Shown here: in pieces, positions 1 through 64,000 of the stretch | How positions within the stretch are numbered: position 1 is the first letter of the stretch | How the letters are laid out: every line of letters begins with the position of its first letter | NCBI GenBank assembly: GCA_963169855.1 | Contig: CAUJCN010000001.1 | Span: 175,645-239,644, forward strand | DNA length: 64,000 nucleotides | Direction of reading: 5' to 3' | Source: Patescibacteria group bacterium | GTDB taxonomy: Bacteria > Patescibacteriota > Dojkabacteria > J137 | The notes under the pieces: model-generated | Databases searched by the model: none | The model's input: only the letters and a program-made list of their open reading frames with translations | Told to the model about the DNA's origin: nothing | Made by a program: the position numbers and the translations under genes

Positions 1-459
1 AGACTACTTGCTTCAGCTTGGAATCCTGCTGACTTTTTTAAAATGGCGTTACCTCCTTGTCATGTGCTTTTTCAGATAAACATAATCGAAGGGCAACTTG
101 CACTACACATGTATCAAAGAAGTGCAGATATCTTTTTAGGAGTTCCATTCAACATACCATCATACGCATTACTTGCACACATGCTGGGAAATGTTCTTGA
201 TGCACAGCCATCATTACTAACTATTTCTTTTGGAGATTCTCACATTTACAAAAATCATATTGAACAAATGGAAACGCAATTGACCAGAGAAATACTTCCG
301 ATGCCACAATTATTACTTGATCCAAGAATAAACGACATAGACAGCTTTGATCATAACAGTATCGTTTTACAAGGATACAAATCACATAAGAAACTTGGTG
401 GAGTAATGGCAGTTGATAGAAAGAAACCTGTGGAGCAGTTGCAGACAATCGAACAGTAA
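1..459 (+). CDS. thyA: thymidylate synthase, 5'-partial (continues upstream of window)
   Basis: Frame open from nt 1; ...RLLASAWNPADFFKMALPPCHVLFQ... and YQRSADIFLGVPFNIPSYALLAHM match ThyA catalytic Cys (PCH) and folate-binding motifs. Confidence 0.85.
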   Translation, partial: RLLASAWNPADFFKMALPPCHVLFQINIIEGQLALHMYQRSADIFLGVPFNIPSYALLAHMLGNVLDAQPSLLTISFGDSHIYKNHIEQMETQLTREILPMPQLLLDPRINDIDSFDHNSIVLQGYKSHKKLGGVMAVDRKKPVEQLQTIEQ

Positions 460-489
460 CGTAGTTCTATTAAAATCTAAAACAAAAAG

Positions 490-1716
490 ATGAGTGAAGT
501 TCTTGAAATAATAGAAAATCCTAAATCTCCAAGCTTTCCTGACGCCGTAATAGAATTAACACAAAGCAAATATCCTAGACTTTCAAGAAGACAATTTTTA
601 AAACTTACAGCAATTCTTGCTGGAGCAGGTTTGATAAAGAGAATTATTGACATCGAAACTCTAGATTGGAAAAATTATTCATACTCTAAAACTGAATTGA
701 TGAATGCCGCAATGAAATATCAGAAAGCATTTAACTTTGGAGTATATCCAGATTTCGAAGGAAACGATCCTTGGACTAATACAAATTTACTACGCGATGC
801 GATTGGGTTTCAAAACAAGATTGGAACGTTTTTAAATTTAGAATGGACTGATGAACAATCGTATCCTGGGAAATTAGACCATGCGATAGAACTTCTTTAC
901 GAAATAAACTCAAGAAATGCACAACCATTAATTAGTTTACATACAGCGTTACGTCCAAATGGAAGCCATATTTTTAGTGATTCAAATGCTAATTGGCTCA
1001 GAACTCATATCGAGTTAATGATGAAAAAGTTGAATGCTGAGTTTCCATTTCCATTAGAAATCAGAAGTTTTTACGAAGCGGATATAGATTCAAGATTTGC
1101 ATTTTCTTATGGACCAAGCAACGATTTGCACGGAGCTGCTCATCAAGAAGGATTCAAAAGAGCTGCGAGAATGCTTTCAAATGCAAATGATATGACAAAT
1201 TATAGACGTGATATCGGAATGTGTCTCTCCGTTTTTTGTTCCGACATACAAGGTTACTGGATTCCTCAAGATGGAGGTTCAAGAATTTTTGATGCAGCAG
1301 GACTAGATGGTTACGATATTTTTCCAGGAAGGCTTTCTGATTGGGTAGATGAAGACATTCCTTTTGATGGTTGGGTAACTTTGCTTGGATATTACATGTT
1401 AGGGAAAAGAAGTCCTGAACAAGTTTTCGAAGGTGGATTAAGAACCCTTGCAGAATTAACACGAGGCGAAGTTCCTTTTCATATTTACGAAATTGGATCT
1501 AAGCAAGGTGATATTGAATGGATCGATCACGCTTTCTGGCTCCTCGCGGCTTTGGGTGGAGACGGAGCTTATCCATTTATTTATGATAAACAATATCAAA
1601 TCAAAAAATATAACAAACCGTACGAAGCCGATTGGTCACGCAATTTGGGTCGAGGCGCAGAAGTTTATGCTCAAAGCTTGCATGTGTTAAATTCTCGAGC
1701 TAATATTCAACGATGA
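490..1716 (+). CDS. hypothetical secreted protein with twin-arginine-like signal (RRQFLKLTAILAGAGL)
   Basis: 408-aa ORF; N-terminal RRxFLK + hydrophobic stretch; no firm family assignment. Confidence 0.5.
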   Translation: MSEVLEIIENPKSPSFPDAVIELTQSKYPRLSRRQFLKLTAILAGAGLIKRIIDIETLDWKNYSYSKTELMNAAMKYQKAFNFGVYPDFEGNDPWTNTNLLRDAIGFQNKIGTFLNLEWTDEQSYPGKLDHAIELLYEINSRNAQPLISLHTALRPNGSHIFSDSNANWLRTHIELMMKKLNAEFPFPLEIRSFYEADIDSRFAFSYGPSNDLHGAAHQEGFKRAARMLSNANDMTNYRRDIGMCLSVFCSDIQGYWIPQDGGSRIFDAAGLDGYDIFPGRLSDWVDEDIPFDGWVTLLGYYMLGKRSPEQVFEGGLRTLAELTRGEVPFHIYEIGSKQGDIEWIDHAFWLLAALGGDGAYPFIYDKQYQIKKYNKPYEADWSRNLGRGAEVYAQSLHVLNSRANIQR

Positions 1717-2099
1717 AGAAAATCGTAATTTGCGGATCAACAAAATTTGCGGAAGAAATGAAATCATTTTCGGAAGAGCTAGAGTCGTTCGGATTTGAAG
1801 TTATATTTCCCAAAGTAGATATTTCTGATGAAGATATTGATAAATTCCCATTTGCGGAAAAACAATTCGTTTACAACAGATTGATTACAAATTATTTCAA
1901 ACACATTTCGGAATCAGATGCAGTTTTCATTTACAACAAAAATGGTTACATCGGAACAAGTGTAACAATGGAACTTGCATACGCCTTTGCTATGAAAAAA
2001 CCAATCTATGCTTTTCATGCTGATGAAGATATTACTCGCGGTTCTTTAATTACAAAAATAACTCCGACTTCAAATGAGTTAGTAGAACTTTTGAAGTAA
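1713..2099 (+). CDS. nucleoside 2-deoxyribosyltransferase-like / flavodoxin-like fold protein
   Basis: MKKIVICGSTKF... Rossmann-like N-terminus typical of NDT-like proteins; start overlaps upstream stop (ATGA). Confidence 0.4.
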   Translation: MKKIVICGSTKFAEEMKSFSEELESFGFEVIFPKVDISDEDIDKFPFAEKQFVYNRLITNYFKHISESDAVFIYNKNGYIGTSVTMELAYAFAMKKPIYAFHADEDITRGSLITKITPTSNELVELLK

Positions 2100-2401
2100 T
2101 GAACATTTACGTTTTCAAAAGTCCTCTACAAATGTTTCAAACGGATGCTGCTTGGTACTTTGTAACTTTGCCAAAAAATATTGCAGAAGAAATTAAATTT
2201 TTATTTTCTTCTCAATCACGAGGATGGGGATCTTTTCCAGTAAAAGTTATAGTTGGAGAATCCGAATGGAGAACTTCAATCTTTCCGGATAAATCTTCGA
2301 ACTCATACTTTCTACCAATAAAAAAATCAGTTCGATTAGCTGAAGATCTAAGTATAAACGAAATTGTGGAAGTTGAAATAAACATGTTAGTTTCGTTATG
2401 A
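2099..2401 (+). CDS. DUF1905-family protein
   Basis: 100 aa; FVTLP...GWGSFPVKVIVGESEWRTSIFP pattern typical of DUF1905; translationally coupled (TAATG). Confidence 0.5.
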   Translation: MNIYVFKSPLQMFQTDAAWYFVTLPKNIAEEIKFLFSSQSRGWGSFPVKVIVGESEWRTSIFPDKSSNSYFLPIKKSVRLAEDLSINEIVEVEINMLVSL

Positions 2402-2410
2402 TGTATCAAT

Positions 2411-3148
2411 ATGAAACTCAAAAATAAAAAGATTGGATTATCAATTAGAGGAGGCGGAACAAAATCCGTTGCTTATGCAGGGGTTTTGAAAGCATTTGAA
2501 GAATTAGAAATACCAATTCACGCAATCGTATCTGCAAGTGGCGGCTCAGCAGTTGCAACCTATCACGCACTAGGGTTAAAACCAGAGCAGATTCTTGAAA
2601 ATTTAAAAAAAGTTCGACCTTATTCAATATTTTCATTAAGATCATTAATTAGAGGACGTATTGCAGATTACAGAGAATGGGAAGAGTTTGCGCAACAGGC
2701 AACACAAGGTAAACGAATAGAAGATACTCAGATAAAACTATTTATTCAAGCGACAAATGTAAATACGCACGAACTAGAGTACATCGAGACCGGTGATTTA
2801 GCCAAGGCAGTAGTAGCATCCTCTGCAATTTTATATCCATACAAATTTAAGCACAGACAATATGTTGATGGTGAATACTCACCTGCATACGGAATTGATA
2901 AGCTCGAAGAATTCGGATGCGACATAACATTTATTATTAATCTACATGAAGGAAGAAAAAGATTTTCCTTATTAGATATTGCGAGATTATCTCAAGCGAA
3001 AGCGTTTAAGTTCGACGAAAATCTCCATCCAGCTGATTTCAAGATTTCAGTAAGGATTCCAGCAACATTTCCTTTCTCTCTGAAAGGTATGGATAAGATA
3101 TTCGACCACGGTTACAAGCAAGCTCTCAGGTTTATACAAAATCTGTAA
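2411..3148 (+). CDS. patatin-like phospholipase
   Basis: GLSIRGGGTKSVAYAGVL (oxyanion GGGxK/R) and SASGGS (GxSxG) motifs. Confidence 0.7.
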   Translation: MKLKNKKIGLSIRGGGTKSVAYAGVLKAFEELEIPIHAIVSASGGSAVATYHALGLKPEQILENLKKVRPYSIFSLRSLIRGRIADYREWEEFAQQATQGKRIEDTQIKLFIQATNVNTHELEYIETGDLAKAVVASSAILYPYKFKHRQYVDGEYSPAYGIDKLEEFGCDITFIINLHEGRKRFSLLDIARLSQAKAFKFDENLHPADFKISVRIPATFPFSLKGMDKIFDHGYKQALRFIQNL

Positions 3149-3225
3149 TAGGTTAAAATGTAAATATTACTTATTCCTGAATCAAGTTCAGGATTAGATT
3201 GAATTTTACTTATTATTAATATTTT

Positions 3226-3492
3226 ATGAGTAGCACCGCAAAAAAATTCATTGCAGGAATTATAATATTAGTAGTAGGAATCTTAGTTGGGTTGACAGTT
3301 CCAACAGTTATTAAGAAGTCTCAAGATTTTGATAGATACGCAAAGGCCAGAGAAGCAGCACCAGATAAAGAAGAATTCGATAGAAATTTTGATGCGATGG
3401 TTCAATGGTTTGAAGATTATAAAACAAACAATCCTGGAGCAACAGACGAGGATGCACAAGAAGCTTTCGAGGAGCTTTGGGATCGAAATTAA
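3226..3492 (+). CDS. small membrane-anchored hypothetical protein
   Basis: 88-aa ORF with N-terminal TM helix. Confidence 0.4.
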   Translation: MSSTAKKFIAGIIILVVGILVGLTVPTVIKKSQDFDRYAKAREAAPDKEEFDRNFDAMVQWFEDYKTNNPGATDEDAQEAFEELWDRN

Positions 3493-3516
3493 GATATCCT
3501 AATCAAAATCAATAAT

Positions 3517-3936
3517 ATGGCACACTATTTCGCAGGAGTAATTTTACTTAATCAATGTGGATTTCTTTTAGCCCAACATCGAGACAACGCTCCAGAAATT
3601 TTGGGAAAGAATCAATGGTGTGTTTGTAGCGGAGAAAAAGAAAATTTCGATAAAGACATTTTTGAAACTGGTACAAGAGAGTTGTTCGAAGAAACACGGT
3701 ACAAAATTCATCCTTCAGAACTAAAACTTCTTTTAGAAGATAGTTTCGTTAACGAGCTTGGAAACGAAGTTCATATTACTGTTCTCATTGCAGATTACGA
3801 TGGTCAACAAACTATTGAATGTCGCGAAGGACAAGAGATCAGATTCATCAATCCGAGTGAAATTGAAACTTTAAGTTGGTACAACAACAACCAGAACTAT
3901 TTTAAAGAAGCTTATAACCATTATCTCAAAAGGTAA
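3517..3936 (+). CDS. NUDIX hydrolase
   Basis: Nudix-box-like SGEKENFDKDIFETGTRELFEETRY (Gx5Ex7REUxEExGU pattern). Confidence 0.55.
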   Translation: MAHYFAGVILLNQCGFLLAQHRDNAPEILGKNQWCVCSGEKENFDKDIFETGTRELFEETRYKIHPSELKLLLEDSFVNELGNEVHITVLIADYDGQQTIECREGQEIRFINPSEIETLSWYNNNQNYFKEAYNHYLKR

Positions 3937-3990
3937 ATAGTAGTTCGGAAACTATTTACAAATTATTCTTTTCCATTCTATAATCCACGC

Positions 3991-4341
3991 ATGTTCGACA
4001 TGCCAGCTCCTAATGAGCAACCAAAATTAACTCTAGATCAACTTATCGAAGCAGCTGCTGAAAGAGAGCCTATTTTCATTAGAGTAGAGTGCATTTCTAA
4101 CGAAACTGGAGAAAGACATGTTTTAGATTTTGTGTTTGAGAAATCACGCACTCCTTACATGAGAATAAAAAGTGATAAAAGAAAGTTCTTCCTAACCACT
4201 GAAAGAGAAGCAATAGCTGAAGAGAATTTAAAAGTTTTGGCTAATCAAATCAGACAAATAACAGGAGGCGTTTACAGCATCCATCCATTTTACGGATTAG
4301 TTTGGGATACTCGGAACGCAACAATTTCAGAAATCGATTAG
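3991..4341 (+). CDS. hypothetical protein
   Basis: 116-aa ORF, codirectional, typical composition. Confidence 0.4.
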   Translation: MFDMPAPNEQPKLTLDQLIEAAAEREPIFIRVECISNETGERHVLDFVFEKSRTPYMRIKSDKRKFFLTTEREAIAEENLKVLANQIRQITGGVYSIHPFYGLVWDTRNATISEID

Positions 4342-4411
4342 ACAACAGAAAGTAATTGTTTTAGATATTCCAGATAAATTCCGTTATATGGAAAAGGATC
4401 TAATTGATGAA

Positions 4412-5350
4412 CTACAGAATAAAGTCAGTAAGTTCATCTAAAATCCCAGCCCATTCGCAGTATTCAATTCCCCAAAGAATTATTTCTTCAAATCCTAAAT
4501 CTTTATAATCAATAATATTCTTTTTGATCAGATCCAAAGAAACACTTTTAACTTTTTCTGGAGACTTTTTATAATCGAATTTTTCCCAAGGCTCAGCTTG
4601 AAGCTCAGCAATTATTGGTTTAATGTTTTTTGATTGTAGGTGAATTGTGATTTCTTTTAAATCTACCAATGAATAATCAGGTCCTCTATAACGGAATAAT
4701 CCTGGTTGCTTAGGATAAAAATCAAAACCTATTTGATCAATATTTTTTAGTTTTAAAATTTTCTCCAAATTATTTCTTTTCTTTAAATCGTTTCCCCAAA
4801 TTGTTACTAATATTTTTCTTGATGAATCCAAACCTTTTACTAAATCGATTTCTTGTTGAAGAAAATCTGAATCGATGTTTAAGTTACTCGGACCCGAAGG
4901 ATCAAGTGGTTCGTTTTCAATTTGCCAAGTAGAAATATTTTCGAAATCTTTAAACTGTTCAACGCAAGCTTTAATAAAATCCAAAGTCTTTTGTTCCAAT
5001 TCAGATTTTTGTACGAAGTTTGGGATGTAAAATTCTGGCCATCTAGGTGCTTTCATTCCTACAGTCAAAATAATTTCGAAACCAAGATTTTGAGAGTATT
5101 CAATAATTTCTTTTGAAGATGAAAAATCATAGATTCCATTTTCTTTTTCAATTTCATTCCAATAAAGTCCCAATCTTATTATTTTGAGGTTCGAATTGGA
5201 TAACTTATCTAGCAGTTTCTTCCAATCTAGATTTAACCAATCACACTGACCTTTAGAAAACGAAAATCCGTAAACCATTTTGAAAACAATCTTATCTAAT
5301 GTAAAATTCATTATCTCACAATAAACCTTATGAATAAGAGTAGAACTCAA
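4412..5350 (-). CDS. TIM-barrel glycoside hydrolase (GH5-like)
   Basis: WQIENEP (NEP acid/base motif) and AELQAEPW candidate nucleophile region. Confidence 0.5.
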   Translation of the reverse strand: MSSTLIHKVYCEIMNFTLDKIVFKMVYGFSFSKGQCDWLNLDWKKLLDKLSNSNLKIIRLGLYWNEIEKENGIYDFSSSKEIIEYSQNLGFEIILTVGMKAPRWPEFYIPNFVQKSELEQKTLDFIKACVEQFKDFENISTWQIENEPLDPSGPSNLNIDSDFLQQEIDLVKGLDSSRKILVTIWGNDLKKRNNLEKILKLKNIDQIGFDFYPKQPGLFRYRGPDYSLVDLKEITIHLQSKNIKPIIAELQAEPWEKFDYKKSPEKVKSVSLDLIKKNIIDYKDLGFEEIILWGIEYCEWAGILDELTDFIL

Positions 5351-5575
5351 ATTGATAATATTTTCGGCTGTCTTTCGATTGTTTTCTTAATAATGGGATT
5401 ATTCTTAGCTTTCGCGAACACTGGAATTGCAGCGCAAATCAACAAATGGCAATCACAGATATTAGGAGGTGAATTTTACCCAGCACTAACTGCTTTTGTC
5501 TTGATTATCATACCTTTGTTAGTTTTAATGATAGTAAAGCTGATTGTAGTAAGGATAATCCAAAAAAGAATTTAG
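5330..5575 (+). CDS. small membrane protein
   Basis: 81 aa, two TM helices. Confidence 0.3.
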   Translation: MNKSRTQIDNIFGCLSIVFLIMGLFLAFANTGIAAQINKWQSQILGGEFYPALTAFVLIIIPLLVLMIVKLIVVRIIQKRI

Positions 5576-5618
5576 GTTATAATAAATCGATATTTAAATA
5601 GTTTTTTAAGATTTTAAT

Positions 5619-6623
5619 ATGAAAAAAGTTCTACTTATCTCAATTCCGCTGTTCCTGCTTTGCACATGTGTTTTAGTTATTGGAGGATTCGTGTTCGCAT
5701 TCAATTCTAATACAAATATTCCAGTAGTTTCCAATTTGGTAGAGCGATTAGAAAACGTGTTTGTAAATGAAGAGACTTTCAAAACTCAACTTGTTAAAGA
5801 GATCGAAAATATAGTAAATTCTGATTTTGAAAATGTAGCACCAGCATCAAACGAATTTAAAAGTGTAGCAGCAAATTATGTTTTGAAACTAGATGTTGAA
5901 TCTGAAGAAGGGGATTTTGGATTGGACTCATCTGGCGACATTATGGGAGATTCTAACGGAGATAAAGTTTTCGTTCGAGCTGATCTCGATCTAGATTTCT
6001 CTGGAATCAAGGTTGGGGGAGAAGTGTTCCTAATGAATTTTATAAATAACATGAAGTCTGAAACATTTATTAAATTAGAAGAAATTCCTTCTTTCTTATC
6101 AATGAACATTGAAGGATTAGAAGATGCAGAAGGTGAATGGGTTTTCTTTTCAGGAGATGTTGAACGAACAATTGAATCTACACCATTTGCAGAATTAGAT
6201 ACTGAAAAGAAAGCAGAGCTGCTTCAGTTAATTAATACAGATGAATTTAAGTCTTTAATAAGCCGAGGAAACGATAGAGTTTCTCCTACTACTAATATCC
6301 GATCCAAGTGTATTATTGTTGAAGCAAACGAGCTTAAGATGACTCAGCTTTTAAACAAATACGAAGAGATTGCTGGCAGCGATATTGAACATGATTTATT
6401 ACCTACACCTTTTAGATTTACAAGCGAAATGTGTTTTGGAAGAAAAGATGGAGCACTTTCATACTTAAATTTTGAAATATTTTCACCACAAGGAAATGGA
6501 AGCTTTACTTTAGGAGATATTCGATACTCAAACGAGCCTGTGAGTTTAGAAAAGCCTTCAGATTATATTAGTATCGAAGATCTAAATCTTTCCTTTCCAT
6601 TCTTGGAAGGAGCCCAATTCTAG
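5619..6623 (+). CDS. hypothetical secreted/membrane-anchored acidic protein
   Basis: 334 aa, N-terminal TM/signal anchor. Confidence 0.5.
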   Translation: MKKVLLISIPLFLLCTCVLVIGGFVFAFNSNTNIPVVSNLVERLENVFVNEETFKTQLVKEIENIVNSDFENVAPASNEFKSVAANYVLKLDVESEEGDFGLDSSGDIMGDSNGDKVFVRADLDLDFSGIKVGGEVFLMNFINNMKSETFIKLEEIPSFLSMNIEGLEDAEGEWVFFSGDVERTIESTPFAELDTEKKAELLQLINTDEFKSLISRGNDRVSPTTNIRSKCIIVEANELKMTQLLNKYEEIAGSDIEHDLLPTPFRFTSEMCFGRKDGALSYLNFEIFSPQGNGSFTLGDIRYSNEPVSLEKPSDYISIEDLNLSFPFLEGAQF

Positions 6624-6627
6624 CATC

Positions 6628-6658
6628 ATGACGCCCATTTTGGGCGTCATTTCTATAT
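6628..6658 (+). terminator. rho-independent terminator
   Basis: perfect hairpin ATGACGCCCA-tttt-GGGCGTCAT followed by TTCTATATATT. Confidence 0.6.
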
Positions 6659-6875
6659 ATTCGTGATATAATATATATGTATAAATCATCAATATTTTGT
6701 GCTTTATACAGATCTTTAACAAGGAAGTAACTTACTACGAATTGGACCATTGGTTGTGGGCTTTAGGCGCTTCTGTTCCGTACTTGATACGGAATCTCAT
6801 GAGCATCTAAAGCTCACACCAGTACCAATTTCGGAGTACTGGCAAATCGGAGCACAACAAGGAGAAAGTTCTACC

Positions 6876-7358
6876 ATGAAGAAGCTCATCGTCATTTCGC
6901 TGCTCATCGTCGTTTCGCTGCTCGCCGTTTTCAACGCATTCGCCCAGGAACAAACCGTCGTCATCCAGAATGTCGTCGAGTGCCCCGTCACCACCATAGG
7001 CTGGTGGGGATTAACAGGAGAACTCATCAACGACGCCCCAACGAGGGACGTAATAGTCCATTGGGACGACACCAACCAACGCTCCGCGAAGGAACTCGGC
7101 GTCGACCCAGAGCAAGGGTGGATCGTCTGGTGCACGGAGAGCGATATGCTCAGCCGCGTTGCCACAGTCGAGGGCGAGCCGAACCGAATCACTATCGATG
7201 GTGACGAATATTGCCAAGTGGCGGGCTTCGTTACTAACCTCCCGGATCGACGAGTTGTTGGCGTTACGGCGGCCGCGGCGTATGCATTCACGGAATGTCT
7301 CGGGGAGACGATCGTCGAAAGCTCATACGTAAGGACTTTCGGGATCGTCTTCGACTAG
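6876..7358 (+). CDS. small secreted 4-Cys protein encoded in a GC-rich island
   Basis: RBS GGAGAAAG 7 nt before ATG; signal peptide MKKLIVISLLIVVSLLAVFNAFA; about 50-60% GC with high GC3, versus about 33% in flanks; ORF track lists 6750..7358 from a TTG. Confidence 0.5.
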   Translation: MKKLIVISLLIVVSLLAVFNAFAQEQTVVIQNVVECPVTTIGWWGLTGELINDAPTRDVIVHWDDTNQRSAKELGVDPEQGWIVWCTESDMLSRVATVEGEPNRITIDGDEYCQVAGFVTNLPDRRVVGVTAAAAYAFTECLGETIVESSYVRTFGIVFD

Positions 7359-7369
7359 CCAGCGTTACT

Positions 7370-7405
7370 TCCTCCCGGACCCGCTTAATCGCGTGGTCCG
7401 GAGGA
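7370..7405 (+). terminator. GC-rich hairpin terminator after island ORF
   Basis: TCCTCCCGGACC...GGTCCGGAGGA imperfect 11-bp stem followed by T-rich stretch. Confidence 0.45.
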
Positions 7406-7439
7406 CTTTAATCTTAAATTTCAAATACTTCTCTTTTTT

Positions 7440-7851
7440 GATCTTTTATTCTTAAACCTTCAATCTTTTTAGATATTGATCAATCTCTTAGTAAATTATA
7501 TAATCTAGATATTCACAACGATAAAGGTTCCCAGCCTTTGGAGTGAGAATGGAACTACTATTGTCATATTGAGCCTGTCGAAATATAGACAATTGGATAA
7601 CATTCCTCAGAACTCAACTGAGATAACACAAATGAGAACTAGTAAATTGCTAGTTACAGAGTCTTTAATAGCAATATTAAGGAAAAGCAAGATGGTACCA
7701 CGATCGTGTACACCGAAGCGTTTGCGTAGGTTGTAAGCCTCGTTCTTGCTAAATACTATTACCCGTAGTGTTTAGCAAGAATGGGGCTTTTTTTGTAGCT
7801 AAAGGCGTCAAATCGCCTCTGGCTAATATATTTAAATTTTATTTTGTAATT
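7440..7851 (+). promoter_or_regulatory. proS 5' leader with candidate attenuator (T-box-like motif plus long terminator hairpin)
   Basis: about 410 nt noncoding; GAUGGUACCACG at 7691-7702 resembles T-box GGUGGUACCGCG; 19-bp hairpin 7735-7789 followed by U-tract, 57 nt before proS ATG. Confidence 0.35.
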
Positions 7852-9324
7852 ATGGACGACAAGAAAATTACTCCAAGAGCCGAGGACTATTCTCAATGGT
7901 ATCTTGATATTGTAGAGAAAGCTGAACTTGCAGAAAACTCAGCGGTTAGAGGATGCATGGTAATTAAACCTTACGGTTACGCTCTTTGGGAAAACTTTCA
8001 AAAAGTATTAGATGGAAAGTTCAAAGAACTTGGTCACGTAAATGCTTACTTTCCTTTGTTAATTCCAAAATCATTTTTAACAAAAGAAGCAAAACATGTT
8101 GAAGGATTTGCTCAAGAAACAGCAGTTGTAACTCATTACAGATTAAAAACTGATCCAGTAACAAGAGAAGTTATTGTTGATCCAGAAGCAAAATTAGAAG
8201 AAGAATTAGTTATCAGACCAACATCAGAAACCATTATTTACGATACTTACTCAAACTGGATTAAATCTTACAGAGATTTACCATTACTGATTAATCAATG
8301 GGCAAATGTTTTAAGATGGGAAATGCGAACAAGACCATTCTTAAGAACAGCAGAATTTCTATGGCAAGAAGGTCACACAGTTCATGCGACTTTAGAAGAA
8401 GCTGAAGAAGAAGCAATTCAAATGCTGAAAGTTTATCAGTGGTTTGCAGAAGAATATCTTGCGATTCCAGTTATCCCTGGTCAAAAATCAGAATCTGAAA
8501 AATTTGCAGGAGCATTACGAACTTATACAATCGAAGCAATGATGCAGGATGGCAAAGCTCTTCAAGCGGGAACTTCACATAATTTAGGTGATAACTTCGC
8601 AAAAGCTTTTGATATAAAATTCTTGGACAAAGATGAAACTGAGAAATATGCTTGGCAAACAAGTTGGGGATTAAGCACAAGAATGATCGGAGCATTAATT
8701 ATGACTCACAGCGATGACAAAGGATTAGTTGTTCCACCAAAAATTGCACCAACTCAAATTGTTATAGTTCCAATTTGGAAAGATGATTCTCAAAAAGAGT
8801 TAGTATTAGCAGAGGCTAAGAAATTGAAAGAACAATTTGCAGGATTCAGCGTAAAATTAGACGATAGAGACTACAACACTCCTGGAGAGAAATTCTACCA
8901 GTGGGAAAAGAAAGGAGTGCCTTTGAGAGTAGAAATCGGACCAAAAGATATCGAGAAAAATCAGGTCGTATTTGTAAGAAGAGACAGCGGAGAAAAATCT
9001 TTTATCCCAATGAGTGAAGTTTCATCTCAAGCTAAATCCACACTAGATAATATCCAATCTTCACTTTACGAAAAAGCAAAGGCGTTTAGAGATTCTAGAG
9101 TTTACGAAGTAAATTCATACGAAGAATTGAAAGATGTTGTAGAAAATAAAAATGGATTTGCTTTAGCATACTGGGATGATTCTGCAGAAAACGAAGCGAA
9201 GATTAAAGAAGAAACTAAAGCCACAATCAGATGTATTCCTTTTGAGCAGAATGGAGTTTCTGGAAAATCAATTATTTCTGGAAATGAAACTAATCATAGA
9301 GTAATTTTTGCAAAAGCTTATTAA
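7852..9324 (+). CDS. proS: prolyl-tRNA synthetase, archaeal/eukaryotic-type class II
   Basis: [26 protein letters not shown]...[15 protein letters not shown]-terminus, motif 2 [15 protein letters not shown]-terminal zinc-binding-type domain; ORF track start 7768 is an upstream in-frame ATG inside the terminator hairpin. Confidence 0.9.
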
Positions 9325-9330
9325 TTGAGC

Positions 9331-10161
9331 ATGAGAATTGTCCAAACCAAAACATCTGACGGAATAAACTTTAATGGATTAATTTCAGAAGCAGAAAATC
9401 CAAAAGGAATTATTATTCATATTCACGGCATGGCTGGAAGTATAGTTATCAATTCTTTTTATCAAAGCATGCACGATGAGTATACAAAAAATGGTTGGTC
9501 ATTTCTTGTAGGAGAATTAAGAGGCACTGGAACAGTTACTCAATTCACATCTGCCAGTGGTGTAAGAACTATTGGTAATGCCTACGAAATATTTGAAGAA
9601 TGTGTTTTTGACATCGATTCCTGGATAAATTTTGCAAGAGATTTAGGTTATTCGAACATTTGTCTACAAGGACACAGTTTAGGTACATCTAAAATTGCTT
9701 ATTATTTGGATCAGACACACTCTAAAGATATTGAAAAAGTAATACTGTTAAGTCCTTCAGATATGCACGGATTAGTTCATGATTCTACTAGCATTAAGGA
9801 GCACGAAATATTACTTGCTGAAGCAGAAAGGCTAATTCCATCATCGCCTAGAGAATTATTAAGCCAGCCATTATGGGAAGATGTATTGTTATCAGCACAA
9901 AGTTACTTGACTTTTTTTGGGCAGAATTCAAAAGATAATATTTTTCATTATAAGCAAAATAATAATTGGGAAGTTTTAAATTCAATAAAAATCCCTGTTC
10001 TTGCAATAACAGGAACACAAGATGATGGAATCGTTCCAGTAATTTCTGCAAACGAAGCAATGGAGATTCTGAAATCTCAACTCATGAACTCATCCAAGGT
10101 TAAAACTATAGTGTTCGAAGGTGCCGAACACGATTTCAATAATTTTTTGAGAAAGAAATAG
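9331..10161 (+). CDS. alpha/beta-hydrolase fold protein
   Basis: GHSLGT nucleophile elbow (GxSxG), HGMAGS; ORF track TTG start at 9325. Confidence 0.55.
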   Translation: MRIVQTKTSDGINFNGLISEAENPKGIIIHIHGMAGSIVINSFYQSMHDEYTKNGWSFLVGELRGTGTVTQFTSASGVRTIGNAYEIFEECVFDIDSWINFARDLGYSNICLQGHSLGTSKIAYYLDQTHSKDIEKVILLSPSDMHGLVHDSTSIKEHEILLAEAERLIPSSPRELLSQPLWEDVLLSAQSYLTFFGQNSKDNIFHYKQNNNWEVLNSIKIPVLAITGTQDDGIVPVISANEAMEILKSQLMNSSKVKTIVFEGAEHDFNNFLRKK

Positions 10162-10190
10162 TTAAAAATGTTTTAGAATTCATTAATTAA

Positions 10191-10679
10191 ATGATCTGGA
10201 CTAAACCTCACATTTCAAAAATTTACGAAGCGGCTGGTGCGATTGGAGACAATCGCATCGAAGTTTCGGATTCAGAAAATTCTGCAAAGATGTTTTCTTC
10301 TTCTAAAGGCAAGTTCTACACAGTTACCTGGAACGATGATTTATCCCAAATGATGAGTAACGATAACAGTGCTTACTGGACTGGACAAGTCAGCTATCCA
10401 ATGATTTCAATTTTAATGCTGAAAGGTAAAATTCAATTTGATCCAAAAATCTGCGATTTACTAAAAGGATTTGCATGGAAAGATATAAATCAGACCCCGT
10501 ATAAGTTACGGGGTAAAAATGATTTCGACAAAACAGTGGAATTTGTTCTTAACGAACTTGAGAATAGAGGAGAAGATGTCGAATTTGTAAAAAGTGAAAC
10601 TCAGAATATTGCTGACCAACTTGATAGTTTGCAAATCGAGCATTTAGGAAACAGATTAAAACCACCAAAGGGATACTAA
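10191..10679 (+). CDS. hypothetical protein
   Basis: 162-aa ORF. Confidence 0.4.
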   Translation: MIWTKPHISKIYEAAGAIGDNRIEVSDSENSAKMFSSSKGKFYTVTWNDDLSQMMSNDNSAYWTGQVSYPMISILMLKGKIQFDPKICDLLKGFAWKDINQTPYKLRGKNDFDKTVEFVLNELENRGEDVEFVKSETQNIADQLDSLQIEHLGNRLKPPKGY

Positions 10680-10854
10680 ATCATATTCTCTTTAAACCTG
10701 GATATAAATTAGGTAAAGTTTATAGTAACAAAGCCAGAAAATTTTAAGTTCGAAAAAGTTGGAACATTTTCTCTCTTCGAGCTTGAATATTGAGCTTTTG
10801 TTTTATCAAGTATTTTTCGATCTTTGAATTTAGAATTTCGAGCTTTTATTTTAT

Positions 10855-11241
10855 ATGGATCTTATTATTTTCGACGATGTTTGCGTACTTTGTAATGGAT
10901 TTGCAAAATTTGTGCTGAATCGTGACAAAAAAGACCGTTACCTTTTTACATCTCAAACTTCCGAAGCTTTCAAAAAGTTGAATATAGATCAAAAGTTAAT
11001 AGGACAAACAGTTATCCTGGTGAAGAATTTTGAAACTAAACCAAAAGTTTTCGTTAAGTCCAGAGCGGCGATAGAAATCTTAACTTCACTTTCTAAAATC
11101 TACTTTCCACTGAAAGTTTTAATTTTAGTTCCCTGGTTTATTCGTGATTTCTTTTACGATTTAATCAGTAGAAATCGATACCGAATTTGGGGAAAGACAT
11201 CTGTTTGCTCAATAGCTAAAAACAGCAAGATGTTAAAATAA
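10855..11241 (+). CDS. DCC-family thiol-disulfide oxidoreductase (DUF393)
   Basis: N-terminal IIFDDVCVLCNGFAKFV (DxxCxxC) signature. Confidence 0.55.
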   Translation: MDLIIFDDVCVLCNGFAKFVLNRDKKDRYLFTSQTSEAFKKLNIDQKLIGQTVILVKNFETKPKVFVKSRAAIEILTSLSKIYFPLKVLILVPWFIRDFFYDLISRNRYRIWGKTSVCSIAKNSKMLK

Positions 11242-11349
11242 CCTATAGTAGAAATCTGAGAGGTTAAAACCTTTAACCCAACATCTCTTGCTATTAATCC
11301 TGTTACAGCTTATACTCGCTAAGACTTATATAAATTTAACTATAATGCC

Positions 11350-11883
11350 ATGGCATACTTTAATAGAAACGATAGAGGGAATAGAAGAGGAGGAAGAGGT
11401 TTTGGAGGATCTAATTTTGGAAGAGATAGAGGAAACAGAAGTTTCGAAGATAGAGATTCATTCGAAAGAAAGGAAATGTTCAAAACAGTTTGTGATAACT
11501 GTGGAAAAACTTGCGAAGTTCCATTTAAACCAAGCGGAGACAAGCCAGTTTACTGTAGTGACTGCTTTAATGAACAACGACAATCACCTCCAAGAGATCG
11601 AGGAGACAGAGGAGAAAGAAATTTCGACAGACAAGAATCTAAGCCTGTAGACAACAGAACTAACGAAAAAATTCTTGAGCAATTGGGAGAACTAAATTTA
11701 AAAATAGCTCAACTAACATCAGCTGTAGAAAGCTTATCAAAATATACTCGAGCAGGAAAGATTGTTACTCAATCTGAAAACAAGAATGAAGAGTCAGAGT
11801 CTGAAGAAGCTATTCCGGAAGTAGAAGAGAAAACGAAACCTGTTGCAAAAACAAGAAAAGCTAAGAGTGCAAAAGCAGAATAA
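11350..11883 (+). CDS. RGG-rich C4 zinc-ribbon nucleic-acid-binding protein
   Basis: RGG/RDR repeats then CDNCGKTCEVPFKPSGDKPVYCSDCF (CxxC-x17-CxxC), coiled-coil/Lys-rich tail. Confidence 0.5.
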   Translation: MAYFNRNDRGNRRGGRGFGGSNFGRDRGNRSFEDRDSFERKEMFKTVCDNCGKTCEVPFKPSGDKPVYCSDCFNEQRQSPPRDRGDRGERNFDRQESKPVDNRTNEKILEQLGELNLKIAQLTSAVESLSKYTRAGKIVTQSENKNEESESEEAIPEVEEKTKPVAKTRKAKSAKAE

Positions 11884-12055
11884 TCTAATTGGAGATTGGT
11901 CACTACTTGATGGCTAATCTCCAATCTTTCAAACATACTTAATCCCAAACGACTAAGCACACAAACAGTTTTTAAATCTATAAAGACAGCGATCAGTTTT
12001 AGAAATTTAATAAATTAGCCGTTGTTGTTATAATAACTTTGATTATTTTCAACCT

Positions 12056-12598
12056 ATGTACCCAAAACTAATTCTAAGAATTCAAAACAACACTCCTCAT
12101 CTTTATTTAGTTAAAGATGAAAATACAGAAACAAAAATGACTTTAGTAGATGAAAATCTATCTGCTTTATTTCCAACAATTGCAAAAAAATTAGGAATCA
12201 AAGATGCTACATCTTTTGACGAATTACTAGAACTTGCAAATAATTCTGACGAAACATATTTCGATGCTTCACCAGAAGTAAACACCGATTCATTAGAATT
12301 CGAACTTACAGAAGTTGCCGACAAATTAATCGAAGAAGTTTCAGAAATGGAAGATGAATACTCTAATGTTGAATTAAAAGATGATTTACGAAACGAATTA
12401 AATAATAATCAAAAGAATGATAACTTCGCGAGCATTTTGGACATTCTTTACAAAGTGATTATTACAAAAACATTAATTGCAGCTCACGATTTAGAAATCG
12501 ATAAAGTTTATTTACAATCTCCAGAAAACTTAGCGAGATTTAGAGAAAAGATGGCAAAGGAATTAGACAACCTTGGAGTAGAGATGTTTGTTGAATAA
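12056..12598 (+). CDS. acidic hypothetical protein
   Basis: 180-aa ORF. Confidence 0.4.
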   Translation: MYPKLILRIQNNTPHLYLVKDENTETKMTLVDENLSALFPTIAKKLGIKDATSFDELLELANNSDETYFDASPEVNTDSLEFELTEVADKLIEEVSEMEDEYSNVELKDDLRNELNNNQKNDNFASILDILYKVIITKTLIAAHDLEIDKVYLQSPENLARFREKMAKELDNLGVEMFVE

Positions 12599-12950
12599 CT
12601 TTCTCACTATAAAAGATTAACAAACCTTACTACAAACTTAGGATGGGGTTTGGGAAGAAATCGGCGAGACCACCAAACCACTGTAACTCGTTTCCGATTT
12701 CGCTCCCAAAACTTGGGCTCCACCTTTAGTTATAAAGGTGGAAAAGTACCAAATAACAACTTCTGAGACTTAGTAATCTTATTTTTATTTACTTTTCCTT
12801 ACGTACTTTTGAAACCAAAAGTACCAAAAGTTCCGGAGGTAAATGAGTGGACAAATGCTCTTTTTGAGTCAGACTACTAGCACGGCATTTACCCCCGGAC
12901 CCCCATTCGATATATCTAAGTCCAAAAAGTATCAATACTTTTATTTGACA

Positions 12951-13832
12951 TCACATACTTATAACAATCGTTGCTGATTTATCGGTCATTTCGATATCTT
13001 CTCCTTTTAGCTGGAGCTTAGCAAGCCCATCCATAAAGTATTCTAGCGGTGCGAATTTTTGAAAAATCCAAAAGTCTTTTGCATTAATTTCTTTTCTTTT
13101 CCATGACTGTGATTTTGGTGCAATCTTAACTGTCATTACGATTTTTCCTTCTTTGGTTAAGAATGAAATTAAATTGCTGAAGAACGCAGATTCAGAATCA
13201 AACGGAATTGTATTCCATGCATAATCAGAAATTATTAAATCGTATTTCGATTTTAATTTCATTTCCAAAATATCAGCTGATTTTTTTCTAGCTTGAGGAA
13301 CTTTTATAAGTTTTAAAACTTTTGAAGATAAATCAACATAATCAATTTTTTTGAAACCCTCAACTGCAACTGGAAGATTTAAAAGCAAAACTCTGCTCGG
13401 ATTATTTTGCAAAATTTGTGCTTGAATAAAATCTAAACGAATTTTTGCTCCATCAACAATATCTTCTGAATATAAATCTCTAATTTTTTTTGCATTTTTA
13501 TAAACAAAATCCCACTCAAAGTTAGTACTATTTTTATAGTCTTCAAACTCTTTTCTGAGTTGTTTAATTTTCCAAAAGAAAACCTTGGCTTTATTATCAC
13601 TTTTAGAATCAATAGTATAAGAATATGCTTTTTCTACAATTAAGCGATCTACATTTTTAAGAACACTTAAATAGATTCTTAAGTTCTCGACATCATTAAA
13701 ATCTGCAGCTATTTTATATGCAAATGCTTGAAATTCATGTGCTGCATGACGTTTTCCTTTTCCCTTAGGCTCGTTAGAAAATCTTTTATCTAGAAGTTGC
13801 TTTGCAGATATCATGAAGTGATTATACATCAT
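12951..13832 (-). CDS. hypothetical protein, C-terminal half weakly resembles a class I SAM methyltransferase
   Basis: YDLIISDYAWNTIPFD and LTKEGKIVMTV resemble MTase motifs II/III; no clear Gly-rich motif I. Confidence 0.35.
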   Translation of the reverse strand: MMYNHFMISAKQLLDKRFSNEPKGKGKRHAAHEFQAFAYKIAADFNDVENLRIYLSVLKNVDRLIVEKAYSYTIDSKSDNKAKVFFWKIKQLRKEFEDYKNSTNFEWDFVYKNAKKIRDLYSEDIVDGAKIRLDFIQAQILQNNPSRVLLLNLPVAVEGFKKIDYVDLSSKVLKLIKVPQARKKSADILEMKLKSKYDLIISDYAWNTIPFDSESAFFSNLISFLTKEGKIVMTVKIAPKSQSWKRKEINAKDFWIFQKFAPLEYFMDGLAKLQLKGEDIEMTDKSATIVISM

Positions 13833-13868
13833 GAGAAAGGTTAAAAATAAAAAGGTTAATAGGTAAAA

Positions 13869-14255
13869 TTATTTAAGTTTCCTTACTATTGAACTCTGAA
13901 TATATTCAATTTCCTTGACCTCAGTAAATAGAGGGTACAAAAGTTGATCTTTTGTGATCTCTATAAGTATTGATATCCAATAACTTGTTTCTCGCGCCTC
14001 CTTCTTTGCTATTTTCATTCTCATCTTGCAATCTCTTGTACCGAGGTTTTGATTAGCCTCAATATAGTTAGCGCCGATCGAACCGGAGCTTCTAATTAAT
14101 TGTTTATAGTCTTCGATCGTAATAATAGAAAGTTTTTTTGTTTTTACATATTGACGGATGTTTACAGCAAATTCTTTACATCTATCTTCTAAGTCATACT
14201 TCATTAAAGAATTGTACCTAATGCTAAACGGAATTGACACTCTATCGTAATACAT
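13869..14255 (-). CDS. four-helix-bundle protein (23S rRNA intervening-sequence protein family, TIGR02436-like)
   Basis: GSIGANYIEA...KEARETSYW signature. Confidence 0.65.
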   Translation of the reverse strand: MYYDRVSIPFSIRYNSLMKYDLEDRCKEFAVNIRQYVKTKKLSIITIEDYKQLIRSSGSIGANYIEANQNLGTRDCKMRMKIAKKEARETSYWISILIEITKDQLLYPLFTEVKEIEYIQSSIVRKLK

Positions 14256-14408
14256 TTTTAGCCTTTCAATCTTTTGTGCTTTAGTCTTTTACCCATTTTA
14301 GCTAATTGTGCATATCTCAGCCCTATAGTAATTAAGTTAATCATTTCGAACCCGTGAAAATATTGCCCAAAAACCCATGTTATGTGGAACGTATTATTTT
14401 TCATTGAC

Positions 14409-14424
14409 GACACAACATATAGTG
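14409..14424. promoter_or_regulatory. NrdR box 1
   Basis: ACACAACATATAGTGT matches 15/16 of the NrdR-box palindrome consensus acaCwAtATaTwGtgt. Confidence 0.7.
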
Positions 14425-14440
14425 TTTAATCTGTACATTA

Positions 14441-14456
14441 ACCACTAAATTTAGTG
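14441..14456. promoter_or_regulatory. NrdR box 2
   Basis: CCACTAAATTTAGTGA with perfect 14-bp palindrome core; centre-to-centre spacing 32 bp from box 1. Confidence 0.65.
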
Positions 14457-14471
14457 ATTAATAAGAAAAAC

Positions 14472-14927
14472 ATGGTTTGCCCATACTGTAAAAGTGAACA
14501 ACTAAAAGTGGTTGATAAACGAAACTGCGCAGAAACCGCAATTAGAAGAAGAAGAGAGTGCGAAAGTTGTAGCAAAAGATTTACTACATACGAAAGAATC
14601 GAAAGAGTAACTTTGAATGTACAAAAACGAGACGGTAGAGTTGAAGAATTCGATAGAGAAAAATTAAAACGTGGAATTAAGAAAGCTGTCAGCAAAAGAG
14701 ATGTCGAAGAATCAGTAATTGACGAAATGATCTTTGATATAGAAAGTAATCTGATGAATAGGGACGAGCAAACAATTAATGCAAAGGAGATTGGAGAAAT
14801 GGTTTTAAAAAGATTAACAAAAGTTGATAAATTAGCTGCTTTACTTTTTGCAGCAGTTTATAAAGATTTCAAGAAACTTGAAGATGTTCATAAAGAACTA
14901 GTAAAGCTTGAACAACTTAAAAATTAA
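14472..14927 (+). CDS. nrdR: transcriptional repressor NrdR
   Basis: MVCPYCKSEQLKVVDKR...RRRRECESCSKRFTTYERIE zinc ribbon + ATP-cone (VQKRDGRVEEFDREKLKRGI). Confidence 0.85.
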   Translation: MVCPYCKSEQLKVVDKRNCAETAIRRRRECESCSKRFTTYERIERVTLNVQKRDGRVEEFDREKLKRGIKKAVSKRDVEESVIDEMIFDIESNLMNRDEQTINAKEIGEMVLKRLTKVDKLAALLFAAVYKDFKKLEDVHKELVKLEQLKN

Positions 14928-14956
14928 TATAGATATTTTATTTAATCAATTATTCA

Positions 14957-17758
14957 ATGAAACTAGCAGCACTTAAAGCGTTGGACTCTTTAACTCCATT
15001 TAACCGCGAAACTTTTAAAACCTTTATTTCTAATTTAACTGAAGGAATTCCTAATTCTACAGATATGGTAGATACAATTGTAAGAGAAGTTGAACTTACA
15101 GTTTTTAGTGGAATTACTATTGATCAATTATTAGAAGCTACAACATTAGTAGCAACTCAGAACATCCAGAATGATATCAACTACGATAAAATTGCTGCGA
15201 GAATCTTACTAACAAATATTTATAGAAGTGCACTAAAAAATTATCCAGCTGCTGAGAATTTTGAGGAATTGTACAAAAATTCTTTCATTGAATATATCGA
15301 ATATGGAGTAGCGAAAAGACTTCTACACACTCAAATGGGAGAAGTTTACTCAAGAGACGAAGTGAATGAATTAGCTGCAGAATTACTCCCAGAAATGGAC
15401 GATACTTTCGATTTCATTGGGTTAGATACAGCATTCAAAAGATACATGAGATTCGATTGGGATCAGAAAGCTTTGGAAACTCCTCAATTCATGTGGATGA
15501 GAATCGCAATGTGGATGGGGATTAAAGAAAAAGATAGAGTACGATGGGCAAAAGGTTTCTATCAGAAATTAGCAAAACTCCTATATATTCCAGGAGGTTC
15601 TACAAATATTGGAGCAGGAACTACTTACCCAACTTTAAGTAACTGTTATTTAATCGACACAGAAGACGATACTAGAGCAATTTTCGACAACGTAAAAAAT
15701 ATCGCTTTAATTTCTAAAGCAACTGGAGGAATCGGAATCTCCGTTACTAAACTAAGAGCTTCCGGATCTCTTGTTCGAAGTAACAACACATTCTCAACAG
15801 GACCAATTCCATTCATCAAAGTAATGGATACAACTTTGAAATCAATGTCTAGAGCTGGGAAAAAACACGGAGCAATGTGTATCTACATGGAAAACTGGCA
15901 CTATGATTTCTCAGAATTTATCGATTTGAGACAAAACGCTGGAGACGATTACAGAAGAGTTCGAACAGCAGATACAGCAGTTTACCTTTCTGACGAATTC
16001 ATGAAGAGAGTAGAAAACGACGATATGTGGTATTTATTCGATCCAGCAGAAGTTTCTGATTTACCAGAACTTTATGGAGCAGAGTTTAGTCAAAAATATT
16101 CTGAATATTGCAAAATGGCGGAGGAAGGAAAAATCACTCTGTTCAAAAAAATGCCTGCTAGAGAACAAATGAAAATAATGTTGAATTCGTTGGTTAGCAC
16201 ATCACATCCTTGGATAACATGGAAAGACCCGATTAATGTAAGAGCATTAAACAACAATACAGGAACAATTCATAGTTCTAACTTATGTACAGAAATCTGC
16301 TTACCTCAGGATAGAGAAAACATTGCTGTATGTAACTTAGCTTACATTAACTTAACAAGACATATCGATACAGGTTCAGATAAATCACAAACAAAAGTAA
16401 ACTGGGATTTATTAAAAGAAACAGTTAGAGTTTCAATTCGACACTTGGATAATCTTGTAGACGTAAATGAATTAACAGTTGCAGAAGCAAAAAAATCTGA
16501 CAGTGAAAACAGGGCAGTGGGATTAGGAATGTCTGGCTTAGCAGAAGTATTCGAAAAATTCGGATTCGCTTACGACTCACCAGAAGCTTATGACTTAACT
16601 GATAAACTAACAGAATTCATTTCTTATCATTCTATCGATGCTACTGCAGACTTAGCTCAGGAGAAAGGAAGTTACACTCACTTCCCAGGATCAATGTGGG
16701 CAAAGGGATTTGTTCCATACGACACTTTGGAATTGTTAGAGAAAAGCAGAAACTTCTCAGAAGTTGATAGTAAACTTGCAGGAATCGATAAAATCAAAAG
16801 TAGAATCGAAACAAAAATTGATTCTATCTCTGATCCTGAATTAAAAGAAATCTACGCAGCTGTAAAAGAATTAACTTCATTGTTTGAGAAGCCAGCAGAA
16901 ACCGGTGCATCAGAGCCAAAAGTTTCTTACTACAAACAAGATCGAAGCAAAGATTTAAACTGGGATTCATTGAAAGAGAAAGTAAAGAAGGGAGTTAGAA
17001 ACGCAACTGTAATGGCGATTGCACCTAACGCATCAACAGGATTGGTGTTGGGAACATCTCCAGGAATCGATGTTAGATTCTCACAGATTTTCAGTAGAGC
17101 AACAAGTAGAGGAAAATACTTAGATATTAATAAAAATCTTGTAAAAGATCTTCAACAACTAGGACTTTGGGATAGATTAAAGGATCAGATTATTGAAAAA
17201 TACGGAGACATTTCGGATATGTCGGAAATTCCACAATCTTTGAAAGAAGTTTACAAAACTTCATTCCAAGTCTCACCTTATGGAGTAATCGAAGTTGCAT
17301 CAAGAGCACAGAAATGGATCGATCAGGCACTAAGTAGAAATATGTACTTAGAAACTAGAGAAGTAGATGAATTAATCGAAATCTATACAGAAGCATGGAA
17401 GAGAGGTTTAAAGACAACATATTACTTACACACAAAGCCAAGACATACAGCTGAACAGAGTACTACTGTTGTTAATAAATCACAGGCGTTAAACAAATCT
17501 GGGTTTGCAAGAGTTGCAAAACCAATCAGCTCAAAACCTGAAGAAGAAGTTGTTCCGCAGAAAGTTGAAGCTCCAGCTCCAGCAGCATTTGCAGTAGAGC
17601 CAGCACCTGTCTTACAGTCAGTAACAGTTACAGCTCCGGCAGAAACTAAATTAGAAAGAATTAGAAGAGAACAAAAAGCTAAACAGAAAGCTATGAAAAT
17701 TGCAGAAGCATGTCCAATCGATCCTGCAGAAAGAGCACTTTGCGAAGCCTGTCAGTAA
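14957..17758 (+). CDS. nrdA: ribonucleotide reductase class I alpha subunit
   Basis: SNCYL and NLCTEI active-site cysteines, C-terminal CEACQ pair after an Ala/Pro-rich linker; no obvious N-terminal ATP cone. Confidence 0.85.
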   Translation: MKLAALKALDSLTPFNRETFKTFISNLTEGIPNSTDMVDTIVREVELTVFSGITIDQLLEATTLVATQNIQNDINYDKIAARILLTNIYRSALKNYPAAENFEELYKNSFIEYIEYGVAKRLLHTQMGEVYSRDEVNELAAELLPEMDDTFDFIGLDTAFKRYMRFDWDQKALETPQFMWMRIAMWMGIKEKDRVRWAKGFYQKLAKLLYIPGGSTNIGAGTTYPTLSNCYLIDTEDDTRAIFDNVKNIALISKATGGIGISVTKLRASGSLVRSNNTFSTGPIPFIKVMDTTLKSMSRAGKKHGAMCIYMENWHYDFSEFIDLRQNAGDDYRRVRTADTAVYLSDEFMKRVENDDMWYLFDPAEVSDLPELYGAEFSQKYSEYCKMAEEGKITLFKKMPAREQMKIMLNSLVSTSHPWITWKDPINVRALNNNTGTIHSSNLCTEICLPQDRENIAVCNLAYINLTRHIDTGSDKSQTKVNWDLLKETVRVSIRHLDNLVDVNELTVAEAKKSDSENRAVGLGMSGLAEVFEKFGFAYDSPEAYDLTDKLTEFISYHSIDATADLAQEKGSYTHFPGSMWAKGFVPYDTLELLEKSRNFSEVDSKLAGIDKIKSRIETKIDSISDPELKEIYAAVKELTSLFEKPAETGASEPKVSYYKQDRSKDLNWDSLKEKVKKGVRNATVMAIAPNASTGLVLGTSPGIDVRFSQIFSRATSRGKYLDINKNLVKDLQQLGLWDRLKDQIIEKYGDISDMSEIPQSLKEVYKTSFQVSPYGVIEVASRAQKWIDQALSRNMYLETREVDELIEIYTEAWKRGLKTTYYLHTKPRHTAEQSTTVVNKSQALNKSGFARVAKPISSKPEEEVVPQKVEAPAPAAFAVEPAPVLQSVTVTAPAETKLERIRREQKAKQKAMKIAEACPIDPAERALCEACQ

Positions 17759-17771
17759 AAATTTGAAACAC

Positions 17772-17800
17772 GAAGATCGAAGACTTAAATTTCGATCTTC
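17772..17800 (+). promoter_or_regulatory. intergenic hairpin between nrdA and nrdB
   Basis: GAAGATCGAA-9nt-TTCGATCTTC perfect 10-bp stem. Confidence 0.35.
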
Positions 17801-17829
17801 AAATATTATATTTTCGATCTTTTTTAATT

Positions 17830-18810
17830 ATGGGAATACTACGAAGAAAAAAACTAACAGATGATTTGCAGTTACAAAACGTGACTTACAAATGGGCACA
17901 AGAATTATTAGATCAGGCGGTAGCAAACACTTGGTTTCCAAAAGAAATTCCTCTTGCCGATGATTTGGAAAATTGGAAAAAAATGACACAGGAAGAAAAA
18001 GATGCTGTCACAATGTACATAGGATTTTCTAATCCTTGTGAATTCGAAGTAAATGAATCCATTATGCACGGAATGATGCCTTTTGTTTCTGCGCCAGAAA
18101 TTCAAATGTACTTGGTAAGACAAATGTGGGAGGAAGTAAACCATTCAATGACGTTTACCTACATAATGAACACATTAGAAATTGATAGAAGCAAAGCGTT
18201 CAATTTACATACCGCTGTCGAAGAAGTTCATGCAAAGGAATCATTTTTAACGGACTCAATCAAGAAAATGGCAACTGGTGATATCAACATCGATACCGTA
18301 GAAGGAATTCAAGACTTCATCAGAAATATTATTAAAACAAATATTGTTACAGAAGGAATTTGGTTCTATACAGGATTTATGTTTGCGTTAAGTTTCAGAC
18401 AAAGAGGATTAATGCGAAATCTAGGAAGCTTAACTGACTGGATTGCTAGGGACGAAGCACTTCACTTAAAAGTTGGAATCAATATGATTCTTACAATCTT
18501 AGAAGAATATCCTGAAGTTGCAACAGAAGAGTTTGCAGACGAAATTAGAGACATTGTTTTGGAAGCAGTAAGATTAGAACAGAATTACAATAAAAAATTA
18601 ATTCCAAATGGAATTTTAGGAATGAATACAGAATTCATAAACAATTATGTTGAATACGTTGCAGATAGAAGATTAGTAGAGTTAGGATTTCCTCCTCACT
18701 TTAATACACCAAACCCAGCAAAGTGGATGGCAACGGCAAACGATACTTATCAACTAGTAAATTTCTTCGAAGCTCAGAATACTTCTTATGAGGTTAACGC
18801 AGGAAAATAA
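17830..18810 (+). CDS. nrdB: ribonucleotide reductase class I beta subunit (ferritin-like), possibly class Ic-like
   Basis: ExxH pairs EEVNH and DEALH; Phe rather than Tyr 4 residues after first His (HSMTF); Glu at first metal-ligand position. Confidence 0.75.
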   Translation: MGILRRKKLTDDLQLQNVTYKWAQELLDQAVANTWFPKEIPLADDLENWKKMTQEEKDAVTMYIGFSNPCEFEVNESIMHGMMPFVSAPEIQMYLVRQMWEEVNHSMTFTYIMNTLEIDRSKAFNLHTAVEEVHAKESFLTDSIKKMATGDINIDTVEGIQDFIRNIIKTNIVTEGIWFYTGFMFALSFRQRGLMRNLGSLTDWIARDEALHLKVGINMILTILEEYPEVATEEFADEIRDIVLEAVRLEQNYNKKLIPNGILGMNTEFINNYVEYVADRRLVELGFPPHFNTPNPAKWMATANDTYQLVNFFEAQNTSYEVNAGK

Positions 18811-18811
18811 T

Positions 18812-19180
18812 ATGAACACTACACAGACTATACTGGATGTCCCTTACGAAGAAGTACCTAAAATTAGATCCACACCTTTAGCAGTTGATGAAACTTTTGA
18901 AGGTTTTAGAACATCAATTGATGAGAGGTATCATCAAACAATTTTGTCAGTCTATGATCAAGCAAGCACAAGTTCTACATTCGATCCTTTTGACTTGAGT
19001 GCGATCGTTAGTACAATAAAAAGCAAATTAACAGAAACTAGGTTAGAAGAAACTCGAAATAAGCTCGGTAGGATACCTAGAGCACGTGATGTGTTAGAGC
19101 ACTTTCCTCCTATAAGTAGACAAGATATTGAATTATTTATTCATCACCACAGAAGCCCACAATTATTCCGTGAATTCTAG
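18812..19180 (+). CDS. hypothetical protein
   Basis: ORF beginning MNTTQT immediately after nrdB stop. Confidence 0.4.
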   Translation: MNTTQTILDVPYEEVPKIRSTPLAVDETFEGFRTSIDERYHQTILSVYDQASTSSTFDPFDLSAIVSTIKSKLTETRLEETRNKLGRIPRARDVLEHFPPISRQDIELFIHHHRSPQLFREF

Positions 19181-19282
19181 TTTTATAATGCGAATTATGT
19201 TATCATAATATAGTAACAAAACAGGCGAATGAGTACTAAAGACATTGAAAGACCAACTTTTCTAAGAGCTTTATTCATAAGC

Positions 19283-19322
19283 TAATAGCTTGACCCTTGC
19301 AGCAATGCAGGGGTTTTTTATT
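19283..19322 (+). terminator. rho-independent terminator
   Basis: CCCTTGCAGCAATGCAGGGG hairpin followed by TTTTTTATT. Confidence 0.55.
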
Positions 19323-19338
19323 ATTTTAAAGTAACATT

Positions 19339-20025
19339 ATGATGGGATTAAGATTAAGTAACGATACAATAGTTCGAGAAATTTCTACACACGAAGTCAG
19401 AGACCTGAACACTCTGTTAAGGGAATATAAAGAGGCTGTTGGGCAAAACTCCCCTATTATTGAAGATATATTGGAACGTATCGTATTAGAGCACGAATAC
19501 ACAGACGCTGTTTATGCAGCTGCATTAAAATCTTTACAAAGTAGTTCGGCAACTCAAGAAACGGTAAACATCAGTCCTGATCAAATTGAGGCAGCAAGAA
19601 GGGAAAGGAGTCAAGCTGTTAACGATATAGCCGAGCAGTACTTTAAAGCAAAACCTTTTGCAGGAAGTTACGAAGTCGAACTACCTTTAGTTAGGGATTT
19701 AATCCGTAATGATGGCAGATATCCTGTAGAAGAAATAGGGAGCCTTGTAGTAAGTGAACTCCGAGGAAGGCTTTCTGGGATTGAACAAGACATCCAAATA
19801 GAAAAAGAAACAGATCCTCTAGAAAGAGCAATAGAAGCTTACTTTCAAGCACTTCCTGAAGATATAAAAAATGCACAAATATTTGATCATAGTACTTTCG
19901 GCAATATCGCAATTGCATTTAATCTTGATGACACGCAAAGAAGAGAATTTCGTGATCAAATATCTATAATTCTCGAAGCTGAAGTTACCTTCGAAACCTC
20001 AGCAGACTTAGACGAGGAAATCTAA
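19339..20025 (+). CDS. hypothetical protein
   Basis: 228-aa ORF. Confidence 0.4.
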   Translation: MMGLRLSNDTIVREISTHEVRDLNTLLREYKEAVGQNSPIIEDILERIVLEHEYTDAVYAAALKSLQSSSATQETVNISPDQIEAARRERSQAVNDIAEQYFKAKPFAGSYEVELPLVRDLIRNDGRYPVEEIGSLVVSELRGRLSGIEQDIQIEKETDPLERAIEAYFQALPEDIKNAQIFDHSTFGNIAIAFNLDDTQRREFRDQISIILEAEVTFETSADLDEEI

Positions 20026-21104
20026 TCTCTAAGATTCTTGTAAATTATATTCACGCATCCTGCGAATGGGATTGCTAATAACGCTCCTATCGCACTTCCT
20101 GTCAGCGAGAATCCAGCAATAATTACCAAGATTGAAACAATTGGGTTTAAATCAATCGCCTTTCTCATAATCACAGGAACCAAGAATACTCCTTCAATTT
20201 GCTGAATCAGAATAAAGCTGATCAAAATATAAACAATAATTGCAGCAACACTTCCAGTTAAAATTGCTAAAAGAACAGCAAACACCAAAGTAATTGTTGG
20301 ACCTAGGTTTGGTAGTGCCTCTAGAATTGCAGCAATCAGCGAGATAAGCAATGCAAATCTTCCAAGATCGTAATCCTGAACAAATAAGCCAGGAATCGAG
20401 ATAACTATATAAGTTAGTAAACCAACGAAGAACATTAACGCTATCTGCCCCACTAACCAACTACCCAAACCAGTCTTCATCTGAGTGAAAATCTTATTCC
20501 ATTTTTGTCTCTGATTTTCGTTTTTCAGGAAATAATTCACTCCCTCTTCAAAGAAATCTTTCTTTGGAAGAATCATATACAGGGATATGAAAATCACTAA
20601 GAAAATATTCAAAAGTCCTGCTGCTATTCCACCAGCAATCTTTAATCCCGCAGCTCCAACTCCATTAAAATTTCCTAGAAAGTTAGCATCAAAAACCTGA
20701 TTCAATTCAATTTCATTATTCGCAAGCTGATCAATTTTACCCACGACATTCGATACAGGTTCTGATAAAACTGGGAATCTATCATCAACAAAAGATTGAA
20801 TACTGTCTGAATTTAATTCAACATCCTGTAAAGCAGTTCTAACTTCGTTGTAAGTAGCATTCAGAATTAAACTTAAAACAAATGAAGTCAAAGCTATCAA
20901 ACCCATAAAGACAAATGCAATTGCCAAGCCTCGTGGAATCTTCTTTCTTTGAAGATAATCTACAGTTGGTTTCAGTCCAGCAAAAATAATAAATGCTGAG
21001 AAAACAATTATAAATATAGAGTAGACTTCACTAAAAAACAGAACAAAACCTAGAAGTAGAATTCCGATAAGGATGTTTTTGGGAGAGAATAATTCAAATT
21101 GCAT
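20022..21104 (-). CDS. AI-2E family (PerM/UPF0118) transporter-like membrane protein
   Basis: 360 aa, about 8 predicted TM helices with typical AI-2E size/topology. Confidence 0.45.
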   Translation of the reverse strand: MQFELFSPKNILIGILLLGFVLFFSEVYSIFIIVFSAFIIFAGLKPTVDYLQRKKIPRGLAIAFVFMGLIALTSFVLSLILNATYNEVRTALQDVELNSDSIQSFVDDRFPVLSEPVSNVVGKIDQLANNEIELNQVFDANFLGNFNGVGAAGLKIAGGIAAGLLNIFLVIFISLYMILPKKDFFEEGVNYFLKNENQRQKWNKIFTQMKTGLGSWLVGQIALMFFVGLLTYIVISIPGLFVQDYDLGRFALLISLIAAILEALPNLGPTITLVFAVLLAILTGSVAAIIVYILISFILIQQIEGVFLVPVIMRKAIDLNPIVSILVIIAGFSLTGSAIGALLAIPFAGCVNIIYKNLRD

Positions 21105-21199
21105 AAAAATGCGTTAACTAAAGGAATATTACCATGATCTAAAACATCTGAATACCCTACAGATAAACGCTATAGTGAGCGCAAGAATAAATGATGCAT

Positions 21200-21263
21200 G
21201 TTGAAGCACTCGAAATGTTCAACAAAAGAATGAATGATGTCATGGTGAGGCACTCGAACCATC
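21200..21263. repeat. two tandem hairpins of the ATGGT-TCGANNNNCCTC-ACCAT family (left flank of GIY-YIG gene)
   Basis: GTTGAA-GCACTCGAAAT-GTTCAAC and GATGTCATGGTGAGGCACTCGAACCATC. Confidence 0.7.
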
Positions 21264-21569
21264 ATCATTCTTTCTCTCTCCTAGACTATAACGTTGTGCT
21301 AACTTACTAATAAGATCGTAATCGTTTTTAATTAAAGCTTCTTTCTTAGCTCTAGACCACCTCTTAATTTGTTTTTCAAAAGCAATCGCATAATTTATAT
21401 CATTGAATTCAAAAGTGGCACAAACAATAATCGGTCTTCTTTTGTAAGTGTAACAACGATTATTCAATCCATTAGAATGCTCAGAAATTCTTCTATCTAA
21501 ATTATTAGTTACTCCTATATAAAAAGTATCGTCAATACACCTAAGAATATACACATAAAAAGACTTCAT
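21240..21569 (-). CDS. GIY-YIG nuclease family protein (COG2827/YhbQ-like)
   Basis: FYVYILRCIDDTFYIGVTNNLDRRISEH signature. Confidence 0.65.
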   Translation of the reverse strand: MKSFYVYILRCIDDTFYIGVTNNLDRRISEHSNGLNNRCYTYKRRPIIVCATFEFNDINYAIAFEKQIKRWSRAKKEALIKNDYDLISKLAQRYSLGERKNDDGSSASP

Positions 21570-21632
21570 ATTTGAAGAATACTACTAACCTCTGAGAAGT
21601 TCTTTGTCATGAAATACAAATTCCTTCTTTGT

Positions 21633-21657
21633 ACGGTTCGAGAGCCTCACCGTGACA
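21633..21657. repeat. hairpin repeat of same family, inverted relative to 21236-21263 (right flank of GIY-YIG gene)
   Basis: ACGGTTCGAGAGCCTCACCGTGACA; reverse complement matches left copy at 21/23 positions. Confidence 0.7.
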
Positions 21658-21705
21658 AAGTTATAAGCACTCAAATCGGAACTAACTTTGATATAATGCA
21701 TATGT

Positions 21706-23178
21706 ATGACAATTCTAGATACCAAGAACGAAAATTTCCAAACTACAGTAAGGACAGCCCCTAAAAAGCCGGGTTGTTATATGTATAAGGATTCGTCCGG
21801 AACTATTATCTACATTGGCAAAGCAAAGAATCTTTTCAATAGAGTTCGAAGCTATTTTATGAACTACCCCAAGTTAGAAATTAGAATTCAGCAAATGATA
21901 GATCTGGCAGTTGAAGTTGAGTATCTGGTAGTCGATTCTGATGTTGAATCGATAATTCTAGAAACGAATCTAATCAAAAAATACCACCCTAAATACAACA
22001 TTTTGATGAGGGATGATAAAAACTACAGCTGGATTCTTTTTGAGAAACAGATAAAGGGCAAGAATGATTTCCCAAGAATTAGAATTGTAAGAGATAACTC
22101 AGAACCAAATGCAGATTACTTTGGACCTTTTCCATCCAGACTTCCATTAAAAAACATTTTAAGAAGAGCAAGAAAAGTTTTTCCTTATGCGAGTTGTAAC
22201 AGAACAATTGTTCAAGTTTCAAACGATCCACTGCAAGTTGAAACAAACAATAGCATCCCTTGCCTATACTACCATTTAGGACTATGTAGCGCTCCATGTG
22301 CAAGTAAAGAAAATAGAGAAGATTACATGAAAAATTTCAACAACATAAAAAGAATTTTTCAAGGTCAAAAGGGCGAAATCATTAACGAACTTGAAGACAA
22401 AATGAAAATACTTTCTGAATCCAGAGAATACGAAAAAGCCGCTGAAGTTAGAGACAGAATCGATGATATTCAATACGTGACAAAGAGAATCAAAATAGAT
22501 AATAATGTTGATGATATAGTTGTAGCAGGGCTTGTAGAAGCTGCCAGAGAAAATGGAATTAACGAGCTAATTGAAAAATTGAAATTTCCTGCTAGCGTTT
22601 TAAGTAATCACAAAGGTTTTAGAATCGAGTGTTACGACATTAGTAACTTCCAGGGATCGAACCCGGTTGGAGCTATGACAGTAATGATTGATGGTGAATT
22701 GAGAACTGATTTGTACAGAAGATTTAAGATTCAAATCAAAGATACTCCAGATGATTTTGCCATGCATCAAGAAATGCTGGAAAGAAGGCTAAAGTACTTG
22801 ATAGACGATCAGAACAAACTAAAAGACGAATCTTTGAAGCAAATGCCAGATCTAATAATTGTAGATGGAGGAAAAGGTCAATTGAGTTCAACATTCTTAA
22901 TTCTTAAACAATTTGGTTTAGAAAAACGAATTCCAATCGTTGGGTTAGCAAAGAGAGAAGAAGAGATATTCAAACTGAATAATCAATTTGATGTTTCAAA
23001 TAATGAATCTAAAGGTCAGGAAAAAGCAAAAAAATTGTTAGCAAAGTTCGGTAGAGTAATGCTTCCAAGAAGATCCGAGTCTTTATTTATAGTTCAGAGA
23101 ATTAGAGACGAAGCTCATAGATTTGGAATTACATTCCACAGAAAACTGAGAAGTAAAGCAATGAAACTTAATGATTGA
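21706..23178 (+). CDS. uvrC: excinuclease ABC subunit C, short form lacking C-terminal (HhH)2 domain
   Basis: N-terminal GIY-YIG (GCYMYKDSSGTIIYIGKAKNLFNRVRSYF), Cys motif CLYYHLGLCSAPC, UvrBC domain EYEKAAEVRDRIDDIQ, ends shortly after EAHRFGITFHR. Confidence 0.8.
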   Translation: MTILDTKNENFQTTVRTAPKKPGCYMYKDSSGTIIYIGKAKNLFNRVRSYFMNYPKLEIRIQQMIDLAVEVEYLVVDSDVESIILETNLIKKYHPKYNILMRDDKNYSWILFEKQIKGKNDFPRIRIVRDNSEPNADYFGPFPSRLPLKNILRRARKVFPYASCNRTIVQVSNDPLQVETNNSIPCLYYHLGLCSAPCASKENREDYMKNFNNIKRIFQGQKGEIINELEDKMKILSESREYEKAAEVRDRIDDIQYVTKRIKIDNNVDDIVVAGLVEAARENGINELIEKLKFPASVLSNHKGFRIECYDISNFQGSNPVGAMTVMIDGELRTDLYRRFKIQIKDTPDDFAMHQEMLERRLKYLIDDQNKLKDESLKQMPDLIIVDGGKGQLSSTFLILKQFGLEKRIPIVGLAKREEEIFKLNNQFDVSNNESKGQEKAKKLLAKFGRVMLPRRSESLFIVQRIRDEAHRFGITFHRKLRSKAMKLND

Positions 23179-23180
23179 GA

Positions 23181-23771
23181 CTATTTTCGCTTAATCCCAT
23201 TAAACATTCCTCGAAGCATTCGTTCTAGATAGATATCTAGAACAACAAGCATAATCAGAATAAAGATTGAAGAGATGTTTATGACTCCGCTAGGTATCGT
23301 TATTCCAGAGAATATTCCTTGAGTCCAATCTGTAGAAGAATAGACGAATTGTATGAACCCCGGAGCCGAACTTCTTGGGAATAGTCCAAAAGCATCAATA
23401 ATAATTCTGAAGAAAATTAGGAATTCTACAATCTTTAGTAATCCGTCCAACAAGTTTACAAAAATATCTTCAACACTTTCGTATAAGAAAGATGTAAGAA
23501 CTTCCGAAACACCTACTCCAATAAAAATATAGATAAGAATGGCGATTAACGCGTCAAAGTTTAATTGTGCAACTACGGAAGCAATTGAAATCGGAACAGC
23601 TCCGACAAATGGTTCTAAAAAGAAACTACTTACAGAAAAGAAAAAAGAAACTAAAAAGTTTCCTGTGCTTGCGTTTAAAAGCTCTAATAAAATTCTAAAA
23701 ACAAGAAAAACAACTATAACTCCAGTTATTCCTAATATTATTGATCTTAATCGTGTTCTTAGGTCTTCCAT
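23181..23771 (-). CDS. polytopic membrane protein (YggT-like?)
   Basis: 196 aa with 4-5 TM helices. Confidence 0.4.
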   Translation of the reverse strand: MEDLRTRLRSIILGITGVIVVFLVFRILLELLNASTGNFLVSFFFSVSSFFLEPFVGAVPISIASVVAQLNFDALIAILIYIFIGVGVSEVLTSFLYESVEDIFVNLLDGLLKIVEFLIFFRIIIDAFGLFPRSSAPGFIQFVYSSTDWTQGIFSGITIPSGVINISSIFILIMLVVLDIYLERMLRGMFNGIKRK

Positions 23772-24027
23772 ATATCTAGTATTTTAACAGAAAAAGTTGC
23801 GACTGTAAGCGTAGCCACTCTAAGTTACATCTAAAGAAAAGATTTAAAGGCTTGAAGATCAAAGGTTCTAAAACGAAAAGATGAGAAGAATTTAAGGTTC
23901 AAAGATTAAAACCTAAAACCTGAAAGCTGAAAACACAGGATCTACATCCTAAACCTTCTCCTTCACCTTTTCCTCTTCCTTTTATCATTTGATCTTTACC
24001 TTTAACTCCTTTATATTGTTATTAGGT

Positions 24028-26526
24028 ATGAATTTTACGCTTAAAAAACGACAAAAATTTCTGGTTTTATTCTCATTCCTTTTTCTATACCTATTCACAC
24101 CTGTCAGTAATGTTTTTGCGTTGTCTGGACCAACAGAAGATGTGATTTTTGGAGTAACCCCGGGAGTAGTTAATCAGGTTAAATACGGCTGTACAGTTGA
24201 TAGTTTAAAAGGAGCTGGAGGAGGATTTGTTACCTCTGTGTCTAAACTTGTTGGAGCAGATTTTGCAGATTTGAAGTGTGCCTTAGAAACTGGAGCATTA
24301 GATTTGAATCAAGATGGAACAGGATACATTTTTACTCCAAGCTCTGGTAATCCAAACAATTCACTTTTAGGACTAGCTGTTTCTGCTTCTCAAATGATGA
24401 TTACAGAAAAGCCAGCAAGTGGAATGGATTTCATTCAAGATAAAGTATACGCATTAACTCATATAGGAACTGTTTCTGCACAAGACCCCGCTACTTACTA
24501 CCCTGGGACAGGATCAGATTTATTGAGACCTATTCAATCTTTCTGGGGATGGTCTGTAAATTTCGTTTTCTCATTCTTGGTTCTATTAATTCTTGCTATA
24601 GCATTCGCAATTATTTTCAGATCTAGATTAGGAGGGAAAGCTGACATTACAATTCAAAATTCAATCCCTAACATTGCATTGGCATTGATTCTAGTTCCGC
24701 TAAGTTATGCAATTTCAGGATTATTTATCGACGCAGTTACTTTGGGAACCAATGCTGTTCACGGATTCTTAATTGGCCCAGGAGCGCCTGGAAGTCAGGT
24801 TTATCAAACTAGAAACGACGATGGAAGTTGTGTTCCTTACAATCCAAACGATGTTACAACCGAAAATTGCGATAGAGGGTTGTATGTAGATGATGACAGA
24901 ATTAACATTTGGAATGTTAGAGGAAAGATCAGCATTGGCGAAGAAATTGGTAATGCATTAGGATCAACAATCAATGGGGGAACTACTGATGGTGCAGTTG
25001 GAATTATACTTGGATTATTCAGAGCAATCGATTCTGTAATTGGACTTTTAACCGGAGGAACATCTGGGCAATTTGCTTGGCTGGGAAGCATTATTAACTT
25101 TTTTGTTTCGATTCTGACTTTGTGGATCAGTTTAAAGATTGCATGGCAGCTATTTAAGAAATTCCTGACATTCTTGTTATTCCCGATTTTCTCACCTTTC
25201 ATCTTTGCCACAATCGCTTTGCCTGGGAATGGATTGAACGCTGTTATAAATTACGCAAAGATAATGGGGGCAGCGTCTCTAAATTTCATAGCAACCTACG
25301 CGATGTTTATTCTAACTTTAGTATTCACAAGTGAAGGATTCCAGTCACAGTTCCCAGATATAAGAACATCGGGATATATACCTCCTTTGTTAGGACTAGA
25401 ATCTATACTTGCAAGCGGAACCGATACCCAGCTAACAGGAATTACTGCATTGGTACTAACTCTTGTTGGAATTGGTATTTTCTTCAATATTCCAAATACT
25501 TTGAATAATATCGACAAGGCACTCGGAGCAGATAAAATCATACTTCCACAATTCGCAACAGATGCATTTGCAAGTATGAAGGAAAGTTTTGGTGCGACAT
25601 ATGGATTGGCGAGCAGAGGAGTTGGTCTTACAAGAACTACAGTTCAAGGTGGAATTAATTCTGTAAAAGCACTTCAAGATGGAAAAGGTTTGGTAAATAG
25701 GTGGAGAGCTAGAAGTCAACTGGCTTATGATAAAGATTTAGGATTAAATCCTTCTGACAAAGGTTCTGCTAGAAATGCGAAGTATGTAGAATTGAACAAG
25801 AAGAGACAGGGTGCTAATGCTGATATCGAAAGAGGACGAAAACTTTTGAACAATCCTAATGCAACCGCAGCACAAAAAGCTGAAGGTGAACAATTGATCC
25901 AAAATGGTCAAAAACAAATGAATAAAATTCAAAAAGAAGCTGAATTATTTGATATCAAAGGATTCTACGGAGACGATGTTAAAGCTCCATCTCTTAAGGT
26001 ATCGTTTGATTTTGAAGATGTATTTAAAGGTCCTTTCAACAGATCAGCTTTACGAACACTTAAAGCCCAAGGGCCTCAGGATATTGAACTTGGTAAAATT
26101 GTATTCGAAGCTGAAGAGTTTGAGTTTGATAATAGCTTTGAAATTAAGGCGTATAAGGCAGGAACTCCTACAGAAGCGGATCCAGCTGGACCTCCCGAAG
26201 GAGCAGCTATTAATATTAGCAATGACTCATTAGTTAGTTCTAATATTTTCTTATCTGATTTCGGAACAGAAGATAAACTTCCAACTTATGCATCTTTAGT
26301 ATTAAAAGCTAAAAGAGTTGATGTTACTAAACCGAAGGAAATTAAAATTACAGCTCTTCTACGAGTTAAGGATGCCAAATTCTTTGGGGATGTTGCTGGA
26401 TCGACAGATCCTAATGTATTGAGACCTTTGTGGTCTGTGGCTTTACTAAAGAAGTTTAGATTTAGTTATAACGACTTACTATCTGGAAGGTTTAACGTAA
26501 CATTAACAGCAGGTTCAGGTAATTAA
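24028..26526 (+). CDS. large surface protein: signal peptide, extracellular Cys-containing domain, polytopic TM core, long coiled-coil/Lys-rich tail
   Basis: ATG at 24028 after AGGT; MNFTLKKRQKFLVLFSFLFLYLF signal; 6-8 TM helices between aa about 190-520; ORF track lists TTG 23989. Confidence 0.5.
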   Translation: MNFTLKKRQKFLVLFSFLFLYLFTPVSNVFALSGPTEDVIFGVTPGVVNQVKYGCTVDSLKGAGGGFVTSVSKLVGADFADLKCALETGALDLNQDGTGYIFTPSSGNPNNSLLGLAVSASQMMITEKPASGMDFIQDKVYALTHIGTVSAQDPATYYPGTGSDLLRPIQSFWGWSVNFVFSFLVLLILAIAFAIIFRSRLGGKADITIQNSIPNIALALILVPLSYAISGLFIDAVTLGTNAVHGFLIGPGAPGSQVYQTRNDDGSCVPYNPNDVTTENCDRGLYVDDDRINIWNVRGKISIGEEIGNALGSTINGGTTDGAVGIILGLFRAIDSVIGLLTGGTSGQFAWLGSIINFFVSILTLWISLKIAWQLFKKFLTFLLFPIFSPFIFATIALPGNGLNAVINYAKIMGAASLNFIATYAMFILTLVFTSEGFQSQFPDIRTSGYIPPLLGLESILASGTDTQLTGITALVLTLVGIGIFFNIPNTLNNIDKALGADKIILPQFATDAFASMKESFGATYGLASRGVGLTRTTVQGGINSVKALQDGKGLVNRWRARSQLAYDKDLGLNPSDKGSARNAKYVELNKKRQGANADIERGRKLLNNPNATAAQKAEGEQLIQNGQKQMNKIQKEAELFDIKGFYGDDVKAPSLKVSFDFEDVFKGPFNRSALRTLKAQGPQDIELGKIVFEAEEFEFDNSFEIKAYKAGTPTEADPAGPPEGAAINISNDSLVSSNIFLSDFGTEDKLPTYASLVLKAKRVDVTKPKEIKITALLRVKDAKFFGDVAGSTDPNVLRPLWSVALLKKFRFSYNDLLSGRFNVTLTAGSGN

Positions 26527-26529
26527 TCA

Positions 26530-29500
26530 CTAAACATCTCTTCCTAGAACTGCTTTTCCGTATTCAACCCGGTCTTCAGATTCTCTTAATCTCTTTCCGC
26601 CTCTGTTTAATTTTGATCGAGCATAGATCAATCTTAAAGTTCTGGATTTATCATCAAAGACTGCAGGATCGAATCTTTCTGTTCTAATTTCTTGAATTAC
26701 CTTATTTCGCTCTTTAGCAATCGATCCAGAAGAAAGCGAGTTCAATTGTGAGAGGTAGAATTTCTGACGAGTTTTATAGTCATTAAATAGTTGTGCAATT
26801 TTTCTTCGCAACTCTACAGTATCAGATGTTGAGTTAGCTAAGTCCGTACCTTTTTCTTTTCTAGTTAAGAATGAATTCACCTGAGAAATTCTGACTTTTA
26901 CAGATGTTGTTGCATTAGCATAGTCATTTAAATTTCCTAAGAATAAGTGGATGAAATGAGCGAACACACTTGGGTCAAAAGCAAACGTCATTCCCTGCCA
27001 TCCAAAAACTTTCATCTTTGTATTAATCACTTTATTGTAAAACTTTTGTCCAACTGATCTTATTTGCGACAAAATTGTTCTTTGATATTCAGGAGATAAG
27101 GAAGAAATACCTAGTAATGCAATGACTTCTTGTGCATTCGTAGTTGCTGGATTCTGCAGATCTGCAAACAACGATTTATCTAGGAATGCATCTTGGATAT
27201 TTTGAGAATTCATCATGATATAAAGTATATCTTGTAGTCTTTGAGCATCTACTGGAGATTGAAGGAACATATTTCCTATATCTTGTGCCTGATTTATTAA
27301 TTCTCGTGGATTGTATAAACCTGAATCTGTCATGATGTCTTGGTCCAAAAAGTTTTCGATAGATTTCTCATTTACTTGCTCATCCATTACTTGAAGCATC
27401 TTTATTTTGTTTGCTTTATAAAGATTAAGAGCTCTTGGATCATCAATTATTTCTTCTGGAATTCCAAGCATACTCTCTGGTGGCAAACTTCCATTTGCTT
27501 TTACATATCTACTTCTGATTTTTCGATCGGAAATTCCTTCATCTTTCTGCAAAGCTCTACCAACTGCGTGATCGTATTGACCCTTGAAGTTCGAATTATT
27601 AATAAGCATTTGTGCTGTTGCAACAACCTTTCCTAAAGATTTTGCAGTCTCTACAACTTTATCTGAATCTATTGTGTACATTGCAAGTGTCGATAGTTCA
27701 GCTGCATCTGCAGAATCGTCGTTACCTTCCGCGTTCTTAGTAAATGTTTGTTTCTCTAAAAGTAATGTATCAATCATTGATTGGTTTATTCCTGCACGTT
27801 TAGCAGCACCGTAAAGTCTATCTAGGTAAGAAATAATTCCTCTTGTATTTGGCGAGTAGTCCAGATCAAGAAAATTGTTTAAACCATTGATTGGATTGAG
27901 TTTAGATGAAAGTGTTTGTCTTTCAACGCTTCCTTCTAATCCTTTTAACTTCTTTTTATCCTGACCTTTATACATCTTCAAAGTTGAAGCTAATCCTGCT
28001 TTATCTTGGCCTCCAAAAAAGAAGAAACCTCCTTGCACAAGATCCTCCATTAATCCTTTATCTACATTGTGTAATTGTTGGAAAAGAGTTCCTAGATTCG
28101 CAAACTTCGGTTGCAGAGAACCAGTATTTACATCCACTACTTGTTGATGAGCTTTATTTAATGGTTCGAAATATTTTAGTGATTCATTAATTTCACCACC
28201 TGATGCAAACGGAGGAAGACCCATATAGCTATAAACCTCTATATCCACTCTTTCAATTCCAGCAGAAGTCCGCATCTCTGTAAACAATTTCGTTAAACTT
28301 TCGCCATCTTTGTTTAAAGACTCTTTTAAAGATGTAAACTCTTCTTCAGTTAATGTCCCTAAAGTTTTTCCAAGCATAGTTTCAATTTCGTCTGCGAGGA
28401 ACGGATTTGTTGCTTTTGCCTTTGCAAAAGAAGTAGAGGAATCGATTAGAAGAATAATGTTTGGTTTTAAATCTTCCGCAGGTTGGGAAACGAATTGTAA
28501 AAAGAATTTTTTCTGAATTCGTTCTAATGCACCAGTTGGGTAAGAGATAATATCAACAACCTTCTGCAAATCTCCCTCAAAAAGATTAATTAGATTTGTA
28601 ACTGGAGAATCACCAGTAAGCGAACCTCTTACATCTGCTTCAATAGCTCTTGCAATATCGCTCACAGGCATGCCATTACCTTTTCGTTCAGCAATATATT
28701 TAACTTCTTGCGCAAGTGTTTTTACAGATACAGCACTTCCTGGGAACAATCGTTTCAACTCAATTGCTTTGTGCATACTAATTCTTTCAGTTGTTTCTCT
28801 ATCTTTTTTAGCAAGCTGGACTTCTGTATTTATTGTATCTACCATTGATTGAGCTTTTTGGTATGCAGAATCAAAATCACCCACAATATCAAAATCTGTC
28901 ATTTTACCTCTTGCCAGAACTGCTGCAATGTTCGGAGGAAATATAGCATTCAAGTTTAATGGAGCGTTAGGATTAGTCATTTTTTCTTGTAATCCTGTAG
29001 CAATGATATTTTCAAGGTTAGAATTTACCAACTTCTGATCTGCTTCATTCAAGTTAGCTTTTGCTCTGGCTGAGAGTACTTCTGCTTTTATTTCTAGATA
29101 TGATCGAAATTCAGGGGAATTCGGACCAAATGAAGTAGGGTTCTTTGTGTAATCTAAAGCACTTTGTAATTGAGGATACTTTTCTGGAGGAACAGAAACT
29201 TCTCCACCAGTTAAAGCAAACTCTGTTGCCTTATTTAGCAGATCTGCATTCATATCAATAGAATCGAATAACTCTCGATTTTCTCGGATGAACTTTACAG
29301 GGTCTTTTCTTAACTTTGCGGCTTCTTTCTTTTCTTTGCCAAGTGCTTTTTCATTTCTAACTTTCTGAGTTAGGATGTACCATAAAGCCCCTGTGTATTT
29401 TGCTAAGTTCTCTGGTAATTGCCATGTCAGCTTGTATAGAGAATGGAATTTATCGATGTAACTTAATACTTTTGGTTCTCCAAAACCTCTTGCCCAATCA

Positions 29501-29739
29501 TCAAAAGCTCTCACTAACTTTACAGGTCCACCTAGTGTTTCAATCTCTTTATACTTTTCCTTATCAAAAGCCTTATCGATCCATTTGCTAATATCGCCCA
29601 TGCCATCAACAAGTGCGTCTCTACCGTCTCCAACACTTCTCCAAAATCCTAATTTTTTAACAGTTCGATTACCGTTATTTAAACGGTTTTCAAATCTGCT
29701 ATCTGCTAAATCTCTAGTTACATCAGGCGCGGCTTTCAT
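26530..29739 (-). CDS. large (1069 aa) soluble hypothetical protein, translationally coupled to P-type ATPase
   Basis: 17-bp overlap with upstream ATPase gene; no TM, no Walker A. Confidence 0.5.
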   Translation of the reverse strand: MKAAPDVTRDLADSRFENRLNNGNRTVKKLGFWRSVGDGRDALVDGMGDISKWIDKAFDKEKYKEIETLGGPVKLVRAFDDWARGFGEPKVLSYIDKFHSLYKLTWQLPENLAKYTGALWYILTQKVRNEKALGKEKKEAAKLRKDPVKFIRENRELFDSIDMNADLLNKATEFALTGGEVSVPPEKYPQLQSALDYTKNPTSFGPNSPEFRSYLEIKAEVLSARAKANLNEADQKLVNSNLENIIATGLQEKMTNPNAPLNLNAIFPPNIAAVLARGKMTDFDIVGDFDSAYQKAQSMVDTINTEVQLAKKDRETTERISMHKAIELKRLFPGSAVSVKTLAQEVKYIAERKGNGMPVSDIARAIEADVRGSLTGDSPVTNLINLFEGDLQKVVDIISYPTGALERIQKKFFLQFVSQPAEDLKPNIILLIDSSTSFAKAKATNPFLADEIETMLGKTLGTLTEEEFTSLKESLNKDGESLTKLFTEMRTSAGIERVDIEVYSYMGLPPFASGGEINESLKYFEPLNKAHQQVVDVNTGSLQPKFANLGTLFQQLHNVDKGLMEDLVQGGFFFFGGQDKAGLASTLKMYKGQDKKKLKGLEGSVERQTLSSKLNPINGLNNFLDLDYSPNTRGIISYLDRLYGAAKRAGINQSMIDTLLLEKQTFTKNAEGNDDSADAAELSTLAMYTIDSDKVVETAKSLGKVVATAQMLINNSNFKGQYDHAVGRALQKDEGISDRKIRSRYVKANGSLPPESMLGIPEEIIDDPRALNLYKANKIKMLQVMDEQVNEKSIENFLDQDIMTDSGLYNPRELINQAQDIGNMFLQSPVDAQRLQDILYIMMNSQNIQDAFLDKSLFADLQNPATTNAQEVIALLGISSLSPEYQRTILSQIRSVGQKFYNKVINTKMKVFGWQGMTFAFDPSVFAHFIHLFLGNLNDYANATTSVKVRISQVNSFLTRKEKGTDLANSTSDTVELRRKIAQLFNDYKTRQKFYLSQLNSLSSGSIAKERNKVIQEIRTERFDPAVFDDKSRTLRLIYARSKLNRGGKRLRESEDRVEYGKAVLGRDV

Positions 29740-32230
29740 TTAATTTACTTAATAAAATTGATAATAAAACTCCAATCATTCCTACAATTAGCACTATCTG
29801 AATCTGAGAAAAGTCTATTCTTACAACATTATAGTATGTTCTCCAAGGGAAAAGAAATAGAAGCCCTGCCGCTACCAACCCAACAACGTTTATCATAATA
29901 ATCTTCTTAACCGACTTAAGTCCTAAGCTCCATTGAATGTATGTAAAACAGAGAAGTCCCAACCCAACTGTTGCAATTATAGTAGCAACATTTCCAGTTA
30001 AATCTTCCAAATTTACAGGTAAGACTGTTTGATAAGTTCCAAGAATCATTAGGAAAATGAAAATAGCGATAGAGTTTAGCGGCTTTAGTTTCTTAGCGTT
30101 CAGTAATATAAACAATGAGTAAACAACACTCAAAGATAAAATCATCAAAACTAGAGAAGTATTAATTTGATCGTATGATAAATCCAACGCTTTTAGATAT
30201 AAGAAGTAACCGAAGGTTACAACAGTCATAATGACTGCAAATGGAACGGAAGAGTAGAGAACTTCCTCGAAGAAGTTTCTTTTTGATTTTACTTTCTGTC
30301 TTGTAAGAATTACTGCGTAACTCGGCGCACTACTTCCTAAGAAACTAAAAATCAATGTTGATGATGGATGTATTGGAAGATAATATCCAAGCAAAGCTAA
30401 GGTTAACACAAAGAATACTGCCAAGAAAGATTTGTTCAAAAACATTTTTGTAGAAATCTTTAAGTTGTGAAGAATGTTTTCTCCTTCGTAAAAGATTTCA
30501 GGAACTTTTGCATAATCGTTGTTCAACAATACAATGTCAGAAACGTCCCTAGCCACTTTAGCTCCACTTTCTACAGATATTGCTACATCAGAAGCTTTTA
30601 ACGCAAGTACATCATTAATTCCATCTCCAACCATTGCAACTCTGTGTCCTGAATTTTGAAGAGTTTCGATAATTCTCAATTTATCTTCAGGCTTGGATCT
30701 TGTGAATACATCGTATTCTTCAATCACTTTACTGTCTAATTGAACTTCGCTTAGATCAACAATTTTCAAATCCAGAATATTTAATCTGCTCAGAATTCTT
30801 GAAACCGCAACTTTACTATCTCCAGAAATAATTTTGACGCGAATATCTTGAGAGTAGAAGTCATCCAGAGTTTTCGCTATACCTGGATTAACATCTTCTT
30901 CAATCACAAAAATGATCGCTTTATCTGCTGTGAAATCTAGTTCCTTTACAATTTTGTGACTGAATAACGCAAGAACAACTCTGTATCCTTTGTCTTCATA
31001 ATGTTTTAGTTTTCTTTCTACATCTGCTTTTATTTTCTTATCGATACTATTTTCTAACGCTGCAAATGCACCAATTGTTAATGTAACAGGTTCACCATCG
31101 ATTTCTCCAGATGTCTGGCTATATTTCTGTTTTGATGTGAATGGAATTTGATCGAAGTTCTTAACAGTCTGAACTTCGTAGTCTTTATAATGATTTCCAA
31201 TTGTTTCCTGAGTTTTATTTACTCCAACTAGTTTTGTTGAAATTGATTTGTAATAACGACCTAATAGTTCTACATCTACATCGTTGAAGGTTTCTACTTC
31301 TATCAACTTCATATTATTAGTTGTGATTGTTCCCGTTTTATCCAAACAAATCACATCGATATTTGCGAGATCCTCGATGCTTCCTCCTTTCTGAATTAAG
31401 ACGCCTTTTCTATACAATCTGATAATCGAAATCGTGAATGTAAGTGTAAATAGGAAAATCAAAGTCTGAGGAATAATTAAACTGATTGCTGTTGTTAAAG
31501 AAAGTAAAGATTTAACCTGACTTTCACCTAAACTAATTGATGATGCGTATGTAATTGCACTCGTTACAATCGATGCGATTACTAAGAATAAAATCATTTT
31601 GTCTCCATTTTTTTGAAGAACGCTTTTCTTTTCTTTATATTTTGTAGCTTCGGAACCTAGTTTATTTAGGTAGTTTGATTTTCCAACGTTTTCAGCAATA
31701 TAAACACAATCTCCAGTTACAACAAAACTAGCAGATAAAACCTTATCTTTAATTTCTTTCTGAAGATAATTTGATTCTCCTGTAAGCATCGATTCATCAA
31801 TCTGAAGATAATTTGAGTAAACAATTTCTCCGTCCGCAACAATATTTTCTCCTTCTTTTACAGCAATATAATCTCCTTTAACAATTTGATTTACAGGGAT
31901 TTCGATTCGCTGAGAATCTCGGATAACTGTAGCCGTGATTTGAAATTGAGATTTAAGTTTATCTAAAGTTCTTTTAGCTCGAATTTCGTCTGCAGCAGAA
32001 ATGATTGTGTTGATAAACACGAATACAATAAATGCCAAAACTTCTCTGAACAGTCCAAAAGCAACTAAAGCAATCAGCAATGGAACAACAACTATGTTAA
32101 TTATGCTGAAAATATTTCGAATAATAATCCTCGTGTATCCAGGAGTGTACGAATCAATTACCTGGTTGGACAATCCCAGCTTTTTTCTTTTTTGTACTTC
32201 GATGGTTGAAAGTCCTTCAAAATTTTCCAT
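29723..32230 (-). CDS. P-type cation-transporting ATPase (type II, Ca2+/Mg2+-like)
   Basis: TGES, DKTGTIT phosphorylation site, GDGINDVLAL hinge, 8-10 TM helices. Confidence 0.85.
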   Translation of the reverse strand: MENFEGLSTIEVQKRKKLGLSNQVIDSYTPGYTRIIIRNIFSIINIVVVPLLIALVAFGLFREVLAFIVFVFINTIISAADEIRAKRTLDKLKSQFQITATVIRDSQRIEIPVNQIVKGDYIAVKEGENIVADGEIVYSNYLQIDESMLTGESNYLQKEIKDKVLSASFVVTGDCVYIAENVGKSNYLNKLGSEATKYKEKKSVLQKNGDKMILFLVIASIVTSAITYASSISLGESQVKSLLSLTTAISLIIPQTLIFLFTLTFTISIIRLYRKGVLIQKGGSIEDLANIDVICLDKTGTITTNNMKLIEVETFNDVDVELLGRYYKSISTKLVGVNKTQETIGNHYKDYEVQTVKNFDQIPFTSKQKYSQTSGEIDGEPVTLTIGAFAALENSIDKKIKADVERKLKHYEDKGYRVVLALFSHKIVKELDFTADKAIIFVIEEDVNPGIAKTLDDFYSQDIRVKIISGDSKVAVSRILSRLNILDLKIVDLSEVQLDSKVIEEYDVFTRSKPEDKLRIIETLQNSGHRVAMVGDGINDVLALKASDVAISVESGAKVARDVSDIVLLNNDYAKVPEIFYEGENILHNLKISTKMFLNKSFLAVFFVLTLALLGYYLPIHPSSTLIFSFLGSSAPSYAVILTRQKVKSKRNFFEEVLYSSVPFAVIMTVVTFGYFLYLKALDLSYDQINTSLVLMILSLSVVYSLFILLNAKKLKPLNSIAIFIFLMILGTYQTVLPVNLEDLTGNVATIIATVGLGLLCFTYIQWSLGLKSVKKIIMINVVGLVAAGLLFLFPWRTYYNVVRIDFSQIQIVLIVGMIGVLLSILLSKLNESRA

Positions 32231-32324
32231 AAATCATTAAAGCTAAAAGGTGATAAGGCTAAAAGACGAAAAATTAAATCTTTCATCTTTTTAATTTCTA
32301 GCCTTTCCTGTAAATGTTATCATA

Positions 32325-33191
32325 ATGCATATGTACAGAATAGAGCAGTTAATCAAAGAGGAGGCACTTTTCTACACAATAGACGAGGTCGATTCTATTC
32401 AAATAATTGATATTTACAGCCTAGATCAGGAAGTTTCTGACGCATTGAGCGAACGAATAAAGAGTACCGAAAATGTAGTTGTGAATGTTAAATCTAGAGG
32501 TTTGTTGGACTCAGAATCCGATAATCACTTGGGAGAGATCTTCAAGATTATGAAACAAGCTGATTTCGATTCTTACGTAAAAGGAACTGTTCCTGAGTTT
32601 GCTATTTTACGAGAGGAAAATGTTTCTTTAAAGTTTGATTTTGTTCACTCAGAAAAAAATCCACAGTTATTCAAATATAGGTTGAGACAGACAATTGCAG
32701 AGTATTCTAAGAACAAAAGGGTATTAAACATGTTCCCAGGAATTTCTGATTTAACTGCTGCAGCGATTGGTGGCGAAGCAACGCATGTAGTTGAGTTTTC
32801 TGATTTTGCTCTGAAGGAACAATCTGATTTTACTAAAAACTTGAATGATGTTTCTGATAAAGTCCAACAGATTGAAGGAGATTTTGAGTCTGCAATGCAA
32901 GCTTTGGAGCAACCTTATCAGCGATTCGAACTTATTATCGCAGAACTAAGTGTTTTGGAAAGATATTTTCCCGAGGCTTCTACATCTTTCAAAGAGAATC
33001 ATAAGAATACTATTCGAAATATGCAGCACATGCAGTTGGAGCAAAACGGTATTTTGATTCTTGTTTCTGATGATTTGAATTTCCATCTGGATAGCTATAT
33101 CAGACCTGGAGCGGATAGACTAACTAAATACTTGAGTGGGAAAGAGTATGGTGAACAGAAGCAGTTTCATGCGTACGCGTTTTATAAATAG
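32325..33191 (+). CDS. hypothetical protein
   Basis: 288-aa ORF. Confidence 0.4.
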   Translation: MHMYRIEQLIKEEALFYTIDEVDSIQIIDIYSLDQEVSDALSERIKSTENVVVNVKSRGLLDSESDNHLGEIFKIMKQADFDSYVKGTVPEFAILREENVSLKFDFVHSEKNPQLFKYRLRQTIAEYSKNKRVLNMFPGISDLTAAAIGGEATHVVEFSDFALKEQSDFTKNLNDVSDKVQQIEGDFESAMQALEQPYQRFELIIAELSVLERYFPEASTSFKENHKNTIRNMQHMQLEQNGILILVSDDLNFHLDSYIRPGADRLTKYLSGKEYGEQKQFHAYAFYK

Positions 33192-33246
33192 TATCAATCC
33201 ATTAGCTAAGCAGAGATTAATTCTCGCTGACACGTTTTTCCCGAAT

Positions 33247-33272
33247 CGTCACATCTGCAAATGCAGGTGTCT
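33247..33272. repeat. hairpin inverted-repeat arm, left flank of second GIY-YIG gene
   Basis: CGTCACATCTGCAAATGCAGGTGTCT, internally palindromic. Confidence 0.65.
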
Positions 33273-33338
33273 CCTAAAAGAAGACGATTTTGTATCATAG
33301 AACAATGCTACTTATGCAACGACATAGTAAACTGCGTT

Positions 33339-33629
33339 ATGAGAAGTGGATACGTTTACATAATCAGCAACAGAATTTGTACAGTACTGTACATAGGAGT
33401 CACTAACAATCTAGTGCGACGTATCCAAGAACACAGAGATAATAAAACCGTAACCTCATTTTCATATAGATACAACATTAACAGACTTTTATACTTTGAA
33501 TATTATGAACGAATCAGTGATGCTATCGTTCGGGAGAAACAATTGAAAAAATGGAAACGTTCTTGGAAGTTAAAGTTAATAATAGAACTGAATCCTGCAT
33601 TCGAAGATTTGTTTAAGAATTTGCTTTAA
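33339..33629 (+). CDS. GIY-YIG nuclease family protein (COG2827/YhbQ-like)
   Basis: YVYIISNRICTVLYIGVTNNLVRRIQEH; start taken at MRSGYVY because ORF-track ATG 33261 lies inside the flanking hairpin. Confidence 0.6.
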   Translation: MRSGYVYIISNRICTVLYIGVTNNLVRRIQEHRDNKTVTSFSYRYNINRLLYFEYYERISDAIVREKQLKKWKRSWKLKLIIELNPAFEDLFKNLL

Positions 33630-33635
33630 CCCAAA

Positions 33636-33661
33636 AGACACCTGCATCCGCAGGTGTGACG
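33636..33661. repeat. hairpin inverted-repeat arm, right flank of second GIY-YIG gene
   Basis: AGACACCTGCATCCGCAGGTGTGACG; reverse complement matches left arm at 23/26 positions. Confidence 0.65.
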
Positions 33662-33711
33662 TTACTCATAAAACTGTTTTCTATTGAATGACTTCGTGGA
33701 AAGCCAAGATG

Positions 33712-35067
33712 TTACACTTCGAAGTTTTTTCCTCTAGCACCTTTTGTTAACTCAACTGGAAGATACCTTTCGAAACCTGGATCTTGTTTGTAAAGTGTTA
33801 GTAGTTTCTGCGCTGATGCAGGATCTCCAGTTCTTAGATACTTTACTTTTAGAGAGAAAAAGTAAGTATTCATCGCTTTCTTAATTTTTGGCAAATCGAT
33901 TTCCTTTTTTGACTTTCCAAGAACGTGGATTCTTTTTTCTAGCATTAGTAAATGCCAGTCTAGTTCTTCATCTGTATATTTTTCTAAATCATCTCCAATA
34001 TAGCTAGATAAGTCATCTCCAAAAACCAAAGTCAGCATTTCTATATCTGATGTTGTCAATTTAGAAATCAGTTTAACCATTTCTGATCCAAAGTATTTAT
34101 TCTTGAATGTTCTAGAATTCACTATAGCTGATTTTATTAACTCCGCTACTAATTCTTTTTCTTCAGCTGTTAAGTGTAGAGAGAATTCTGCATATGCACC
34201 AATAAAAACATCCCAATTTCCAGAAACTTCCATAACTACTCTTAGGAAGCTGTCGAATTTTTCTGTAATTCTTGAACGAATAAGTGGTTTGCTAAGATAT
34301 TCATTTATGAAACCTTTAAATAAATTTTGAATATACTCAGGTTCTACATCTTCAAGAGTTTTGCCTCGAAGAAATCCTTCTGCAAATTCTCGATCTAGAT
34401 ATGCTCCTGTTTCGATCAATAGATCTGCAATTTCTCGTTTCATGTAAGGTATTTTAATACCTCCCCTTTCTAAAATCTTAATTGCATAGTAACGGTGATC
34501 CTCAGGACTCAAATTGGGAATAATATACTCAATCAAGAAAGCCTGATAATATTGAGCGGCAGAATATTGCAAGTTGCCACTATATGCTTCTCTGTATTTA
34601 TCAACTCCTATCTTCAAGATGATATTTTTGATCCCCTCTAGAATATGTGGATCTGGAATGAAACCCTTTTTGCCCGCATCACTAAATTTTGGTTTTATAG
34701 AGATTTCTAAGTTTTCTTCGTCAGGAACAACTACTTCTGTATCGATATGTTCAGGATTCTCAGGACTATTTCTTAGCAGATCTTCAAAAGATGTAATATG
34801 TGGAACAAGAACTTTATTTCCTTTCAGAATTTCGTTCATTTGATCTGGATTTATGTGTGGTGCTGGTACTCCGCCAGAACTTCGGAGTTGTGATTCAGCA
34901 TCATCTATAAGTGGATCTTCCATATACTTATTATAGCAGGCAATCGCCCATATCACAATACTGGTAGTAATTATAGGAGTTTCAAATCTCTGCGAATAGA
35001 AATTTCTGATAACCAGCGAATAATTCCTCAAAGAGTTTCCAAGTATCCTCATCGGGTCTTTTTGCAT
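33712..35067 (-). CDS. hypothetical protein (true start possibly at internal Met, nt 34923)
   Basis: 451-aa ORF; the first 48 codons overlap the upstream gene. Confidence 0.4.
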   Translation of the reverse strand: MQKDPMRILGNSLRNYSLVIRNFYSQRFETPIITTSIVIWAIACYNKYMEDPLIDDAESQLRSSGGVPAPHINPDQMNEILKGNKVLVPHITSFEDLLRNSPENPEHIDTEVVVPDEENLEISIKPKFSDAGKKGFIPDPHILEGIKNIILKIGVDKYREAYSGNLQYSAAQYYQAFLIEYIIPNLSPEDHRYYAIKILERGGIKIPYMKREIADLLIETGAYLDREFAEGFLRGKTLEDVEPEYIQNLFKGFINEYLSKPLIRSRITEKFDSFLRVVMEVSGNWDVFIGAYAEFSLHLTAEEKELVAELIKSAIVNSRTFKNKYFGSEMVKLISKLTTSDIEMLTLVFGDDLSSYIGDDLEKYTDEELDWHLLMLEKRIHVLGKSKKEIDLPKIKKAMNTYFFSLKVKYLRTGDPASAQKLLTLYKQDPGFERYLPVELTKGARGKNFEV

Positions 35068-35614
35068 TCAAAACTCGTCCAAATGCGGTTCTTATCAAGT
35101 CTGGATTATCAACCAAGTCACCTTTAGACTTTCTAAAATCTCTTCCGTACCTATCTTGGTCTACAAATCTTCGTAGGAATTCTTCAAGTCTCTTTAGCAG
35201 AAGAGAGTGTTGTTCAACTATTTGAGGTTTCTTGCGTCTATTTTCTCTAAACTCAGCTACAGTTTTCCTAATATATTTTTCTAACAACCCTTTCATCACC
35301 ATAGTTCTTTGCATTTGATAGGTTTCTACGTAATCGGCAACATCTGGAAACTTTTTATCGTAGTCTTTGTAATCATTTAAGTAAGCTACTCTATGTACAA
35401 CAAATTCCCCAAGTATCTGCAAGAATCGATCAGCAGGACACATGTCTATAAGATTGAGGGTGAGAACTTCCCCGCTGGTTGGGTGAATAGTGCCAGCGTG
35501 CCTTTCGATATATTCTCGGTAAGGTCCGTTTGGGAGGCTTGGTGTTTCAGGCATAGGGGAATTATAGCAGGGGACTAGATACAATTTTGAAAAAACTGCA
35601 CATATTGTTATCAT
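34982..35614 (-). CDS. hypothetical protein
   Basis: 210-aa ORF. Confidence 0.35.
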   Translation of the reverse strand: MITICAVFSKLYLVPCYNSPMPETPSLPNGPYREYIERHAGTIHPTSGEVLTLNLIDMCPADRFLQILGEFVVHRVAYLNDYKDYDKKFPDVADYVETYQMQRTMVMKGLLEKYIRKTVAEFRENRRKKPQIVEQHSLLLKRLEEFLRRFVDQDRYGRDFRKSKGDLVDNPDLIRTAFGRVLNAKRPDEDTWKLFEELFAGYQKFLFAEI

Positions 35615-35704
35615 GTAACGATTATTATATAAAAATAAATTATGAGCGACACAATAACAAAAACAACTGCTCCGGCTCCGGACTCAATAACTAAGAAATA
35701 AACT

Positions 35705-36217
35705 ATGGGAAGTAATCTATCATCAAAAGCAGAGCAGAACTTTGAGTACATGAGAGGTGTGTATCAAGATACATTGAATCATGAAAACAGTAATGAGCTA
35801 CATATTTATGATTACTTAAGCCTTTCTGCATCCATTCTATTAGGGATTTCAGCCCTAGATCTTATTGATGTTTCAAGTGACAGTGAAAAATTTATATTGA
35901 TGCTTTATCTCCTATCTCTTTCTGCTGTTTTGGGAATAGGTTTTTATGGGAGACTACAGATTTACAACTTTTGGAAGCAATGTAAAAAATTTGATTTAGA
36001 AAATGTAAATAACTGGAACAAGACCTCTTCAGAAATATCATCAGCTAAAGATGAGCAAGAGGCAAAATTAATATATAGCGGTGCAAAATCAACTGAGGCT
36101 TCTATATCACTGCTCAAACGTACTTCAACTAGTGATGGTATGATTTACGCGCAAGCCTTTTTTATGATGGTTAGCTTAGTCAGCTTGATAATTCTATTCA
36201 CAGTAAAACTTTGGTAA
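35705..36217 (+). CDS. membrane hypothetical protein
   Basis: 170 aa, 3 TM helices. Confidence 0.4.
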   Translation: MGSNLSSKAEQNFEYMRGVYQDTLNHENSNELHIYDYLSLSASILLGISALDLIDVSSDSEKFILMLYLLSLSAVLGIGFYGRLQIYNFWKQCKKFDLENVNNWNKTSSEISSAKDEQEAKLIYSGAKSTEASISLLKRTSTSDGMIYAQAFFMMVSLVSLIILFTVKLW

Positions 36218-36641
36218 CCCTACGTATTCATTTTGTGCTAGATCTATTATCTAAATATGAGCTTGTATTTAGAAACTGGTCAAAGTAATCAAAATCAGGG
36301 TAACTGATAGGAGTAATATTTGTTACTGGCGGACAAATGTCCATTTGCAATAAAGTGCTTTAATACAGTTATATAAGATTATCCAATTCAAACGCATCTA
36401 TGCCAAATAATACCTTTTGACAGAATTCATAGCTTGCATTTAAACTATTGTATTTAATTTCTACATTATAAAAACACCAACAGAACTAAAATTCATCGAC
36501 TTATTTGCTGGGATTGGAGGTACTAGAATAGCATTTGAGAATGCTTGTAATAGTTTCAACATCAAAGCTCATTGCGTATTTACGTCTGAAATAAAGCCGT
36601 CAGCGATCAAAGTTTATAAAGATAACTTCAACAATGACTAT

Positions 36642-37775
36642 GTGAATGGTGATGTAACAAAAATTGATAGTAGGGATATTCCAGATTTTGACTTTCTCCT
36701 TGCAGGATTTCCTTGTCAACCATTCAGTGCTGCAGGTAATAGAAAGGGATTTTTAGATACTAGAGGTACACTATTTTTCGAGATTGAAAGAATATTAAAA
36801 GAAAAAAAACCTCAAGGATTTCTTTTAGAAAACGTTGAAGGACTAGTCAACCATGATAAAATCGATCCTAAAGCAAAGATGGGTAGAACCCTTGAAACAA
36901 TTCTCACTAAACTCGATTTACTTGAATACAAAACCTCTTGGAAAGTTTTAGATTCTTCAGAATTTGGAGTTCCTCAAAAAAGAAAAAGAATATATATAGT
37001 AGGTCATAAGAAAACTGCCATTGATTTAGAAAACTTTCCTAAGACGAAATCAAAATTAGATGAAATTTTAGAAAAGGGACTCGATGTTCTAAATACACCG
37101 TTCACAAACAAATTGTTAAGCAAGTTTAATGTCAAGGAACTTTACGGTAAATCTATAAAAGATAAACGCGGCGGGAATGAAAATATTCATAGTTGGGAAT
37201 TAGAACTTAAAGGGTCGGTTAGTAAGTTTCAATCCGAGCTACTTAATATTTTGCTGAAAGAAAGAAGAAAAAAAATTTGGGCTGTCAAAAAAGGAATTCA
37301 TTGGATGGATGGAATGTCTTTAACATTAGCCGAGATTCAAAGTTTCTTACAACCCAATCTCTTTCAAGAAGATAATCTGAAATCTGAATTAGATGATCTT
37401 GTTACTAAAGGATATCTGGTTTTCGAACACCCTAAAGATCTCAACTCATCTGGAATAAGAGATTACAGATATGACTTAGAACCAGGTTATAACATTGTTT
37501 CTGGGAAATTAAGTTTTGAAATCAGCAAGATTCTAGATCCAAATGGAATTTCGCCTACTTTAGTTGCTACTGATATCGAAAAAATTGCCATCCCTGATAT
37601 TAACGGGGTAAGAAGGTTAACTACTAGAGAAGGATTGCGATTATTTGGGTTTCCTGAAGATTTTCGAATAGATGTAAAAAAACGAGAAGCTTATGATCTT
37701 CTAGGAAACACTGTGGTAGTAACTGTGGTGCAGAAGGTTGCAGAAAGGATACTACAAAGTATTGCCAGTATGTGA
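36642..37775 (+). CDS. DNA (cytosine-5)-methyltransferase; homology continues in frame upstream to about 36444 without an ATG/GTG/TTG
   Basis: PCQPFS (motif IV), ENV (VI), QKRKR (VIII), GNTVVVTV (X); in-frame upstream codons encode KFIDLFAGIGG (motif I). Confidence 0.75.
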   Translation: MNGDVTKIDSRDIPDFDFLLAGFPCQPFSAAGNRKGFLDTRGTLFFEIERILKEKKPQGFLLENVEGLVNHDKIDPKAKMGRTLETILTKLDLLEYKTSWKVLDSSEFGVPQKRKRIYIVGHKKTAIDLENFPKTKSKLDEILEKGLDVLNTPFTNKLLSKFNVKELYGKSIKDKRGGNENIHSWELELKGSVSKFQSELLNILLKERRKKIWAVKKGIHWMDGMSLTLAEIQSFLQPNLFQEDNLKSELDDLVTKGYLVFEHPKDLNSSGIRDYRYDLEPGYNIVSGKLSFEISKILDPNGISPTLVATDIEKIAIPDINGVRRLTTREGLRLFGFPEDFRIDVKKREAYDLLGNTVVVTVVQKVAERILQSIASM

Positions 37776-38435
37776 CAAGTAATTTTCTTTTACTTTTACT
37801 AACCAATCACTGCTTGCTAATGAAGTCTTGGGGTATTTCATCAGTACTGAATAAAGAGCTTCAACAAAAGACTTCCGAGAGTCGAAAATCTTAAACTTGC
37901 TTTTACCTGATGGATTTCTAAATATACTTGCAGGTCTTATATTATAAATGACGTCTCTTTTTATTTGAAATCTAATTGCGTATCTTTCTCCAGGACAAGT
38001 TATTTCCCATATTTTTTTTAAAAAAATATTATTAACTTTAAAGATCCCCTCTCTCAAAGTGTATGAGAATATAAGGTAATCAGCATCTAGTCTGTATGAA
38101 TCTGAAAGCAAGGAGTCACAGTAGGATTCAAAGTTCGCAATATCAAAGTTTGCGTCGCCGTCGTAATCGAAAACCTTTATTTCGAGAAGATCTTTGGTAG
38201 TGCTCAACGGAGACATGTAAAAGTCTGGAAATTCTTGAGTATTCTCAGGAGATGCTGCTTCAATACCACTTTGATTCATCCATGCCAGTAACCAATTTTG
38301 AAAAATGTACCCAACTGCACTTTTGTCAGTTAAAGTATTAGATACACCTAAAAAATCAAATCGAGATTGTCCAGAATTCTCAAGAATCCCACTTTCTTTT
38401 AGTCTTTTTACAAGTTCTTGCGCTGTAATAACCAT
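37752..38435 (-). CDS. putative type II restriction endonuclease (convergent partner of the MTase)
   Basis: 24-bp convergent overlap with MTase; candidate PD-(D/E)xK element D...LLEIKVFD. Confidence 0.4.
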   Translation of the reverse strand: MVITAQELVKRLKESGILENSGQSRFDFLGVSNTLTDKSAVGYIFQNWLLAWMNQSGIEAASPENTQEFPDFYMSPLSTTKDLLEIKVFDYDGDANFDIANFESYCDSLLSDSYRLDADYLIFSYTLREGIFKVNNIFLKKIWEITCPGERYAIRFQIKRDVIYNIRPASIFRNPSGKSKFKIFDSRKSFVEALYSVLMKYPKTSLASSDWLVKVKENYLSHTGNTL

Positions 38436-38550
38436 ATATCCTTGTTTATATGCATTAAGTATACTACATCAGGATGTGATTCGTGGATTGAATCTCTGAT
38501 ACTTTGAAGTTGCCATGAGTGTTTTTCTGGGTCTTATTCTGACATTCTTA

Positions 38551-39357
38551 CTATTGATTTGTTACTTCGTTTATGTACTTCATCAGAGAGGCTAGTTGAT
38601 AGATCAAGAATTCATTTTCTTCTTCAGATATATCTCCATCGTTATGTTTACTATTGTTATTAAAGAAATAATCAAGTTTTGAAAATGTTCCCATTATTAT
38701 TTCTCTAATGAATGCATCTCTGTTATCCTTTTTTAAAAGCTTTCCTAGTTCTACTATATTTTGTTTTAACCCTTTTTTATTTCCCAACTGTGATCTCAGA
38801 AATTCCTCTAACGATCTTCTTATAGATTCTGCAGATTTAATAAAATTCTTTTCGTAGTAGAATTTTAAAGCATCCAATAAATGCTTATTCGAGTTTCCAC
38901 TAAGAAAGGAAAGTGTAGTATCTACCTCCTCGTCTAAGAATTTCTCACCCTTAGGAACTGTAATTACTTGTTTTTTTAATACTTTTATATCAACCTCCAA
39001 CCTCGATAACTGTAAGGATCGGAGCAGACTTTTTATATAAAGGCCTCTTATGTGATCACTGGAAAACTCACTTCTAAAAATGATTTCAATCTTTCTGAAA
39101 AATTCAGCAATGTTATTTTCTACATCCAGACTGTCAGAAACATTTTTACTTATAGGTTCAGAAAAAGCATCATATCGATCAGGATCTTGCCACACTTCAT
39201 CTATAGCCAATTCCATACAGTATTGATACACTCCTAATTTTGTCATTGCTGAATCAATATTTTTAAAATCGTTCATCAATCTAATTTTAAATTTGCGGAA
39301 TTCATCTTCTGGATTAACTGTAGTATTAATTTTCCATCTACGATCAAAGTCCGACAT
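38551..39357 (-). CDS. hypothetical protein adjacent to R-M pair
   Basis: 268-aa ORF. Confidence 0.4.
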   Translation of the reverse strand: MSDFDRRWKINTTVNPEDEFRKFKIRLMNDFKNIDSAMTKLGVYQYCMELAIDEVWQDPDRYDAFSEPISKNVSDSLDVENNIAEFFRKIEIIFRSEFSSDHIRGLYIKSLLRSLQLSRLEVDIKVLKKQVITVPKGEKFLDEEVDTTLSFLSGNSNKHLLDALKFYYEKNFIKSAESIRRSLEEFLRSQLGNKKGLKQNIVELGKLLKKDNRDAFIREIIMGTFSKLDYFFNNNSKHNDGDISEEENEFLIYQLASLMKYINEVTNQ

Positions 39358-39359
39358 AT

Positions 39360-41222
39360 TTACTCCCCCTTCCTCAACTCATACATCCTCACAATCTCCT
39401 CAACACTATTAGGGTAATCCTTATCTCGATTCCAAATCTTTAATCTTGGAAATCGAATAGACAACCCTTTTGTTGAATCATCGTTTTTTACTTTTGCAGG
39501 AATTCCTTTCGCTGCTGTGTGGTTTGGGCTTCTTGTAATTTCGTCTGCAACAATTTCCATAACTAATTTTGGTTTTACCCAAACGTCTGGAACTAAAGTT
39601 TTATCTACAACATAGTTTTCTGGTTTCTCGGCCACGAAATGTTTCTGTAAGTCTGCATTAATTGTTGGAGCTTGTTCATCTGTAAATCCGCTTCCAACTT
39701 TTCCAATAGAGTAGTAGGTATCGTTACTTGCATCGTAGACCCCTGCCAACATCGCACCAAATCCGTATTTATTTCTCGCACCTTGTCCGTAGAAATATCC
39801 CAACACAACAACGTCGATTGTATCTACCAAGTGACTTTGAGTATTAGCCTTCAGCTTAATCCATTTGAAATTTCTTGTTCCAGGTTCGTATGTAGATTTT
39901 TCTTCTTTAGTAATTATTCCTTCTAAACCTGCATTCACTTTGCTGAAGAAATATTCTTCCAACTCAGCTTCTGATTGCATTTGTTTTGTCTCCAGCATCT
40001 TTAATGAGCCCTGAGCTTTGAGCTTTGAGCTTTGAGCTTCCTCCTTAGAGTTCTGAGAAAGCAAAGACTCCAGTATTCTCAGCCGTTCCTCTATCGGTTC
40101 CTGAGTTATATCTTTTCCATTCAAATACAAAACATCAAAACACATTGCTCGGACAGGAATATCTTTTGCATAAGTTTCCACATCGTACTTTCTTCTTCGC
40201 TGCATTGTTTCCTGATAAGTTTTGTAATTACCATCTTCTTCTACACCAATAATTTCTGAATCCAAAACAACAGAATCAACACCAAGATTTTTTACAGATT
40301 CCAAAAGCTCTGGGAAGTTGTCTGTAAGTCTTTCCATATTTCGACTGTAGACTTCGGCCTCACCAGTTTTTTTATCAAAATGAATTTGACCACGTAGTCC
40401 ATCCAACTTTGGCTGAACAAAACACTTCGGCATTCTTTCCCAAACAGAAGCTGCAGAATCTTCTCGCTCCACAAGCTTAGATGCGATTGGAACTCCAGGA
40501 ACAATTTTAATTTTTGATAGATTTTCAATTGCTGAAGATTTATCAGTGAGAATAATTTCCGCAAGTTGACCAGCATCTGCTCTTGCTCCAAAAGCCTGAT
40601 CAATTAATTTTCTTGTAGATTTATCTCCAGACACAACAAAAGAAAGAGAGTCGAGTAGAGTTTTGTCGCTAGCACCAAGCCTTAAGTCTCCTAAAATAAT
40701 TCTAGTTGTGAATTTAATTTCCTGAGGTTCAAGAATTCTGAAAAGGTTTTCGTACAATTTTAATTTTGCATCTTGAGATCCTTTCCCAGAAGTTTGAGTT
40801 ATTTTAATTAAGAATGAGTGTAGTTCTTCGATAGTTTCGACTTTGATGTCTGTCACATCGAGCTTGTCGAGATGTGTTTCACCATTTTGGTTATCATGCT
40901 TCGACAGGCTCAGCATGACATCTCCTTTGAATGTTTCTCGAATTTCTGCTGCAACATTCCCCATATCCCCAAGTTTACCCAACATCGACTTAACATCTTC
41001 AGAAGTAAATTCCTGAAGTTTTCTGATAATCATTTTGTCTGAGAAGTTGAATTCAATCGGCTCGAATTTTGGTGCAACTCTACCTTGAAGAAAGTAGATA
41101 AAAAATCGAGCTTCTTTTGGTGAAAGCTGGGTTAGAAAATCCGCGGTTAAAGTGGTTAGATCGTTTCTAGAACTTGTGGTTTCGAGTTTGTTTAAAAAAG
41201 CTGAGAGTTCTGTTAGTTTCAT
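39360..41222 (-). CDS. ATP-dependent DNA ligase
   Basis: adenylation motif I KLDGLRGQIH, EGIITK, WIKLK motifs. Confidence 0.8.
   Translation of the reverse strand: MKLTELSAFLNKLETTSSRNDLTTLTADFLTQLSPKEARFFIYFLQGRVAPKFEPIEFNFSDKMIIRKLQEFTSEDVKSMLGKLGDMGNVAAEIRETFKGDVMLSLSKHDNQNGETHLDKLDVTDIKVETIEELHSFLIKITQTSGKGSQDAKLKLYENLFRILEPQEIKFTTRIILGDLRLGASDKTLLDSLSFVVSGDKSTRKLIDQAFGARADAGQLAEIILTDKSSAIENLSKIKIVPGVPIASKLVEREDSAASVWERMPKCFVQPKLDGLRGQIHFDKKTGEAEVYSRNMERLTDNFPELLESVKNLGVDSVVLDSEIIGVEEDGNYKTYQETMQRRRKYDVETYAKDIPVRAMCFDVLYLNGKDITQEPIEERLRILESLLSQNSKEEAQSSKLKAQGSLKMLETKQMQSEAELEEYFFSKVNAGLEGIITKEEKSTYEPGTRNFKWIKLKANTQSHLVDTIDVVVLGYFYGQGARNKYGFGAMLAGVYDASNDTYYSIGKVGSGFTDEQAPTINADLQKHFVAEKPENYVVDKTLVPDVWVKPKLVMEIVADEITRSPNHTAAKGIPAKVKNDDSTKGLSIRFPRLKIWNRDKDYPNSVEEIVRMYELRKGE
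40006..40040. repeat. heptanucleotide tandem repeat (GAGCTTT)n inside ligase CDS
   Basis: gagccct gagcttt gagcttt gagcttt gagcttc; encodes EAQSSKLKAQGSL on coding strand. Confidence 0.7.
40895..40920. repeat. hairpin-family copy embedded in ligase CDS
   Basis: CATGCTTCGACAGGCTCAGCATGACA; the 12-mer TCGACAGGCTCA is also at 47943 and, reverse-complemented, at 7569. Confidence 0.6.
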
Positions 41223-41315
41223 ATTAAGATTCTATCATAGAGGAGAGCAAGTTTGCTCAGGCATTTGACAACCTTAAACTCTGCGATATAACATCTCGTC
41301 ATATTAATAAAACTT

Positions 41316-41909
41316 ATGCAAATGGATCAGTTTCCCGACGACGAACGAGCAGAGCAGACTTTTCAAGATTTAGTCCAGAGTAAATCTAAAGCCTTATATT
41401 CTCACATTATGCGAGGTATTCGCGAACAAAATTCTTCGGTAGAAATTGTTCATAAATACGAGTTTGGGGACAACACAGTTCTGATTTGTAATCGAATTCC
41501 AGACTACAAAAGTATAAAAGATTTTTTTGATGCGAATATCGATCAACTTTTAGCAGTTTTAGGACAAGATAATAAAGGTTTATCTAATGAAGAAATTAAA
41601 AAGAGTAAAGATAAAATGTATTTCAAATTGAGAAGCAATATGGAAAAAGCCACGTTTGTTTTATGGAAGAATAATTCAGTTTCTTTGGCTGTTACTTTTG
41701 ACAGCGGAGAGGGGAGCATAAAGTTTCCTTTTGTAATTGATCATGTTGGGATTTTAACTAGTGATCTTTTAATTGATAAAATTCTTAAGGCAACCGCATA
41801 CGCAAAACAAGATTTGGTTTATTGTACGAATTCAGAAATGAGAAGAGTAAGAATAATAACTCCGGATGGAAACGATTACTGGGCCGATGAGGCTGCAGAA
41901 AATAATTAA
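41316..41909 (+). CDS. hypothetical protein
   Basis: 197-aa ORF. Confidence 0.4.
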   Translation: MQMDQFPDDERAEQTFQDLVQSKSKALYSHIMRGIREQNSSVEIVHKYEFGDNTVLICNRIPDYKSIKDFFDANIDQLLAVLGQDNKGLSNEEIKKSKDKMYFKLRSNMEKATFVLWKNNSVSLAVTFDSGEGSIKFPFVIDHVGILTSDLLIDKILKATAYAKQDLVYCTNSEMRRVRIITPDGNDYWADEAAENN

Positions 41910-41947
41910 AAATCTATGATAAAATCGTATATATTAAGATTATACTT

Positions 41948-42166
41948 ATGGAGACAGTGGTAGAAAATCCAGCGAAAGGTTTAACTGACGACGAAGAGAA
42001 GGAACTTGCAAAATTAGATGAGTTATACTTTTCGCAACCATTTATGGCTGAAGAGGATGGTAGAAGACGAGCAGAGTTGATTAGAAAAAAGGAAGCTCTT
42101 ACTAATAAGCCTGCATACAGAAGAGCTTTTTATTTATTCGCTATGATGGCAAATACGGAAGCTTAA
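41948..42166 (+). CDS. small hypothetical protein
   Basis: 72-aa ORF. Confidence 0.3.
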   Translation: METVVENPAKGLTDDEEKELAKLDELYFSQPFMAEEDGRRRAELIRKKEALTNKPAYRRAFYLFAMMANTEA

Positions 42167-42176
42167 TTTAGCTTTC

Positions 42177-43349
42177 TTAATTAACTCTCTTAATCGCATC
42201 CATAAAGAAGACAGCATTTGCCAAAGAACCATCGGTTAGTTCTGCAGTTCCATAATAAACATAAATTGGATAAGTGAATCCAACCCATTCCTGAGGTTCG
42301 TAGAAAGCAAGTTCTGTTCTTCGTGCATCGATTTGGAATCTTCTAACTTCTCGGAGCGGAGCAGTAGCAAAATAATCATCTGTAGAAGTTGAAAGAGCAA
42401 CTAAAGCTCCTTCGCCACTTTGAACTCTAGAGAAACCTTCTTCAGGAGTGATAATTTGGTAAACGCCAGTTAAAGTATATTCAAAATTGATGAAATTTAT
42501 TCGGAAAACATCCTTTGCTGGATTAGATAGATTGTAAGAAAATAACGTTTTAAAACTTCCATTTGTAGAATCAGAAGTATAAACCTTTCCTTTTAAATCT
42601 AACGGAGCAGTTTGTCCAGGTCGAACTGCTGGTCTTTCGTTTTGAGGTTTCAAAGTTGCCTGATCCAAAACTCTATAAACAGATCCTGCAGCAAACTCAG
42701 CATCATCAATAGTAGATGTAACAATGTATTCTCCTGCGGCATTCAAGTCTAAAAATTTCAAATCAAATTGTGGACTAGTAAATCCTGTAGAACCAAAATT
42801 CAAAGTTCTTACTAACTGAGCTAATCTAGTTTGGTAACTCGAAGCATCACCAGTTAAATCAGCAACTTTAGCATCAGAGTTTGCAGATAAATCAGTTTCT
42901 AAACTCCAAACCTGAGTTACGCTGTTGTATCTTAGAGTCTTTGTTCTATCGGCAGATTGCCATCTGTAATCATTAGGTCCAAAAATTTGAGGTTCTTCTT
43001 CAAACCCTAAATTTGCTGCTGTGTCTTCAAAAGTTGCTAAGAATTGAAAATTTTCTCTAGGTTTTAAAACTTGATAAACGTACGAAACATCAGGGAATGT
43101 GTTCGAAAATGTTGATGTAATACTATACTGAGGATTTGAGCTTCCAATATTAATAGATGGAATATCGAATTCAGGAAGATCATTAAATATTCGGTTTGAC
43201 TTCATGTAGAATCGACTTGCCTCGTCTGTAGTTCCGCCAATACCTCTTTGAATAGTTCCGAAATTGTCGAAAAATATTATTACGACAGCAAAAACAAGGA
43301 AACCAATTAAAAATTTTCGCGCGTTGTTAGAACTCGAATATAAACTCAT
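42177..43349 (-). CDS. secreted/membrane-anchored hypothetical protein
   Basis: 390 aa, N-terminal signal anchor FLIGFLVFAVVIIFF. Confidence 0.45.
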   Translation of the reverse strand: MSLYSSSNNARKFLIGFLVFAVVIIFFDNFGTIQRGIGGTTDEASRFYMKSNRIFNDLPEFDIPSINIGSSNPQYSITSTFSNTFPDVSYVYQVLKPRENFQFLATFEDTAANLGFEEEPQIFGPNDYRWQSADRTKTLRYNSVTQVWSLETDLSANSDAKVADLTGDASSYQTRLAQLVRTLNFGSTGFTSPQFDLKFLDLNAAGEYIVTSTIDDAEFAAGSVYRVLDQATLKPQNERPAVRPGQTAPLDLKGKVYTSDSTNGSFKTLFSYNLSNPAKDVFRINFINFEYTLTGVYQIITPEEGFSRVQSGEGALVALSTSTDDYFATAPLREVRRFQIDARRTELAFYEPQEWVGFTYPIYVYYGTAELTDGSLANAVFFMDAIKRVN

Positions 43350-43393
43350 AAAACCATTTTATACTAATACTGAAATGAGTTCTATGGCTGTGG

Positions 43394-43495
43394 GAAAGAA
43401 CCCCTCTTGTGCTTCGCACTTTCTCCCTGTCATCCTGAGGCTCTCGAAGGGTTGAAAGGGGAGATGCCCGATTTATCGGGAAGAGGGGTTCTTTC
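43394..43495. repeat. GC-rich structured element with perfect 15-bp terminal inverted repeats
   Basis: GAAAGAACCCCTCTT ... AAGAGGGGTTCTTTC enclosing internal hairpin CCCGATTTATCGGG. Confidence 0.6.
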
Positions 43496-43585
43496 TGATT
43501 TGATTTTTGATCTTTCCTACCGTTTCCTATAGAATGAGAAAGAAGTTTTAATCTTTTGATTTTGAGCTTTTAGCTTTTTTGAACT

Positions 43586-45082
43586 ATGCCTGACTATTAC
43601 GAACAACCAGCTTATCTAAAAGAACTGTTAGAAGAGCCAAAAACAGAAACTACAGTTGTAAATACGAACGTTCCGCCTTCAGATGATGACGACACGCCAA
43701 AAAGATCTTTACCTAAGATTCCTCAAAGATACATTATTATTGTAATCGCATTACTTATTATTCTTGTTTTACTAGTAGTACTTTTAGGAACAAGAAGAAC
43801 TGGTGGAACAACTCCAACAACAACAGGTACTGATCCTAATAAAACAGTGATCTTGCAATGGTGGGGAGTTTACTTATCAGAAGATGCCGTAGGACCTTTG
43901 CTAGATGAATACAATTCCATAAATCCAAACGTAACTATTCAGTATGCAGATCAATGGCCAATCGGCTCTTATGATGACGCAGTTGCAAATTATAGAAGTG
44001 AACTAAATAGAAGAATCGCCTCTACAGATGTAGTTGAAACACCAGACATATTCATGGTGAATAACACTTGGGTCAAAGATTATATTAATTACGCTCAAGC
44101 TGCGACAAGTAATGTAACCGATTACGCAACATTCGCAAATACATATTATCCAGTCGTAGCTTCAGATTTTGCTAGTTCTACAACTCAGAAGGTTTTCGGA
44201 GTACCCTTATGGCTTGATACATACGCGATTTTATACAACAAAGATCAATTGAACGCAGCTTCAGTTTCAACAATTCCAACTGACTGGACTACATTTAGAA
44301 ATTTAGCCAGAACACTAACTCAGAAAACAGGATCAACTTTAACAAGAGGAGGATTTGCAGCAGGAATAGCCTCGAATGTAACTTACGCAACAGCGATGTT
44401 CAATCTATTGATGATTCAGAATGGAGTAGAGATAACAGACGCAAATGGTTTACCAATTTTCGGATCACAAACAGAATCTAAAAGTGCGTTAGATTTCTAC
44501 AAAGATTTTGCTACAAGTGCGAACTATACTTGGAGATCTTCAGCAAAAAATGATGCAGTAGCATTCTTGGAAGGAGACTTATCCATGATTTTTGCACCAA
44601 GCTACAGATACAGAGATTTAAAAACTACAAACGAAGATTTATCTTTAGGGTTAGATATTGGAGTAGCTCAGGTTCCACAGTTAGTTGGACAAAGCCAGCC
44701 ACTAATCAACTGGGCGGACTATTGGGGAAACATGGTTTCTTCGAAAAGACCGAATGCTGCTTACGCGTGGGATTTCTTAAACTGGATTACTCAACCAGAA
44801 CAACTTAGAAAACTAAACGATAATATAAAAACTGATACAGCTCAATTCGGAATTCTATACCCAAGAAAAGATATGGCTGCGGATAATCTTGCAGATACTG
44901 ATTTAAAGATTTTTGCAGAATCGTTACCTTTTGCTCAAAGTTGGCAGATGGTTAAGGGAATAGAAGTAAATGCGGCTTTTGAAGAATTGTTGGATTTGAA
45001 TTCTCCAAGTGCGAATAATATTACTCAGACTCAGAATGATATTACTCCGCTGGTAAATTCTGCTGGAACGCTAACGCAGTAA
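43586..45082 (+). CDS. extracellular solute-binding protein (ABC-transporter SBP family 1-like), membrane-anchored
   Basis: N-terminal TM anchor; VILQWWG...PNVTIQYADQWP...TPDIFMVNNTWVKDY pattern typical of sugar-binding SBPs. Confidence 0.5.
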   Translation: MPDYYEQPAYLKELLEEPKTETTVVNTNVPPSDDDDTPKRSLPKIPQRYIIIVIALLIILVLLVVLLGTRRTGGTTPTTTGTDPNKTVILQWWGVYLSEDAVGPLLDEYNSINPNVTIQYADQWPIGSYDDAVANYRSELNRRIASTDVVETPDIFMVNNTWVKDYINYAQAATSNVTDYATFANTYYPVVASDFASSTTQKVFGVPLWLDTYAILYNKDQLNAASVSTIPTDWTTFRNLARTLTQKTGSTLTRGGFAAGIASNVTYATAMFNLLMIQNGVEITDANGLPIFGSQTESKSALDFYKDFATSANYTWRSSAKNDAVAFLEGDLSMIFAPSYRYRDLKTTNEDLSLGLDIGVAQVPQLVGQSQPLINWADYWGNMVSSKRPNAAYAWDFLNWITQPEQLRKLNDNIKTDTAQFGILYPRKDMAADNLADTDLKIFAESLPFAQSWQMVKGIEVNAAFEELLDLNSPSANNITQTQNDITPLVNSAGTLTQ

Positions 45083-45169
45083 ACCTCTCCTGGCACCACT
45101 ACGTGGTGTCCTCCCTCTTCTTTTTTAAAGGAGAGGGAAGTTCCGACTTGTCGGAACAGGGAGAGGTTT
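45081..45169. repeat. GC-rich hairpin-rich element (includes a probable terminator)
   Basis: AAACCTCTCCTGG...CAGGGAGAGGTTT terminal IR; internal GTTCCGAC-tt-GTCGGAAC and GGCACCAC-tacg-GTGGTGTCC hairpins, then T-run. Confidence 0.55.
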
Positions 45170-45213
45170 ATTAAACATTGGCTTATTCCCCAATTTCTTT
45201 TATAATACAATCA

Positions 45214-47265
45214 ATGAAGAGAATATTTTTACTAATAATTGCGGCCACATTTTTCACATTCAGTGCTGGAATCGTACGCGCTAACGACATTTTTACAGAT
45301 CCACTGGCAGATGCTGCAGATCAATTTTTTCTAGTTTCACCTACAGCAAATCAAAAAGTAAAAAACTCAGTAGTAATAAGTGTAAGAACTTTTGATGATG
45401 AACAAACTGCGATTCCTACAACAATAGAAATTTGGGATTCTGCATCTTGTAGATCAACGAAAGTAGGAACAATAATGAGCACGAACTTTGTCTCGAATGC
45501 TTCTGTTAATAACGATATCAACTGGAACACAAAAGCCAATGTTGGAGCAGCGCCATTAAACGATGGAGATTACTGTTTGAAAGTTTGTCTTACTTTAAAG
45601 AACGGTGCTAATAATTACACAGCATGTAATGGAAGAAGAGTGAGAGTTCTAAACAATAATAGAATTCCTACAATCACTTCTTTGCCACCACAGCTATCAA
45701 TTTACGAAAACGATGCTTGGCAATACGATGTAAACGCAACTGACCCAGATAACGACCCTATTACATATAGACTTGTTCAAACAGCAAGTTTCTTATCGAT
45801 TGATCCTTCTACTGGATTGATTACTAGAAACGGCGGAGTTTCATTCCCAAACGGAGTTACAAGATTAGACTATACAATCATTGTTGCAGCAGATGATAAT
45901 TTTGCTGGAGCGGCAACTCAGCAATTTGTTCTTTCAATTTTGAAAAGACCACCGCCACCTCCAGTTAATCCACCAACTCAGCCAACACCTGAACCTGAAG
46001 TAACAAATACAGCGGCTCAGATTACATTTATTACACCTACAGAAAATCAGATTTTCAAAGGTGCGGATAACAAAATCACTTGGAAGATTGTTGATCCAGA
46101 CGGATTAGCAGAAGGTTATTTACTATTCGCAAAGGAAGAAAGTAATCCTGATTTCGATATAATTTTTGAATTCAGTACTTTAGAAACAAACTCATTTACT
46201 TGGGATGTTGGCAATTTACCTGATGGAAGATACTACTTAAATCTTGTAGCAATCGACTCCGAAAATGTTGAAACTATCAAACGGTCACCAACATTTGTAA
46301 TTCAAAATAAAGAGCCAGAAGAACCACAGGAACCTGAAGAACCTTCAGATGCATTTGTAGAAATTACAGATATTCTTCCTCAAGATGGAGCAACTCTAAA
46401 TTTACGAAAACCTGAAGTAGTTGGGAAATTCAGACCTAGTGTAAATGCAGAAGTGGATATAAATTCATTTAAATTCTTTTTAAACGGCGAAGACAAAACT
46501 AGCTTATGTACAGTTTCGATTTTAGACTTTACATGTAGAGTGGATCAGGATTTAGTAAACGGAACATACGAAATTAAACTATCAGTTTCTGCAGCAGGAG
46601 GCGAGAGCAGAGAAGTAACTCAATCAGTAAATATTAATGCCGAAGATATTGTATCGTTCCCACAAGGCGAATCAGATAATGTAAATTTCTTGGGGATTTT
46701 AATTCCAAGATCAGTTGTAAATTTGATTTTAATTCTTTGCGGATTAACATTCCTATTATTATTTATTCCATGGATTCTAATCAGAATTTGGAAAAGAGAC
46801 GATGTAGAGGAAGAGGAAATCACAACTGTAACTACTGATTACACAAGTTCAGATCCTTACTCATCTTTTGATAACAGCTACTTTATTACGCCAACGGTGG
46901 ATAAACCTGTTGTAGAAGAACCGGTAATAAAAGAAACAACTGTAGCAGAACAGCCAAAGAATGCAATTGAAAAAGAAGACCAAGACATCCGAGCACAAAT
47001 TGTTGCAGACTACTCTCAACCAAATTATCTTGTAACTGAAGCTCCTGCACCAGTTGTTGATGTTCCAAAAGCTCCTGAAGTTGTGGAAACGAAACCTGTA
47101 GAAACTACAGAAACACCAGTAGCCTCTGTAACTGAAGCACCAAAGGAAAAATCTTTAGATGAAAAGACTGAAGAAGAAATAATGCAGGATTATTACAAAT
47201 ATATTAATCCAACAAACGATCAGACATTTGTAGAGCCAACTCCAACTGACGAACCAACAAAATAG
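45214..47265 (+). CDS. cell-surface protein with cadherin-like/putative Ig (He_PIG-like) repeats, Pro-rich linkers and C-terminal TM anchor
   Basis: signal peptide MKRIFLLIIAATFFTFSAGIVRA; YENDAWQYDVNATDPDNDPITY motif; TM LILILCGLTFLLLFIPWILIRIW; ORF track TTG start 45178. Confidence 0.55.
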   Translation: MKRIFLLIIAATFFTFSAGIVRANDIFTDPLADAADQFFLVSPTANQKVKNSVVISVRTFDDEQTAIPTTIEIWDSASCRSTKVGTIMSTNFVSNASVNNDINWNTKANVGAAPLNDGDYCLKVCLTLKNGANNYTACNGRRVRVLNNNRIPTITSLPPQLSIYENDAWQYDVNATDPDNDPITYRLVQTASFLSIDPSTGLITRNGGVSFPNGVTRLDYTIIVAADDNFAGAATQQFVLSILKRPPPPPVNPPTQPTPEPEVTNTAAQITFITPTENQIFKGADNKITWKIVDPDGLAEGYLLFAKEESNPDFDIIFEFSTLETNSFTWDVGNLPDGRYYLNLVAIDSENVETIKRSPTFVIQNKEPEEPQEPEEPSDAFVEITDILPQDGATLNLRKPEVVGKFRPSVNAEVDINSFKFFLNGEDKTSLCTVSILDFTCRVDQDLVNGTYEIKLSVSAAGGESREVTQSVNINAEDIVSFPQGESDNVNFLGILIPRSVVNLILILCGLTFLLLFIPWILIRIWKRDDVEEEEITTVTTDYTSSDPYSSFDNSYFITPTVDKPVVEEPVIKETTVAEQPKNAIEKEDQDIRAQIVADYSQPNYLVTEAPAPVVDVPKAPEVVETKPVETTETPVASVTEAPKEKSLDEKTEEEIMQDYYKYINPTNDQTFVEPTPTDEPTK

Positions 47266-47300
47266 TTTGCTAACTTACACTTGAACTCTCACTTACACAG

Positions 47301-47804
47301 TTAAAGCATTCCTCGATTATTGAAGGAATTGCGATTATTTTCTTCAATTGCGTCTCTAGCACACTGAGCTAATTTCTCTTCATCATTACCTGCCTGTTCT
47401 GTACAACTACTGTCTAGAAGTCCGCTGAAGCGAGTGGGGTTCGCTAAAAATGCTACTGGAAAAGCAATAAGTAAAAATATAATGCAACCAAACAACGGTA
47501 TTGCCCAGATCCAGAAAGTAGAGGCTAAAAAAGAGATTCCTGTTCCAATAGTCCTCAAAGTTTTTACTTTCCCGGCGATTTTTTGAACCTTTGCCTTACT
47601 AGCATTCACAAGTTTGTTTCTCGTTTTCGCATCTTTTAAAGCGTTTTTCGCCTCCTCGATAGATAGTCCTTGTGCCTGAAGCTTTCTTCTAGCATCTTTT
47701 TCTTCGTAATATTGTTCTACAAGTTGAATTCGACGAAGATTAATATACTCGTCGTTCATTTCTGCTATGGATTGTGGCTTATCGTCTTTTTCTTCATCAC
47801 TCAT
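47301..47804 (-). CDS. membrane hypothetical protein
   Basis: 167 aa with 2 TM helices. Confidence 0.4.
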   Translation of the reverse strand: MSDEEKDDKPQSIAEMNDEYINLRRIQLVEQYYEEKDARRKLQAQGLSIEEAKNALKDAKTRNKLVNASKAKVQKIAGKVKTLRTIGTGISFLASTFWIWAIPLFGCIIFLLIAFPVAFLANPTRFSGLLDSSCTEQAGNDEEKLAQCARDAIEENNRNSFNNRGML

Positions 47805-47850
47805 ACTATTAATATATCATATTTTGAGATACCGATTCCGATACAACCAT

Positions 47851-47911
47851 AGATCCCGTACCACCGACAGATCCCGCACCACCGACAGATCCCGCACTTG
47901 ATGCGGGATCT
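47851..47911. repeat. 18-bp tandem repeat ending in perfect hairpin
   Basis: AGATCCCGTACCACCGAC / AGATCCCGCACCACCGAC / AGATCCCGCA-cttga-TGCGGGATCT. Confidence 0.65.
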
Positions 47912-47936
47912 AATTAAAGTTTTACATATATCGCAA

Positions 47937-47962
47937 CATGGTTCGACAGGCTCACCATGACA
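47937..47962. repeat. hairpin-family copy upstream of alaS
   Basis: CATGGTTCGACAGGCTCACCATGACA. Confidence 0.65.
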
Positions 47963-47993
47963 CGATATAATCCTGTATATTAATTTACACATC

Positions 47994-49922
47994 ATGAAAA
48001 CGTCAGAGCAAATCAGAGAAGAATTTTTGAAATTTTGGGAAGAATCACCTAGAAACGCCAAGCTTGTTCCGAACATGTCATTAGTGCCAAATAACGATCC
48101 TACTTTACTTTTCGTAAATTCAGGAATGTTCCCACTTGTTCCTTATTTAGGAGGACAACCACACCCTTTGGGAACGAGACTTTATAATTTGCAAAGATGC
48201 GTAAGAACAATCGATATTGATGATGTAGGGGACAATCGACATTTAACTTGTTTCGAAATGATGGGCAATTGGTCACTTGGGGATTTTACAAAAGCTGAAC
48301 AAATTCCTTGGATTTTGGAACTTCATGTAGAAAGATACGGATTCGATCCATCCAGACTATACATCTCGGTTTGGGGAGGAGACGATTCTATTCCAAGAGA
48401 CGACGAAGCAATCGAACTTTGGAAAAAGGCATTCAGGAAATACGGCATCGAAGCTGAATACTCAGAAGACAGATCAAACTTACCAAAAGATTTAGAAGAA
48501 GGAAAAACTTGGAAGCCAAGAATCTTTCCATTCGGAAAGAAAGAAAATTGGTGGCAAAGAGGACCTGATGTTGTTGGAGAACTTGGAGGACCTTGTTCAG
48601 AAATTTTCTTTGATACAGGAAAAATTGTTCACGAGCAGGAAAAGTACGACATTAACGATGACTCATGGAGATTCATCGAAATCGGAAACAACGTTTTCAT
48701 GGAGTACAGATTTGATGAAAGCGGAAAGTGGGTTCAGATGGAAAAGAAGAACATCGACTTTGGGGGAGGATTTGAAAGAGTAGTTAAGTGTATTCAAGAT
48801 CAAGAAGACTTCTTTGGAACAGACATTTTCATGCCTTACATTCAAAAAGTTGAAGAGCTTTCTGGAATGAATTACAAAGACGGAAATGGAAAAGATCACG
48901 ATAAATCAAACTCATTTAGAGTTATTGCGGACCACATTAGAACAAGCGTTTTAATGATTGGAGACGGAGTTGTTCCTTCAAACAAAGACCAGGGATATAT
49001 TCTAAGAAGACTTATAAGAAGAATGATCCGACACGCTATGAAAGTTGGAATTCAAGATAATTTTGCAGAAGATTTGGCAAAAGTTGTAATCGAAAAAATG
49101 ACTCACGGTTACCCTCATTTACAAGAACAGAAAGCTCGAATTATTTCTGAATTAGTTAGAGAAGAAGAAAAGTTCTCAAAGACAATAAGCAATGGTTTGA
49201 GAGAATTAAACAAACTTGTAGACGAAGTAAATAATTCTCAGAGAACTTCCCTGCCTGCCGGCAGGCATGGGATTTCGGGAGGAGACGCTTTCAACTTGTA
49301 CGAAACTTACGGTTTTCCAGTAGAACTTACATTAGAACTTTTGAAAGAAATGGGAATTTCTGAATTTTCTATGGATGAATTCAACGCTGAACAGGAAAAA
49401 CACCAATCCGATTCTAGAGCTGGAGCAGAGCAGAAGTTTAAAGGAGGTTTAGCTGATCAGTCAGAAGAAACTACAAAACTTCATACAGCTCATCACTTGT
49501 TACTTGCAGCTTTACAGAAACTTGTTAATCCTACTATCAAGCAGAGGGGAAGTAATATTACTGCTGAAAGATTAAGAATTGACTTCAATTTGGATAGAAA
49601 ACTAACTGAAGAAGAAATCAAGAATGTAGAAGAATGGGTTAACGCAAGAATTGCAGAAAAGTTACCTGTTGTAAGATTAGAAATGAAAAAAGAAGAAGCT
49701 GAAAATATTGGTGCACAAATGGAATTCGGAGCTAAATATCCAGATGTCGTATCAATTTATTACATTGGGAATTCAGTGGAAGAATCTGTTTCTAAAGAAT
49801 TCTGCGGAGGTCCACACGTTTCCAATACTTCTGAACTTGGTGAAGGCGGAAAAACTTTCAAGATTGTAAAAGAAGAAAGTAGTGGAAGCGGAATCAGAAG
49901 AATAAAAGCTTCTTTAGTTTAA
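47994..49922 (+). CDS. alaS: alanyl-tRNA synthetase, short form lacking C-Ala domain
   Basis: N-terminal catalytic-domain motifs (LVPNNDPTLLFVNSGM, RHLTCFEMMGNWSLGDF), editing HxxxH (HTAHHLLLAAL) and CGGPHV; 642 aa. Confidence 0.85.
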   Translation: MKTSEQIREEFLKFWEESPRNAKLVPNMSLVPNNDPTLLFVNSGMFPLVPYLGGQPHPLGTRLYNLQRCVRTIDIDDVGDNRHLTCFEMMGNWSLGDFTKAEQIPWILELHVERYGFDPSRLYISVWGGDDSIPRDDEAIELWKKAFRKYGIEAEYSEDRSNLPKDLEEGKTWKPRIFPFGKKENWWQRGPDVVGELGGPCSEIFFDTGKIVHEQEKYDINDDSWRFIEIGNNVFMEYRFDESGKWVQMEKKNIDFGGGFERVVKCIQDQEDFFGTDIFMPYIQKVEELSGMNYKDGNGKDHDKSNSFRVIADHIRTSVLMIGDGVVPSNKDQGYILRRLIRRMIRHAMKVGIQDNFAEDLAKVVIEKMTHGYPHLQEQKARIISELVREEEKFSKTISNGLRELNKLVDEVNNSQRTSLPAGRHGISGGDAFNLYETYGFPVELTLELLKEMGISEFSMDEFNAEQEKHQSDSRAGAEQKFKGGLADQSEETTKLHTAHHLLLAALQKLVNPTIKQRGSNITAERLRIDFNLDRKLTEEEIKNVEEWVNARIAEKLPVVRLEMKKEEAENIGAQMEFGAKYPDVVSIYYIGNSVEESVSKEFCGGPHVSNTSELGEGGKTFKIVKEESSGSGIRRIKASLV

Positions 49923-50539
49923 ACTTCGAATGCAGAAGGACTTGAACCCTGGTTTGAGTCCTTTTTCTTTCCATTTTTTGTATTCTTAATTGTTCCTAAA
50001 TACTTCCTTAATTTATCGTATTCGCAAAGATCAGCCATTTCGTAGTCAGGAAAGACATGTGGTGGTACCTGAAAGTCTTTACTAGCAGAGGCCATTACCA
50101 AGTATCTAGCAATTGATTCTGCAGCGTCTCTAAAAAACATATCATTAACAACCTGCTCTCTATTGCCATATTGTCCAAGGATATTAACTATTTCAAGCCT
50201 TTTCTTTGCAATTCTCTTTTCTACCATGCTTCTTAATTCTGCGAAGAACTCTTCTTGTTCGTAACCATCCTTTAAAGAAAAATGATATCCGGCTAGTGGT
50301 TGTTCATATCTATCAAGTTGAACACTTGCCATCCAAGTTTCGTAATCGCTGTCTGGTTCTAATATTTCAGTTTCACTTGAATTATTAACTTTTCCAGACC
50401 CTCTTCTCCTTTCCTCTACAACAAAAATCATACCAACGAAAACATATTGAAATTCTGGTAAAAGTGTAGAAAACAAAGGAAATTCGCTTGTTTTATCTAT
50501 TATTTCAAATTGAATAAAGTCGTCGCCCATTTTTAGCAA
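49919..50539 (-). CDS. hypothetical protein
   Basis: 206-aa ORF. Confidence 0.4.
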   Translation of the reverse strand: MLKMGDDFIQFEIIDKTSEFPLFSTLLPEFQYVFVGMIFVVEERRRGSGKVNNSSETEILEPDSDYETWMASVQLDRYEQPLAGYHFSLKDGYEQEEFFAELRSMVEKRIAKKRLEIVNILGQYGNREQVVNDMFFRDAAESIARYLVMASASKDFQVPPHVFPDYEMADLCEYDKLRKYLGTIKNTKNGKKKDSNQGSSPSAFEV

Positions 50540-50574
50540 TATTTATGTTGTTGGATTTTATCACATCGAAGAAT

Positions 50575-51810
50575 TTAGGAAAGTAGAAGCTGTGCAGATT
50601 CGTTAGAATTTTTGATCTCGTATTCCGAAGGTGTTGCTGTTGTGTAAACGACCTGGTTAGTTCTTTTTGTAAACTCGTCGAACATTAGAGGTCTATTATC
50701 TAGCGCTGATCTCATTCGAAATCCGTAATCAACAAGGTTTTCTTTTCTTGATCTATCTCCTGAATACATTCCTCCAATCTGAGGGACTGTAATATGGGAT
50801 TCGTCGATAATTGTTAGATAGTCTTCTGGAAAATAATCGAGTAAAGTAGACGGAGCTGAACCAACTGCTCGCCCATCTATGTATCTAGAATAATTCTCAA
50901 TTCCCTTGCAGAATCCAGTTTCTTCGATCATTTCCATGTCGTAGTTTACTCTTTGTTTTAATCTAGTTGCTTCTACAAGTTTACCTCTATCAGTAAAGTC
51001 TTTTACCTCTTTTTCTAAATCTTCTCGAATTCGCACAATTGCTCTTTTTAGTTTTTCTTCTGGAGTTACGTTATGCTTTGCTGGAAAGATTGTAATCTCG
51101 TCGACTCTTCCAATAACTTCTCCACTGATTGGATTCATAATTCTAATTGAATCGATGTCATCTCCAAAGAATTCAACTCTAACAGCTCTGTCTTCGGAAA
51201 CTGTAAGATTAATATCTAATGAGTCACCTCTAACTCTGTAAGTTCCTGTTCCAAAATCATTGTTAGTTCTTTCGTACTGCATATCTCTTAAACGAGAAAG
51301 TAGTTTGTCTCGTGTTAAAGCTTTTCCTGTTTCAATTTTCACGCTCATACCCTCGTAATCATCTGGATTTCCAAGACCATATATGCATGAAACAGTTGAT
51401 ACAATAATAGTATCCTTTCGTGATAAAAGCATTTGAGTTGCAGAGTTTCTGTATCTTTCGATTACCTCGTTAATATCTGAATCTTTCTCAATATATAAAT
51501 CTCTAGAAGGAACGTATGCTTCTGGTTGGTAATAGTCGTAGTAACTTACAAAGTATTCCACTGCATTTTCTGGAAAAAAGTCTATAAATTCTGAGTACAA
51601 CTGTGCCGCCAAAGTCTTATTATGGGATAAGATCAATGTTGGTTTATTTACATTCTGAATCAGGTTCGCCATAGTGAAAGTCTTACCTGTTCCCGTAGCT
51701 CCAATCAAAGTCTGATGTTTTAATCCAGCTTTTACACCTTCTGAAAGAATATCAATTGCCTGTGGTTGATCGCCAGATGGTTTGTAGTTTGAGTGAAGTT
51801 TAAATGCCAT
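50575..51810 (-). CDS. uvrB: excinuclease ABC subunit B, N-terminal fragment (domains 1a/2/1b only); truncated gene or pseudogene
   Basis: GATGTGKTF Walker A, NKTLAAQLY, VEYFVSYYDYYQPEAYVP; stops after ...TTATPSEYEIKNS, lacking helicase domain 3 (motifs IV-VI) and UvrC-binding domain. Confidence 0.75.
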   Translation of the reverse strand: MAFKLHSNYKPSGDQPQAIDILSEGVKAGLKHQTLIGATGTGKTFTMANLIQNVNKPTLILSHNKTLAAQLYSEFIDFFPENAVEYFVSYYDYYQPEAYVPSRDLYIEKDSDINEVIERYRNSATQMLLSRKDTIIVSTVSCIYGLGNPDDYEGMSVKIETGKALTRDKLLSRLRDMQYERTNNDFGTGTYRVRGDSLDINLTVSEDRAVRVEFFGDDIDSIRIMNPISGEVIGRVDEITIFPAKHNVTPEEKLKRAIVRIREDLEKEVKDFTDRGKLVEATRLKQRVNYDMEMIEETGFCKGIENYSRYIDGRAVGSAPSTLLDYFPEDYLTIIDESHITVPQIGGMYSGDRSRKENLVDYGFRMRSALDNRPLMFDEFTKRTNQVVYTTATPSEYEIKNSNESAQLLLS

Positions 51811-51984
51811 AGTTGAATTATACCATCGACTGAAAGGAGATGATAAAAGCTTTCCTTGGTCAAAGATAAAGTGAGCTTATATCGCAGAAACGCTATTTTA
51901 ATAACCAACTATCCAGATGAAATCCTAACCCAGATTGATGTTGTTTAAACTGGAACTTGAGGTATATAATATTGACATTACTTT

Positions 51985-52251
51985 GTGGTAACTATGGCAG
52001 ATAAAGAAGAACTTAGGGCAATCGATTCTCAAGAATGGGATCAGATTAAAGGGAATGCAATTTCAGATCAACCTGACGAAGGTGCGGAAAGAGTTGCGAT
52101 GGATGCTTTGCGAAATATAGCTAGACAGATTGCTAAAATCTACGGGAAAGTCGACGCATCAACAGTTTTAACTTACTCATATTCCAAAAATTTAGGACTA
52201 ACATTGGACGATGTTCAGCAAATTATCGATGCTTCCAATCATGAAGAGTAA
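51985..52251 (+). CDS. small hypothetical protein
   Basis: 88-aa ORF. Confidence 0.35.
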   Translation: MVTMADKEELRAIDSQEWDQIKGNAISDQPDEGAERVAMDALRNIARQIAKIYGKVDASTVLTYSYSKNLGLTLDDVQQIIDASNHEE

Positions 52252-53209
52252 TTCTACCAAAATAAATGTTGTAATCTTGAATAGTGGTGAAAATCCCAGA
52301 TACGTTGTAAGTTCAGTTCCTAGAAACTCATACTTACGATATAATGATAAAATGGATTTAATAGGAAACATCTGGAATAGAAATCATTTAGATAGATTGC
52401 CCAATTCAAGAGAAGGCTTAGAGGTTAAGCGATACTTTGTTAAAAAAAGTAGTAACCAATATACAGATAAGTACAGAACAAAGACTCGAGAGGTAATAGA
52501 TTACAAGCAAGAATTCTACAAAATTAATAATCTCCCACTTTCAGATCAGGAAGCAGAATTCATTGGGTTAAAAAAGAGAAATGATGGGAAACCTTATCGA
52601 ATTAGCCTTAAATTCCCTAACGATAATAGTGTTGATATAAAGGCGATCAAACAAATAATGACTGATGGGAACTTGAGTGAGGGAGAAATGTCAAGTAACT
52701 CTTTTTTGTTACATCTACGGAAACTTCTACGCACTACCTCTTCAAGACATTCTTCAGCAGAAGCAGATATTTTAAGTGACGTTGTCAGTGCCAATCCAGA
52801 CAAACCTATACACATATCTTTAGGCTCTAGTTCCAATGCTTATTTTATAGATGAGATGGGTACCGAGATACATAATATTTCTCCCTCAAGATTTTGTGCA
52901 ATTATTGACCTGACCGAAAATCCGAATGATGATAAAATGAAGCTTCGTAGATCATATAGTTTACCTAGTGATCATGTTCCATATTTTTTTGAAAATCCTA
53001 CCGAGAATGAAATCAATTTAAGGCTTAAAACTGATGTAAGACCACTAACCGATAAAGAAAAACTCATTTTACATTTCATAATGGAACGAAGAAGCAATAC
53101 TTTTCGAGAAAGCGAACTCGAGTTTATGAAGTATATTATTAAAGATGCTGAAGGAAACGTTACTGGAGTGGATAGAGCGAGGTGGATTGCAGATCAAAAA
53201 ACAAGTTAA
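52211..53209 (+). CDS. hypothetical protein
   Basis: 332-aa ORF. Confidence 0.4.
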   Translation: MFSKLSMLPIMKSNSTKINVVILNSGENPRYVVSSVPRNSYLRYNDKMDLIGNIWNRNHLDRLPNSREGLEVKRYFVKKSSNQYTDKYRTKTREVIDYKQEFYKINNLPLSDQEAEFIGLKKRNDGKPYRISLKFPNDNSVDIKAIKQIMTDGNLSEGEMSSNSFLLHLRKLLRTTSSRHSSAEADILSDVVSANPDKPIHISLGSSSNAYFIDEMGTEIHNISPSRFCAIIDLTENPNDDKMKLRRSYSLPSDHVPYFFENPTENEINLRLKTDVRPLTDKEKLILHFIMERRSNTFRESELEFMKYIIKDAEGNVTGVDRARWIADQKTS

Positions 53210-53218
53210 GACACGAAA

Positions 53219-53986
53219 TCAATATACCTTAATTTCATTTACACAGCTACAGATCTTACTCCATTCAGGATCCAGGTAACATTTAGGGTCTCTCGATGTA
53301 CATCGATATCTTCCGTGAAAAACCATTCTGAGTGCAGTATCTGCCCATTCAGATGGTGGAAAAATCTTCATTAAATCTTTCTCAACTTTCTCTGGAGTTT
53401 TATTTTTTGATAATCCTAACCGATTGGCTGTTCTTAAAACATGAGTATCAACAACAAATCCTGGTGGAACGTAACCAGCCACAACCTTAGGCATTTTTTT
53501 ATCTTCTTCAGTTAAGAATCCGTCTAGTCTCCCATCTGTAACTCCTGCGTGTTGCCTTTCAATAACTCTTTTTCTGAAAGCCTCTGGTCTTGCAAACCAT
53601 TCAGCAATAACTACATTCGCAGTTTTTCTTCCGACACCAGGTAGAGTAGTTAGTTCTTCCATTGTCGAAGGAATCTCCCCTCGGAATTCTGAATTCACCT
53701 TCTTCGCCATTTCGACTAAATGTTTAGACTTAGTTTTATAGTAATTAATGCCTCCAATTATCATCTCTACATCAATTGGATCAGCTTTTTCTAAATCTTT
53801 GAGAGTTGGATACTTTTTGAAAAGTGCTGGAGTTTTTTTATTAACTGTTGCATCTAAAGTCTGTGCAGAAAGCATTACAGACACAATCAATTCATAAACA
53901 TTGTTATGAGTAAGCGGTGTTTGAACAACAGGATAATCGCGTTTAAGAAGTTCATCTACTTTTTTAACTCGGTCCTCAAAAGTCAT
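53219..53986 (-). CDS. nth: endonuclease III (HhH-GPD DNA glycosylase) with about 45-aa insertion
   Basis: LPGVGRKTANVV HhH, catalytic VDTHVLRTANRLGL, 4Fe-4S CTSRDPKCYLDPEWSKICSC. Confidence 0.75.
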   Translation of the reverse strand: MTFEDRVKKVDELLKRDYPVVQTPLTHNNVYELIVSVMLSAQTLDATVNKKTPALFKKYPTLKDLEKADPIDVEMIIGGINYYKTKSKHLVEMAKKVNSEFRGEIPSTMEELTTLPGVGRKTANVVIAEWFARPEAFRKRVIERQHAGVTDGRLDGFLTEEDKKMPKVVAGYVPPGFVVDTHVLRTANRLGLSKNKTPEKVEKDLMKIFPPSEWADTALRMVFHGRYRCTSRDPKCYLDPEWSKICSCVNEIKVY

Positions 53987-53987
53987 A

Positions 53988-54194
53988 TTAGAATATTTTG
54001 AAGCCTATAATTTCGAGTACAGCTGCTATAGCGAAGAAAAATCCAACTAGAATAAAGAGATAAATTGCCCCGTACAGTTTGTAAGTCTGTCTATATGTAC
54101 TAAAATCTTTAGTCTTTCTAGAAGCAATAAATCCGATTCCTAGCAACCCAACGACTACAAATCCAATCATTAATAATCCTAATATTATTCCCAT
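53988..54194 (-). CDS. small membrane protein
   Basis: 68 aa, 2 TM. Confidence 0.3.
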   Translation of the reverse strand: MGIILGLLMIGFVVVGLLGIGFIASRKTKDFSTYRQTYKLYGAIYLFILVGFFFAIAAVLEIIGFKIF

Positions 54195-54253
54195 GAAGTT
54201 ATTTTACCATTACAGTGATAACTTAGGCATGAAGAAGTTTGATTTCAGAAAGA

Positions 54254-54640
54254 TTAAGCACCTGATAGGAAATCTAGTACTTTATCCAAAACTTCGTTGA
54301 TCTTATCCACACAAGCTCGATCTACATTTTGCGAGAAATCCAAGCTCTTTACATAAGATACGAAATCTTGAATTGCTACATTAAGAGCGTGTTCTTCAGG
54401 AAGAGGGACATCGTATGGTAAGCAGAATAGAAGATTTCTTAACCCAGTAATAAAACCTCCTCTGCATTTATACAGCTGATCATTTAGCTGACCAGTCACA
54501 ATTCGTCTATCGGGAAGTTCATCCAAACAATCAAATCGCATGTATCTGAACAAGGCTGAATATTTTTCTCTTTTTTCTTCAACTGAATCAGAGTCCAGTA
54601 TTTTAAACTCTGGTTTAACTGGTGCTATTAGCGTTTCCAC
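54254..54640 (-). CDS. hypothetical protein
   Basis: 128-aa ORF. Confidence 0.4.
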   Translation of the reverse strand: METLIAPVKPEFKILDSDSVEEKREKYSALFRYMRFDCLDELPDRRIVTGQLNDQLYKCRGGFITGLRNLLFCLPYDVPLPEEHALNVAIQDFVSYVKSLDFSQNVDRACVDKINEVLDKVLDFLSGA

Positions 54641-54681
54641 ATAATGTTTTTAAGTATGTGATTCTAACACGATAACATTAT

Positions 54682-55203
54682 CTATTTTCCTAAGTTCTTC
54701 ATTGCTTCCAACAGAGTAGAGTGAATATACTCAGATTCTGGTGTAGGTTCCCATGATTGCTCTGAAGTATCGGAAGAAGATTCATCCCATTTTAAATCTT
54801 CCATATGCTGATAAACCCACCACATATTTCCCCATGCATCCTTTATTCTAGAGAATTTATATCCAAGAAAATCTGTTGGCTTAGTTATAACAACTGCTCC
54901 TAAAGATTCAGCTTTTGCCAATGTGGATTCAACATCATTAACATAAACTTGTAAAAGGCTTGGTGTATAAGGCCAGTCTGGTTTAGTATCTGCCACTGCA
55001 ACCATCGAATTCCCTATCATTAATTCACAATGCAAAACTAGTCCATCAGTATCGTAAGTTAGAGAATAGGGTTGCTCAACAGCAAAGAAAACATCCTTCA
55101 GAAATTGAATTACCTTTGTAGCGTCTTTAGTTATTACGAAAGGCATTATTGTATTGTAGCCTTCTGGTGCTTTTGGAATAGTAGACATAAAAAAAGTTAA
55201 CAT
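54682..55203 (-). CDS. VOC (glyoxalase/bleomycin-resistance) family protein
   Basis: HCELMIGNSMVAVAD...DFLGYKFSRIKDAWGNMWWV pattern. Confidence 0.5.
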   Translation of the reverse strand: MLTFFMSTIPKAPEGYNTIMPFVITKDATKVIQFLKDVFFAVEQPYSLTYDTDGLVLHCELMIGNSMVAVADTKPDWPYTPSLLQVYVNDVESTLAKAESLGAVVITKPTDFLGYKFSRIKDAWGNMWWVYQHMEDLKWDESSSDTSEQSWEPTPESEYIHSTLLEAMKNLGK

Positions 55204-55248
55204 ATTAAACGTTAACTTAATTTACTATATTTAGAGGTTTAAATCTAA

Positions 55249-55551
55249 TTAAACAACATCAGGTTCTGACCACCAAATCGCAAGAACAATAATTCCTCCA
55301 ACAGGAATCAACCAAAGTAATAACCACCACTTGTCTTTCCCAACTGCATTTAATCTTCTTGCACCAACAGCCAGAATTGGTAATAGAACTGCGATTAAAA
55401 ATATACTGGCAACAACTGTACTTAAAAGTGACAGAGCAGAGGTTACTAATGCTACAGCAAGGTGAAACCACCATAATTCAGATCTAGAAGCTTTTCCTTC
55501 GAATTCAGCGTACTTATTCAAACATGTTTGGATTGATTCTTGAAAAGTCAT
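55249..55551 (-). CDS. DUF805 family inner-membrane protein
   Basis: ASRSELWWFHL...VGARRLNAVGKDKWWLLLWLIP signature. Confidence 0.55.
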   Translation of the reverse strand: MTFQESIQTCLNKYAEFEGKASRSELWWFHLAVALVTSALSLLSTVVASIFLIAVLLPILAVGARRLNAVGKDKWWLLLWLIPVGGIIVLAIWWSEPDVV

Positions 55552-55567
55552 AATTGTTTGCTAATGG

Positions 55568-55969
55568 TTAATTAAATTTTTGTTTTGAATGGTTGTAAGA
55601 TCTTTCGATAATTTGCTCAAGAACGCCCAAGTCCACCTCGCTAAGTTTAGTTATGTACAAACAGGCTTTACTCGTAGTGTTCTTACCTAACTTTGATAAT
55701 AGGTCAGAAAGGTCTAAATCATCTTGCATTACGTACAAAGTTTGGTTTTGTTTTCTTGGTGAGAATCCAGCCAAAGGCCAAGTTCCAGATTTAGTTTCAT
55801 ATTCTCCAAATCCAACAATCGCTGTTCCCCACATTTTTGGTTCTTCTTTGATAACTTTCTTATACAGATCGAGCAAAACTAAACCATCAGCTCTTCGAGT
55901 TTCATCTTCTATTGAATTTAAGAAATCTTCAACACTAGCATCATTTTTTTTAGTTTTTGGCTCTGCCAT
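55568..55969 (-). CDS. hypothetical protein (DUF1801/YdhG-like?)
   Basis: 133-aa ORF. Confidence 0.35.
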   Translation of the reverse strand: MAEPKTKKNDASVEDFLNSIEDETRRADGLVLLDLYKKVIKEEPKMWGTAIVGFGEYETKSGTWPLAGFSPRKQNQTLYVMQDDLDLSDLLSKLGKNTTSKACLYITKLSEVDLGVLEQIIERSYNHSKQKFN

Positions 55970-56559
55970 AGAAATTGTCTATTAATTACAATGATTATAT
56001 CAAGAATTAGGGAAGGGTGATATTTGGTGGGCAATGTTCAACTACCCGGAAGCCACTAAAATTATACCAAAAGAATTTAATTTAATCTTCGTACTAGATA
56101 ATTTAGATAAAAATATTAAAAGAATCTCTCAAAAGTATCAACTTCCTAATAAAAACGCCTAATTTAGGCGATTTTGTATTGCAATACAATTGTTATCTGG
56201 CTTTTTGGTGCTATAATCCTTCAATTATTAAATCAGGACAACGTTTAACGCGAATACTCTTGAAAAATATATTGATATTAAAGAACCTCTAAATCTAGGG
56301 GAGTTTTTTGAGGCAATGGATATAAAGTTCTTTCTTCAGAAGTTACTAAAGGAGGATCTAACTCAAGATGCCTCAGAGTAACAATAGTTTCTACAGAATC
56401 AGAAGTTTCAACTCCTGTGGTATTGCACATTAAATGGATTGAGAGAGCACAAAGACTACTAGGTAAGCGTAATGAAATTAAGAATGGTACTTACATATTG
56501 CCAGGTACAATTGAATCCTAATTTCAGTTATTATTTAAAAGTATTTTTTAAATAAGTTT

Positions 56560-57168
56560 ATGAAACCTGTTCTTTTTGTAGATTTTAATGGTGTTATCTC
56601 TTATCAAAACTTCTGGAATAGTATTTACTCTGAAGACCATAAATTATTCAACCTTAGAAACGATATTAATACCTTTGTATTTGTTGAGAACAAAGACTTC
56701 GTAAAAGATTGGATGGTGGGGTTACATACTGCTGAAGAAGCTCATGATTTAATAAAAGCAAAATTTGATATTGATAAAGAATATCTATTTGAAATATTTA
56801 AGAAAGACGCTGAGACAATTGATGTATCTGAAAAAATATTATTGAAGTTACAAGAGTTAAAAAGTAAGTATAAGGTTGTAATGATTACCGATAATATGGA
56901 TACATTTACTAGATTTACACTTCCCAATAATCCAGAGATAAGTAGGACATTCGATGGGATATTCGTATCCTTTCATACAGGCAAATTAAAGAAAACTGAT
57001 GAAGGTAAGATCTTCAAAAATATTGTAAATCTATTCGATAGTAAATTAGAAGAAAGCATCCTAATCGATGACTCTAAATCTAACTGTGAACTATTCGAGT
57101 CTATTGGTGGAAAATCTATTTGTATTACCGGGGAGGATAAGATATTAAAAGAACTGAAAGCGCTTTAA
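56560..57168 (+). CDS. HAD-superfamily hydrolase-like protein
   Basis: motif I LFVDFNGV, motif IV LIDDSKSN. Confidence 0.45.
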   Translation: MKPVLFVDFNGVISYQNFWNSIYSEDHKLFNLRNDINTFVFVENKDFVKDWMVGLHTAEEAHDLIKAKFDIDKEYLFEIFKKDAETIDVSEKILLKLQELKSKYKVVMITDNMDTFTRFTLPNNPEISRTFDGIFVSFHTGKLKKTDEGKIFKNIVNLFDSKLEESILIDDSKSNCELFESIGGKSICITGEDKILKELKAL

Positions 57169-57410
57169 AGTCCTTGTCAGTAAACTAAAAACACTCTTGT
57201 TGTTGACGTTGTACTATAGCAGGACTTAAAAAAGATAAGCAAGAGATTCCACATAAGATACTTATTAAACTAAGGCTTCCTCATGAGATTATACTCGATC
57301 TACTAAGGACTTCCGAGTTTGATAATCCAGTTAAAAATCCAAAAAAGTCCAAAACTATGGCTCTAAATTCTAATATTAAAAAGGGGGAGTTCGGGGTAAA
57401 TGAACATAAA

Positions 57411-57486
57411 TGGTGCCAGGGGGCAGACTTGAACTGCCGACACCTCGCTCTTCAGGCGAGTGCTCTACCAGCTGAGCTACCCTAGC
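57411..57486 (-). tRNA. tRNA-Phe (GAA), CCA encoded
   Basis: manual cloverleaf: acceptor GCUAGGG/CCCUGGC, anticodon stem CUCGC/GCGAG, loop CUGAAGA, T-loop UUCAAGU. Confidence 0.85.
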
Positions 57487-57546
57487 ATGTCGAAGTATTT
57501 ATTTCCCATCTTCCTTAACTCTACCCCTACTACACAAAGTTTCGTA

Positions 57547-57624
57547 GGACTAAGATCTTCTTTAATTCGGCTACATTTCATTTGCCTCATTAAGAATCTC
57601 TTGAGCAGCTGAGCTACCCTAGCA
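57547..57624 (-). repeat. 78-bp tRNA-upstream repeat A, ending in a copy of tRNA-Phe nt 1-19
   Basis: 70/70 with one mismatch to repeat B, then CAGCTGAGCTACCCTAGCA identical to the 5' end of tRNA-Phe. Confidence 0.8.
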
Positions 57625-57767
57625 TTAAGTAAGATTCAAGACTAAAGATTAAAGATCTAAAAAAATTAAGATTTTTGAATAAAACCCACTTACTGTTTCA
57701 AATCTTCGTTTCAGAACATGACTTGCCCTTTTGAATCTTTGATCTTTCAGCTTTTAACTTTTTTTAA

Positions 57768-57840
57768 TGGGCAGTATAGGATTCGAACCTATGACCATCC
57801 CGGTGTAAACGGGGCGCTCTACCAGCTGAGCTAACTGCCC
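57768..57840 (-). tRNA. tRNA-Val (UAC), CCA not encoded
   Basis: acceptor GGGCAGU/ACUGCCC, anticodon loop UUUACAC, T-loop UUCGAAU. Confidence 0.8.
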
Positions 57841-57888
57841 AATTCGGGACTTTGTATTCTAACATTCTATTGGCTCTACTCCCTAAAG

Positions 57889-57966
57889 GGACTAAGATCT
57901 TCTTTAATTCGGCTGCATTTCATTTGCCTCATTAAGAATCTCTTGAGCAGCTGAGCTAACTGCCCA
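57889..57966 (-). repeat. 78-bp tRNA-upstream repeat B, ending in a copy of tRNA-Val(UAC) nt 1-19
   Basis: same 70-bp core as repeat A, then CAGCTGAGCTAACTGCCCA identical to the 5' end of the tRNA-Val. Confidence 0.8.
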
Positions 57967-58045
57967 TTTTGGGCTATCCCAAGATCAAATGATTAACTTG
58001 GTCTTGAGATTATAGCCGAAAATTCAAAATTCTTAAAGTACTAAT

Positions 58046-58699
58046 TTATTTCAATCTGAAACTCTTTACAATATCTTCCATCTCTTCTAACTCAGCTCTC
58101 TGTGGATTAGTTGTTAGAGTTAAATAGTACATTTTTCTTCCTTGTTCGTCAGGGAAAATGAATTGTTTCTGCAACAAAGCCACTCCATCTAGAACTCCAT
58201 TCCATTCAGTAACACAAACAATCACTCCGTTAATTCTCTGAACTGTTGCGGACCAATCTTCTAAAGAGTCATAGTAAGGTTGAAGTTCGTTAATGCTTGC
58301 ATCAACTAAATCGCTACATACTGATGCAGAAAATTCTAAGTAATCCTCAGAAGTAATCAAATTTAAATTTGGAACAAAATCTCCTTCTTCTATAGTTGCT
58401 GGATCTTGAGAGAAGATAAAGGTTATATCTTCGCTGCTTTCGTCAATGAAAAAATTTTCAGGAATAGCCATTCCGATATCAGAAGAATATTTTCCAGTGT
58501 ATGTGGATTCTTTATTATTTCCTACATCTTGATTAGAATCGTCAACTTTCTTACAAGCACCTTCAGATGGTGAAGTTAAAAGACCTCTAAATTTACATTC
58601 ATTATTAACTTCGATGTATCCAAACAATCCGAATCCCACAATTCCTAAAACTAAGAAACATCCAAAACACCCTAATACTATTAATATTGCTTTTTTCAT
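58046..58699 (-). CDS. secreted hypothetical protein
   Basis: 217 aa, N-terminal signal/TM. Confidence 0.45.
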   Translation of the reverse strand: MKKAILIVLGCFGCFLVLGIVGFGLFGYIEVNNECKFRGLLTSPSEGACKKVDDSNQDVGNNKESTYTGKYSSDIGMAIPENFFIDESSEDITFIFSQDPATIEEGDFVPNLNLITSEDYLEFSASVCSDLVDASINELQPYYDSLEDWSATVQRINGVIVCVTEWNGVLDGVALLQKQFIFPDEQGRKMYYLTLTTNPQRAELEEMEDIVKSFRLK

Positions 58700-58845
58700 T
58701 ATTATTTTTTAACTAAACAGATAATACACTAACATTGAGCGTAAAGGAAATTCGAGATCGAAATAAATGTGAATACAGATCAAAAGATCAAACACTCTCG
58801 TAAGAATAGAATCCATTTTAAATAGAGAAATGATAGAATAGGTTC

Positions 58846-60648
58846 ATGGGAAAGATTAAGAAACTCAGCACAGAACTAATCAATTTGATTGCAGCAGGAG
58901 AAGTTGTAGAACGACCAGCATCTGCTCTAAAAGAGTTAATGGAAAATGCGATTGACGCAGGATCGTCTAAAGTTATTGTAAACATCGAAGAATTTGGAAC
59001 AAAGCTAATTGAGGTTATCGATAACGGATCTGGTATGGATAACGACGATGCAATTAATGCATTTATTCAACACGCAACCTCCAAGATCTCAGATAAAACC
59101 GACTTGCTAAAAATTTCTTCTTTTGGATTTAGAGGAGAGGCACTTGCAAGCATCTCTCAAGTTTCCGAGGAGACGATCATCGAGACTCAGCAAGCCGAAG
59201 CTTCTACAGGCACTATAGCTCGATTTCGATCAGGAGAAACAACAACCGAACAGAAATACGTAAAAGAGCAGGGAACAACGATAAAGGTTAAAAATCTATT
59301 CAAGAATTTTCCTGCAAGATTAAAGTTTCTGAAATCCGCTTCGACGGAAAACAAATACCTCGAAGAAATATTCAAAGGGATAGCATTCGCAAATCCCCAC
59401 ATTGAATTCGAGCTGAATATCGACAAGAAGAACGAATACAAACTTCCAGCGGCCAAGGACAAACTATCAAGAATTTACGACATCTGGGGAAAAGATTCCG
59501 CAGGCACTTTCTACCAAGAAGAATTTTACGATGGAACAACTATTCAGATTTCGCTAATTGCTGGGAAACCAGAACTTGCGAAGAAGGCGAATCCTTTGCA
59601 GATGATTTACGTCAACCAAAGGCCTATATCAAGCAAACTTATCCACGCGGCAGTCAACCAGGGCTACGAAGGTTCGATTCACAGAGAACTCAAACCAAAT
59701 TACGTAGTCTTAGTTCAGCTTGATCCGGAACTTGTGGATGTAAATATTCATCCTAGAAAAATGGAAGTTAAATTTGCCAACGAACAGGAAATTTTCAAAT
59801 TAGTTTACGGACTAACAAAGAAAACCTTAGAAAAACATGCGAGAAGTGCGATTTTCTCCGAACCTGTTCAGAGAGTACAGACTACCAACGATTTACCATT
59901 CAAAGTTTCAAACAATGCACCAAGTTTCAAAAGCGTTCCATCAACAGGTAGCTCGAAACCATTTTCTACAAAGGACGAGGCTATCAGCTTCTCAAAAATA
60001 CTCAGTGATTCAGTAAAAGATATTTCGTCAACGGGCGAAACTAGTTACCAGCAAGAGAATTTTAAGCCAATCCAGGTGTTCAGCACTTACATTGTTTTTC
60101 AAAAAGATAATCAGATTTTTATTGTGGACCAACATGCTGCGGCCGAAAAGATTCTGTTTGAGAAATTAGTTCGGGAATACACACAAGACAAACCTAGATC
60201 CAAACCGATTTTAGTTCCTCAAATAATCGAACTTAAAAAAGCAGATAAAGAAAAAGTTTTAGCACATACAGACCTTTGTGCCCGAATGGGACTAGTTTTA
60301 GACGACTTTGGAGGTAACTCAGTGAGAGTCACGGAAGTTCCAGAGTTACTCAAAGATTTCGATGCAGAAGGATTTCTAGACGAAATTATCGAAAGAGAAG
60401 AAGAACTAGTACCACTTAAAAATTTCAATAACGACTTTGATTTAACAGAAGATGAATATTATTTGATAGCCACTGCTGCTTGCCACGGAAGCATTAGGGC
60501 AGGGCAGACACTTTCAGAATACGAAATGGTAAATTTGTTAAGAACCATAGATTTTATCGATACAACTCAAAACTGCCCTCACGGCAGACCAATAGTAACA
60601 AAATTAAAACGAGAAGATATAGAAAAAAACTTTAAAAGAGTAATATGA
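58846..60648 (+). CDS. mutL: DNA mismatch repair protein MutL (endonuclease-type)
   Basis: GHKL motifs (ELMENAIDAG, DNGSGM, GFRGEAL) and C-terminal DQHAAAEKILFE endonuclease motif. Confidence 0.85.
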   Translation: MGKIKKLSTELINLIAAGEVVERPASALKELMENAIDAGSSKVIVNIEEFGTKLIEVIDNGSGMDNDDAINAFIQHATSKISDKTDLLKISSFGFRGEALASISQVSEETIIETQQAEASTGTIARFRSGETTTEQKYVKEQGTTIKVKNLFKNFPARLKFLKSASTENKYLEEIFKGIAFANPHIEFELNIDKKNEYKLPAAKDKLSRIYDIWGKDSAGTFYQEEFYDGTTIQISLIAGKPELAKKANPLQMIYVNQRPISSKLIHAAVNQGYEGSIHRELKPNYVVLVQLDPELVDVNIHPRKMEVKFANEQEIFKLVYGLTKKTLEKHARSAIFSEPVQRVQTTNDLPFKVSNNAPSFKSVPSTGSSKPFSTKDEAISFSKILSDSVKDISSTGETSYQQENFKPIQVFSTYIVFQKDNQIFIVDQHAAAEKILFEKLVREYTQDKPRSKPILVPQIIELKKADKEKVLAHTDLCARMGLVLDDFGGNSVRVTEVPELLKDFDAEGFLDEIIEREEELVPLKNFNNDFDLTEDEYYLIATAACHGSIRAGQTLSEYEMVNLLRTIDFIDTTQNCPHGRPIVTKLKREDIEKNFKRVI

Positions 60649-61130
60649 ACAGTCCAAGAAAAGCCATAATGATTGCGGTAGTAATAATCGCAACAGGCTT
60701 CTTGGCCTTTATAAGTTTCAATCGAACTTCCCAAAACGGTTTTACTCCAATTAGCCAAGCTATTTCTAAAATTCCAGTGAACATTAACGGTATAGAAATT
60801 GAAGCCGAAGTAGCTAGTACCGATGCAGAAAGAGCGACAGGCCTGATGAATAGAGAATTCTTACCCAGATATTCTGGTATGCTTTTCGTTTATGGCAGTG
60901 AAGCTCAAAGAACATTTTGGATGAAAAACACCTTGATTCCTTTGGACATAATATTCCTAAATTCGAATAAAGAAGTAGTCTCAATTTCATCCAATACTGT
61001 ACCCAACCAAACTGATAAACTTTATTACTCAAAGTTCCCCGCACAATTTATTTTAGAATTGAATGCAGGAATGGCCGAAGAGCTAGAAATCAATACAGGT
61101 AATGTTTTAGAGTTCGCTAACACTTTCTGA
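60645..61130 (+). CDS. DUF192 family protein
   Basis: ERATGLMNR...GMLFVYG...FWMKNTLIPLDIIFL signature; ATGA overlap with mutL stop. Confidence 0.55.
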   Translation: MNSPRKAIMIAVVIIATGFLAFISFNRTSQNGFTPISQAISKIPVNINGIEIEAEVASTDAERATGLMNREFLPRYSGMLFVYGSEAQRTFWMKNTLIPLDIIFLNSNKEVVSISSNTVPNQTDKLYYSKFPAQFILELNAGMAEELEINTGNVLEFANTF

Positions 61131-61236
61131 AATTTTCTTTCTAAAAGTGTTGACAAAACTTAATCTTGGATTTAGAATTATATTACTAAAGTTATACAAG
61201 TGGCTTTAGGAAGGTAAAAATAGTTAAAAGTGCAAT

Positions 61237-61270
61237 GAAAATTCCCCGTAAGGGGAATTTTCATTTGTGT
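61237..61270 (+). terminator. rho-independent terminator
   Basis: GAAAATTCCCC-gtaa-GGGGAATTTTC perfect 11-bp stem then TTTCATTTGTG. Confidence 0.6.
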
Positions 61271-61308
61271 CCGATCCAGTGTATAATAAACAAGTTTAAC
61301 ACTATACA

Positions 61309-61887
61309 ATGAGTTACTACGTCCCAACAGTTATTAAAAAGTCTCCAAGAGGAGAAAGAGTATACGATATTTACTCAATGCTTTTAGAATCTCGAATAAT
61401 CTTTGTAGGTTCAGGCATCAACGATGAAGTTGCAAACTCAGTTGTTGCACAATTATTGTTTTTAGCACAAGAAGATTCAGAAAAAGACATAGTTATGTAT
61501 GTGAATAGTCCAGGAGGATCTGTTTACGCAGGATTAGCAATTATCGACACAATGAATCATATTAAACCTGATGTAGCTACAATAGCAGTTGGATCTGCAG
61601 CTTCTATGGGAACAATGATTCTGACAAATGGAGCAAAAGGAAAGAGATTCGCTTTGAAGAACTCTACAGTTCATATTCATCAACCATTAGGTGGTGCAGA
61701 AGGACAAGCGAGTGACATCGCTATTACAGCAAAAGAAATTTTGAGAATAAAAGACATGCTTAAAAACATGTTGGTAGAGCAGACTGGGCAATCAGCAGAA
61801 AAAATCGAGAGAGATATGGATAGAGATTTCTTCATGACTGCAGAAGAAGCTAAGAATTACGGAATCATCGATAAAGTTATTGAATAA
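61309..61887 (+). CDS. clpP: ATP-dependent Clp protease proteolytic subunit
   Basis: catalytic triad context GSAASMG, IHQPLGG, DRD. Confidence 0.9.
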
Positions 61888-62056
61888 AGGCATCCTAAAG
61901 GATGGAAGATTCAAGACCAAAGATAAGAAGATTAAAAAGAAAAAATTTACCAAGAAGATTCAAAATAAGATTAGGATTCTTCAATAGTTCTTTGTGCTTT
62001 GATCTTTTAATTTTTGATCTTGAAAAAATAATTTGAAAAATTATTATTTTCTAAGT

Positions 62057-62129
62057 GGGTAGCTAGCTCAACTGGTAGAGCATTTCTTTGACGTAGAAAA
62101 GGTTACAGGTTCGAGCCCTGTGTTACCCA
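62057..62129 (+). tRNA. tRNA-Val (GAC)
   Basis: acceptor GGGUAGC/GUUACCC, anticodon stem UUUCU/AGAAA, loop UUGACGU, T-loop UUCGAGC. Confidence 0.8.
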
Positions 62130-62179
62130 TTAAAGTAAAATATTAAGATCCAAGATTCGAAGATTCAAAAATAATAAAG

Positions 62180-62212
62180 TGTGATGGTGAGCGTTAGTCG
62201 AACCATTGACCT
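62180..62212. repeat. hairpin-family copy between tRNA-Val(GAC) and ThrRS-like gene
   Basis: reverse complement GGTCAATGGTTCGACTAACGCTCACCATCACAC. Confidence 0.6.
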
Positions 62213-62256
62213 TTATTTTAATCTTTTAGTCTTTTAAACTTTAAACTTTTTTGAAT

Positions 62257-63765
62257 ATGACTCCAATTACTGACGAAGCAAAACACTCAGCTGCTCACAT
62301 TTTAGCGCAAGCTGTACAAAGAGTTTACCCAAAAGTTAAGATCGGAATAGGACCAGTCACAAAAGATGGATTTTATTACGACTTTGATCTCGGAGATAAA
62401 AAGATTACTCCAGAAACAATCGATTTACCAGAAATTGAACAGGAGATTAAAAAGATAATTTTAGAAAATCTTCCATTCAAACAAGTAGTCATGCCAAAAG
62501 AAACTGCATTAAACTACATGCTTCAGATGGGTCAGATTTATAAATCAGAATTGATTAACGTAGTTCCCGACGATAGCATAAGCTTCTTTAAAACTGGAGA
62601 TGAATTTATAGATGTTTGCCGAGGACCTCATATCGCTTACACGGGAGATATTGGACCAATCATTCTTACCAAGGTTATTTCTACATTCTGGAACGAAGAC
62701 CCTAAAAGACCTCCAATGATCAGAATTTATGGGAAGACTTTTTACAACGAAGACGAGGTTTCTGACTACAGATCTAAAGAAGAGCAGAAGAGTAAAAAAA
62801 GTTATTTAAACACACTAAAGAACTTCGGAATGGCTTCGAAAGAAGGGAATATCAATATTCTTGGACTAAAGTACATTGAAAAAGTTTCTGATGATTTGAG
62901 CAAAAAGCTTGGAATCTACTCTAATCTAAGAACCGACATTTTCGGGATTCACGAAAATACCCAAAGTGTTCTTGCAGATCTCGAATCAAAAGCATTCACT
63001 ATTCAAAGAGCAAAGGAAAAATCACATTTGAAAACAGCAGGAAAGACTTTGATTAAAAACTTACCACTAAAAGATTCTTTAGAAGATCAAATTACTTATT
63101 TCCATGTAACTTATTGCAAGGAGCAAGATTTATTCTTAAACATTGGATTTATCGAAAACTTCTTAGACCAAGTCAATTTCGAAAATAATAATGTTACGGC
63201 AGAAATCGAATTCAACGACGCCGAAAATAGCGTTTTCCGAGCAATCTCTGGAATTTTGCAGAATAAATATATTTCTCACGACAGAGTTATTACGGAATCT
63301 AAAGAAATTTTAGTTAGAATCAACGTTCTTGATGAACTGGACAGGGAATGGAAACTTGCAGAAGTAAGGATTAGATTCAACGGGGATAAATCTATAATGC
63401 TGTTCACATTACCCTTATTAAACTATATTGCATTCCAAGTCGAAAGCAATCCAAGCTTCCCTAAATCTTATTATGATGTTTATCTAATTCCTACAGACAA
63501 GAAATTCGAATCATATTCATTTGAATTAGCAGACGAACTTTCTCAAAAAGGCTTTGTAACAAAGGTTTTGAAGAATACTAGCAGCTTAAAGAAGAGAATT
63601 CGAAAATCATACATCGATAGCGTTAAGTACACTTTATTGCTTGGAGCAAAGGAAGTTTCTAACAGCTCAATTTCTTTGAGAAGTATCGAAGAAGACATCG
63701 GATTAGTTAAGAATGAAGAGTTAATTTCATATCTAGAAAAATTAGACGAGCAGATCGGCAACTAA
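62257..63765 (+). CDS. ThrRS-like protein: N2 editing domain + catalytic-fold domain lacking class II motifs + anticodon-binding domain
   Basis: HSAAHILAQA and DVCRGPH (ThrRS editing site), C-terminal HGTP_anticodon-like region, middle region homologous to ThrRS core (DELDREWKLAEVRIRF vs DCLDRAWQCGTVQLDF) but without motif 2/3 Arg or Zn ligands; ORF track TTG start 62251. Confidence 0.65.
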   Translation: MTPITDEAKHSAAHILAQAVQRVYPKVKIGIGPVTKDGFYYDFDLGDKKITPETIDLPEIEQEIKKIILENLPFKQVVMPKETALNYMLQMGQIYKSELINVVPDDSISFFKTGDEFIDVCRGPHIAYTGDIGPIILTKVISTFWNEDPKRPPMIRIYGKTFYNEDEVSDYRSKEEQKSKKSYLNTLKNFGMASKEGNINILGLKYIEKVSDDLSKKLGIYSNLRTDIFGIHENTQSVLADLESKAFTIQRAKEKSHLKTAGKTLIKNLPLKDSLEDQITYFHVTYCKEQDLFLNIGFIENFLDQVNFENNNVTAEIEFNDAENSVFRAISGILQNKYISHDRVITESKEILVRINVLDELDREWKLAEVRIRFNGDKSIMLFTLPLLNYIAFQVESNPSFPKSYYDVYLIPTDKKFESYSFELADELSQKGFVTKVLKNTSSLKKRIRKSYIDSVKYTLLLGAKEVSNSSISLRSIEEDIGLVKNEELISYLEKLDEQIGN

Positions 63766-64000
63766 TGGAAAATACGAAAGTATTAGCTGACAAATCGAGC
63801 AAGCCACCTCTAAATGCAGAGGTAATGTTCAACACTGTTTTTAAGATTTCGAATCCCCCAACACAAAGCATGGTAAGTGAAACTGGATTTGTTGCTATGT
63901 TTACAGAAACAGAAACATTAGGCTTTCTGAAACCGTATCTTAAAAATGGTGCTACAGAAAACGACATCAGAGGAAAAAGACTCAAAGTTTCTTTCCTAGA
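63766..64000 (+). CDS. hypothetical protein, 3'-partial (runs off window)
   Basis: ATG overlapping the preceding stop (TAATGG), open to window end. Confidence 0.3.

Follow-up and report, generated by a model that had tools for sequence, protein, structure and literature searches.

What is a threonyl-tRNA synthetase (ThrRS) that can no longer charge tRNA for? This question is raised by a gene near the end of the window, by which we mean the whole 64 kb stretch of DNA analysed here. An earlier note had described its product as having an intact N2 editing site and anticodon-binding domain around a catalytic domain without class II motifs and zinc ligands, and Pfam, alignments and HHalign all bear this description out. 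We consider it reasonably probable that the gene is an aminoacylation-dead positional descendant of thrS, which selection maintains for the proofreading of tRNA(Thr), in a lineage of the Candidate Phyla Radiation (CPR) related to Dojkabacteria.

Domain architecture of a degenerate ThrRS

The start codon of the degenerate thrS is more likely the ATG at 62257 than the in-frame TTG at 62251, two codons 5′, giving a product of 502-504 residues. Protein P0001, which is 100% identical to the product, also starts at the ATG. The gene and its domains are as follows.

62257-63765, + strand: degenerate thrS, open reading frame of 502 aa followed by a TAA stop codon at 63763-63765 (ORF list and sequence)
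62257-62751, + strand: N2 (tRNA_SAD / ThrRS-Ed) editing domain, aa 1-165 (PDB phmmer, PF07973, structural model)
62752-62841, + strand: helical linker from N2 to the core, aa 166-195 (model helices at 165-180 and 183-189; 18% conservation)
62842-63456, + strand: relic of the class II catalytic core, aa 196-400 (HHalign, AF2 model, Foldseek)
63457-63762, + strand: class IIa (HGTP) anticodon-binding domain (ABD), aa 401-502 (PF03129; match to the S. aureus ThrRS ABD)

Pfam recognizes tRNA_SAD (1e-8) and HGTP_anticodon (3.5e-10) in the product and returns no match to tRNA-synt_2b, even at E ≤ 1. The NCBIfam thrS model TIGR00418 scores 143.9 bits, below its cut-off of 383.65, and is covered only at model positions 1-186 and in the ABD. 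Likewise, phmmer against the PDB aligns aa 9-184 with the N2 domain of S. aureus ThrRS (2.8e-29) and matches its ABD, with no S. aureus ThrRS match in the region between the two. The AF2 model of the product is confidently folded throughout (mean pLDDT 86.9), and a Foldseek search with it retrieves 1qf6 at 7e-35. The strings on which the first description was based are all present in the reading frame: HSAAH at aa 10-14, DVCRGPH at aa 119-125, HVTYCKEQ at aa 283-290, and DELDREWKLAEVRIRF at aa 359-374. A TGS domain is absent, as first noted. Because the canonical Dojkabacteria ThrRS proteins P0040 and P0052 also lack this domain, its absence is not special to the degenerate protein.

A descendant of thrS in the thrS slot

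The gene occupies the conserved thrS-infC-rpmI-rplT slot, 5′ of infC-rpmI-rplT. A degenerate gene is found at infC-rpmI-rplT in six lineages (L001, L005, L010, L096/L097, L103, and L105), and a canonical Dojkabacteria thrS holds the same slot in two others (L008 and L098). As a control, the thrS-infC arrangement was recovered in 42 of 65 bacterial genomes, drawn from the ordinary bacterial ThrRS N2 matches listed in a GTDB genome scan. The label of paralog originally given to the gene is therefore misleading: in all lineages inspected it lies in the ancestral thrS slot, which it shares with canonical Dojkabacteria thrS, making it a positional descendant of thrS and not an extra copy. Two features precede it.

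62056-62130, + strand: tRNA-Val(GAC), directly 5′ of the degenerate thrS (ARAGORN, Rfam)
62020-62047: promoter-like site before tRNA-Val(GAC) (promoter scan)

Since the promoter-like site lies ahead of the tRNA, tRNA-Val(GAC) and the degenerate thrS may be co-transcribed. Rfam detects no T-box, thrS-leader or operator-like RNA 5′ of the gene. A translationally coupled ORF of 261 aa downstream was considered as the missing catalytic part and rejected; it has no Pfam or PDB similarity and is absent in the two closest relatives.

The position of the gene at the head of the infC-rpmI-rplT cluster could suggest a regulator or chaperone that binds tRNA(Thr) or mRNA, a pseudo-synthetase comparable to HisZ or to the operator interaction of E. 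coli ThrRS. Such a protein would control the downstream infC-rpmI-rplT genes or sequester tRNA(Thr), with N2 binding the CCA end without hydrolysis. Canonical ThrRS contacts tRNA through the ABD and N2, as in the E. coli ThrRS-tRNA complex (1qf6), and the retention of both domains agrees with this role. However, no regulatory RNA of the kinds named above was detected upstream, and all residues needed for hydrolysis, among them the catalytic Cys and the two HxxxH histidines, are invariant over deep divergence, which a binding-only role does not predict. We regard a purely regulatory protein as improbable.

The catalytic core is a relic

When the middle region and ABD of the family were aligned by HHalign with the core and ABD of bona fide ThrRS, the match had a probability of 99.8% (E 1.3e-28) over 316 collinear columns. 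This profile-profile match identifies the middle region as a homologue of the ThrRS catalytic core, in agreement with the alignment initially proposed from short segments. Foldseek matches the model to ThrRS core and ABD chains at E about 1e-17. The sequence has nonetheless diverged greatly: a local HMM of the canonical core scores canonical thrS at 536 bits and the degenerate gene at 1.0, about 90 residues are deleted relative to canonical ThrRS, and only 5 of the 37 invariant canonical core positions survive in the profile-profile alignment, none of them catalytic.

The losses include every class of catalytic determinant. The motif 2 Arg position is occupied by K267, which is not conserved in the family, the motif 2 Glu position by L269, and the motif 3 Arg position (GxGxGf(d/e)R) by N389. 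The active-site zinc ligands, Cys334, His385, and His511 in E. coli ThrRS, fare no better: the Cys segment (KPMNCP) is deleted, the DAH His position is V284, and the second zinc His (the His of IHR) is S379. Elsewhere, the FYGPK of canonical ThrRS has become SKEIL, and the T, Q, and D of TIQLDF are replaced by E, R, and R. Careful alignment thus recovers neither the motif 2 and motif 3 arginines nor the zinc ligands (K267, N389, and S379), and the proposed loss of the motif 2 R-x-E and the motif 3 Arg stands. The companion claim of one retained zinc ligand, His283, does not; this residue lies beside V284, varies within the family, differing already in the 69%-identical relative P0004, and carries no functional weight.

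No invariant Arg, Lys or Glu is left in the core of the family, which carries family-specific conserved segments, S331-x2-L-Q-x3-I-S340-H341 and D359-x-L-D-R-E-W. Judging from these substitutions, the product is most likely unable to activate threonine or to aminoacylate tRNA.

In most family members, the best-kept piece of the core is a motif-1-like segment, SYRDFP or SYKELP. Motif 1 is the dimer-interface motif of class II synthetases. In the subclade of the window protein, this segment is replaced (AKEKSH/PKEKSF), making dimerization uncertain there. The relic core might serve as an interface in an obligate heterodimer with an active ThrRS, in which editing would effectively occur in cis within a mixed dimer. 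The preserved motif-1-like segment and the purifying selection on the relic core are consistent with this arrangement, as is the trans-oligomerization documented for duplicated ThrRS proteins of cyanobacteria (PMC4787780). Nevertheless, the window subclade has lost motif 1 yet retains the gene, and no partner was found among the matches listed or in the 64 kb window, leaving an obligate subunit unlikely, though deserving of some weight.

The editing and anticodon-binding domains are intact

In contrast to the charging residues, the proofreading residues are strictly kept. The elements of the editing site are as follows.

62284-62298, + strand: HxxxH editing motif H10-S-A-A-H14, equivalent to E. 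coli His73/His77 (alignments)
62587-62589, + strand: Phe111, equivalent of the bulky aromatic Tyr173 (alignment)
62611-62631, + strand: CxGxH editing motif D119-V-C121-R-G-P-H125 with the catalytic Cys, equivalent to E. coli D180/C182/H186

The H10-S-A-A-H14 motif is invariant in 18 of 18 and 30 of 30 aligned sequences, and D119, C121, R122, G123, P124, and H125 are invariant in the same two alignments. Neither in the family nor in canonical ThrRS does any known N2 editing position (H10, H14, K96, D119, C121, and H125) vary; among them, K96 and D119 are the retained equivalents of Lys156 and Asp180. The HxxxH and CxGxH motifs of the ThrRS editing site, and the role of HxxxH, have been described previously (PMC3592468, PMC12003907). 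PF07973 scores 35.4 bits on the domain against a cut-off of 24, and phmmer against the PDB matches it to the N2 domains of S. aureus and E. coli ThrRS. It remains 57% identical to that of distant family members and is modelled with a pLDDT of ~90.

The residue equivalent to Tyr173 separates two types of editing domain, being a bulky aromatic in the ThrRS type and V, I, L or T in the AlaRS type (PMC12003907). The position holds F111 in the window protein, Y in canonical ThrRS, and either F or Y across the family. This F/Y signature assigns the domain to the ThrRS type, as opposed to that of AlaX.

The C-terminal domain is, as originally proposed, a class II anticodon-binding domain. PF03129 (HGTP_anticodon) scores 40.3 bits on it against a cut-off of 21, it matches the S. 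aureus ThrRS ABD, and its best matches in NCBIfam and by PDB phmmer are ThrRS.

A family under selection

At least 30 protein clusters make up the family of the degenerate gene. Both tRNA_SAD and the ABD occur in all 30 members in which domains were counted, and none of these has a PF00587 class II core match at E ≤ 1. The family is graded in length (596 > 581 > 559 > 533 > ~515 > 502 aa), and the canonical-core HMM signal falls stepwise (536 > 96 > 5 > 1 bits). Conservation differs by domain: it is 0.57 for N2 in the family versus 0.56 in working enzymes, 0.35 versus 0.45 for the ABD, and 0.21 versus 0.47 for the core. The same order appears in pN (N2 0.055, ABD 0.113, and core 0.145), with pS saturated and pN far below pS everywhere. 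The core has evolved ~2.6 times faster than N2, and every domain, the relic core included, is under purifying selection.

The graded lengths and the fading core signal could also describe a functionless remnant, a slow pseudogene decaying after displacement by another ThrRS. However, intact ORFs across lineages with saturated synonymous sites and low pN indicate that the gene is not a pseudogene. At least 30 clusters have unbroken frames, N2 identity stays at 57% despite synonymous saturation, each domain has a pN far below its pS, and the model folds confidently from end to end, making a decaying remnant scarcely credible.

The search for a catalytic ThrRS

If the degenerate protein cannot charge tRNA, the location of the active ThrRS in these reduced genomes becomes a question in its own right. 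The canonical-core HMM finds no second thrS in the 64 kb window, and no catalytic ThrRS lies within 10 kb on either side of the degenerate gene in the lineages read. Among the matches listed (the best 120 of each of three homologue lists), none is a ThrRS sharing the degenerate-gene contigs of 245 kb, 300 kb, 743 kb or 1.149 Mb. The window lies on the first of these (245,155 bp), carriers of P0008 are the contigs of 1,149,470 bp and 743,571 bp (the latter JGI 3300043184 Ga0484864_000003), and the gene also occurs in GCA_021463645.1, GCA_030949735.1, and GCA_030950485.1. In one of these lists, the best 120 are all canonical Dojkabacteria ThrRS proteins that are at least 77% identical. Accession proximity to P0026 (MDQ6985140/MDQ7020432) links no ThrRS to it; most MAG proteins have no accession.

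N2-less, catalytic-only ThrRS proteins are common in CPR, where they are encoded away from infC. Those of Patescibacteria and Berkelbacteria are about 393-414 aa long (P0335, P0443, and P0490). CPR thus does contain proteins of the kind that could serve as a partner. In the genomes with N2-less CPR ThrRS that were inspected, for example on a contig of 541,934 bp, no member of the degenerate family appears among the matches listed.

Short ThrRS candidates were obtained from a representative-protein search with a core and ABD query. P0178 and P0206, which are ~80% identical to P0040, were rejected as N2-less ThrRS proteins. An ORF of 142-150 aa directly upstream, together with other broken genes on the contig, marks them as frameshift artefacts.

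Two readings dispense with a separate conventional ThrRS. In the first, the degenerate protein would still be the sole threonyl-tRNA synthetase, through a re-invented active site or as a tRNA-binding scaffold for another activity that forms Thr-tRNA(Thr). The occupied thrS slot and the lack of any other ThrRS in the window or among the contig-sharing matches listed would fit. Against this, the core offers no invariant Arg, Lys or Glu, its threonine-recognizing zinc site is deleted or replaced, and the motif 2 and motif 3 arginines are absent in all members. The core also outpaces N2 ~2.6-fold, with 21% identity across the family, and the private downstream ORF is not conserved. The absence of a partner, moreover, refers to the matches listed, in which one is easily missed. 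A synthetase that still charges tRNA is thus very unlikely. In the second reading, the carrier genomes would lack a conventional ThrRS and make Thr-tRNA(Thr) by another route, with the degenerate protein as a tRNA(Thr)-binding and proofreading scaffold. We give this reading little credence. If true, it would be the first case of a missing ThrRS, analogous to the SepRS/SepCysS or transamidation pathways.

A proposed tRNA(Thr)-specific proofreading protein

With the charging residues lost and the proofreading and anticodon-binding domains strictly kept, the protein most likely performs error correction only. The predicted role of trans-editing Ser-tRNA(Thr) deacylase, already raised in the earlier note, is the best-supported function given the invariant editing site, intact ABD, and dead core. 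From these features, we infer deacylase activity, a Ser-tRNA(Thr) substrate, action in trans, and the existence of a catalytic partner of some kind.

In the proposed mechanism, the ABD would dock the anticodon of tRNA(Thr), and the shrunken, catalytically empty class II core would serve as a rigid spacer and, where it retains the motif-1-like SYRDFP, as it does in most family members, possibly also as a dimerization module. N2 would then take the 3′ end of the tRNA and hydrolyse Ser-tRNA(Thr) through its conserved HxxxH / CxGxH site. The Ser-tRNA(Thr) would come from a separate ThrRS, probably one without editing.

Comparison with known systems

The nearest functional parallel is crenarchaeal. 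In the ThrRS-cat/ThrRS-ed system, aminoacylation and editing are split over two genes, and ThrRS-ed is believed to remove the Ser-tRNA(Thr) that a separate ThrRS, itself unable to edit, produces (PMC3592468). Like the degenerate bacterial protein, ThrRS-ed (NF011500/PRK14938) derives from ThrRS and joins an editing domain to a catalytically decayed class II core and an ABD. The likeness is one of architecture only. ThrRS-ed has an archaeal DTD-like N-terminal editing domain, to which the N2-fold bacterial protein has no Pfam match; that the archaeal free-standing editing protein uses a different fold was correctly recognized from the start (PMC3592468). NF011500, whose cut-off is 362 bits, aligns with the ABD only (aa 398-478) and scores 18.8 bits there. 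The different editing fold and the restricted match argue for an independent, convergent origin. ThrRS-ed is reportedly likewise a resident-type gene that degenerated, a view ascribed to Korencic et al. in 2004. Its partner, ThrRS-cat, is known in Crenarchaeota, whereas no catalytic partner of the bacterial protein was found among the matches listed.

Canonical bacterial ThrRS proteins (P0040 and P0052) share with the degenerate protein the locus, N2 (44-46% identical), the ABD, and a collinear homologous core, but hold all of the catalytic determinants that it has lost. Canonical Dojkabacteria cores are also at least 77% identical among the best 120 matches listed, versus 21% within the degenerate family. 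The N2-less ThrRS proteins P0335, P0443, and P0490, from the same radiation, represent the complementary half, with an intact core and ABD and no editing domain.

The editing fold of AlaX/AlaXp proteins is homologous and contains the HxxxH / CxGxH motifs as well; these proteins work in trans on tRNA mischarged with Ser (PMC12003907). Unlike the degenerate ThrRS, they lack a relic core and ABD, target tRNA(Ala), and have an aliphatic residue at the Tyr173-equivalent position, which is F/Y in the degenerate family. AlaX-type matches to the window protein are weak (NF040865 AlaXM at 32.2 bits against a cut-off of 300; PDB 1v4p and 1v7o).

HisZ and POLG2, the accessory subunit of DNA polymerase gamma, are class IIa cores, with or without an ABD-like domain, that were kept as scaffolds after aminoacylation was lost. 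Neither is known to retain a working editing domain, and their roles in regulating ATP-PRT and in polymerase processivity are unrelated to tRNA proofreading.

Implications

Described cases of ThrRS split into charging and proofreading enzymes are so far confined to some Crenarchaeota and use the archaeal editing fold; our literature search turned up no paper on a bacterial counterpart. If the proposed proofreading role is correct, bacteria would have arrived at such a split independently, using the N2 (AlaX-like) fold, as the resident thrS decayed within its own operon. The product would then be a trans-editing factor specific for tRNA(Thr) that carries its own anticodon reader. From 596 down to 502 aa, the family members form a natural series of intermediates from synthetase to pseudo-synthetase.

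Databases label the family inconsistently. Some members are annotated as "threonyl-tRNA synthetase" (IMG) and one as "tRNA ligase C-terminal domain-containing protein" (PGAP). As a result of such conflicting annotations, completeness estimates and metabolic reconstructions of CPR genomes can err in either direction.

Domain content of the degenerate thrS

The degenerate thrS gene of the window, here called thrS*, is an open reading frame that contains every peptide string quoted in the earlier note:

62257 (ATG)-63765, + strand: thrS*, 502 aa, with an in-frame TTG at 62251

Pfam matches in the protein are limited to the tRNA_SAD editing domain (N2, PF07973; aa 114-160) and the HGTP_anticodon anticodon-binding domain (ABD, PF03129; aa 409-497), and tRNA-synt_2b is absent even at E<=1. 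The NCBIfam thrS model TIGR00418 gives 143.9 bits (cut-off 383.65), a score that comes solely from the first 186 model positions and the ABD. In a search of PDB sequences, the N2 domains of S. aureus (2.8e-29) and E. coli ThrRS align with aa 9-184 and the ThrRS ABD with aa 392-492, and the stretch in between has no match.

Among the matches listed, about 30 clusters of 495-527-aa relatives are 28-82% identical to thrS* in alignments spanning 97-100% of its length, and all of them contain PF07973 and PF03129 and lack PF00587. When 30 aligned members were scanned individually, tRNA_SAD and HGTP_anticodon were each present in 30/30 and tRNA-synt_2b in 0/30 at E<=1. At NCBI the family member P0026 carries the label Candidatus Dojkabacteria, and Dojkabacteria also supply the nearest canonical N2 domains among the matches listed.

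A relic catalytic core

The middle region of thrS* is no unrelated filler: it is a genuine relic of the catalytic core of ThrRS. AlphaFold2, given 30 family sequences, models the protein with confidence along its whole length (mean pLDDT 86.9); within the middle region, pLDDT is 81-93 for most blocks and ~66-68 for three. In Foldseek searches, the model matches the full-length ThrRS of E. coli (7e-35) and S. aureus (6e-34) and isolated ThrRS core+ABD chains (~1e-17 over ~390 columns, 13-14% identity); HisRS is also among the matches. Aligned as profiles, the core+ABD of the family and that of twelve bona fide ThrRS match with a probability of 99.8% and an E of 1.3e-28 over 316 collinear columns.

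In that alignment, thrS* retains only 5 of the 37 core positions invariant in working ThrRS; all five are Gly, Glu or Pro, and none is among the catalytic or zinc-binding residues that follow. The KPMNCP segment bearing the zinc Cys is deleted, the motif 2 Arg/Glu are replaced by K267/L269 (K267 is not conserved across the degenerate family), and the motif 3 Arg by N389. FYGPK has become SKEIL, the T, Q and D of TIQLDF are E, R and R, V284 aligns with the DAH zinc His, and the second zinc His is S379. The earlier note had left one zinc ligand, His283, in place; this residue only adjoins the DAH column and already differs in P0004, a relative with 69% identity. Careful alignment, which that note had named as the check that could refute it, did not recover the class II motifs, so the observation of a gutted core stands. 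The anatomy it described, a stripped catalytic domain between intact N2 and ABD, is borne out.

Conservation and selection

The degenerate family has lost conservation mainly in the core. Mean pairwise identity is 0.56 (N2), 0.47 (core) and 0.45 (ABD) among canonical ThrRS, versus 0.57, 0.21 and 0.35 in the degenerate family; in these regions thrS* is 57%, 19% and 27% identical to distant members. The motif-1-like SYRDFP is retained in most members and lost in the subclade of the window. Motif 1 is the class II dimer-interface motif.

Six of six editing-site residues (H10, H14, K96, D119, C121 and H125, equivalent to E. coli H73, H77, K156, D180, C182 and H186) are invariant in every aligned sequence. 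The roles of HxxxH and CxGxH in editing have been described (PMC3592468, PMC12003907), and the Tyr173 position distinguishes ThrRS-type from AlaRS-type editing sites (PMC12003907); its equivalent is F111 in thrS* and F/Y in the degenerate family.

Between thrS* and its 82%-identical relative, synonymous sites are saturated (pS at least 0.78), and pN is 0.055 in N2, 0.145 in the core and 0.113 in the ABD. These values indicate that purifying selection acts on all parts of thrS*, most strongly on the editing domain, and because every part is constrained the gene is excluded as a pseudogene. The pattern fits editing and tRNA binding as the selected activities, with the core retained as a structural scaffold.

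Locus and decay series

The window gene order is MutL, DUF192, ClpP, tRNA-Val, thrS*, a 261-aa ORF, infC, rpmI, rplT, cupin and PBP1. The order MutL-DUF192-ClpP-thrS*-infC-rpmI-rplT-PBP1 is common to the loci of five members or intermediates of the degenerate family (P0002, P0004, P0008, P0026, P0031). Directly downstream of canonical Dojkabacteria thrS (P0040, P0052) lie infC and rplT too, and in a control set infC is directly 3' of thrS in 42/65 unrelated bacterial genomes. By its slot upstream of infC, thrS* is therefore the positional descendant of thrS and not an extra paralog. The earlier reading is thus supported in part: "paralog" falls, as thrS* sits in the ancestral slot before infC-rpmI-rplT just as P0040 and P0052 do, and the anatomy and likely function given there are upheld.

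Half-decayed thrS genes occupy the same locus: P0028 (533 aa), P0066 (559 aa), P0039 (578 aa), P0031 (581 aa) and P0049 (586 aa). Their ThrRS-like core is still recognisable with broken motifs; FYGPK and the ER of motif 3 survive in part, but the zinc Cys is gone, as is motif 2. These genes make up a natural series of stages in thrS decay. A canonical-core HMM gives 536 bits for canonical Dojkabacteria thrS, 96 for P0031, 5 for P0008 (514 aa) and 1 for the window ORF.

L010 10001-11746 (GCA_021463645.1): P0031, half-decayed thrS
63765-64000, running past the window end (full gene L001 5837-6622): 261-aa ORF between thrS* and infC

The ATG of the 261-aa ORF overlaps the thrS* TAA by one base, and no relatives were detected in Pfam or PDB. 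It is missing from the two closest genomes (82%- and 69%-identical thrS* relatives); it is therefore private to the window genome and ruled out as a catalytic partner. No T-box or leader RNA was found upstream of thrS*. Downstream of rplT, pheS-pheT follow in the canonical locus L008 (P0040) and in L010 with its 581-aa form; in short-form (~500-518 aa) genomes (L005, L096/L097, L001, L103, L105) they are absent from this position and PBP1 follows directly.

Proposed function and partner enzyme

The proposed product of thrS* is a Ser-tRNA(Thr) deacylase that is specific for tRNA(Thr) and dead for aminoacylation. Its ABD would read the tRNA(Thr) anticodon, the relic core would set the geometry, and N2 would hydrolyse the mischarged 3' end. 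Crenarchaeal ThrRS-ed, which works together with ThrRS-cat (PMC3592468), shares this functional logic but has a different editing fold. Because of that fold, and because NF011500 matches the ABD alone (18.8 bits, cut-off 362), thrS* is convergent with ThrRS-ed and not a member of that family. By analogy, it may be regarded as a bacterial, N2-based counterpart.

The deacylase hypothesis needs a separate active ThrRS. The core HMM and ORF inventory reveal no second ThrRS in the 64 kb window (ProRS is the sole weak match, 15 bits), and in the other lineages read the 10 kb flanks of the degenerate gene are likewise free of one. Among the matches listed, no protein has a longest contig equal in length to a degenerate-gene contig (245,155; 300,756; 743,571; 1,149,470 bp; others). 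The three partner searches were N2-driven or used a canonical Dojkabacteria core or an N2-less CPR ThrRS as query. The best 120 matches of the canonical core query were all at least 77% identical. Among the matches listed are ~95 clusters of N2-less, catalytic-only ThrRS (393-414 aa) from Patescibacteria/Berkelbacteria:

L099 10001-11185 and L101 10001-11200 (also P0335, P0406-P0494): N2-less catalytic-only ThrRS

In L099 and L101 this gene follows SmpB, dUTPase (dut), dCMP deaminase (dcd), thymidylate synthase (thy) and SHMT, and is not beside infC. CPR lineages with such enzymes apparently have no cis-editing ThrRS. As N2-less ThrRS is common in CPR, a suitable type of partner exists in the radiation, as a candidate only. 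That genomes carrying thrS* lack any conventional ThrRS is improbable, and would be very interesting if true. Two apparent N2-less genes ~80% identical to canonical Dojkabacteria ThrRS (L093 1798-3547, L094 28-1778) are gene-calling artefacts, since the N2 part lies immediately upstream as an ORF of its own, on a contig with several other broken genes.

Other features of the window

Several large ORFs match no family in Pfam at E<=1e-5:

23989-26526, + strand: 845-aa ORF
26530-29739, - strand: 1069-aa ORF
33712-35067, - strand: 451-aa ORF
43586-45082, + strand: 498-aa ORF

Annotated genes include the following:

7768-9324, + strand: ProRS, archaeal/eukaryotic type, with ProRS-C_1 and without the INS editing domain
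36642-37775, + strand: C-5 cytosine DNA methylase of a restriction-modification pair
37752-38435, - strand: NgoBV-type restriction endonuclease, convergent with the methylase
39360-41222, - strand: ATP-dependent DNA ligase, 620 aa, with N, adenylation and C domains
47994-49922, + strand: short AlaRS, 642 aa, with a terminal tRNA_SAD editing domain and without the C-terminal extension
49919-50539, - strand: 206-aa ORF adjoining the UvrB part, no Pfam match
50575-51810, - strand: N-terminal part of UvrB, 410 aa, with ResIII and UvrB-interaction domains only

UvrB looks truncated or split. The DNA ligase is of archaeal/eukaryotic type rather than NAD-dependent LigA.
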